Assembly: GCF_964188315.1 (NCBI RefSeq)
Contig: NC_135668.1
Location: 26,164,001 to 26,228,000 of the forward strand
From: Podarcis muralis
Taxonomy: Eukaryota
Direction of reading: 5' to 3'
DNA length: 64,000 nt
A program made the translations under genes and the position numbers. Of the stretch, positions 1-64,000 are shown piece after piece; position 1 is the stretch's first letter; each line of letters starts with the position of its first letter. Under the pieces are notes generated by a model. That model saw only the letters and a program-made list of their open reading frames with translations. It had not been told where the DNA came from and did not search any database.

Positions 1-175
1 TTCTTTTTTAGTTCGAATAAATACCACTCCAAAATATTTTAATCTTTTTACACACCCACCACATATGGAACATATTGACACTTGGCTCCCCACATCTCCA
101 ACAATTATTTGGTACACTTTTGTAAATTTTTGATAATTTCCAAGGCGTCAAATACCATCAATATAACATTTTGGG
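1..175 (-). mobile_element. L1-type LINE ORF2 C-terminal fragment (in CHD2 intron 7)
   Basis: Minus strand reads KMLY*WYLTPWKLSKIYKSVPNNCWRCGEPSVNMFHMWWVCKKIKIFW, the L1 C-terminal CWRC..H.WW.C zinc-knuckle motif, with a premature TGA (probably from CGA). Confidence 0.8.
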
Positions 176-315
176 GGACTTTTCTCAAGAGGGCACTCTT
201 AGGAGAGGACTGAAGACAACACAGGGGTTCACATGCAGACACTGGTCTGCTTCTGCCCATATACAAATCTAGAAACGGTCGCTCTCCGTGCACCAGGGCT
301 CCTGCCCGCCATTAC

Positions 316-465
316 CTGACGTTTTTGGCTGCTCTGCGCCGGGTCTGCCTTTTGGGTGCCTCGTCATCATCATCATCATCTTCGTCCTCAGACGACTCTG
401 TTTTCCTCCGCCTCTTCCCACGCTGGGGCCTGTGGACCTTTTTCGCAATGGCTTTGCTCGCTGCT
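316..465 (-). CDS. CHD2: CHD2 exon 7 (150 nt, phase 2 to phase 2); gene continues beyond window start
   Basis: Acceptor ttttttag|, donor |gtaatg. Encodes [49 protein letters not shown], matching the CHD2 segment [21 protein letters not shown] before the chromodomains. Confidence 0.96.
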
Positions 466-565
466 CTAAAAAACGAGCATGAAAACACACCACGGTGTGT
501 ATTATACAGACCGTGGGATACAAAGGGAGCAGCTGATCAAGGACAGCCTTTCCCAACCTTGGTGC

Positions 566-696
566 ACAGGCAAACTCCAGCCCTCCAGATGTTTGGGACT
601 ACAACTCCCATCATCTCTAGCTTACAGGACCAGTGGTCACGGATGATGGGAATTGTAGTCCCAAACATATGGAGGGCCATAGTTTGCCTATGCCTG
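566..696. mobile_element. Palindromic ~135-bp non-autonomous hAT-type MITE
   Basis: CAGGCA..TGCCTG termini and self-complementary body (ggactacaactcccatcatc...gatgatgggaattgtagtcc). Same family as the copies with 8-bp TSDs at 22742, 39415 and 59043. Confidence 0.75.
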
Positions 697-1090
697 TTCT
701 AGATGTTGTTGGGACTACAACACCCATCATCCCTGGCTATTAACTGTGCTGTCTGGAGCTAATGGGAGTCCAACAATTGTTTCAACCATTTTAAATTTGT
801 GTGGGGTTGTTGTTGTCGGTGGTGGTTCCTATTGAGGGGAGGTGTGTCAGGGAGGAGAGGAGCTGGGGAGAGCAAGGGGGCCCAACTGCAGTAGTTGAAG
901 ATTGGGGGAGGTAAGCCCAGTCTTCATTGGGAGCCTCAAGCCCAGCCAGGGAAGGGCAGGAAATGTTTCATTTCCTGAAGATATGTAGGTCAGGCTGCTT
1001 GTTAAAAGGGCCCAGAAGCAGAGTCTATGGGTGGGTGAGGGAAGCATGGCAAACCCAAGGAAGGCAGCACCCCCCCCCACCCCTTCTTAC

Positions 1091-1216
1091 CTCCTCAGGA
1101 CAGGTCTCCGAGCTTTTATTTTCTTCTGCTCTGGTTCGCTTTCTGCGCTGGTGCCTTGTTCCTGTCCGTCTTCCTCCTCACCATCGTCCTCAGAGCCCCC
1201 CCTTTTCCATCGTTCC
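1091..1216 (-). CDS. CHD2: CHD2 exon 6 (126 nt)
   Basis: Acceptor aaatctag|, donor |gtaaga. Encodes [41 protein letters not shown], matching CHD2 [22 protein letters not shown]. Frame fits exons 5 and 7. Confidence 0.96.
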
Positions 1217-1627
1217 CTAGATTTATAAGCAAAACGCCAACAAGGGTTATCGTTATAATGTCCGGTTCTGGAGGGAACACACAACATGCCAGGAGCACAA
1301 GCATCCCTGCAGCTCTGGAGAAGTTGAGTCGGTGACCCAAGGTCCTCCTTGCTTTGCTCCTTTTTACTGAGATGTGCAACCAAACATTTGCAGAGCCCCT
1401 CTCGTCAAATCTGCCAGGATGATCAGATGCGTTTTACGTCCTTTCGCTCCTCTCAGATCAAAAGGCATCTATCGCTCTCGGTGTGGCCAAATACTAAGCT
1501 GCAGAAAGGGAAAACCCACCAGGAACTGACCCCAGACATTTTGCCATTTTTCCTCTTTGGAGTTTGTGATGTGTACAGAGCAAAATGTTGACACTCATTT
1601 TATTTCATTCTATGGTGTTTTTATGTA

Positions 1628-1816
1628 CAGTGGTACCTCCAGTTGCGGATGGGATCCGTTCCAGAGCTCCGGTCAGATCCTGAGGTTTCCACAACCAGAG
1701 GGACCACTTCTGCACGTGCGTGCACGGCAAAAACCCAGAAATATACATTCGGGTTTGCTGCTTACGTACCCTGAAGTTTACGTAACTGGAAGGATACGTA
1801 ACCGGAGGTACGACTG
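1628..1816. mobile_element. Tc1/mariner (Tigger/pogo-like) MITE
   Basis: TA|CAGTGGTACCTCC ... GGAGGTACGACTG|TA terminal inverted repeats with TA target duplication. Confidence 0.8.
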
Positions 1817-2179
1817 TACTTAATTTTACTCTTTTTACCCTATTATACACATTAGGACAATGTGCTCTATGTGCCTCTTGATCATTACACTAAGAAATAC
1901 CACTGATATAGAGTTACTGCTCTTCAGCCAGGGGCTCAGCACTCCAAAGCGGGTCACAGCTTGGCCTGGGTGGAAGGCTGCACTGAAAAACATTACCACC
2001 ACTCCTTTGGCTAGAACTTTCCCCCTGCCTTTTTTCCTTTTTAAAAACAAAGCAACAACAAGAAGGAGGGCTCTTTGCTTTTAGAGTGAGGAAAAAGTTG
2101 CATCATCCAAAATTCTCTCTTCTGTGCAACTGTTACACAGAAGATGTCCCCTTTTGCATCTAGTGCATGAATGGAGACC

Positions 2180-3020
2180 TGTAGCCTTCCAGATATTGTT
2201 AGACTTCAGCATGGCCAATGGATCAAAGGATAGTGGGAGCTGTAGCCTGAAAACATCTGGAGGGCTATATGTTCCCCCTGTCCTAGAGAAGGAGAGACAG
2301 GCATATAAGGTCGAAACATTAAAAACATTATACCCCATGTTATAGGCTATCACACCTAAAAATGCTTGACTGGCTTCCCTGCAGAACAGGGGTGATGTAA
2401 CCTGTGGTTCTCCAGATGTTTCTGAACCCTAATTCACATCAGCCACAGTCAGCACATTCAATGGTCAGGGATGAAGGGAGCTGGAGTCTAACATCTGGAA
2501 CAGGGCTTCCCAAATTGGGGTTTCCAGCTGTTTTTGGACTATGATTTCCATCATCCCTGACCACTGGTCCTGCTAGCTTGGGATGATGGGAGTTGTAGTC
2601 CAACAACTGCTGGAGAGGAGACCTAAGTTTGGGAAACCCTGATCTGGAAGAACACAGGCTAGCCACCTTTGCTCTAGAGCAGGCATAGCCAAAGTGGTGT
2701 CCCCCCAGTTGATGGGGTACAACTCCCGCCAGCCTCAGCCTGCATTGGCATTAGTCAGGGATGATGGTAGCTGTAGTCTGCAACATCTGGAGGACGTGGC
2801 ATTGGCTACCTCTGCTCCAGAATGCCCCAAATGGTGCTCTGAGTAGACACACAATTCATATGTGGGCTGCACAGAGGACACAAAGAATACAGCCATGTGC
2901 ACTGCAATGCCCTCTGGATGTTGCTGGACTACAATGTCCATCATCCCTGACCACTGGCCATGTTGGTTGGGGCTCATGGGAGTTGGAGTCCAGCAATATC
3001 TGGTGGGTACCAGTTTGAAG
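2180..3020. mobile_element. Cluster of about five degenerate palindromic hAT-type MITEs
   Basis: Repeated ccagatgttg..actacaactcccatcatccctgaccactgg..gggagttgtagtcc..catctgga cores near 2180-2290, 2400-2500, 2503-2640, 2680-2820 and 2905-3020. Confidence 0.65.
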
Positions 3021-3029
3021 GCGGCTGTA

Positions 3030-3143
3030 TTAATCTCAGGGTTGTGGGTTTGAGCCCGATGTTGGGCAAAAGATTCCTGAATTGCAGGGCGTAGGATTAG
3101 ATGACCCTTGTGGTCCCTCCCAGCTCTACAATTCTATGATTCT
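3030..3143 (+). mobile_element. tRNA-derived SINE with CR1-type tail (Squam2-like)
   Basis: B-box-like ggtttgagccc followed by the CR1-like 3' end tagatgacccttgtggtccctcccagctctacaattctatgattcta. Confidence 0.6.
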
Positions 3144-3481
3144 ACTATGTTCAAGAGGGATTAACATTTCAAGCATAAAAGGTTGGCAAGAACCCTCCTG
3201 AAAAAGGAACTCAGCGAGCACGGTGTTTAGTGTGACTGCCCATGTTTTGTGGAACAGCATTCCTGTTGAGATATGACAGCCCACTCCCAGCCTAGCAGTA
3301 ATTTCTGGAATCAATGGGTGACATTTTTGTTCCAACAGGTTTTTTCAGCTGGACAAATGGGCCTTTGCAATGAGTATCAATTTGTTAGGGTTTTAGTCTT
3401 GTTATAAATGCATTTGTTGTTTTTTTGTGTTCTTAGCTGTTTTTAATATTCTTATGTGGAAGTCACCTTGAGATGGTGGTT

Positions 3482-3617
3482 TAGTGTTTCCCAACCTTGG
3501 GCCTCCAGCTGTTTTTGGACTACAACTCCCATCATCCCTAGCTAGCAAGACCAGTGGTCAGGGATGATGGGAATTGTAGTTCAAAAACAGCTGGAGGCCC
3601 AAGGTTGGGAAACACTG
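3482..3617. mobile_element. Palindromic hAT-type MITE, near-identical to the copy at 39415-39550
   Basis: tagtgtttcccaaccttggg ... cccaaggttgggaaacactg inverted ends. Confidence 0.8.
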
Positions 3618-3675
3618 GTTTAGAATGTGATTAATCAATCAGTCAATCATAGAAATAAGGGCCCTCAAAACTTAC

Positions 3676-3737
3676 GTTCTCTTCATTTGCTTTTGGCCTC
3701 TTCTTTTGGGGCTTTCGCTCTCAGACTCGCTATTTCC
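3676..3737 (-). CDS. CHD2: CHD2 exon 5 (62 nt)
   Basis: Acceptor ctttttcgtttaag|, donor |gtaagt. Encodes GNSESESESPKRRGQKQMKR(T), matching CHD2 [20 protein letters not shown]. Length 62 nt as recalled for human. Confidence 0.94.
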
Positions 3738-4125
3738 CTTAAACGAAAAAGGAGAGAGGAAGGGGAACCATGAACAAGGCCGGTCGCAGGAGGCCAACCT
3801 TGCTGCTAACTGCAAAAGCAGCAACACCAAACTTCTCGGGACAAAACACTAGTAAGATGGCTCTCCTTGCCGAAGCAAAAAAATAAAAAATCTGCCATTT
3901 GGGCAAGCACCTCAACGCCTGCAGCCCTGACCCAAAAAGAAGGTCTATTCTGCTACAGGTGCACAAATGGGTGAAGAAGGGAGTACACAGCAAGGAATAA
4001 AAACCCCAAAAGGCAAGGAGACTAAAATGAGTAACAAACCAGAACTAAGTGCACAAGGCAATCTATCAATAACCTTCATGAAATGCCTGCCACTGCTATG
4101 GCAGTCAGAAAGGGATGGAGTGGGG

Positions 4126-4326
4126 ACATACAAAGCTGTCTTGTACCGAGTCCATCTCATGGACCCTTGGTCCATCTCATTCAGTATTGTCTGCACTGAC
4201 TGGCAGCAGCTCTCCACGGGTTTGAGGCAGGAAGCATTTCCAGCCCTATCTGGAGATACTGGGGATTGAACCTTGGACCTTCTGCATACGAAGCAGATGA
4301 TCTACCACTGAGCTACGGCCATTCCC
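4126..4326 (-). mobile_element. tRNA-derived SINE (Squam3/Ther1-like)
   Basis: Minus strand gggaatggccgtagctcagtggtagatcatctgcttcgtatgcagaaggtccaaggttcaatcccc (A and B boxes), then the core and tail. Confidence 0.75.
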
Positions 4327-5177
4327 CACGTGTGACTCTGACAACCTCTCTAAGGGGCATGGGTTTCCATGTCTAAAAAAGTTTGTGGCAGGCTAGGCTC
4401 TAGATCAGAGCTGGCCCGATTCAGCCTCCCAAGAATTTGTTTCCATTGCATCTCCTCTCTTCTCCAGTAAGAACACACCATTCTGTCAGTGGCAGCAAAA
4501 ATAAAAATAAATGCAAAAAGAGTGCTAGGGTAGGCAGAAATATCTCCATTCAGTGGAGCACCCTGATTATGCCCCCTCCCTGGTCATGAGATGAATCATT
4601 TGATGAGCAAGAGCGAAAAGGAAAAACCCTCCTCAGCTGATCCACAAAGATGAGGAGGGTAGCTGGGTTTCTTGTGTGTGAGGTGACATCCATCACTAGC
4701 ATGTAGCCCCCAAAGGCTTTTCCAAGGCTGAATTTTGTCCCTTGGGACGAAGAGGGCCAGCCACCCCTCTCCAGAAAGCTCCAACCATTGTTCTGCAGGA
4801 CCCCAAAGAAGGGGGCATTTGTTACATACAAGTGTGATTTGCAATTAAAAGGCAAAGAGAAGTAGCTTCTCAACAATGGACAAACACACAGCACCATGGC
4901 AAGAAAACACCCCTAGCTGCCCCAGTACTGGCAAGATCCTTGAGAAAGCAATCAACAACCATGGGGGGGGGGGTTGAAGAGGGGCAGAAGCAAGAGTCAT
5001 GACAGGGGATAGGGAGATGGTCGAGAAGGGGGTGTGAGAGCTCAGTGTTGTCTCCACAGGTAGGCAGCAGCTCTCTGGGGTTTGAGGCAGGCACATCGGG
5101 GGCAAAAAACCCCAAAACAGAATGAAAAAGGGCTTTGCAGAGTTCAAAGGCGAGGGAACATGCTTATTCGCCATAAC

Positions 5178-6540
5178 ACCTTCAAAAAATAGAATCACAT
5201 GCCCCTAAACTAAACCAGAAACCAGTTCCTCTGTTATTATACGCAGACGATGCTGTTCTACTATCATTAACGAGCTTGGGTCTGAAACGTCTTATATCTT
5301 CTCTGATCCTTTACTGCGAATGTAACAAACTCTCTATAAATTATGAGAAGACAAAAATTTTGGTCTTCTCGAATGGTTGGAAATTAGAGAAATGGAAAAT
5401 AAGAGGGCAAGAAATCCAACAAGTGAAAATCTATAGGTATCTGGGAATCTTATTCCAGAGCAATTTAGGGTGGGCAAATCATCGCACAAATGCCATAAAA
5501 CAGGCAAAGTGCACCTCATCAGCAGTTGCCCGTTTTTATTATCAGAAAGGTAATCAATTTATTCCTGCGGCCAATCAGATATTTCAAACAAAAGTGCAAT
5601 CCCAGATATTCTATGGAATCCCGCTATGGGTCCAAGCATATAACAGTGATTTAAAAAAGATTCACTCCAGCTTTCTGAGACGTATTCTTGGACTCCCAGC
5701 TGTGATCAAATATGAAACAATGTGTGCAGAAATAGGCATACACACAATGGAATATTGGGCCTGGTCCACCTCAATAAAGTACTGGTTACGCTGCCATTTT
5801 CGCTGCCCTCCATCAAGTCTGCTCGCTGATCTGCTCAAAGACTCCTATAAATCAAGATGGTATCAGTACCTCGAAAAAAAGATTGAATCTTTAGGCATCG
5901 AGCTGGAGCCCCTGTACAATTCTAATGAGCAATACATTTTCCATAATATCCTAACTAGACTAAAGGATGTCGAGAGACAAAATATTATGGCAGCTGTAAA
6001 CAAAATTTGCTCCCCCATATTCTATGATTTAAATATCTTAGATAGCAGAGCCAATTACGTCACTAAATTAATAATCCCAGCCCAACGTAGGGCTTTTATG
6101 CTGGCCCGTTTGAATGTTTTTCCCTCAGCATTTGTCAGGGGAAGATATCAAAACATTCCTAGAAACAAGAGATTCTGCAGATGTTCTATGAATGTCCCGG
6201 ACACTGTAGAGCATATTCTCTTTCATTGCCCATTGTACAGTACGCTCCGTCAACGCGTGCTGTCCCCTCTTTTGGGTGGTCTGGAACCCCAGCAAGGTGA
6301 ATGTGTGGGATTCTGCCTATCCGACGTTGACCAAAGGGTAACGGCGGGGGTAGCCGAGTTTTTGGTAGCAGTCCTCCAAGGAGCAGGTTAACAAGGAAAA
6401 CCACTGATTCTATATGCATATATATATATATATGTATGTAGCCAACTGCTGCCTTTTTATATATATTTTAAGGCTTTTATATGTTATTTTCTCTTTCATG
6501 GTTTTATTTGCATAATGCCTAATAAAGGTTTGATAAGTAA
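5178..6540 (+). mobile_element. Young 5'-truncated non-LTR retrotransposon (RT C-terminal half plus CCHC domain; RTE-X/L2-group-like, clade uncertain)
   Basis: Uninterrupted frame 5180-6391 containing LLLYADDAVLLS (YADD at 5240-5251) and C-terminal CRC..EHILFHC. The 3' UTR has AATAAA. Perfect 16-bp TSD GCTTATTCGCCATAAC at 5162-5177 and 6541-6556. Confidence 0.9.
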
Positions 6541-8503
6541 GCTTATTCGCCATAACTTACATCCTCGATTTGGGCGTTGAGCTACTGGACCCTTGGAGTC
6601 CTTTCCAACCTTACAGTTCTATGGCTCTGTGATGTGAACCATTTGCTTACTTTAAGCAACCTTCACCTCCCAAGAACACCTAATGCTTGACATGTCAGCC
6701 AACCCTAAGCAAGCCCCCTTTTGCAATCACCAACATGCACCAACATACAGGCCCAGGTTTGTCAACTTCAATGCTCCCTGCCCCAAAACACAAGGCAGTC
6801 CCACCTGCCAGCTACCGATCACCACAAAGCTTCTGTGTTGTCCTGCTGGGCATGTCTCACCCTTCGTTGGCACTCTCTGCTGCAGATAAGAGCCTTGCCA
6901 ACAAAAGCCGGTCTCAGGCCAAGGTTAGCTTCAGGTCCTGGCTGTCTAAGGCAACTCCTATCAGGGAGCTGTCATCCAAAATACAGTATCTGGAGGCCAG
7001 AGGCTGAACTCAGAGCTTTGGCATCAGGCAAGAAGCCTAGTAGGGCATCTCGTGCCCGGTCTGTCCTAAGATGGCACTTGCAGAATCCTCCCAACCGCCT
7101 ATACCCACACAAAAGTGGAGGGTGGGGCAGGAGAGGAGATGAGAAGAAAGTGGCAGCCATGTGGCCGGTGTGGACCTGAAAACCTTAGAGGTCCTGAGGT
7201 CTAATCCAAAACATACCAGCAAAATTAAACCACTGCTAGTGGACATGGAAGAGCTTAGTTTCATTCTGTGGCTTATTTCGGAGAGGGGCCCTGCCCCACC
7301 TTTACCAACATTTGCCTATTTCAGACTTTTTCAGGCCTCGTTTCCACCTGTACGACTCCTCACATGCTTGTAGGTGTTGCCTCCTTCATTTTTATTTTGT
7401 GTACGTTATAATGAAGAAAAGAGCACCTTTTTCAAATGAAAGACAAACAAGGTAAGACAGCAAAGGATCTTCTAGGATTACATGGGCAAAACAGCAGCGG
7501 GAAATGGACAATTTCAATTAGAAAGTTGCCCAAGCGGGGGGGGGGGAGGTTTAAGTGCCCCTTTTTGTCCTATTCCAATCAGATAAGGAGACTATCCTGA
7601 TACCAAACTTGGGGGTGGGAGACAGCTAAGAGAACACTGAATGTATGTCTCAGTTAGAAACAAGTTTCATGTCTTCTGGGATTATGTGAAAATTGACGAA
7701 GGTGAAGGTGTTCCTTCGCTGAATGGTGTTGGTTTAAAAAACATAGAAGTGAGACAGAATTCCCAGAACAGCCCAAGAAGAAATGCCTCTTGTTTAGCAA
7801 CCACAGTGTCCACATGCAGAAATTTTGCATCAGCTCAGTTTAACTGATTTGAACTCCATCCATGGCTGAGGAAGGCTGGTGTAACATACTGGCCTGGTTC
7901 CCACACAGTGCTGGGGCAAACTATGGCTTAAGGCAAGCGAGCAAGCATGCTGGCGCACAGTGACAAAACTGCAGCCACTTCGCTACTTGCACAGGTCGGG
8001 CTTAGCACTACGTCCCAACCCAGCACTGGGCTTTGTGTCGCTCCAAAAAGCTGCAACCGAGATTTGTTCTCAGCTTACTGCTTGCGATTCCTTTGAAGTG
8101 AGACCAATCATGAACCCAGGTTGGGACACAACACCAAGCCAAACCATCACTTGGTGGCAGGAGCGGGGGAGCAGTGAATCTCCCACAGCTTTCTAACTGT
8201 ACGCCAGCACAACTTCCCCATTCCTTGTTCCATGGAAGGAAGCCTCTGTTCCATGTGGTGAGCTATGGGCCTACTCTGCGTTTCCACCTCCATTTCAGAA
8301 GGGAAGAGGAGCGTTCTTTTTTGGGTTTTACAATATTGTGTGGTATAAGCAAAAGTTTCCTACTGAATGACACATATGTGTGTACTTTTTTGTTTTTGTT
8401 TTCAACTCTTTATCTTACAGCATAGCCAATGGCAATGGAGGAAATGGGCCCAATAGTTATGAGACCACATAATATTGTAAAACAAAAAAAGGACAGGACT
8501 TAC

Positions 8504-8544
8504 CTGAGCCCCTAGAGGGAGCTGCTTTCGTCTGCAGCGGAGAT
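8504..8544 (-). other. Candidate 41-nt poison (NMD) exon in CHD2 intron 4
   Basis: cacccacctcag| acceptor and consensus CAG|GTAAGT donor. In the frame of exon 4 it reads ISAADESSSL-TAG. No transcript evidence is available. Confidence 0.3.
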
Positions 8545-8819
8545 CTGAGGTGGGTGTGACATCACCAGCACAGTGCATGCTGGGCCATCGTTACAGAGAG
8601 AGCCTAGTATTGGCAGAACTTGGGAAAAAGGAAAACAAAAGCTGGCATAAATGGCATGCTAACAGCCCACTGGATCTGACCTTTCTTGGGGGACGGGGAG
8701 GGAGGATCTGTGGATTTCTGTCAATAATGGGGAACCTGGCACCCTCCAGACTTTCTTGGAATCTGCCTCCCAGTAGCCCCCAGCGATGTGGATGATGGTC
8801 AGGGTTGATAAAGAGTTAA

Positions 8820-9365
8820 GAAGATAAGAAGAACCCTGGTGGATAGGCCAAAGGCCCATCTAGACCAGCATGCTGTTCTGACAGTGACCTATCAGATTGG
8901 GGCTTATGGGTGTTGGAGTACAGGCAATTCCCTGTTTGCGTGGGAGTTGCGTTCCAGGTCATGGTTCGTGTTGGCGGTTTCGCGTCAATCGGACGCACAC
9001 AAAATAGCCTCTACCTGTATATCAGCTTCTCGAGGGCCACAGGTTCTCTATCCCTGAAGTATATATCTGCATTTTGCAATGTTTCTCCTGCTTGACTGCC
9101 CAACCCTTTCCACAAACCCTTTCCACAACCCTTTCCACAACCCTTTCCCAACCCTTTTCTGCCTTTCAGAAGCACACAAGCAGGACCTGGATGGAACAGC
9201 CCTCTCCACACTTGAAATTCTCAGTAACTGGTATTCAGAGGCATAGTGTGGCATCCTGGCCAGTAACCAATGATAGCCATTTCCTCAATGAATCCTCTTT
9301 TGAAGCCATCCAAGTTGGTGGCCCTCACTATCTCCTGTGCTAGCAAATCTCATTGTTCATTTTTG
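8820..9365 (-). mobile_element. Old CR1 LINE 3' end, interrupted at 8898-9160
   Basis: Matches the CR1 3' fragment at 58478-58845 (acagtggcc..cagat|gcc..aagcaggac..actggtattcaga..gccatccaagttggtggcc) and is collinear across the insert. Confidence 0.7.
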
Positions 9366-10310
9366 TCCTGTGTGGATGGCTGGAAGTCTGGCAGCCTCTG
9401 AAGGGCCACAGGCAACCTGATCACCCCTAAAGCAAACAACTACAATGGTCTGCAAAGTATCTCCTGGCTTTCTCATTTCCCATGGAAACTAGGAAGTTTG
9501 GGAGGTGGAGGAGTTGAAGTGGGGTGGGGGGACACCATCTATGATAGTGGGATCACTAAGTATCATAGGACAGGAAGGGAGCAACAATTTGGCCACAGAG
9601 TACTGCAGAAAAATGGGTGCCATGGTTGAGTAGTATGGAAACGGGGTGCATCTCTTTGCCAGCATCTTGAGAGCTGGCTCAGTGTGATGGTTAGGAGACA
9701 GAGATTCAAATTCTGCCTCCACCATTAACTCACTCAGTGAGCAAGTCTGTTTTTCCCTCATCTGTAATATGGGAAATGAGAATACGGGCTTACCATTATT
9801 GTGAAAGTTATAAAACAAAACACGGAGGCAGCTCTAAGGCTTTGGCACTCGGCAGGCAGCACCACTGTAAAGGACACTTGGTTGCTTAATTACTGTTGTG
9901 AGGCAGTAAGAGGAAGGGATGTTGGACCACCCACATCTGGGACTTGGGGGGGGAGGTCTCCCCAGAGCAGCAGAAAGAGGGGAAGTTGGGTGGACAATAG
10001 AGGGGAGCATTTGCTTAAGCACCTTCCTTGCGTCCACACACAAACACACCCCATGCATACTGCTTTTACAGAGTAAAACACAACTGGTATTTGTGGAAAG
10101 GGTTGGGCAGTCAAGCGGGAGAAACATTGCAAAATGTAGATATATACTTTAGGGATAGAGAACATGTGGCCCTTGAGATGCTGATATACAGGTAGAGGCT
10201 ATTTTGTGTGCGTCCGATTGACGCAAAACCGCCAACACGAACCATGACCTGGAACGCAACTCCCACGCAAACAGGGAATTGCCTGTACTCCAACACCCAT
10301 CAGCCCCAAT
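8896..10310. repeat. 221-bp inverted repeat pair (8896-9116 and 10090-10310), ~96% identical, ~970-bp spacer
   Basis: Manual alignment of the left arm to the reverse complement of the right arm gives 8 mismatches and no indels. Confidence 0.92.
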
Positions 10311-10387
10311 TTGCATGGCCAATAGTCAGGGTTGCTGGGAGTTGGTAGTCCAGGAGTATATGGAGAGCCACAGGCTCCCTATCCCTC
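10150..10387. mobile_element. hAT-type palindromic MITE carrying a nested TA-flanked Tigger-like insert (10189-10285)
   Basis: tagggatagagaacatgtggccc start and ccacaggctccctatccct end. The inner element is TA|CAGGTAG...TGCCTG|TA. Confidence 0.55.
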
Positions 10388-10719
10388 ATCTGAATAGACA
10401 AGTGTGTGTTTGACCAACTTATGTGTTAGTATGTGAGTTTGTCTTGATGGACAGATCTTAAATCCAGAAGTGCTTATTATAAAAATGTAAACTACCTCGA
10501 GGGTTTTGGCAGGTAGACTGGATAAAAAGGTAGGAAACAAGACAATCTCTGGCACCACCTTTTTGATGAATGTAAGAACAGCCTGGCAGCTGGATCAGAC
10601 CAACAGGCTATCTAGTCCTGCAACATGCTTTCAGATGCATCTGAGAAGCCTGCAAGCAGGATATAAATGCCACAGCACTTTCCCTCGCTTGTGCACCACA
10701 GCAACTGGTCCTTAGATGC

Positions 10720-22877: not shown

Positions 22878-24949
22878 ATTTAGGATATATGGCTTATTTA
22901 CACACATATACCACCTAAGCCTATGATAATAATAATAATCTATTACGATCAAAGACCAGACCCTAAACCTTTGTTAGAAGTGCTCACAGCATTAACACCC
23001 CAATGTGGTCTTGCTTCTCCCATAGCCACAGTATTGGATTCAAGCAGAAATCAAGCATGTCTCTTAGGCTTCGGCCTGCTTCTAGCTTCTACTCTGGACT
23101 TTGTATTTCTAACTACCAGCCAGTTGAGGGGGGGGCACCCATTTTTCCTCAGGCACAGAGCCACTTCCTTTGTTACCTTAATGATCCATACTTAGGGAGC
23201 CATTACAGGGAAGCTGGCCTGGCTATTCCAACAAATTAATCCTTGCTTAGATTTTAACCCTTGCTGGATCCGGGGATTAGAAGGGACTCGGGCATATAGC
23301 CTATCTTCCCTCCAAATTGACAATATCTTACCTGAATTCAGACTGAACTCTTCTGTGCTCCCCTGGAGTTCAGCAATACCAGCACTGGAATTGGGAGTTT
23401 GGTTAGGTAATCTTTTTGTTTTCACTGCTGTTTTTGATCTTGCTTTTGCACTTCATTAAAAGTTTAAAAGTGGCATCTTAAAGGCTTAACATATTTATTG
23501 TGGCACAAGCTTTCACAACTAGAGTCCATCAGATGCAAATTCCCTTTGAAATTTGCATTTTCTCTCTATTCACTGTAGTGTTGAAGTTGACTTTTTGACT
23601 CTGTCCTATTTGAAACTGTCAGCATGCCTGGTGATTAATTGTTGATTCTTAAAAAAATATTTATTGTGAGCCGCTGTGGACATGGTCTGCTGAAGATAAT
23701 TAAACCTCAAAAAGATGGAAACTACCCAGGTGCCTAGGCAAATGTGCCTGGAAAGCAATGTATCATTTGTAGACGAGCAGCCTACCGGATTTAAGGTGCA
23801 CATGTACCAATACATCAAAATAGTTCTGATAAGAGTAGACAAACCTACTGAATATCAGCCACTGGCATTTACCATTTCATGTGCGAAGTGCCCACAAGAC
23901 GGATGAAAATTCACAGAGCAATTAAAAACTCGGATCCATATTTTGCCATTTTGGGTTGGTAATAGTTTTGATGACCAAACAATTACAAATTGAGGCAGGG
24001 TTACAGGGCACCCAAGTTGAAAATCTGCCAGCCTGCAATCAGGTTATTTGTGTACACAGAGCAAGGGCTTTTTTGTTTCCCTGTACTTGTGTTCATTGGC
24101 ATAAGAGACAATGGCACTTTAAAGTTATGCAGAATGAGGCCATTCCTCTTCTCTTCATTAAACCAGATCCAGTTACTTGGGCTGCTTCTACATTAATTAG
24201 CAGCAATTGCTAGCTTGCAAACAGCAAGAATGAGGCCATCTGTGACTCACATCTCAAACAATGGGGAAGTCAGAGGAAGGCAGAAGACAAACACTAGTCT
24301 TGTGACATTCCAGATCTCTTACATCTTTAACTGCATTAAATATGTTCTTTACAGGCACTCTTCTGACCTATACTCTTCACAAGGTAAACCTCTGGTGTAG
24401 AGATCAGGGTGAGTTTTGCAATGGAGCACCAGACAGGATCCAAAACAAAAGAGTTTGGGATTAAGTAGCAAGAGTTCACAGTACAGGAAGCACAAACTTT
24501 TCAGTTCAAAGGTTGCCAAAGCACTGCTTGAATTGTTAAGGGAACATCACCTATTTTGAGGAAATGTGTGTAAAATATATAGAATGCGTTTCCCTAAACA
24601 CCTGAGGGAACACCTCCAAAATTATGAGCTTTCCTGAATAGGCAATGTGGCTTTTCAGCAGCTGTGAATGCAGACACTTTTGTCATTATTAAATCTCAAT
24701 TTGAAACATTTCAGCACATGTTTGTAAAAGTGCTTCACCTGAATTATTCCACACCTGGCCAGGTGCCGGGGATTATAGGGTATTAACATAACCTTCCTGT
24801 TGTGAAATCCCTGTTTAAATTTGATCTAATGTGTGAGGCTGCCCCAAAGAGCAGTCTTCTTCCAGTATAAAGGACTGTGTTCTCCTTTGTTAAATTGCAG
24901 CCCGATTAGACATAGTTAAACACACACACACACGTTCTGTACCCATTAA

Positions 24950-26200
24950 AGCAAAATAGTGTAGGGAGAAATAGTTGGGTTCTCCCCAATATCTGACGAG
25001 ACTGCCGACGAAGTGTGCTCTAGCCTGAAAAAAAGCTCGTTCCTCAAAAAATATGTTGCCTGAAAAGCTGTTCTCTTGCTATTCTTCCAAAAATGGTTTG
25101 AGCATAAGGGGAAGTAGATTACTCAAGGGAAAACCCAGTGTTTTTTAGCGGCATATTCTGGTTTATTGGTCATGTTGCCACTGGCTATGAAGACACACAT
25201 CCTTTTTTTATTTTGCCATCACACAGTTTTTGTTTCGTTTTCTAAAAAAGCTTCATGCTTTTTAAGCGCTGCATTGCTCTCAGCCTCTTGCTTTCCAGCA
25301 CCGCGGAAGAAGTGAGCACGCTGCATGCAAAAGCCTTCTTTCTAATCCGCCCTGGTTGGCTGGAGCAGGCAGAAAGCTGTCTGGCTGTGAGAAATGAGAG
25401 GACTGTGATGTCACCAGGAAGGCAGGGCTCCGGCTGACACAGAGCTCTGCCGTTGTTGACCCTCCTGTTTCCAAGTGAGCCGGCAGCCAACCAGAGCTCT
25501 TGTCCAGCCCAAGATGGCCTTTGAACTATCCACCAGCAACTTCCTGCTGTGCTTAAAAAAAAAAAAAGAGTACACAGTGCAATGCAGTATGTCTGTCAGC
25601 TATGCGGCACAAAGGAACAGCCATTTTGTGACAGACCTGCAGTAAAATGCTTAGCGTTTTCCTATTTTGCTCCGATCCACCTAGCCCACTTATTCTCCCA
25701 CAAAATAAATGCTTCGTGCCTCACACCACAAGAGATATCAAAGCCCCCCCTCCCCCACCAGTAATTCTCTCCCTCTCTCCCCTCCACCCTCATTGCTCAT
25801 TGTCCCCAGCTAAAAATCCTCATTTTAAATACGAGTGGTGCTTCATAAAATGGCCGCCACTAGCTGAATGTGCTTGTTAACAGAAATCTGCATGATGCAG
25901 CTTACAGTTACTGCTTACAGCTTTAATGAGAAATTGCTCTGGAAATAAAGCCCCCAGCTTGCAGGGAGAGCGTTAGCGGGCGCAACAAAAATGCTATATT
26001 AACTCTGTGTAGTCTTAACTAGTTTATAGATTGTGGTGCACGGAGGCAAATATAAATGTTGACATACTGAAGGATTTGCGATGTGAGCATGCATTTCGAA
26101 CAGCACAAAAGACAAGTCTCAAACAGCTATTTGTAAGAAATCGTAACGTTATGCAGACTCCTCTCATGTGTTATTGAATACCCCAATCTTGTGTACTGTT
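24950..26200 (-). promoter_or_regulatory. Candidate internal promoter or enhancer in CHD2 intron 2
   Basis: Free of recognisable repeats, locally CpG-enriched, with YY1-type AAAATGGCCGCC at 25847-25858 and palindrome GTGATGTCAC near 25405. Confidence 0.4.
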
Positions 26201-29200
26201 TACCAGGACTCCATTGGGTACAGCGGAGCTTACTTCCAAGTAACAGCCCAATCCCAACTATGTTTACTTGGAAGCAAGTCTTGTTTAACTTATGCTTAGG
26301 GTCAGGTTGTGCAGCCTCATGGAACTTCTTATGTATAGGGGGCTCCCGAATATATGTAGGATTTGTTGCAGGTGCTCCCATCTTGAATATGGCGTAGCTA
26401 AGGATCTTACAGGAGGTGCAACTAACCTGTGACCATCCAGAAATTGTTGGGACTCCCAACTCACAGCAGCCCCGCTAGCATGACCAAGGATCAAAGATGA
26501 TGGAAAGTACAGAACAGCAACAGCTGGAGAGGCACTGGTGGCCCATCCCAATCAACAGCCTACTTGGGGGTGGCACCCCAGTTAGCAAATTCCCTTGCTA
26601 GGAAGATTAACCTGGTATCTTCCTTCCCTAGCTTTCAGGCAGCAACAGGAAACATTTTCATCGCTGAAAAGTGCTTTTCATTAACACAAGACGCCCAACT
26701 GTGTTCAACAGGACTTAGTTCCGCATAACATGCATCAGACTGTGACTTAAGCCAGGTTTTAAGAGGGAGTGTGTTTCTCTATTCTTTTTAAAATATTGCA
26801 TTGTGTTTTGATTTTCTGTGTTTATTGTAAGCATTGCAGAACATTTTGACATGAAGTGGTATGGGAATTTAAAATTATTGGTTCATGAGCATATTGGGAA
26901 TAACATGGTTCCATGACAAACCTTGTGTGAAGTTCTTAATAGCTTGGGCTTTGAACGAAATCTTTTTCCAAATGACTGGAAGTGTTCCAAGCTATTTATA
27001 ATCTAAATCAAAGGTGGGCAACGTGTGGTCCTCCAGATGTTGGACTAAAAAATCCCTTTGGCCCAGTCAATGTGGCCCATTGTCAGGGATAATGGCAACT
27101 GTAGGTCAACAGCATGTGGAAAGCCACAGGTTCTCCACCCAACTTAAACCATAACAGGTTTTGTTGCAGAATATGCCACCACAGCTTTTTCATTCAACAT
27201 ACTTGCCCATAACCACATGAGAATATTCATTGTTCACTCACAGCATCCACTTGTTAGCTAAGAAGTGTGAAACATTATAATTATGAATAGGATTAAAGGT
27301 TATAAAACCAGAGAAACTATAGTAGGCAACCATTGTGCAATTACAAGCTGCATCAGAACATGGACTTGAGTTGTATATTATTTGGGAGTTTTATCCCATC
27401 CAATATAACGGCATATGGAAGAAGAAGAGACCTAGGGTCACCTACAAGTGACCCTAAAGATCATGAGCCACATAGAATCCCTATTCCAAAACTGTGGAGC
27501 AAGTATTAAAAAGCAAAACTTCCTGCAAGAATAAAATGTGTTCTCAAAACATTTCCCAGTAGGAATTGTGTTCTCTGCACAATGTATTCTTGTAGACCAA
27601 AGCATAGGAAACACTTAGGGAAAAGAAATCTTGAGCCAATTTTTGCAGGGTGGGGGAAGCAAAGGAAGGTAAGTTACTTCTTTCTCCTAAAAACAATATA
27701 AGGAGCATGGGACTAGTCCCATCTCTCTGTCTCATATACACATTTACCCACCCTTCAACCAGCACCCCAATCTTATCACTTATCTCCCAATCAAGAGAGG
27801 CCTTGATGTAAACCATCTATGACACGTTTCTCCACCCCAATCAGATACAGAAAGGAAGTTGCAAGTAGGATGTGTGTGTACAATTTTGAGGTGGCCTTCA
27901 TAAAAGTACTTTCCCCACAGATACACCTTCTACAACATTGAGACAACCAACAGCTCAGAAAATAAACTCCAAGGAGGAATTGTTTACAGTAAATATTGTT
28001 TTTTCCATTAGTCCCCGTGAGAAAGTATTGCTAGTAGTAAATATCTTCCTTTGAAGAACTGCAAGGGGAGGAGGGAGAATAGGGATCTTTATTTCAATAC
28101 AAAAGGTGTTAACATAATGCTTACCAGGAAAGCAAAAGTTCATGTGTGGAGGCTATGCAAATAATATACCCATGGGGAAGAAAAAAAGGGGGGGATGTCA
28201 AAGGGGTGGTTAATCTAATTTTCTAATTCAATTCACATTTCACAGCTTTTTAAAGGTTTAGTTTGCTGCCCCTCACGATACTAAACCCCTTTGTTCAGTT
28301 TATCACATTTATTTATTCCTAAAATGCAGTGGGTTTCTATCAACGTGGATTAACCGATTAACCAGCTAATTTCAAAAACAATGTTGTTACCAAGTCAGCA
28401 ATTTGACTTTCACAAGTACATGTCTGAATTGTGAGTTTCATAGAGTTGAAAATTATGAATTCCTAAAAAGAGATCCATGCTTTCTTGTACCTAGGTGTGG
28501 GAATCAAATGGCTTTTTCACCCCCATCAAAAATTGCAGCTGCCTTCAGTTTTAATCTTCAATTAAATATATCCACATCCACTGAAATATTTTACATTGCT
28601 TAAACTTTGAATCTCTTAGTGCATAACATACTGTAGGAAAACACCCACAACCCCTAGGGTTTTTCTACCACATGGTATTAATTCAAATTCTAATAATCTA
28701 TTGAATTAAAATCTAAACATCACAATAGATCATTCATACACTTAAAACAAGGAACAGGTTGGTACACAAATTATTTTCAGGATTATAAACACAAAAAAGC
28801 TGAAAATGGGATTTTAAGTAACAAAACAAGCTAGGGTCAGTAAATATGTTGCAGAAAATTATTATCAGAATTATCAGGGACACACAGCTAGAATTCCCTT
28901 GCTACAGGGCTAAGCAAAAAAGTGACAGATTCAAATTAAAAATATTTTTATTAGACTTGCCATCCCAACACCTGCAAAAAAAATACACAAAAAATCCCAA
29001 ACATTAAAATTTACTCCAAGTTAAAAAGAAAATAGACAAGATTCCAAGGTGTCCCACTTAGTAGATTCTTCCATTTAAAAGAGAAATGAACTATCAATGG
29101 GGAAATCTGGTTAAAGTGTATCAAAATATATTAAAATACCTAAAACAGTATCAAAGTTCTGTAAAGCCAAATTGAATATGAAGCAAAGGGTGTCAACCAC

Positions 29201-29726
29201 ACACACGCGTTCTGGTTTTTATTATAAAATGATTTTTTTTTCATTCATAAAACTTTGTGTAGTTTCTAATTTACAATACTATCAGGCTTCTGTCTGGCCT
29301 TCAACTAAAGTTTAGACTTCACAAATTCTTCAAAGGAAACAAAATCCCTTATATGTAAAATGGTGCAATGCAGCAGTGGCTATATAGGCAAGGTCATTTT
29401 TCACAGCACAAAACCCCTCAAAAACACAAAATTCAGAAGCTAAAACTTGCATAATATACAGGAAAAGGTTCCATCTGTAGAAAGGTGCTTTACCTTTTAA
29501 CTATGGCATGGGGCCTTTCAATCACACAACTTCCAGAAATTGCAACCAAAAAAAAAAAGAAAATCAGGGTGTGGCATATTAGCAAGCTCAAGGTCACTCC
29601 TTAGGAAAAAAAATCAAAAGCATTGAAATATATATTTTGTTTCTCTCCTGCTGGTAACCCAAGGGTGTCAAAAGGTAAACAATGAAATCAGGTTAATAAA
29701 AAAATAATAAAGTTGAGAGATCATAC

Positions 29727-29788
29727 CTCGAAGCATTGCTGTGGACTGAACCCTCCTCTCCTTGGCTTTTATCCGTATCTCTCATCAT
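29727..29788 (-). CDS. CHD2: CHD2 exon 2, coding part (start codon; 62 nt)
   Basis: ATG ATG AGA GAT ACG GAT AAA AGC... encodes MMRDTDKSQGEEGSVHSNAS(S), matching CHD2 [21 protein letters not shown]. Donor is AG|gtatga. Confidence 0.97.
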
Positions 29789-29865
29789 CTTTTTATTCTT
29801 AAATATTTAAGGGAAAGGTAGAGAGGTGGCTGTGTTTGCTTTGAAGTCCTGTGCCCAGGTATTTA
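29789..29865 (-). other. CHD2: CHD2 exon 2, 5' UTR part (77 nt)
   Basis: Acceptor cttttgacag|TAAATACCTGGGCACAGGACTTCAAAGCAAACACAG, resembling the human CHD2 5' UTR as recalled. It has an in-frame TAA upstream of the ATG. Confidence 0.85.
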
Positions 29866-30210
29866 CTGTCAAAAGTTGAAAGAAAGGTAAGGTCCCAGTT
29901 TGTGCCTATGGCTTTCAATACCAAGAACAAAGTCCTGACGCTGCAATGGTATTTGTTACAATAATGCAGAACGCTGATCAACACGGGGAAAACGGAGAAT
30001 ATTATACATTTAAAAAAAAAAAATACCACGAGGGTACACAGCCCTGGGGAGCATCCTACAAACTTTCCTAAAGTAACCCTGGAAGCAAGTATTCTCGGTA
30101 TTTTATTGCGTCATTCCAGGGTCGTTCAAACCGGTCGAGGAGAAAAAAATCAAAAGTATTCAAAAAGGACAAAAAACCTTCAAAATGGTAATTAATAATC
30201 GCCCACCTAC

Positions 30211-30760
30211 CTGATTCAGGCACCGGCGCCAGGTCCAACCCGATATTAGTTTCGGGTCGTGGGAAAACATTAGCTCCAAAATATCTCAACGGCAACACGG
30301 AGAACGAAAGAAAAAAGCCCGATTTCTTTTGAAAAACAATAAAATAAGGCGTTTAATCCCAAACGATCTGCATTCGTTCAATTGCCAGAGGCGATAATTA
30401 GAGCCAAAAGATGGGGTAAAAAAGATCCGGAGAAAAAAGCTCATTAAGAGAGCGCACAAAAATGGAGGTACGCCATGGCTTCCAAGCTAGGAAAAACAAC
30501 GACCTGGGCTGCCTCCACGGCTGCTTCTTTCCAACAAGGCGAAGGGAGAGCGCCCCAAAAAGCTGCTTTTCTGCCCGAAAAACGCTCGATGCCCCCTACG
30601 ACAGTCCCCGCGAGAGGCTAGGGGCCTCAGGAGCCCCCTGAGGTAGCCAAAAAGTTGGGCAAAGTTGCGCAAAAGTGGCGGAGGAGGGGGAAAAAAAGCA
30701 GGGAGGCTCAATGCGCTCTCCAAGGCACAGCCGCCATCTAGAGCTTTCTTCCCAGCTCTG
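30211..30760 (-). other. CHD2: CHD2 non-coding exon 1 (~550 nt)
   Basis: Donor ATCAG|gtaggt at 30211 leaves a 345-nt intron 1. Blocks such as GCCTTGTTGGAAAGAAGCAGCCGT and GAAGCCATGGCG.ACCTCCATTTTTGTGCGCTCTC match the human 5' UTR as recalled. The 5' end is approximate. Confidence 0.8.
30444..30476 (-). CDS. Upstream ORF in CHD2 5' UTR (MAYLHFCALS*)
   Basis: aagccATGG strong Kozak context, 10 codons and TAA. Translation is not demonstrated. Confidence 0.55.
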   Translation of the reverse strand: MAYLHFCALS

Positions 30761-32874
30761 AGCTCTGCCTTTGATTGACACTCTCTACATTTACCCCACA
30801 ACTCAGGTGATGTACCATAGACCCACCCCTTCATTTCCACCCAAAAAGAGAGGGGGAGCCTCCACCTCAAGGGTGCATACCCCCCATCACTGGCATCTTC
30901 ATACCCAACTCCAATCTGTGGAGGAGGCAACTTAACCCCATCTGGTTCAGACACCCTTTCCAAGCCAAAAGAGATATTATTGGTTGCTTTTGTTGGAGAG
31001 GATTGCCTTAGATCACTGTCCTTGGGCTAAAATTACTTCCTCCTTGGACAGGAAGTTGTGGTGTAGCAAGCCATTTTGAAGGAATGGAAGCAAGACTGGT
31101 ATCCAGTGGGTTGGCACCAGTGGTTAACATGGGAAGGCTAATACCCCCAAAGGGTAATTTTTAAAGCAATTCATCAAGTAGCTTATTTCTGATAGTGCCT
31201 ATCAGACACAAATAGCCCAAAGCCATTAATCGTATAAAAGTAATTCCAATGGGCACAAAAATAATTATCTATTAGCCCTTTTGACTCAATAGCGCCACCC
31301 TAGTGGTTCTATTTGAAAAGGACAAAATTATTGTGCTGGAATTCCAATTTGCTGGTTACCAAGAGGGTGTAAAATAATTCTAACATAGCCATGGTTCTAT
31401 GACCCATTTCCTGAGCTCTTCATTTCAGCCACACTCCAATGACAAAAGCTTACGTCTCAAACATCAACAATTAACAAATCTATTTGGAACTCCTATGGAA
31501 AAGGTGGCACAAGAGTTGCTTGTCCAGTGACCATTCCCTTCCTGATTGGGATATTGGGTATTTCTCATAACCCCAAACATATGGAAAGCATGTTATACCA
31601 TTGAAAAATACCATGGATGGACAAATGTCTATCCTCCAGTGACAGAGCAGAAGGTCCAAGCAAATGACAAGTTCCATCACTAGAACCAATCTGTTGCCAC
31701 TTCCCCACATTATTTCAGCCCAACAAAGCTAGTATACAATACACAATTTCAAGCGAGCAATTTGAAGAATTTAGTTGAGAATTCTCTACAATGGAAGAAG
31801 GCTATTCTTGAAGGTAGGTTCCAAGTCTTCAGATTGATGAACACCTTTGGGTCAAAGTTAGTGGCCACCTGAGATTCTGACTAATACCTCAAGCAGAATT
31901 AAATATCCAAGGAATCACACTAGTCAGAATCTCAGGTGTCTTGCCTAAACCCAAACCACCACTAGGCAAGCCATACAGAATACACATTAAGAATGGGTAA
32001 TTGCGCAACTCCCATCTTTACAACATTAATATCAGAAACATGAACATCATACCCATCAATAAGACTCTTCAACAGCAATCTGGCAGTTTAGATCCAGTTT
32101 CCCCTTAATAATTATTCACAGCAGTATGTCAGAAAGAAAATGGACCTTCTAACCCCAAAATTATGTATCAAGTTACTAAGCTACCAGATCTGAGTTACTT
32201 GGTAGACATGAAGTGGCAATAGGTATTCAGTAATACAATAAAATGCATACGGTTAACTTTAATGGTGTGCATAGGCAATTATTCAACCTAACTTCTTTAT
32301 CTAGCTAGGGTTGATTAACCAACATGGTAGAATCAAAACATTACAGATTTGTACAAACAGCAATCCATTTAAAATACTGTTAAGTATGATCAAGAAAATC
32401 AGACCCACATACCACACCATAAGGAAATAAAACTATAATTAAATGTTTAGAAAAAGTGTTGGTTTTTCAATATGTGTATATTATCCAACTCTAGAGCTGT
32501 CATAGGAAACTCTAGGTCATAGTGTGATGGTGAGGTGACTACACATATTTGTGCCATTCTAAGATAGTTGCACTGTTCTGAAAATGTCTTGCTGACATCT
32601 ACCATCATTTATCCTAGATCAGGCAGACATAAAACCCATAGGAGGATAGAACCTTTTCCACCTAGCCAGAAAACACAGAATATAAAGCCCCAACCAAGAA
32701 TAAGATCCTACTAAAAACAGACAGCAATCTGAAAAGTTAGCAAGTATTTGAAATATCATTTCACAAAATAATAAATTCTTTCTGTAATCAAACAGTTCTT
32801 GTCAACACAACCAGTGACAGGAAAGATCAATACATTAAGAACCTTTAAGCCTGAAAGACGACAAACAAGATAAA

Positions 32875-33241
32875 AATGTAAAAAAACCACTTTTATTTAA
32901 GCCATTTAAAGTAGCACAGCACTTCTGCCAACAGGGGAGAAAAGTATGCATACATTCCTGGTTTGAAAATTCAGTCAGCCCATTCCATCCCCAATGCCAA
33001 ATAAGTTATATTGGAAGGGTCAGAAATCATTTGATTTTTTTAAAAATCCATTTATCAGATGATCATTAGCCCAAATCTTCTCTGGTTTAGATTACACTGA
33101 AGTTCATCCTAAAGTGCCCCTCTTGGTTCGACATAATCAGCAATCATGCAATAGTTCATTCCTCAACCTCTCAATCTGTGGAACTGCCATCTTGATTTGG
33201 AACTCGTTGTCTCCCTTTGAGATTCTTCCTTTGTCTGGACT
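32875..33241 (-). ncRNA. CHASERR: CHASERR terminal exon 5
   Basis: Long U-tract acceptor ttttcttttaatttttttttataaag|AGTCC. Contains AAGATGGCAGT (33183-33193) and ends after AATAAA. Confidence 0.72.
32892..32897 (-). terminator. CHASERR polyadenylation signal
   Basis: AATAAA followed by gtggtttttttaca and a GU/U-rich downstream element (cttgtttgtcgtctttc). Confidence 0.65.
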
Positions 33242-36200
33242 CTTTATAAAAAAAATTAAAAGAAAAATTCTGTTGGAATACAGGTAATTTTATCCTTAAA
33301 CTAAACAACCAACATTGAATTATCATATCTGAACACATTTTAATGTATTTTCAAACAACAAAAAATTTGAAAATTAGTGATGTCAGAGGAGCATTTAAAA
33401 GGTATTGAGAAAATACCGGCCATTTTTCAAGATTGCTATAGAGAAGGACGTAGGCAGAATTTTTTACTTTAAACCACTAAAACAAGAAAGGAAATGTACT
33501 GGTTCAAGACACAGTCTTTATGATCATGAGATTCACAACAAACATACTATAGGGAATATATTATTTTTTTAAAAAAATCTATGAAAGAAGAAACATTTTG
33601 TTCTGAATTCATAAAGTTTTGTTCAATTTCGTACAATTCTGTGTGGTTACACATTTAATTCATAAGGTGCACAGCTGGTGAATACATCACTTCCCAAACT
33701 TTTAAGACTATGGGTTATGCTACATGCCAGTCAGGGGGAAAACTGAGTAGACCCATGGCTATCTTATTTTTATCCATTTCAATGTGCCTGCTCTGAGTAG
33801 AACTAGCATGGGACACAGCCCTAAATATTATTTAATTTGTTGAATTTGTGTGCTGCCCTTCATCTGAAGATCACAGAGCAGTTCACAACATAAAAATACA
33901 AATTTAGAACACAAAATACATAATATCCTCCCATGAACACATTTAAAAGGCCATAAAATGTTAATCAGCCAAAGGCCTGGTTATATGTAGTTCAGTCTAG
34001 TGAACTCCCACACCAATGGGCACTACACCTGGGTGTTATATAGGCTGTAATAGATGCAACAAAATGAAGATTTCAAATAGCTTAAAACGTAAGCAATACA
34101 GTACTACTAGGGGACTAAACAAGTTCTGCTGTCCTTACAGATTTAATAAGGACTGAAGAAGTCATGGGAAGGTGGGGGCAGAGAACATGGCTAGAAGGTA
34201 GGACTGGCTAAATACTAATTTATCTCAGCTTAGTCTTTGGTTATATGACTGGCCCCAAGATCCAAATGAAAAATGGATTTGTTTCATCTTGATCCCTATG
34301 AACATAGAATAAACAGAACAGCAAAAATTTATAATCCTGCTACAAATTCCAAGAGGAGTAAGTATTCCCTTCAAATTAATTCTCCTGATTTAAGAATGAT
34401 TATTCACTAGGTTCAATTCTATATTGACACCCAAGGGCAACCGGGTGTTCTGGATGGTCTGGTTTTGTAGCCCTTTCACATTTGCCACCTCCTTCCTGTG
34501 CAGTTCTTAACTGTACCCATCTGTTACACTGGGTGTGACTGTAGTCTCAAGTAATAGCATTTAATGAATGAGACAGCACCAATTATGGTGGAGAGATCTT
34601 CAGGGTTTAAACCGCTTTGAAGTATGTGGGGTTTTTACCATCAAGCAGTGTATAAATTTTATGAAATAAAATAAAAAAGGATGATTTTAAACTTGCAGCA
34701 GATTTGTCAATACAACAGAATGTTGTAATAATATTTTGGCTCTCGGGCAACACATTTTCTTGAAATTACAAATTCAGTTTTGAAGAAAACTTCAAATTTA
34801 AGCTAATTCATGAAATCATGTTGGCACTTCTCACAAAATCATTGTCCAAATATTATTAATGTACAAACGGTAAAATTATCAAGACCAGAGATTTCCTTAC
34901 TTCAGGTTATAGCATAGAAACCCTGCTGCAGCCAAACCTGAAACATGGAACTATTCAAAATTTAACGAGGAAAAAATCTAATAATAAAAGTGAGTAGTGA
35001 AGCTAGGACTCACGGAACACTTGACTGGTTTGCCCAGATATAAAAACATTTCAAGTGTTTTTCAGCCCCAGAAAAATTATTTTGATCTACCATTACCACA
35101 ATGTTCTGTAGATGCATCAGCATAGTAGAAGACCATAGCCAGACTTATGGTACATCCACAAAAACTCAGGGCAGCACTTGTCTCAAAATAGGTTATAGGA
35201 AAGCTATCTCCATTTCTAGACACTACTATCTGCTTTCTTCATTTAGTGATCCTATCCTCCAATATACTCTACAATTATGGCATACAGAGCAGCTTACCAA
35301 TCCTTTGTATCCATTTTTCATTGGGTCATTGCAACAAAAAACTGGTCAAATATAAATTCAGCCAAGTCAAGTCATAACCAAGTATTTAGTAATTAATGAC
35401 CTACACTAGGAGAGCAGAGATGAAGAACCTATGGCCTTCCAGATGTTGTGGACTACCAACTCCTATCAGCCCTAAACAGCATGGCCATAGGTCAGGGATG
35501 ATGCAAGCTGCAAGTCCCAACAAGAGCAAGGCCATAGGTTCCCTGTCTTAAGAGAAAACTAAAAAAAGTGTTTTGGATCAAGGTACTCTAATATTGAAGT
35601 ATTGACCTTCTTCCACATTTTATTATTTAGTACTTTCAGAAGGATATACCTCTACAAAGGTGCTCTTAAAATCAGCAACATTGTAAACTGAAGTAAAGGA
35701 TGCAAAATAAGCTCAGCAGCTTTTTAAGTGTGTGCACAGATATTTTAGGAAGCTATGCAGAATATTCAATACTTTGCTTCCTATAAGAAGACTGACAGTT
35801 GAAAGTAGCATGTAGAGGTCAAGAGAACTAATTAGCAGTGTTTAACAAACATTTACATTTTGGTCTAAATATAATGTTAAGCTTCAGGTTTGACTCGCAT
35901 GTTGATACTTTGCGAAGTGCCAAGATAAACACACATTTGGGTTATTACTAATTGCTACTGGCAATCCATGGTAGATACAGAACATGGAAAAGGAGAAGAG
36001 TAAAGAGACCGATGGTGAACAGAAATCTCTAAGAAACACTTTTGAACTTGTTAGCAACAGAAACTCGTGGGGTGAATAATGTAAAGAACAGTCAGCAGGA
36101 GATCACAAATTAAAGGCTGACTTAGAGCAATGTTCCAAGGAATCCTGTGTTTCCTCAGAAGCATAACAAGATCCAAAATGGTGGGCAAGCTAATTGAAAG

Positions 36201-38139
36201 GAGGACTGCTAGGTGAAGAAAGATAGCAAATTATGGATATCATATACCAATATTTTTACGGGGGGGTGTCACCTCTGGATTTTCTAAGACACCAAAATGT
36301 CTTGGACTGCCTCACTCTGGATGCCAATACCAAACTCCCTCCAATGCAACAGGCATAGAGGAATGTTGGGCAGGTTCTAATACATAGATCTCTGTGTCAT
36401 TCAGGCTTCATCATTGTCCATGTTTGGTGTTTGTCTACCCTAGAACATGCTCAGAATCCTATGCAACTTCTTGGTTGCTCAGCAGGCATGATGTGGAAAG
36501 CCTCCCCTGAAGACAGAAGGTTTGAAGGCACTGGTCTTGACAGAAGTTTATTGAAATATGGCACTCAATTCAAAGCAACCAATTCCAGATAAATGTTATA
36601 GTTTTGGAGTTAAGAATAGCTTGATAGCATAAAAAATGCTGAATAATAGTACTTTAGTACAGGAAGCACTTTCACCCAATGACTTATAGTTTCCAATTAT
36701 GAATCTAAAATCTACTGCTAAAGTGGAATTTCAAATATACCTATTTGAAGAATACTGCAGTATGCTTAAGAATAAGGCAATATGCTGAGAGTTATGCTTA
36801 GGAATTAGGAACCTAATAGATGCAAGAGTCAACACAAGGAAGTACCAAACAAACTTGAATGTCCTAAAAAGTCCCTAAGTGGCATGAGCAAATGAAACTT
36901 AAGTTCTGGTGGGGTGGTTAATCTGCAGCCCTCCAAATGCTGTTGGAATACAGCTCCCATAGTTCCTGACCAGTGGTATAGTGATAAGAGTTGAAGTCCA
37001 ACAACATCTGGAGGGTCACAGGTTCCCAATCTCTGCTCTGAGCAAAGCCACACAACACCTCATACCTTAACAGCTATTTTAAATCAAACCACATAAGTGG
37101 CGTCTGTGAAGCAACCACTCCATAGCAGAGCTACCATATACTGATCTAACACTAGCCTTCTCTATATATAGTGGGTCACTTTAGAAGAATGGCTATCCAT
37201 ATGAAGGCAACGTCCACTGCATGCTATTTAAAGTGGCTCTCCCGCACAAGTGCTACTTGTGTTCAGTATGAGAGCATTTCTTTTCTTTTAAGCAAAATAA
37301 AAATTTTCTTCTCCAAAGACAAAGGTTTCCCACCACTCTCAAATTAATTTAACAAGTTGGTACCCTGGGACAGTAGTATACATTTTGGATCACCAATCTT
37401 TGTGACTAGAGGAACAATAAGGGAAATAAAGCCTGGTCTTCCTAAACTTAAAGGAGTGTCTAGCATACCCTTCTTTCTGCTTACTGCACAAAAAGATGAC
37501 TGAAAAAATCTTAAGACGTATACAAGCCAGTATGCACATTCAAAAGGTTCAATTTAGCAGACAGAAAGTATTCTAGAATGCTTACAGTATTGCAAATATC
37601 ATAGCATACTTTAAAATTAAGAAATTTGTGTACTATATCTCTCACTAAGACTCACTTTCAGTCCCATAAGGTAGAGTGGCTAACTGATTTAACCACACAA
37701 TCCAGAGTAGTCTGGAACAGGCAACAATTTTAGTACTCTACATGCACAACGGATTTGAACTTGCATATCAACACACATGTTAATCATATAAACCAGCCCA
37801 CAAAACTGAACATTGACAGAATTAAGAAGAGTAAAGCTTTTCGTGGAGTAAACTAATTTGGGCTGCAAGTAGGGGAATCTTGCATTTGAACATCTCCCAT
37901 GTAAAAAACACCAGCACATATTACAGACTAGCCCAGAGTGCTAGGTTGTCCTTAGTAATTTCTATATAAGTGTACAAATGTGTAATTTCTCTCCCTGCAG
38001 CCTACAGTGGTTCACCCCAGAACAGGAATAGCCTATGTAGTACCCTCCAGATGTTGCTGGACTACAGAATCCGTCAGTCCCAGCCAGCATAGCTGATGGG
38101 AAGGGAAGATGGAAGTTTTAGTTCAAGAACAGTTCAACA

Positions 38140-41100
38140 CATGGGAGGTGTGCTGTCTTCTAGGTACAAAGATTCACAATGTGACAGAAAAGTTGCTGAG
38201 TCTTATAAAGCCCACTGACCACAACTCCTTCCTTCTGATTCATGTGGGTACAAACATTACTGCCAAACACAGCCTTTGATGTATAACAAGGGACTATGAC
38301 ACTCTGAGCAGTAACTAAAAGGTGAGCAAAGGTGTTTTTTTCATCACTCCTTCCAGTTGAAGAGAGGAAAATACTGGGAGAAAACCAATGGCTGCGTAGG
38401 TGGTGTCATCAGGAAAAGTTTGGCTCTAGGACCATGGCCTCTGCTTCCTTGAGGAAGGACTTCTGGCAAGAGATAAATTGCACCTCACAGTGGTTGGCAA
38501 GACTGTGTTTGCTAAGAATCTCGCAAACCTGATCAGGAGAGCTTTAAACTAAATCCTGAAAGAGTGGGAAACAATATTACATATGTCAGGGGAACACCTG
38601 GTACTGGGGATAATTAGTGTCATTGATGCACAGGAACCTGAGGTGGTACTACAGAAGCCTGCTAAAGGGAATGAAACAACAAGAAGGAAGCAGCTGGAGG
38701 GAACGGTTTCAGTTGTCTGTATACTAATGCACAGAGGATGGGAAACAAGGAAGATGATTTTGAGCTCTATACAGAATGGCAAATATGACTCAATAGGCAT
38801 TACTGAAGCCCAGTGGATGAGACTCATGACTGGAATGTAGAAATTGAGGGGTGTAACTAGTTTAAAAGGAACAGATTAAACAGGAAGGGTGAATAGCATT
38901 ATATATAAATAATGTGTACACCAGTGAAGAAATCCACAACCTGGAGCATGGAAGACAAGATTGAAAGTAAATGGGCAAAGACTGTAGGAGAGGGAAACAA
39001 TAGTGACCTTACTGTGGGTGTCTGCCACCTCCAAGGTAGCCTGAAGACTTGGATGTCTTTCTAAAGCAGATTACCAAACATTCAAAAAGGAGAGCTATAT
39101 AGTAGTCATGGGAGACTTCTACTACCCTAATATCTGTTGGAACTCGAACTCTACCAAGAATTTAAGGTCTCACTGACAAATCCCCTTCCCAGATGGTGGA
39201 AGAAGCAACAAGGGGCTCATCTATCTTGGACCTGATCCTCAATAACTGCTCGATGAGGTGGAAATTGTGGAAACCTTGGGGGGAAAGTGACCATGTCCTT
39301 GTGGGTTTCATGATGAAGAGACAAGGGAAAGTTGAGTGTAGTCCAAAATGTACTGTGGGCTTCTAAGAAGGCTTATTTCAAAAAGCTTAAGGAACTACTT
39401 GATGAGATATAGTCCAGTGTTTCCCAACCTTGGGCCTCCAGCTGTTTTTGGACTACAACTCCCATCATCCCTAGCTAGCAGGACCAGTGGTCAGGGATGA
39501 TGAGAATTGTAGTTCAAAAACAGCTGGAGGCCCAAGGTTGGGAAACACTGATATAGTCAACTACTCAATGGGAAGTCCAAGATGGACTTGAGTTTCTTAA
39601 AGGTGAAATACTGAGGGCACAAGTGCAGACAATTCCAACAAGAAACAAAAATGGGAGGTACAAAAGAAGCCAGTGTGGTTGCATAAGGAGCTAACAGATG
39701 AGCTGAGATTTAAGGAGGACATGTATAATAAATGGAAGGATAAATATCAAAGGAAGAGTATAAATGAATAGCCAACACTTGCAAGGAGAAGGACGGGTGG
39801 ACTAAAGCTCAGGCTTGCAAGAGAGGTTAAAAATAATAACTAAGTTTTCTTTGGCTATGTTTGAAGAGGAAAAACAGGTGGTAGGTCCTTTGCGTGGAAA
39901 AGACGGGGAAATGCTATTAGGTAACAGAAAGGCGGAACCACTCAGCAGCTATTTTGCCTCAGTTTTCACCAAAAAGGAAAGCAGTGCTCAATCTGGTGAT
40001 AAAAGATGCAAGAGGGAGTTGCAGCCCAAGATAGGAATAGGTAGTAAGGGAACACCTAGCTACTTTAATGAATTCAAATCTCCAGGGCCTGATAAACTGC
40101 ATCCAAGGGTACTAAAGGATCTTGTAGATGTAATCTCAGAGCCTCTGTCTATACTATTTGAGAATCCTTGGAGAACAGGTAAGGTCCCTTCAGATTGGAG
40201 GCAGACAAATGTTGTCCCCATCTTCAAAAAGAGGAAAAAAGAAGACCCAGATAACTACTGACCAGTCAGCTTGACGTAGATACCAGGAAAGATCCTAGAA
40301 CAGATAATTCAACATTTGGTCTGCGAGCTCTTGGAAAAAGATGCTGTGATTACCAAGACCCAGCACGGGTATCTCAAAAACTAGTTATGCCAGATGAATC
40401 TTTCTTTGATAGGAGTTACAAGCTTGGTGGATCAGGAGAATACTGTGGATGTAGTGAATCTTGATTTTAGTAAGGCTTTTGACAAAGTCCTTCACAATAT
40501 TCTTGCGAGAAAGCTGGTAAAATGTGGGTTGAATGAGGAAACTTAGGTAGAATCGTAGCTGGTTGACTGACAAACCCAGAGTGCTAACTAATGATTCCTC
40601 TTCATCCTGGAAAAAAAGTAACGAGTGGGGTGCCACAGAGTTCTGTCCTGGGCCTGCTGTTCAACATCTTTATAAACGACTTGGATGAAGGAATTGAAGG
40701 GATGCTCATCAAGTTTGCAGATAAAATCAAATTAGGAAAGATAGCTAGTGCCACAGAATATAGAATTGGGAGAACTGGGCCAAAACTAGCAAAATAAATT
40801 TCAATAGGAACAAATGTAAGGTTCTACACTTAAGCAGTAATAACCAGCTACACAAATATAAGATGGGCAACACCTGGCTTACCAGTAGCACATATGAAAA
40901 GGATTGAGCATGAAACCACAAGGATATCATGAGTTAAAATGTGATGCAGCAGCAAAAAAAGCTAATGCTCTTCTAGGCTGCATTAACAGAAGTATAGTGT
41001 CCAGATCAAAGGAAGCAATAATACCACTCTATCCTGTCTTCAGTTCTGGATGCCACTGTTTAGAAACAATGTTGGCAGGCTGCAACATGTGCAGAGGAGG

Positions 41101-41538
41101 GCAACCAAGATGATCAAGAGTCTGGAAACTAAGCTTTATGAGAAACGGTTGAGGAAGTTGGGTGTGATGTTTAGCCTGGTAGAGAGAAGACTTGAGAAGA
41201 AATGACAGCCATCTTCAAATATCTAAAGGGCTGTTACACGGAAGATGGAGCAACCTCATTTTCTCCTGCTTTGGAGGATAGGACCTGAACCAATGGATTC
41301 AAATTAAAAGAAGAAAAGGAGATTCCGGCGAAACAACAGGAAGAACTTTCTGACATTAAGAACTGTCCAACAGTGGAACTGACTCCCTCAGGTGGTTTGA
41401 CTCTCCTTCCTTGGAGGTTTTTAAGCAGAAGTGGGATGGCCATCTGTCATGGATGCTTTAGTTGAGATTCCTGCATTGAAGTGAGTTGAACAAATGACCA
41501 TCTGGGTCCCTTCCAACTCTACAATTCTATGATTCTGT
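38140..41538 (+). mobile_element. Degenerate ~3.4-kb CR1 LINE (ORF1 esterase remnant, ORF2 endonuclease and RT remnants, 3' tail) in CHASERR intron 4
   Basis: EVCCLLGTKI..LLIHVGTN (SGNH-esterase-like ORF1), [52 protein letters not shown], ending ccttccaactctacaattctatgattct. Many stops and frameshifts. Confidence 0.9.
39415..39550. mobile_element. Palindromic hAT MITE inserted into the CR1
   Basis: CAGTGTTTCCC...GGGAAACACTG termini and exact 8-bp TSD ATATAGTC. Confidence 0.9.
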
Positions 41539-41737
41539 GAACATCTGAAGAGCACCGTGTTGGTTGCTGTAGCTCTATAAGTTTTACCAGTTGATTCTAC
41601 TAATTATCATTGTTGAATGGCTATTTTAATCAAGATTAAAATTATAGATCCAGAGATCCATAATTTAAGACATTTCCATAAAAATATCCAACATATATGA
41701 TTAAAAAAACTTTTTAAATCACAAGAAAGCGACTTAC

Positions 41738-41788
41738 CAGTGCTTCAATCAGCATCAGATATTTTACACATCCAGATCTTCAACATAC
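41738..41788 (-). ncRNA. CHASERR: CHASERR exon 4 (51 nt)
   Basis: Acceptor catgtctttccag|, donor CTG|gtaagt. Confidence 0.65.
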
Positions 41789-42266
41789 CTGGAAAGACAT
41801 GTTTTAACACACTAGATTCATTGAATGGATTTTAAATACGTCAGCAACATGATTCTGTCAACATCTACAAAGAAGTCAAGCTATTTGTTTAGTGAGTGTT
41901 CTTTCCCTTTAAATGAAGTTCAAAACTGAACCCAAAGCTAAATCCTATCATCTGTCCCCCAAAATTGTACACCCCAGTATGTATCAGGTTTTGAATAGCA
42001 GCCTACAATTTTCACATCATGATAAGCTTCATCTGTCAAAAATTATCATCAAATTGACACCACCACAATATAAAATTTATCCTGCAAGCTTATTTCCCTG
42101 TCCTATTGTTCCATAGCCAAACCTGAAGCATAATACAACAGAATGAAGCTGAAGAATTTCTGGAAGCAAAACAGAGGAACCACCACTGTACTATTATGAC
42201 GTGCAGCAGCACTAGAGTTAGGGTGATACGGACAGTTCCCTTGCACAGGACACTGAGCCAAAGGGC

Positions 42267-42301
<35 letters not shown>
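42267..42301. repeat. (TAA)n microsatellite
   Basis: Direct reading. Confidence 0.9.
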
Positions 42302-42303
<2 letters not shown>

Positions 42304-45300
42304 CACCTCCATTAAAAACAGCTGTACCAAAGGGAATTGTTGTAAAAAGAAATATTTTGTGGGACAGCAAATTTTGCCCTCGCTCAGGGTACAACATTAC
42401 CAGAATTTGCCCTGTGTGCAGAACTGCTTAAGATACAAAGTGACCTTGTGATTGCATTGCCTTTACAGCCAGTCTCCCCCCCCCTTTTTTTTTTTTTTAG
42501 GAGGAAGAGGTGAAGCAATTTCAAGTTGCAAATTTGCCCTCCAGAAGTTGCTGGGACTCCAGCTTCTATCACTCCTGACCACTGACCATGCTAGCTCGAG
42601 CTGAGGGGATTTGGAAGCCAACAATATTTGGAGGGCCAAGAGGTTCCCTATCACTCTTAAAACCTCATTTCAAAGGTGAAATATACTATAGTTTGTCATC
42701 TGTTTTCTAAACAGTCAAAGTTGTTGGTAATTAAAATATTCAGCACTTGACTCACGTTCTTCCTTCATGGGATCTCATTCCACAATCTATTCTGACTATA
42801 TTATACACACAGAGACTCTCTCTCACACACACAAACACATTTAACCAAGATTTGGGCCAGATAAACTGTTTCCAACATACAATACTGTTAAAACATCTTT
42901 ACCCAAATGTAAATCTAAAAACAGTATGGGAATTAGCACAGGTTTTGTAAGTATGTTGCCAATTTGTAGCTAAAATATAATACAGCAGAATCCATTTGTT
43001 TTGCTGTGCGCCAAAGAAAACACCAGGCTTCTTAGCGAGTTGAGTTCAGTTAGAAATCAACCTCAAGTACGAGTGTCCTGTCCCAGAGTACTTTTTCAAC
43101 ACAAGTCCCACAAATTCACAGAACTCATTTTCAGACAGCTGTGCTTAAAAAACAATTTTGGCATATACATTATTAAGTCACTTGACGCTTTAGGTTTTTC
43201 TCTTATCTGCCATTGTTGAAAAGGCTTTAGTTTTAGAGATTGGAACAGGAATAAGAAGAATGAGCAAGAAGTTCAAGACATCATAAAAAATTAATAGTAT
43301 GATCTCACCATGTAGCAGACCACAATGAGATCCCCTGGCAAACCTTAATTTCAATATATAAAAGTAGAACATTTCCAAAAATATACATTAGAGGTTTGGC
43401 TGTGCTGGGGATTTTTAATTTCTGGAGAAGTTATTGTATTCAGACCAAACAAGCTACTAAGATTATTTCATTCACAAATTCGGGAATAAAGTGTGGTATA
43501 AAACACATGACACTAAATACATTCAAAGGACAAGATAACTTAAGGTAACATAATTTTAATATTTTCTGATGTTAATAACTTGCTACTTCATTCAGAACTA
43601 TTTAATTACCACAGCCAGGTAATTTCCAACAAGAAAAACTATAAAACTTAGAAATGGGGGGAGCCCCTGCTTTGGACCAGGTATTTAAATATCCAAATAG
43701 CTCCTCAACTCAATCTCTGAATTACATATACAAGCACTTATCTTCCAGTTGCACCACAGCTCAAGAGAGCACAGGTGTTTTTCAATGTCCTGTCACATGC
43801 CATGGGAATTAATCTAGAATACTAAAGGGATTTATGTAAGGTTTTTGCAGTTGAATCCAGAGCACGGACTCAATCAAATAAACTTTGTGCATTTCCCTCT
43901 GAACTTTCAACACTAAAATATCATGGTCTGTGTTCTATGATATTCACCAGAGTGGCACAGGAAATATAAATTTATCTTTTAATTAAAAGCAGATTTGTGA
44001 GTGAGTTTTACATCAAAGAATGTTTTTAGGTATTCTGTAAGCCGCCCAGAGTGGCTGAGGAAACCCAGTCTGATGGGCAGGGTATAAATAATAAAATTAT
44101 TATTGTTGTTTTTAAAAGGTGGAATTCCTGTATTACTATTAAAACTACTATTTAGTTTACAGTATATCATTCCAGTCAGGTGTACTGGACATAGTACAGT
44201 ACCGACTTAAAAACCTTGGAGACCTGGGTCACAAAGCTTACTAGGTCACCTTGGGCCAGTTACCATTTTACTTTACAGGGCAACTATGAGGATGAGAGGT
44301 GGATACTGACACCAAATTGAGCTCTGCAGGGGAAATTAGAAGAAAAAATATGGGACTTCTATAAAGTAAATAATATTTATGATCAAACTGTTCAGTTGAA
44401 TGTAAGTCACATACGTACCGGGAAGAACTCTTCTACAAAAGATGTGACAGTTTTCAGCTAAGGGTTCCCAATTTAAGTCCATTTTATTTAATTACGATTG
44501 CAATCCTATGCACATTCAAGAGTCCAAGTCACGACTGAACTCAGTAGAAATTACTTACGTGCAAACATGCATCCAATTCCATTGTGTGTTTTACATTAGC
44601 ATTATATGTTTATTTAATTCAATTTGGTGCCCTTCAGATGTTTTGACCCTAACTCCCATCAGTCTCTGGCAACACAGGCAATGCTAAGTAAGAGATGAGA
44701 ACTATACTCCAGCAACATCTGTAAGGCACCACGTTGGGGAAGACTGCATTACAGGTTTAAATTGCACTAAGGATGTTGGTGCATTTTAATAAGAAATATT
44801 TTTGAATATTAAATAATTATTTCTAAACAAAGCAGCACTGCTTTTTGCTATTGTTCAGTCAAAACATTAAATGCCTTTAAAGAAATAAATTTAGTTTGAA
44901 AATTGTGTCAACCATCAGACTTGGGATTCCAAATTTGTCTTGCATTTGATTTATAGCGTTTTACTGTGCTCTTCAGTTGAAAAGGCTCCACAGTAGCTTA
45001 CAAATATGTACATTTACTTAATATATTAACTACCTTAAAACAACGCATTCAAAAATCAGTGACTGAGCAAGACAGAACATAGTTGAGATTACCAAAGTGC
45101 AGATATCCAAAAGTGCAGTAACAGGATGTACTTTACTGTGGTGGTCTTCAGTTCTGTATATGACGCAATGCATTAAGAAATGGGATTACTGGAAATCAGC
45201 ATCAGAAAATGGGATCATGTCATGGCTTAAAGTATAGGCTGGGGTGTCTGGTTAAAATCTCTGCTCAACCTTAACACGTTACGGGGGGCATTAGGCCCCA

Positions 45301-45636
45301 TAATCTGTCCTATGACTTGTTGAATGATTGAGCTAATATATGCCAGTCATTTTGAGCACTTAAGTGCTATATAAAGCTACGCATTTATTCCAAGCTACTT
45401 TCATTTGTAATGCTAAAACAATATTCGTATTTTCTAGTACCTCAGTTGTTTAAAAAGAGGTATGTATGGTTGATGCCTTGTTTAGAAGATGACATGGGCA
45501 ATACTACCCAGGGCCTTTGAAGTTGTAAGTATTTAATTTAAAGAGAAGCAAGAACTCTGTAAAAAAAAAACTTGCAAGCTGCAAACCGCAGGAGATACAA
45601 AATAGCTATTATTAGAAGTTGGGTAAACTAACATAC

Positions 45637-45705
45637 CTGAAGGGCATAACATGTTTTCTTCTGATGCCATCTGAATCTTCCCAGTTACCAGAATCCTGAT
45701 GCGAT
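45637..45705 (-). ncRNA. CHASERR: CHASERR exon 3 (69 nt)
   Basis: Acceptor tatgtttccttaaag|, donor CAG|gtatgt. Contains CAGATGGCAT. Confidence 0.62.
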
Positions 45706-46355
45706 CTTTAAGGAAACATACAAATTTGTGTTAAAATAGGAACACACAACACAGCCAACTGCGCTGTTGAGCATGAGTGTTTTGTTCCAAAGAATAACAA
45801 AATTTAAAAACTTTTTAAACAGTTACAGATAGGTCCTACATTCCAATAACATTCTACTGAGGTGTTTATTGGAATATACTTTAAGTAAATATATGTTGTC
45901 TTCTCTAAAGTTAGATTGGGTATTCAAGGTCGCCCATCCTTTTCTTCTCAATGTTGAGATTCATTTTCTTGCCCACTGCATATTCACTTCCTAAAGTTGC
46001 AATCTAATTCCAAATATGTCTAAATTTAGAAGTAAATGCCACTTATTTATCACTGGCTTCCTGAAGCATATCCTATTGCTACCTTCGATAAGCCACTTAC
46101 TTAGAAAAAGTCCTGTTGATTTTTCAATTGAAAATATTTCCAATTAGGTATTCTCACTATTCGTTTTATTAGTCAGAAATCTTAGATTTATTCTTTATTC
46201 AATTAAAAATGAAGAAGATAAATAGAAACAACCACACTGCATTCAATTTTAACAGAATTCATTATTTCATTCTTATTAGGGGAAATTATATACAACTAAT
46301 CAGTATACTGAAAACAGTGTACAGAACAAAAAATGAAGTTCAAAACCATTCTTAC

Positions 46356-46428
46356 CTTAACAAACAGTAAGTCTGTACAGGTCATCTGAAACACAGTTGT
46401 TACAGAAGTAGTAAACATTCACGAATAC
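46356..46428 (-). ncRNA. CHASERR: CHASERR exon 2 (73 nt; alternative internal acceptor at 46385 gives 30 nt)
   Basis: Acceptor ctttccttgtttag|, donor AAG|gtaaga. The internal tgtgtttcag| is also plausible. Confidence 0.6.
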
Positions 46429-48879
46429 CTAAACAAGGAAAAGCATGTTTAGGTTTATCTAAAAGTGTTTCATATTTGTCGTAACGGCATATTATGTATT
46501 GGAAGGGTTGTCTGTGCTAGGTGCATTTCTAAAGCTAAGCAATTTTCTAACTTAGCATAACATAACTAATAAAGGCATAGCGGGCTTTTTGTTCAATTTG
46601 TACTTTCATATACAAAATAGTAACAGCATCGTTATGGATGTTTATCCCTAAACGACTGTTCAAGCTAGTGTGAGTATATCTGAAGGTAAAAGTATTAGTC
46701 AAAAGTGCTTACCCTTTGCATTTACTCTCAAAAATGTTTACCCTTTATACAGTATTTAATCTCAAAATTCTGAGTAGTTACATCAAACAGCAACACACTT
46801 AATATTTTACCACCACTTTGAAACTCCAAAGTAGACAACCTAAACTGATAATCTTCTAAGTGTTGTTTTTGGGTCTCTGTGAAGTTTTCATCTTTATTAG
46901 TCCCGTGAAGTATCTAAATTCTACAACCTTCATGTTTGCACTTGAATTCATCTGTTTTCTTGCATTGATGTAGAAGTCTTTATGTAACTTGGTCACACTT
47001 AACTTTATTCATAAGAGCACACTATAAATTTCCTCTTTTTTAGAAGATCACAATTTCAGAAGATACATTAAATTAACCACTGATATTGATTATTTAATAT
47101 ATATACATACCTAAAAAATAAAATGAGTTATCTGCATGGCAAACAGTGGTTCTATCATCAGTTTAAACTAATAAGCCTCAAAAATATAAAATAAATTTGC
47201 TAACATGCTAATGATATACCAACTACTCATTTCATTGGTAGAACTTTATTCTCTGATAAATTTCTTATGTCACACAGTGTCCAAGCCACCTAAATGGTAA
47301 GCCTGAACAGGAAGATTCTAGAACAAGGACAAAGTAGTTAACACAACACCTGAACAAAATATAATTGCAGTTCTTCTACAAACAGAAACCCCAAATTTTA
47401 AGGCATAGAATCCAAGTATTAAAAGACTCCAGGAAGCTAAGGAAAAGCAATTGCTCAATATTCCATTTTAAGCATTTACTATTAATTCAGGTAAAAGGAA
47501 ATGGATTTTAAAATTAAATTTACTCCATTAAGAACAACAAGAAAATGTGATGCTTCTGAGACATATTGACATACTTAAAATAAAAAAACCCCTCTATGAC
47601 TTTTAAACTCCTAATTTTTTATTTTTATCCTACTGCATCCCATTTTACCAAGCTGTACTTTCCACTTATGTTTTCCAGTTCTAATTTAGAAGTTCACTCA
47701 ACTGTACAATTGGCACATACCAAAAATCCTTATGCATTTAAATAAGCTCACTAAATATTTCATCTTAAGCCCAAAGCATAAAAAGGCATCACTGGCACTT
47801 TCAGGTTAAAACACACACACAAATAAATTGTCTGTGTATATATATTTTCAACATATCATTTCAAAGTAAAGTTTTTTCCACAGCCGGTTTTTCTACTGGT
47901 AGTTTAGAAAGAGTTAAAAGCCAACACCCTACATACAGAAAAACAAGTTTTATATTTGAGAGAAAGAACAGACATGGCGCCTTTTGTTCTTACCAAAATA
48001 GAAATGGATTGTTTCCCCTTTTCAGAAGCAATGGTGAACAACAGCTCCCTTTCAAAGTACTTAGGAGTTTGCAGAAGACACATAAGGCACCTTTGATTTC
48101 CCTCCTCCAAATACTGTAAAGGGGTGCAGTCTACATTTGCGGCAGACCCCCACCCTATGATGCCCTACACAAATGCTGCATTGGGGCAACAACAAGCTGC
48201 ATTACAAAATATCTGCCCTTCAGGATTAATTATAGCAAGAAAATAGTTTGCAAAAAAACCCCCACACAGACCTTTTTCAATCAATATTAAGGGGAAAGTG
48301 CATCAAGTCCTTAATGTTGAGGATTAATTAGCCCCCCCCCCCCGCAAAAAAAAGAAATGGTGCATAAGATGGGGGGAGGCAACAGAGAAGAGAGAAGAAA
48401 AACTCTGGCTCAAATGGCGGCTCTGGTTTGACACCAACATCCTTGAAGATCAGATTCTGCGCCTAGATCGGGAGTCTATAGAGACAGAACCCCTAATTCA
48501 ATTTAGGAACTCCTTCAAAATGGAGAAGGGGTACTTTAACACCCCTTTAAATTACAAACAAGAACATGCTCAGTAAATAAAGCGAGAAAGAAGTCAGGGT
48601 GTTGGCTTCTTTCCACCCCAGCCTTGATTATCAGGTTTTGCCCTTGCCCCCAGAAGCCCCTCCTGGGCACCCCTAATTCCAATTAAGAAACCACACATCA
48701 AAGTGTGAGTTTTAATACATACCCAAGACTTGACAGGTAAAGGGCGAGGAACCGGGTCTTTTTCCTTCCTCTGCCGCTCTTTTTACGTGACACCCCCCTC
48801 GCCCAACTCCAGCTGCCAAGATGCCCCGAAATGGGGAAAATTAGGAAGGGGGGGTTAGGTCTTTCCCTTTTCCTTCCCA

Positions 48880-50330
48880 TAATCATAAAAAATCCCAGGC
48901 GAAGGAGTGAATTGTGTCTTTCTTGCCTCGGTTCTCATGTCCTGTCCCAGGAAGCCTTAACCCTCAGCACCTTCCCCCCCACCGATTTTAATTGGGAGGT
49001 GGGGAGACAGGACCCCCAACTGGAAAGAGAGGACCCTAAATCCGCCTTTGCTCCGAGTGAAAAAAAGGCGTCGAGGGGCGGCTAAAAGTGATGGCCGGCG
49101 GTTCTTTCCCGACAAACCACCACCTGCCTCTCCCAGGCGGCTCTCCTTTCTCAAGGACAAAGAGACAATGGCGGAGAAAGAGGATATGGAGGGCTGAAAG
49201 GGCGGACGATACTTACCTCCCAAAGCGGGAGAGACGAGGCGGGCAAACCGAAAGGGGCTCGCCGGGCGCAGCCGCCGCCGCCCCGAGGACAAGCCGAGCC
49301 AGCCCTGCCGCATAGGCGCCTCTCTTTGCGGTTGTTTTTTCTGAGGGGTTGGGGGTCGGACAGGCCACCCCCCATTTCAGGAGCCTGGGCCCAGCCGGAG
49401 AGCCTCCCCACTCCTCAAGCGAGCGGCCGCCTCGGGCCAGGGGGGTGGCCGGAGGAACAGGCGCCCGGGACAGGGAGGGAAACGGCAGCAGCGACCAGCG
49501 GAGGCTCCTGTCTCCCCGGCCATCTTGTGCCGTATGTGCGTGTGTGTGAGGGAGCGAGGGAAGTGAAGTCTGTGCCCGTCTTCATTGCCTCTCAGCGAAG
49601 CCTTCCTCTCCTCCCCCTCCCCCACCCGCGCCCCTACCCAGCATCACAAAATGGCCGCCCTCCGCTCCCTCAGCAACGGCTCTGCGGCAGGGGGAGGGGG
49701 GAGAAGGGAGGGAGGCGGGGCCCGCGCACGACGCAGCTCTCCACCCGCCTCCCCTCCATCCAGCTGCGCATGCGGGCAAGCCGCTTTTCTATTGGCCTTC
49801 ATTCCTCCTCACGCCCATTGGTCGCTCTGCTTTGGCATTCGCCTGTCACGGGGCTGTGGGATTCCTATTGCTTGGTTTTTTCGCCACCGCCTTGTTGTCA
49901 TCTGCTCTCCGACAGCTGCTGCTCCCGCCTCCTCCTCACCACCCTCCACGAACTATAACTGGCTGAGACGCGAGTCCCTCAGCTGCCTCTTCTTCTTGAT
50001 TGGCGGGTATAGGGTTGCTCCCGCGCCGCCCCCCTGCCCCTCGCTCTTTCCTTGCTACTTTGCAACGGTTTTCTCTGTACCCTTCGCTCGGCCCCTTCGA
50101 TGGCGAAACACCTCACCGTCCCCCCCCCCCCCGCCCCTCTCACGCTTCTTGCAGAGCTACAGAAAATACGCGAAGGGAGGGAAAGCTGCCGAAGCTGCTG
50201 ATGGGGTGGGGGGAGGGGGTTGGCGCGGTTATTGCGCGTGCGCGCAGGGTCATCACTCGCCCTTCCCCCACGCTCCCTCCATCTGTCAAGCGCGGTGTAT
50301 GTCGCTCCCACAGATGCCGCATCACAATGT
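48880..50330 (-). promoter_or_regulatory. Large CpG island, CHASERR promoter
   Basis: Very GC- and CpG-rich. NRF1-like TGCGCATGCG at 49765-49774, several CCAAT boxes on the minus strand (~49790, 49815, 50000), GC box GGAGGCGGGGC at ~49711, and YY1-type motifs at 49517-49526 and 49648-49659. Confidence 0.85.
49217..49600 (-). ncRNA. CHASERR: CHASERR exon 1 (5' end approximate)
   Basis: Consensus donor GAG|gtaagt at 49217 inside the CpG island. The TSS is inferred to lie between the CCAAT/NRF1 cluster and the downstream AAGATGGCCG. Confidence 0.65.
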
Positions 50331-50699
50331 AAATTCGACTAAATAAACAATTTATGCATTGCTTCACATGAATTTTTGTGTGTGTTTGGTGGGACGATAA
50401 AATCCCTGTACAATCAAAGTTAATATCCGAAAGTAGGAATCAATGGAAAGTATTCCGAATGGAGAGTTTTATTTATCTGTAGTATTTATATGCCGCTTTT
50501 CAGGTGGACCTCATAAAGCGGTTTACATGAGATTGTTACAATGAACATAGATTTATAATTTTAAAAAGTGAGAACAGAATGGAAAAGACAAGTTGTTTAG
50601 AAAAGCACTCCCCCTCCGGGCAAGGTCGTCCCAATGGGGGCAGCTGAGGGGAGGCCCACTATGGGCACTGGATGGTAACAGTCCCTCAAGCTCCTTCCT

Positions 50700-51150
50700 T
50701 CAGACCCGTCAGGGCAAGATGAGGTGCAAAGTGAAACTATTGGCGCCTGTGCTATTTAACTTGTTCACAAATAAGCTAGAGTTAGTTGGGAGCCAGTGAC
50801 TAGGTGGCCAATTTTGCTTATGATACTTCGGTTGATTCTATCAACACCCTATGTGGGGGTTTTGGGGGGGGGGTTAATTCTATATTTTGTGGTTTTATAT
50901 TTTGATTCTTTTCCGTGAACTGCCCTGAGACCTCCGGGTACAAGGCGGTATATAAATTCAATAAAATAATTAAAAACAAAACGGGATCGTGAAGAGCTCC
51001 AAAAATAACCTCTCAAACGGAGTGAATGGGCAGTAAAATGGCAAATGATATTCAGTGTAAACAAGTGTAAAGTGATGCATCTTCGCCCAAACCTCCCCCC
51101 TCCACCTTAATTTCACATATATGATCATGGTTTCTGAAATGGTGGTGTCC
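50700..51150 (+). mobile_element. Old CR1 RT fragment interrupted by a LINE/SINE tail (~50860-50985)
   Basis: Remnants of LAPVLFNLFTNKLEL..VANFAYDT and EWAVKWQMIFSVNKCKVMH. Confidence 0.65.
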
Positions 51151-52600
51151 AAATGCCTTGGGGATATAGATGTCAAATGACAATGCCAACTTGCCAGTGA
51201 GGGCATTGCACAATTGGGGAGGGGGCAATGGAGAACCAGAGACTGTGATTTTATAAATCATTACTATTCTTCACAGAAAGTCGCTACTTAACCAAGGTTT
51301 CTTCAGCGCTTTAACTTAGTTGCTGCAAAGCCTCATGAGCTCCTGATGATCTTGCCTTAAGCCTTTGCAACAAAGATGGTGAACTAACAGTAGACAGCAG
51401 CACGATCATCTTGTTGACGTTTCACGCCCAGCCAGCTGAAAAAGTTTATTCTCTCTAATAATGGAGCTGCCCTGTGACCCAAGGAGGAAGTTAAGAACAA
51501 ACACCAGGGGATGATGAGGAAACCAAATGTGAAAGTTCAGCTTCTCTGATTCTAAATATTAGTTTGCCAGTAAAATTTTGATTAGTTTGTCCATTGAACC
51601 AATAGCTGACAGTAGATCACTTAGAAGCCCACAGACTGGGTGCTTTCTGAATTTGGACTTTGATAAATACAGTATCTGCAAGTTTAGACACATAGAAAAA
51701 GCTTCAAGAAAATGACATGGTTTCTGGTAACTTCCTCAACCAAAGAACCTAAGGCACTAACTACATCAGAGTTATTGAATCCTCCTTCCATCAAGCACTG
51801 GTGGGCGGTAAGGAAATTTTACCATCAAGAAAGAAGCATTAGTGGGCAGTAGGTATAAAATGGTTGACTACCCCTGCTTTAGATAAAGAAGGATGGTCAC
51901 ATAGGACTCCTCCAGATGACCTGTTTATTCATCCTGATTTGCATACATAAAGCTTACAACATAGATAGGCTATGTCTGGTCTTTATTGAGCATTTATTTA
52001 TGGTGAGGTTATATGACAATGAGCATTCATTTGATTTTCTTGTGAAGTGTTTACATGTCTTCCACGTAATCATTCATTCACCCCACACTTTTCAATGCAT
52101 TTTGCATTTACTTTCCAAACTGAAAAAGTCTGTTATTTTAAAAAGTGGATTTGTTGTGCTAGGATTAGAGTGCAATCCCAAAGTTTGGGTATGCACTTGA
52201 ATCTCTCTCACAAGATGCTGATGGTCTGGAGGCACCCATAGTACTGTAGAAAACTGGTAGTTGGCTATTATACTTTCTCCTCAACATTTTCTTTGTAATG
52301 TATTGGTAGACGAATCTATGGAGTTTTTACATTCACATTGTTTCTCTGGAGTTCTTCCCTTGTCATTCTAGTCCCCTGATCCTTTCAGGTGTAACTATTT
52401 TGCTTCTGTTTTCTCTATAAGCTACAATTACCCAAAGTGTAATTATGCACCATTTACACCGATTCTCCTTTGTTATTCTGACTTGGCTCTGATACTCTTC
52501 TGACAACAACTCTGATAATAACCTCAAACCAGGATCATCTGCCCATGAGGTCTCACACCCATAGAATGTACTGAACCAAGCACGTAATGGAAAACCTATT

Positions 52601-52740
52601 AGGAAAGGCCATAGATCAGTGGTAGAGCATTTGCTTTGCATGCAGAAGCTCCCAGCTTAAATCCCCAGCATTTATAGATGGGCCTGGGAAAGTTCCTTGC
52701 CTGAATCTCTGGAAAGCCACTGCCAGTAGTTGTAGACATG
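52601..52740 (+). mobile_element. Squam3-like SINE (tail resumes ~52970-53005)
   Basis: ggaaaggccatagatcagtggtagagcatttgctttgcatgcagaagctcccag head. Confidence 0.7.
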
Positions 52741-53141
52741 AGGTGGAGAAATATCCTCTGTCCTCTTTATCCTCCATCCAGGCAAGCAAGAGGTATTATC
52801 AGCATTCAAGGGTGCAGTCCAGCCCAGCAAAAACAGTAAAGGAGAGTGTAAAGCAGGGCAGGGATGCAGTCTGGGAAAGGCGTGTGGTCTGAGGATAGTC
52901 CGAAGCCCTAGACAAACAGACCTGAAGGGGCACATTTAGCACCCAGGCCTGAGCTTTCCCATCCCTGTTGTGGAAAATACTGAGCTAGATGGACCAATTC
53001 CTCATACCTCACATCTCACATATAAATTTGCACATGCATTACCCATACCACTCTTCAAAACCTCTCCAGATTATTGTTCATTTGCATGGTCAATGTGGTG
53101 TTTCTGCAGCTTTCAGTCTTAAAAGCACAACAAAAGTAGTA

Positions 53142-53367
53142 CAGTGGTACCTCGGGTTAAGTACTTAATTCGTTCCGGAGGTCCGTTCTTAAACTGAAAC
53201 TATTCTTAACCTGAAGCACCACTTTAGCTAATAGGGCCTCCTGCTGCCACCGCGCCACCGGAGCACGATTTCTGTTATCATCCTGAAGCAAAGTTCTTAA
53301 CCTGAGGTACTATTTCTGGGTTAGCGGAGTCTGTAACCTGAAGCGTATGTAACCCAAAATACCACTG
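53142..53367. mobile_element. Tigger/pogo-like MITE, inverted relative to the 14041 copy
   Basis: TA|CAGTGGTACCTCGG...ATACCACTG|TA. Confidence 0.88.
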
Positions 53368-55545
53368 TATTCTTATTTGCACTGACTTCAGTGTCCTTAT
53401 TTTCATATTGAAATTGAAACAGGAAGCCCCCGAACTACAGCGTGCTGAATAGAGAACTGAAAAAATTATGTGCTGCTGAGTGCTGTCTACATTATTAGCC
53501 GCCTGGCCTTTCCCACATCACTCATACTGTACAGGGTGTCAGCTGTCAACTGCAGACTTCCACACCCACTAGTTTTTCACATAATTTAATCAAGGGCATG
53601 CATGGGGCTGTTGTGCAATGCATAGGGATGTTAAAAAAAATAATCTTATCCTCTAGTTCTGAGATATAAAAGGACCTGCATGTGCGCTAAATATTGTGCC
53701 ATGATGCTACTTAAATGTTCTAGCTGCACTGCGTCACAAAGTATTCAGTTTCTCAACAGAGGATATGTATTTGCAAGGATGGGGGATGGGAAAGGAAGTA
53801 GCTCTTGTGTCAATAATCTGTCTCAGAAGACTGGAGCTCTGCAGGGACAAGTTTGTATTTGATTTAACTATTCAGCTTCTGGAAAGCTTGGATTTTGAAC
53901 ATGGAATCAAAGAAGACAGTAATAAATAAAGACACAATAAAAACACTTACTGAGATCTGAAATAAGATGGATGAAGCACTGGAAAACCAAAGGAAGAGAA
54001 CAACTTGATAAAGATGTAATGTATATCCTCATATAAAGTGAATTAACAAAGCATGGCTATCTCACAATAAACAAGTAGGGTGCTACCAGCCAACTTCATT
54101 ATTGAGGATTCATTCTGATTTGCTTGTAGAGAGGTTATATTATGTTGCATCAAAGCACACGTTGATCTACACTTTCTAGTCCCATTTTCCCTATTGCGAA
54201 AAGTCTGATATTTATGGAGAAGCAGGTTCATCGTGCAATATGTCCCAATCAACTAAATGTGAAAACTTAATTAGCAAGTATGTGACAGCAACAGCCTGGA
54301 AGCATCCCCTAGAATGCTTCCAGACAAGGGCTTAATATTGTAAAATGGGTCATTGAGGTATCATAAATGGGTTGTTGACAACAGGGTGTTGTTGTTTTTT
54401 AACTTATTGGATTTCAACCTTGTAAAGGATAAATCTGGATTAAACTTGGGGGTGGGCAAAGAGTAGCACCCATCACACAACTGTCAGAAAGCACCCCTAG
54501 TGTGGAAGCACCCCACATCATGAAGATGCCCTGTAAAAACTGAGTGAACAAACCATGCTGATATTATGAAACCAAATACAGAAGCCAGTTTCTCTGCATT
54601 ACTCCACACTCTTACCCAATTGCCATAAACCAGTCAAACCGGGACGTCACACCCAGAATGGGGAAAAACCAAGTAATAGCTGGCTCCTTTGGCAAAGCTT
54701 AGGTTAGCAGCTAGACTAGCCTTCTGCAACAATCATCTTTAAGAGCATCTTTGGTTGCCTCTTGAGCCCAGGATGTTTTGCTGCTTCATGCAGAAAATGC
54801 CACCCTGCCTCCTTTGCACCTGCTTCCTTGCTACTGCCACATCCGCCTCCTCTGTGGCCTCCTACACCACACCCATCTGTAGCCTCTCACCACCACTGTC
54901 CCCAAGTAAATGCCTTGGTTGGGCCCAATTAATCACCTTGCCCTATTGCATCTGTGCACCCCATCCATGCCTATTTAGGATCACTGCTGGAGCATCTTTA
55001 CAGCAAACATGTATCCGTACAAGTTTTTAGTTCCCTGCAACAGGGGTCACCAATGCGGTGTCTGTGGGTGTATTTGTGCACTTGGGTTCTTCTCCTGGTG
55101 CCCACAAAGCTTCTGAAGGCCCCTTTCACCTCACTGCCCCATTGGCCATGAAATGGTAGCTACTGTTTTCTTCCTTGAAAATTATAGAGATGGAGGAAGA
55201 AGTTGGAAGTGTAGAACTCTTTCCCATCTCTTCATGATGGGCTTTTCAAGGCTCTCTTTAACTTTACTGGAACTGACTTTTACCCAGTGAAATCAATAAA
55301 AAGGGGGGGGGGATTGTGGGTGCACATGCTCTCTCACTTTCTGCCTCTCCAGATGTTGCTGGACCCCAACTTCCATTGTCTAGGCTGTGGCTGCTGTGAG
55401 TTGAGAATAGAACAGTATCTGGAAGGTTCCCCATTCCTAGTATAAAGAGAGTTAATGGGATAGAGTGACTGGTTAATATTCCTTAATGGGCAAGTGATGT
55501 CTCTCTATGGGAACTTTAGGAAAATGGTTTCTTGATGCAGAAATC

Positions 55546-55690
55546 ATAGAGAGCTGCCTTAAACCAAGTCAGAATGTTTAGTTCAGTATTATCTGCATTG
55601 ACTGATGGCAGTTCTGCAGGGCTGGGGATTGAATCTGGGACCTTCTGCATGCAAAGCAGATGCTCTGCTACTTTGCTAGGGACCTGCTCC
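55546..55690 (-). mobile_element. Squam3-like SINE
   Basis: Minus-strand head tagcaaagtagcagagcatctgctttgcatgcagaaggtcccagattcaatcccc. Confidence 0.65.
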
Positions 55691-55969
55691 AAGAAAGAGA
55701 AAGAAGTCTGAGCTATGAGAAAGAGGCATCCTGGGTTGCCAATACCTCTATAAATCTAATGTAGGACAGTGAATCTACCACCTTCAAGGAATGCAACACT
55801 GTTTGCCACCATGTCCATTTTACTTGTATCCAGTGCTTTTTTCCTGGGGGGATGCAGGGGTACACATAAACATTTTGTGCATCTTTGTACTTTTGTCCAT
55901 TTACTGTATTTATTTTTCCAGAATTGAACTATAAAATGGTGATTTTCTGAAGTCAAAATGAGAATACCC

Positions 55970-56392
55970 CAGTGCCGGATTTACATTAAGCTAAACAAGC
56001 TATAGCTTAGGGCCCCACAAAAAATTAAAGAAACCCCCCCCCCCCCCCGTGGATGTACATTTCCAAAATATGAGATAAAAAACAAATAAAATAAAAACCT
56101 ACGTACAGCAACAGTGTTTTGTGTTGTGTAGGCATTACTTCTATGATGTAAGTAATGGGCCCCACCTGCTAGTCTGCTCCCTAAAATATCACTGGTTTGC
56201 TCATTTCTATATATAGGGTGCCTACATTCTGCATGTGCTTTAGATACCTATTAGGTCCATAAATTACCATATAGCATATATTTAACACACACAAAACAGC
56301 GACAATTTGTTGTTGACAAGGACAGCTGGACATATAAAGGGCCCCATTACCTTCAGTAGTTTAGGGCCTCATCAAATCTAAATCCAGCCCTG
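55970..56392. mobile_element. Non-autonomous DNA transposon (hAT-like)
   Basis: CAGTGCCGGATTTA ... TAAATCCAGCCCTG inverted termini. TSD not clear. Confidence 0.6.
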
Positions 56393-57567
56393 AGCACCCC
56401 TAAACATTTTTTAAGAAAAAAAGCAGTGCTTGTATCTTTCTTAAAGATAAAAAAAAAACAAGACCACCACAAATCTTCAAGAGAGTACTGTCCCTGGAAT
56501 GCCTCGCTTAAGGACGTGAGGACCTCCTAACAATAAATTTCTGAGATCCATAAGAAGTTCCACTAGTATCAAGCTGCAACTTTAAGTTCACCCACCTCCA
56601 CGCACCCAAAAAATGGGGGAGGGTGCGCTAGGGCAGACAACCCAGTATTACAGGAAGAAACTGAACCACTCCCTTTCGGAGCAATAGAAAGCTCTACAGA
56701 CCAAATAACAAGCACCTTCTTGTTTCCGCTGCTGCTGCCTTCACTAAATATAGCCTGTGTAAAAGAGCCACGAGTTTCTCTCTGCCCTTTTCCCTAGCCA
56801 ATAAAGTCTTTGCAAACAGCGTCCTCCCTCCACCCACTCTCTAAGGAGAGAACTGCTACCGTGCCCTAGTTACAGAGGCGAAAAGCGAACAGCCTCCTCT
56901 TAAGAAACATGGATCCATCAGAACCAAGTGAAAATGTATTCTGCATAGATTCCATGCACAGCACAAGGGGGGAATGCTCCCTTCTGCCACACATTCAGCA
57001 GCAGCACAAATTGGGACGTGGTTATTAATTGTTATTTATTGCCTTTTTATTTTATTTTGAGAATTTATCTATGCTCAATTACTAGTGTCTCGAAGACTGG
57101 TACAAGTAGCGCAATACAATTTGTTGAACAGCTTCTACAAATAATTATGATGTATAATTATTGAAATTTTATACTGCCCTTCCTCCCTGAGGAACCCAGG
57201 GTGGCAAACAGATACACAATTTAAAAAGCAAAAGCAGTATAAACCAGGTCACAGCATTCTAGAAACAATTACAATTCAAAACATTTAAAAGCAGCTACAG
57301 TTAAAAACATCCTTCCACCCAACAATCTTGGGATTGCCAGGCGTAGTCTTGGCTGAGACTACAAAGTGGTTTCAAGGCATTGTACAAGTGATAAAAAACA
57401 GAGAATCTAAAAACGTAACAAAAGGAAACAACAATTTTAAGCATACAAAAAAAGCACACCATCCCATTAAAATACCAAACAGCACAAGCCTAACCATGGC
57501 TACTCAGAAGGAAGCCTTATAGAATTCAACGGAGCTAGGTAAATGGGGTTAGGATTACAGCATAAAT

Positions 57568-58177
57568 CAGTGGTTCCCAATTATGGGTCCGTGGTTCCCA
57601 TGGGGGTTCACAGCCTCACCCCCAACTAATTTTTTGTCATTTTTGCATGTTAATACCTCAAATTTTATGGTCTTTTTTTAGCACTCTGTAAAATATATTG
57701 GCCAAAATCAGTTTTGAAATCACACCGCGGTAATGATTTTGACCTGAAAATAAGCAGCAATATATTGCTCCTCACGCGAGGGAGAACAGAGCGGATGATT
57801 TCAAGGCACCCCCTATATCGCACGATGATCTCAGCCAATACTGCTGCTTCACCCCACCCGTGAGATCTCCATGACTGTTCCTTCCCTCATCCCCACACCT
57901 GATCTCCAATTTCAGACATTGTGATATATCGGAATATTGCAGTGTTTAGCTCCTAATACAGCATGATATTGAAAACCAGTTATCGCTCAGCCCGTGTCTG
58001 GTTTTTTAGTATACCTAAAATCCTTTGCTTATTAGGGGCTACCCCACATTTTGTTCAAAAAATTGCTTTGCAGAGGTAACCAACGTAGAGTTATCAAAAT
58101 TGTCAAAACTAGGGGGTACGTGGCTTGGCTTTTGACAAATAGGGGGTCCTCAATAATTAGCTAATTGAGAACCACTG
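57568..58177. mobile_element. hAT-like element with probable nested insert (~57700-57990)
   Basis: CAGTGGTTCCCAA ... TTGAGAACCACTG termini and 8-bp TSD with one mismatch (GCATAAAT/GCCTAAAT). Confidence 0.7.
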
Positions 58178-58477
58178 GCCTAAATTATTACCAGCACAGC
58201 TGTCAATTAATAGAAGGTGATCAATAGTTCACAGCTCATCAGATACAAAGGAATGCCTTAGCATAAAGGAAACACTTAAAAGCTGGAGCTAAATAGATAG
58301 CATAGGTTGGTGGTGACAAGCAGGACTTATTGGGAACGACCCCCCAAAAATGCTCCTTTTGCCACCATCCAAACATCTCTTGCAGGAGGACCTTGGATGA
58401 AGACCTCAAAGTCTAGGTAGCTTTGTGTTAGAAGAAGCATTCCATCAAGTCTTGGGGTTCTGAGCCACGTAAGGCTT

Positions 58478-58845
58478 TAAGAACACAAGACGAGCCTGCT
58501 GGATCAGGCCAATGACCCATTTAGTCCAGCATCCTGTTCTCACAGTGGCCAAGCAGATGCCAGTGGAAAGCCCACAAGCAGGACATGAGCACAAGAGCCC
58601 TCTTCCCTCCTGTTGCTTCCAGCCACTGGTATTCAGAAGCATTACTGTCTCTAAGAGGGGAGGAAGAAAATAGCTATCAGTGTTAGTAGCTATTGACAGC
58701 CTTCCCCATGAATCTGCCCCTGGAATCATATTTCAAAGACATCCAAGTTGGTTGCCATCGCTGTTTCTTGTGACACTGAGCTCCATAGTACATAGTACGC
58801 ACTGTGTAAAGAAGTACTTGTTTTTATCTGACCTGAATCTTAATC
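58478..58845 (-). mobile_element. CR1 LINE 3' end
   Basis: Reverse complement ends gatgctggactaaatgggtcattggcctgatccagcaggctcgtcttgtgttctta. Confidence 0.7.
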
Positions 58846-59021
58846 TGAAGAGGTTCTCTTGATTCTAAGGGATGTGATTTCAGTGATTTGAGAAGTTGGA
58901 ACAGTCTGGGTCTCACCACTAGCTACCAGCTGTAGAGCTAAATGACAAGGCATTTTTAAATAACAGGGGTGGAGGTTGTATAGTTACTCTTCTTGGCTGG
59001 GGGGGGGGGTTGGCATAACTC

Positions 59022-59557
59022 CATACCCTCCATCATTTATCTCAGGCTTCCTCAACCTTAGCCCTCCATATGTTTTTGGCCTACAACTCCCATGATCCCT
59101 AGCTAGCAGGACCAGTGGTCAGGGATGATGGGAATTGTAGTCTCAAAACATCTGGAGGGCTGAGGTTGAGGAAGCCTGATTTATCTGATGAAAATAGGCT
59201 TTCCTATAACAGGGGTCAGCAAACTTTTTCAGCAGGGGGCCGGTCCACTGTCCCTCAGTCCTTGTGGGGGGCTGGACTATATATTTTTTGGGGGGGAATG
59301 AACGAGTTACTATACCCCACAAATAACCCAGATGCATTTTAAATAAAAGCACACATTCTACTCATGTAAAAACACTCTGATTCCCGGACCATCTGTGGGC
59401 CAGATTTAGAAGGTGATTGGGCTGGATCCGGCCCCTGGGACTTAGTTTGCCTACCCATGTCCTAAGGAAAAGTGGGGCATTCCGGGATTAAATCAGATGG
59501 GATGGCTTCTGTAAATCTGGGACTGTCTTTGGAAAATAGGGACACTTGGAGGGTATG
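59022..59557. mobile_element. Nested cluster: outer CATACCCTCCA...TGGAGGGTATG element containing two hAT elements (59043-59178 and 59210-59459)
   Basis: Outer 11-bp TIR. The first insert has exact TSD ATTTATCT. The second is the inverted counterpart of 19049-19357. Confidence 0.75.
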
Positions 59558-60326
59558 TCACATGGGCACCTGATTTTGATGTAATAGGGAAGGGCTGTAG
59601 CAATCCTAAGACACCATAAAAGAGTAATAAAGAAGAAGAACTTAATTCAGGTTGGTTTTCCTGTGACCCTTTTGGAAGGAAAGCTGTTGATCTTCTGTTC
59701 CTCCCGGAAGCCAGAACAAAAGCTCTACTTCGATCTTGTCCTCCTGTCTGCTTCACTCAATGAACGGGTTTGGCTGCTGCATAGCAAAATGATCTTCAAG
59801 ACTACTATGTCCGGCATTTGACTGCAGCTGTTACTGTTGAACTAAATAAAGTGTGCTCATATGTTCTACACAGCCCTATTCAAGCTTCCTTAACTGGGAG
59901 CATGGAAGTGCTATCATGAAACTTGCATGATCTGCAGAGGACAAATGTGCAGCAATCAATGGCTGGCCTAGCTGCGCAGGAAAAGAGCTGCTTTTCTTCT
60001 TGTTGAAAAAATACTGCCAGCTGAGCTCTAAGAAAATACAGCTTCCCAGCAATAAAGACTGATGAACTTGTTTCTGGGCTGCAGGAGAAGTTAATGCTAA
60101 TGCTTCACACCAAAATAAAATAAAAACCTTCCAATTAGAAATTGAGTGTTTCAGGGGAAAGGCTGCCCTGATAACTAATTTTCTATGTGCAGGGAATTAT
60201 CCATGCACTAAATCATATCTGAAGTAATCCAGCTAAGAGCCAAACTCCACAAAATTGGTCTCAGAACGTACTCCCTAATCCGAATCACACAAATCTACTC
60301 TGTCGAGAAGAGATTATATATACTGT

Positions 60327-60837
60327 TGACAAACCTAGACAGCATCTTAAAAAGCAGATACATCACCTTGCCAACAAAGGTCCGTATAGTTAAAGCTATG
60401 GTTTTTCCCAGTAGTGATGTATGGAAATGAGAGCTGGACCATCAAGAAGGCTGATTGCCTAAGAATTGATGCTTTTGAATTATGGTGCTGGAGGAGACTC
60501 TTGAGAGTCCCATGGACTGAAGATCAAACCTATCCATTCTTAAGGAAATCAGCCCTGAGTGCTCACTGGAAGGACAGATCCTGAAGCTGAGGCTCCAATA
60601 CTTTGGCCACCTCATGAGAAGAGAAGACTCCCTGGAAAAGACCCTGATGTTGGGAAAGATGGAGGGCACAAGGAGAAGGGGATAGCAGAGGACGAGATGG
60701 TTGGACAGTGTTCTTGAAGCTACCAGCATGAGTTTGACCAAACTGCGGGAGGCGGTGGAAAACAGGAGTGCCTGGCGTGCTCTGGTCCATGGGGTCACGA
60801 AGAGTCGGACATGACTAAATGACTAAACAACAACAAC
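60327..60837 (+). mobile_element. BovB (RTE clade) LINE 3' fragment
   Basis: Highly similar to 20841-21282, extends further 5' (gacaaacctagacagcatcttaaaaagc), and has a (CAA)n tail. Confidence 0.95.
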
Positions 60838-61597
60838 ATCTTGTTTTCATGCATTTTGCAAACAGGACAAATATTAGCTTGGGGGGGGATCTTTATTGAG
60901 GAAAAATACATTTGCATGTCTCCCTGGTAGTGAAAGGTATGGTGGGTTCCAGAGATGCTCCCACGCAGGCTGTGAGAGCTTCCACCCTCTCCATTATAGA
61001 GCCCACAGGTTTCAGAGACACAGGGGCTCTCTTGCCTTCAGAAACTACCTGGTGAGCCTCTGCCCTTCTGAGATCTGTTTACTTAAGCAGCCTTGCTCCC
61101 CCATTAATCCCTCTATCATCCCATAAATCGCTCCCTTCCTCCAGTTAATCCGTTCTCTCACTGGGGTAGCTAGCCTCAGGAGGGCTGCCTTTTCCTTCCT
61201 CCTACAATGAATTCTAAAACACGGTGGAAAGGATTGGTGTGTAGTAGTCCGGAGTTGCAGGGTGCCAAAGACCCATAACTATTTCTGCAGCAGTGTCCCT
61301 GTCTCCAGTGTCCTACAGCCGCCTGAAAAGGCAGCTTTTTAGCCACATTATGCCCTGAAGTAAAGCATCTAGGAGAACTGAAAACACAAGGGGCTTCAGT
61401 TTCAAGAGAACAGTGTGCAAGTTCTGCTATGTGCAAAGGAACTTCATTTAAATCAATCTGAAAAAGGATGCCGGAGCACTCCAAATCATTTCCCAGGTGC
61501 GTGCACAGAAAACAATAGCTTGGCTAAAAGGAAACACATGGAGATCTGCATTTTGCAAGATATCCTTATTTATTATTACTGCATAATGATAAGATTA

Positions 61598-61837
61598 CAG
61601 TGGTACCTCGGGTTACATATGCTTCAGGTTACTTACGCTTCAGGTTTCAGACTCCGCTAACCCAGAAATAGTGCTTCAGGTTAAGAACTTTGCTTCAGGA
61701 TGAGAACAGAAATCGTGCTCCGGCGGCGCGGCAGCAGCAGGAGGCCCCATTAGCTAAAATGGTGCTTCAGGTTAAGAACAGTTTCAGGTTAAGTACAGAC
61801 CTCCGGAACGAATTAAGTACTTAACCTGAGGTACCAT
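61598..61837. mobile_element. Tigger/pogo-like MITE (right TIR damaged)
   Basis: TA|CAGTGGTACCTCGG start, near-identical to 14041-14282. Confidence 0.85.
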
Positions 61838-62681
61838 TTGGTGCTCGGATTTGCTTGTTTTCCTCTCCCCTCCCTCTCCCTGTTGCCTTTTATGCCATGT
61901 CTATTAGTTTGTGAACCCAAGAGCAAGAACTATGCTGGAAGGGTTTGATTGATCTGTGAGCTACTCTGTGTGCCTCTCCAGCAGAACAGTGGAATAGAAA
62001 CACTTTACATGAATGAATGATCCAAGTGAGATGGAAAAATGCCAAGGAAACGGCAGGCCACACAATTCTCACAACTGTTGGGCTGCATTGGTCTTAGCAG
62101 GCCCCAGGGCCTTTTCAAACATTTCAGAAACTTTGTAACTAAGCAAACTTACATGTGGGCTCCTTGCCCTTCCTCATTTCCCCCCTTACGTCTAATTTTT
62201 AGATTTCTAGTGCCTTGGACGGAGGGACCTGTCAAACTTGTTCTTTCTAAAGCACATTACACACTCAGGGGCAGGCAGATCAGGACCTCTGGGAAATTTG
62301 CAGATCAGAGTTTTTGAAGAAAGCCTGCCTAAGGACCATCTGATTTCTTGTGTACCAACTTGATCACCAAGGTCCTTTGCTGGGGCACTTCTTGTGCTTT
62401 TCTCCACACCCCTGAGGTTCAGTCGGCGTCTGCTAGGAGAGTGTGGCAGGCCCTGCCTTGTGCAACTCCTTGCCAGAAGAGACTCAGCATGAACCGTCTC
62501 CGCCTTCCTTTAGAAGTCTCCTAAAAATTGTGTTGCTCAGACAAACATTTGTGCCAGCTACCATTTATTCATGATTCTACTGTAATTGTGTGTGATGCAC
62601 AATAGTTCCTTTCTGTGGTGGATTTTTGGTGGGGTTTTTTTTTTAATGAAAGTGTGATTTATAAATATTTAGTAAGCATTA

Positions 62682-63037
62682 AAAAAGTAAGGTAAAGGAC
62701 CCTTGACAAGTCCAGTCGCGAACGACTCTGGGGTTGCGGCGCTCATCTCACTTTACTGGCTGAGGGAGCTGACGTTTGTCCGCAGACAATTTTTCCGGGT
62801 CATGTGGCCAGCATGACTAAGCCGCTTCTGATGAACCAGAGCAGCGCACGGAAACGCCGTTTACCTTCCCACTAGAGCGATATCTACTTACACTTTGACG
62901 TGCTTTTGAACTGCTAGGTTGGCAGGAGCTGGGACTGAGCAACGGGAGCTCACCCCATCGTGGGGATTCGAACCGTCGACCTTCTGATCGGCAAGCCCTA
63001 GGCTCAGTGGTTTAGACCACGGCGCCACCTGCGTCTC
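62682..63037 (-). mobile_element. Full-length Sauria SINE
   Basis: Minus strand gagacgcaggtggcgccgtggtctaaaccactgagcc..ggttcgaatcccc head, BovB-related 3' part, (ACCTTT)-type tail, and 9-bp TSD TAAGCATTA (62673-62681, 63038-63046). Confidence 0.93.
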
Positions 63038-63413
63038 TAAGCATTAGGACCAATTAAAAAACCAAGTAGAGAACAAGCTTTTTGAGTTCTCCCAAAGTCT
63101 CCCCCATGTTGAATGTTGGAATTGGGGTGGGCTTGGGGCAGAATAGTGTGAACTCCATTGTGGTTCAGTGGCTAGGTTGTCTTAATTCAGGTTGCAAAAC
63201 CACAGCGAATTGGGCAATCTTGCACAACAAATCTGATTACAAAACTCCTAGGTGGTTTGCTGGAAGGAAAGTATCTAGGAAGAGTGGGATAATTTCCTGG
63301 TTGCCATGTCCTACAACCTCTCTATAAAGAAAGAATTGTCAATAAACAGTGGACATTTTAATATACCTTGCAGGGTTGTTTTGGAGAGATAGTGGAAGGG
63401 GGGAAGTGTTATA

Positions 63414-63639
63414 CAGTGGTACCTCAGGTTAAGTACTTAATTTGTTCCGGAGGTCCGTACTTAACCTGAAACTGTTCTTAACCTGAAGCACCACTTTAGC
63501 TAATGGGGCCTCCTGCTGCTGCTGTGCCGCCGGAGCACAATTTCTGTTCTTATCCTGAAGCAAAGTTCTTAACCTGAAGCACTATTTCTGAGTTAGTGGA
63601 GTCTGTAACCTGAAGCTTATGCAACCCGAGGTACCACTG
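63414..63639. mobile_element. Tigger/pogo-like MITE
   Basis: TA|CAGTGGTACCTC...GAGGTACCACTG|TA. Confidence 0.88.
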
Positions 63640-63863
63640 TACTTCTGTGGGCTTCTTTACAAGAAGGGGTGCAGGTATTTAATTAATAAATGCAGTGCCT
63701 CAGTCCCCAAAGCCTAGAGTTTGCAATAAGGTGTTAGGGAACTGTAGTTTACCAAGGATGATGGGAATTGTAGCATTGTGGATGGTTAATTAGTTCCCAG
63801 AATCCTTGGGGGGGAGTCATGTGCTTTAAATGTATGGTGTGCACACAGTCATAATCTTTCTCC

Positions 63864-63914
<51 letters not shown>

Positions 63915-63915
63915 T
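63864..63915. repeat. (TTTC)n microsatellite
   Basis: Direct reading. Confidence 0.92.
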
Positions 63916-64000
63916 TTCTTTCTGTCTTTCCCAAGCATAGATTTCCTCGACTTTGTGACATTTTAGGGGCATTTATTTAGTGACATTTATTTAGTGCCTA

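Follow-up and report, generated by a model that had tools for sequence, protein, structure and literature searches.

A spliced RNA gene in tandem with CHD2

The window, a stretch of 64,000 nucleotides from the lizard Podarcis muralis (contig NC_135668.1, positions 26,164,001 to 26,228,000 of the forward strand, numbered here from 1), carries a five-exon non-coding RNA gene and a CHD-family gene in tandem, both on the minus strand, with the RNA ending upstream of its protein-coding neighbor, about 2.1 kb from the promoter of the latter (Table 1). The RNA gene had been predicted from the bare sequence in an earlier note; RNA-seq reads confirm that it is real and spliced exactly as predicted. The case illustrates that a genuine lncRNA gene can be reconstructed to the base from raw sequence.

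The neighboring gene was taken to be a helicase gene of the CHD1/2 family because the adjoining gene model of Podarcis lilfordi, which is 1721 aa in length, has the domain set of that family, namely, the Chromo, SNF2, Helicase_C, CDH1_2_SANT_HL1, and CHD1-like_C domains. Based on the N-terminal sequence, which matches CHD2, along with this domain architecture, it is presumably CHD2 and not CHD1. Searches with the first long coding exon of this gene recovered only short unnamed fragments by HMMER against 1.84 billion representatives, only “hypothetical protein” in a cluster look-up, and only acidic low-complexity look-alikes in a protein atlas. The CHD2 transcription start site (TSS) was placed using a TISU-like element and the conservation profile. 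An ATG at 13938-13940 was rejected as the CHD2 start, as tblastn puts the start exon at 29865-29727; the region 13899-13680 is instead CHD2 exon 3 by the same method and is preceded by a 3′ splice site.

Table 1. Features of the CHASERR-like gene and the 5′ end of its neighbor, in the order of transcription (positions are those of the window)
Feature	Position	Strand	Basis or remark
CpG-island promoter region	49100..50300	-	GC 0.65, CpG o/e 0.73
Promoter elements	CCAAT boxes 49821, 49795, 50003; NRF1-like GCATGCGC at 49773; GC boxes	-	Sequence
Exon 1	49217..49600	-	Donor 49217 exact; 5′ end uncertain, ~49530 to ~49760
TISU/YY1-type element CAAGATGGCCGG	49516..49527	-	AUG at 49523 opens 48-codon ORF, MAGETGAS...
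Exon 2, 73 nt	46356..46428	-	Junction 46356^45705 and contigs in X5, X13; acceptor 46428 joined to exon 1
Exon 3, 69 nt	45637..45705	-	Both junctions read-confirmed
Exon 4, 51 nt	41738..41788	-	Junction 45637^41788; donor 41738 joined to exon 5
Exon 5, terminal, ~365 nt	32877..33241	-	Acceptor 33241 by loose-end sequence; X13 contig
AAATCAAGATGGCAG, AAGAUG/RRAUGG core of CHASERR motif-containing region	33184..33198	-	+44..+58 of exon 5
AAATGGA (LncLOOM motif 2)	33047..33053	-	+189 of exon 5
AATAAA polyadenylation signal	32892..32897	-	GU/U-rich element downstream; cleavage expected near 32877
Spacer, ~2.1 kb, lncRNA 3′ end to CHD2 promoter	30761..32876	-	63 differences vs 58.6 expected (P. lilfordi), neutral rate
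CHD2 exon 1 (5′ UTR)	30212..30760	-	Donor 30212; tblastn of P0001; TSS inferred
TISU-like CTAGATGGCGGC in CHD2 exon 1	30730-30741	-	Sequence
CHD2 exon 2	29727..29865	-	Start codon 29786-29788 (MMRDTDKSQGEEGSVHSNAS); tblastn of P0001 and P0032

RNA evidence for the exon-intron structure

The eight splice-site positions of the five-exon model are all present in the sequence, with AG before the acceptors and with the four donors preceding GTAAGT, GTAAGA, GTATGT, and GTAAGT, each of which agrees with the donor consensus at 8/9 positions; the description of these in the earlier note as good GT-AG sites is thus borne out. A 12% sample of two independent raw stranded RNA-seq runs (X23 and X24), with reads placed on 41700-47699, supports all four proposed junctions to the base on the minus strand (49217^46428, 46356^45705, 45637^41788, and 41738^33241), each with 32 to 136 reads per run. 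The two internal junctions are spanned by 71 and 58 reads (46356^45705) and by 98 and 89 reads (45637^41788) in X23 and X24, respectively. The two outer ones were recovered from loose read ends: before 41738 there are 136 and 127 such ends, with an agreement of 0.98 to 0.99, which match the opening 30 nt of exon 5 (33241) in reverse complement, and behind 46430 there are 32 and 36, which match the tail of exon 1 (49217), again in reverse complement. The position of 45637^41788 can shift within 10 nt, since exon 4 opens with GTATGTT, like intron 3; GT..AG is found at the predicted cut only, and the ligation of exon 3 to exon 4, which begins GTATGT, recreates CAG/GTATGT. In all placed reads the first mate lies on the plus strand, and since the skipped segments read CT..AC on that strand, the RNA derives from the minus strand.

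Read depth is about 28 to 40 in the exon bins as against 0 to 3 in most intron bins. Further, in a sister species (X13), a contig of 519 nt links part of exon 2 with exons 3 and 4 and with 356 nt of the last exon; transcript contigs of P. muralis itself (X5) agree with the structure, and exon 5 is expressed in many RNA runs, with 0.65 to 0.85 of its sequence words present in them. It might still be held that the eye readily picks out short AT-rich exons between GT-AG flanks and that the splice-site pattern arose by chance, with no such RNA being made; after testing, nothing is left in favor of this explanation, as hundreds of junction reads in two runs fall exactly at the predicted coordinates, and its probability is vanishingly small.

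Promoter, exon 1, and the TISU ORF

The 5′ end of the gene lies, as had been proposed, in a CpG island, and exon 1 itself has a GC content of 0.68. Upstream of the modeled exon, 36 to 52% of the sampled words from 49601-49900 are present in RNA contigs. A sequence GCCATTTTG at 49655 was considered as the homologue of a mouse Chaserr qPCR primer and hence as exonic; this is unsupported, the position of the primer in mouse being unknown.

Near the 5′ end, the TISU element provides a point of contact with mammalian CHASERR, whose TISU-context AUG is CAATATGGCCGG / CAAUAUGGCCGG (10.1101/2025.05.28.656657). The lizard element is the sole match in the window to the mammalian ORF start CAATATGGCCGG at one mismatch or fewer, and 11 of its 12 positions are identical to the mammalian version. 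The ORFs of the transcript run to 41 to 76 codons, so that the earlier statement that the ATGs of exon 1 stop early is roughly right. In P. lilfordi, the longest of these ORFs, with 76 codons, is frame-shifted, and the TISU ORF stays at 48 codons with two amino acid changes (two of the three substitutions being nonsynonymous). The transcript holds no protein-like ORF and shows no conserved coding potential. A scan of 29000-51000 against Rfam, in which CHASERR has no model, returned no family at the gathering score.

The last exon and the 3′ end

The last exon contains the short sequence blocks that link the gene with CHASERR. A 15-nt segment, AAATCAAGATGGCAG, is identical to mouse Chaserr exon 5 at +41..+55, the offset differing by 3 nt between the two species, and an 18-mer from the mouse exon-5 oligonucleotide has a single match in the window. 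Aligned by eye with this oligonucleotide, the lizard exon shows collinear identical blocks of 15, 8, 4, 5, 5, and 6 nt. AAGATG followed by G occurs once in exon 5, at +49, inside the 15-nt match. The RRATGG motif occurs five times in 367 nt of exon 5 against 0.56 expected (P about 0.0005-0.002), at +50, +189, +252, +257, and +335, and is hence enriched but without the mouse-type clustering in the first 100 nt. The AAAUGGA motif, one of those defined by LncLOOM, is present in CHASERR's final exon in 11/16 species (PMC7798263). The AATAAA proposed in the earlier note is there, some 2.1 kb ahead of the presumed CHD2 TSS, and the sister-species contig from X13 ends at about 32886, about 10 nt past this signal.

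Conservation between two lizards

Against a background of introns that are 97.3% identical between P. muralis and P. lilfordi, exons 2 to 5 have accumulated 7 substitutions versus 15.3 expected (P=0.014), with exon 2 being identical and all splice sites, motifs, and the polyadenylation signal being kept. The promoter block 49501-49830 has no differences versus about 9 expected, and CHD2 exon 1 has 3 versus 14.5 expected. The part of exon 1 downstream of the TISU element evolves at the neutral rate between the two lizards.

In the annotation of P. lilfordi, the model CAI5792684.1 (“hypothetical protein”) chains CHASERR exons 4 and 5 to CHD2 exons 1 to 4, for which it needs two GC-AG introns, one of which has only 42 nt and bypasses a TAA. 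This merging is likely an annotation error in a related public genome, in which the lncRNA exons have been fused to the 5′ exons of CHD2 and CHD2 has been split in two.

Orthology with CHASERR

CHASERR, also known as 1810026B05Rik/Chaserr in mouse and LINC01578/CHASERR in human, was described by Rom et al. 2019 Nat Commun (PMC6841665), and its hallmarks have been defined in PMC6841665, PMC7798263, and 10.1101/2025.05.28.656657. It is known from across the vertebrates, including a lizard, as a lncRNA directly upstream of CHD2, a chromatin remodeler gene. As in the lizard, mouse CHASERR lies in tandem with CHD2, is transcribed from the same strand, and has its 3′ end about 2.2 kb before the CHD2 TSS (about 2.1 kb in the lizard). 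The lizard gene agrees with mouse and human CHASERR in having five exons, in its promoter in a CpG island and the G/C richness of exon 1, in a last exon of about 0.37 kb with AAUAAA, in a TISU-context AUG whose short ORF ends upstream of exon junctions, and in broad, robust expression. At the level of motifs, mouse has the AAGAUGGCAG core at +41..55 (lizard +44..58), AAAUGGA, and several copies of RRAUGG. The differences are that the lizard sequence has diverged from mouse and human outside short blocks, on which the sequence homology to CHASERR rests; that a single RRAUGG falls within 100 nt of the start of the last exon, as opposed to four in the first 80 nt in mouse; and that the TISU ORF has 48 codons as opposed to 41 in human and 117 in mouse.

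The tandem position, five exons, G/C-rich exon 1, last-exon motifs, polyadenylation signal, TISU AUG, and 15-mer shared with mouse exon 5 together lead us to conclude, with high confidence, that the locus is the lizard orthologue of CHASERR, as had been suggested. Its RNA, spliced from five exons, presumably polyadenylated, and about 0.95-1.1 kb long, starts at a CpG-island promoter of its own and ends about 2.1 kb before the CHD2 promoter. The novelty claimed in the earlier note was overstated: a lizard CHASERR appears in Fig. 1a of Rom et al. 2019 (PMC6841665), based on the RNA-seq data set SRP009831, and in the LncLOOM set of Ross et al. 2021 (PMC7798263), as “Lizard” in Table S1. Both concern this gene, recognized by the same criteria of CHD2 proximity, five exons, and RNA-seq, in a reptile of the same order that is probably a different species. 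The P. muralis locus is thus the CHASERR orthologue in another species and not a new kind of gene, and it opens no new question, as the gene, its conservation in lizards, and the mammalian mechanism have all been published. With it, a lacertid lizard joins the species whose CHASERR has kept its position, number of exons, TISU start, and the motif core of the last exon, which speaks for the arrangement of CHASERR and CHD2, together with its processing signals, being older than the mammal-reptile split.

Alternative explanations

Given that the RNA lies on the same strand as CHD2 and only 2.1 kb from it, its exons could be alternative upstream 5′ exons of CHD2, transcribed from a distal CHD2 promoter, with no independent lncRNA gene. 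Such a connection is made by CAI5792684.1 in P. lilfordi, and CHASERR-CHD2 fusion mRNAs do occur at a low level in mouse, human, and zebrafish (10.1101/2025.05.28.656657). However, 98 to 99% of the reads leaving exon 4 (136 and 127 reads) go on into exon 5, which holds an AATAAA and a GU-rich element, and the sister-species contig stops there; the GC-AG introns of the P. lilfordi model are, moreover, typical of a prediction artefact. We hence consider it very improbable that the exons belong to CHD2, and favor an independent CHASERR gene.

A different objection grants the gene and disputes the nature of its product: the RNA could be mainly the mRNA of a micropeptide, encoded by the 48-codon TISU ORF as the counterpart of the human 41-aa “TGCB” ORF. 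The AUG context is conserved with mammals, the ORF has 48 codons in both lizards, and its first residues are MAGE, in common with the N-terminal peptide reported for human, (M)AGEAAAPR. Nevertheless, the two lizards differ in it by three substitutions, of which two are nonsynonymous, in a part of exon 1 that evolves at the neutral rate; the length of the ORF differs among species (41, 48, 101, and 117 codons); and the constraint falls on exons 2 to 5 and the promoter, without the body of the ORF. The conservation of the first codons would be explained by TISU also being a YY1-type core-promoter element. A micropeptide as the main product thus appears unlikely, and we continue to regard lizard CHASERR as a non-coding RNA.

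Possible function in the lizard

The repression of CHD2 in cis, and the rise of CHD2 on loss of CHASERR, are known only in mouse and human. By analogy with these, transcription and processing of lizard CHASERR beside the CHD2 promoter would reduce the expression of CHD2 in cis, within a negative feedback loop that acts on CHD2 dosage; that the lizard RNA represses its neighbor in this way we infer purely from the mammalian case. On the same basis, the short ORF initiated at the TISU element, ending upstream of the exon junctions, might make the RNA a substrate of nonsense-mediated decay.

One further possibility concerns the conserved AAGAUG/GCAG core of exon 5 (the slash marking the cut). The P. 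lilfordi model splices from exactly this site into an acceptor inside CHD2 exon 1 (33188^30325). There is an outside chance that the core functions as a 5′ splice site of the GC type, though a weak one, or as a U1-binding site. If this splice were real, a fusion of CHASERR with CHD2 of a second type would exist in lizards, beside the mammalian type, which would correspond to 41738^29865, and it would suggest how the RRAUGG motifs might coordinate last-exon definition, polyadenylation, and read-through into CHD2.

A parallel to the 5′ end of lizard CHASERR is offered by the conserved lncRNA Cyrano/OIP5-AS1, which likewise has a SAASAUGGCGGC-like element near its 5′ end (10.1101/2025.05.28.656657). 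The locus, architecture, and function of the two are unrelated, and the likeness is one of a promoter/translation-start element only.

Transcription and splicing of the five-exon RNA

The earlier note had reconstructed a five-exon CHASERR-like lncRNA from the sequence, and the exon boundaries that it proposed are all present as splice signals: an AG directly precedes each of exons 2 to 5, with a polypyrimidine content of 0.55-0.82 in the 22 nt upstream, and the donors after exons 1 to 4 read GTAAGT, GTAAGA, GTATGT, and GTAAGT, in every case agreeing with the consensus at 8/9 positions. We placed reads from two raw stranded paired RNA-seq runs of different samples (X23 and X24; ~12% of each) on 41700-47699, which holds the three short internal exons. 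Depth was 28-40 in the three exon-containing bins versus 0-3 in most intron bins. The first mate lay on the plus strand in every read, the usual signature of minus-strand RNA, and the skipped segments read CT..AC on the plus strand, i.e., GT..AG on the minus strand. Junction 46356^45705 (exon end^next exon start) is covered by 71 and 58 reads in the two runs and 45637^41788 by 98 and 89. Reads exiting at 41738 (136 and 127; agreement, 0.98-0.99) run into TCCCTTTGAGATTCTTCCTTTGTCTGGACT, the opening 30 nt of exon 5 (from 33241) in reverse complement, and those exiting at 46430 (32 and 36) run into the exon 1 end at 49217, ...GTTTGCCCGCCTCGTCTCTCCCGCTTTGGG, likewise in reverse complement. Further, a 519-nt sister-species contig joins parts of exons 2 (45 nt) and 5 (356 nt) through exons 3 and 4, and hence ends ~10 nt beyond the AATAAA. 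Taking junction reads, loose ends, and this contig together, all four predicted junctions are base-exact in stranded RNA-seq. The five-exon RNA is abundant; of the reads leaving exon 4, at most 1 to 2% continue into anything except exon 5, and 0.65-0.85 of sampled exon 5 words are found in 14 presumed RNA runs of P. muralis and two close relatives.

Exon 4 and intron 3 both start with GTATGTT, so that junction 45637^41788 has a 10-nt ambiguity, within which the predicted cut is the only canonical placement; ligation of exons 3 and 4 recreates an 8/9 donor, CAG/GTATGT. The site at the exon 4 start reads GTATGC in Podarcis lilfordi, and no exon 4-skipping reads were seen among the best-supported loose ends. 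At exon 2 position 46396, five X24 reads depart into unrelated sequence (GGGGCTGGAGCTCTCTCTCATAGTCCAACC on the plus strand), which may be chimeric or come from a minor alternative exon upstream. Two positions differ from the assembly in every read of both RNA runs, 45699 in exon 3 (A>G; 79/79 and 72/72) and 46412 in exon 2 (T>C; 64/64 and 63/63), and also in the contigs of the RNA set X5; they resemble variation between populations or strains more than editing.

Features of the CHASERR-CHD2 interval (window positions)
Feature	Position	Strand	Remark
CpG island	49100-50300		GC 0.65, CpG o/e 0.73
Second TISU/YY1-like element	~49647-49659	+	CAAAATGGCCGCC
Invariant block	49501-49830		core promoter, both TISU-like elements, NRF1-like site, two CCAAT boxes
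CHASERR TISU	49516-49527		CAAGATGGCCGG
Exon 1	~49600-49217	-	predicted; donor at 49217
Exon 2	46428-46356	-	predicted
Exon 3	45705-45637	-	predicted
Exon 4	41788-41738	-	predicted
Exon 5	33241-~32875	-	predicted
AATAAA	32892-32897	-	followed by GTGGTTTTTTTACATTTTTATCTTGTTTGT
CHD2 promoter and 5' UTR	30400-31150		almost invariant between the two lizards
CHD2 TISU/YY1	30730-30741		CTAGATGGCGGC
CHD2 5'-UTR exon, 3' part	30325-30212
CHD2 start exon	29865-29727	-	MMRDTDKSQGEEGSVHSNAS; ATG at 29788
CAI5792684.1 segments	41755-41738, 33241-33188, 30325-30212, 29865-29727, 13899-13680, 12520-12434

Identity as CHASERR

CHASERR has five exons in tandem with CHD2, and its structure and parts of its sequence are conserved across vertebrates, a lizard RNA-seq track being among those shown (Rom et al. 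2019, PMC6841665, Fig. 1a). Five exons and closeness to the TSS of CHD2 serve to recognise homologues, whose first exon is extremely G/C-rich (Ross et al. 2021, PMC7798263). A recent preprint (10.1101/2025.05.28.656657) adds an RRAUGG-rich region, situated where the last exon begins, which couples last-exon splicing with polyadenylation, and an ORF opening with a TISU-like CAAUAUGGCCGG very close to the 5' end. Apart from the RRAUGG motifs, which are enriched in its last exon but not clustered at the exon start, the lizard RNA has all these published features. The mammalian TISU 12-mer, at one mismatch, has its sole window match in exon 1. In exon 5, RRATGG occurs 5 times versus 0.56 expected from shuffles (P ~0.0005) and 0.59 from window background (P ~0.0016); the exon also has AAGATG followed by G at +49 and AAATGGA at +189. 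A query of 18 nt from the mouse exon 5 core, with 3 mismatches allowed, matches the window once, within exon 5. There, AAATCAAGATGGCAG is shared exactly over 15 nt (expected, ~1e-4 exact matches per 128 kb), at +41..55 in mouse versus +44..58 in lizard, and the next ~70 nt, read side by side, share more collinear blocks (TTGAGGAA, TGCA, TGCTG, ATTAT, AACCAA). The only departure is that mouse has four RRAUGG in the first 100 nt of the last exon versus one in lizard.

The reading as lizard CHASERR is thus well supported by position, five exons, motifs, TISU AUG, and the mouse exon 5 core, and the observation proved correct in every detail that could be tested. Given the vertebrate-wide conservation of CHASERR and the lizard copy already published, the locus adds one more species to a gene already described; its value is an annotation point and modest evolutionary support. 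By analogy with mouse and human, the lizard gene would repress CHD2 in cis as a tandem transcription unit, the last-exon motifs would control termination of that unit, and the TISU-initiated ORF would direct the RNA to NMD.

Promoter and 5' end

The proposed CpG-island start coincides with the only strong G+C peak across the window, at 49-50 kb. Where exon 1 begins within it can be read in several ways. Words from 49601-49900 are found at 36-52% in RNA contigs versus 76-100% in DNA runs, and a second TISU/YY1-like element, oppositely oriented, lies ~120 nt from the CHASERR TISU. The RNA reflects either an exon 1 that begins near 49720-49760 or divergent transcription of the plus strand starting within 49601-49900, and together with the opposed elements it may indicate that exon 1 is longer or that the promoter is bidirectional. 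Alternatively, by mammalian analogy, the TSS could lie just upstream of 49527.

The locus of P. lilfordi could be aligned with the window across its full length. Introns differ at 2.7% of sites, a divergence too low for finer conclusions on constraint. The invariant block around the core promoter has 0 differences versus ~9 expected, and exons 2-5 have 7 substitutions versus 15.3 expected (P=0.014); the part of exon 1 that follows the TISU evolves neutrally (10 versus 10.5). P. lilfordi keeps every splice site and the AATAAA, as well as the motif core and the remaining RRATGG.

Coding potential

As claimed, the spliced RNA lacks a long ORF, the ORFs spanning 41-76 codons. The longest (76 codons) stops 1 nt short of the junction between exons 2 and 3 and is frame-shifted to 60 codons in P. 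lilfordi. The TISU AUG opens a 48-codon ORF (MAGETGAS...) ending within exon 1, which is retained in P. lilfordi with 2/3 substitutions non-synonymous. Its first four codons agree with the human "TGCB" peptide reported from CHASERR exon 1, which begins (M)AGEAAAPR, as would be expected if conservation acted on the TISU/YY1 element rather than on the peptide.

The neighbouring gene and the 3' end

The minus strand carries exons for a CHD2-type N-terminus. With the long acidic exon as query, HMMER returned only fragments, the best match being a 201-aa "hypothetical protein" of P. lilfordi, which, mapped back, located the true CHD2 start exon and, of the 5'-UTR exon, the 3' part. The adjoining P. 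lilfordi model (1721 aa) combines Chromo, SNF2, Helicase_C, CDH1_2_SANT_HL1, HTH_CHD1_Hrp3, and CHD1-like_C domains, which is the CHD1/2 architecture; on its N-terminal sequence, we take the neighbour to be CHD2, not CHD1. Its near-perfect TISU/YY1 element opens a 9-codon uORF and lies within the near-invariant stretch, placing the CHD2 TSS near 30750-30775; CHD2 exon 1 has 3 differences versus 14.5 expected between the two lizards. The start codon context, AAAAAGATGATG, contains RRAUG, as do the CHASERR motifs.

An AATAAA had been claimed ~2.1 kb before CHD2, and this distance holds for the TSS so placed. It is the only AATAAA on the minus strand within 33300-30700, where the other signal is a single ATTAAA at 32263, and it is followed by a typical downstream element. 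The mouse Chaserr-Chd2 gap is ~2.2 kb (Rom et al. 2019, PMC6841665), versus ~2.1 kb from the lizard poly(A) signal to the inferred TSS.

The 201-aa protein (CAI5792684.1, "hypothetical predicted protein"; P. lilfordi sequence OX395139.1, L001:10001-41649) starts at the ATG in CHASERR exon 4 and spans the genuine junction of exons 4 and 5. From exon 5 it exits at AAGATG/GCAGTT through a GC-AG "intron" whose acceptor lies in the middle of CHD2 exon 1, and a 42-nt GC-AG "intron" with a TAA is removed in CHD2 exon 2, the remainder of CHD2 forming the separate 1721-aa model. It is probably an annotation artefact of gene prediction, hiding the lncRNA and splitting CHD2.

Two further stretches were observed. 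In intron 3, summed contig depth is very high over 43900-44100 (4061 in X5 and 198 in the sister-species RNA set X13) with loose ends of AAT/ATC type; this is an interspersed or simple repeat that does not belong to the gene. On the plus strand, an open frame of 404 codons inside a CHD2 intron (5177-6388) shows a reverse-transcriptase signature of YADD type (...LLLYADDAVLL...) and is probably a LINE remnant.
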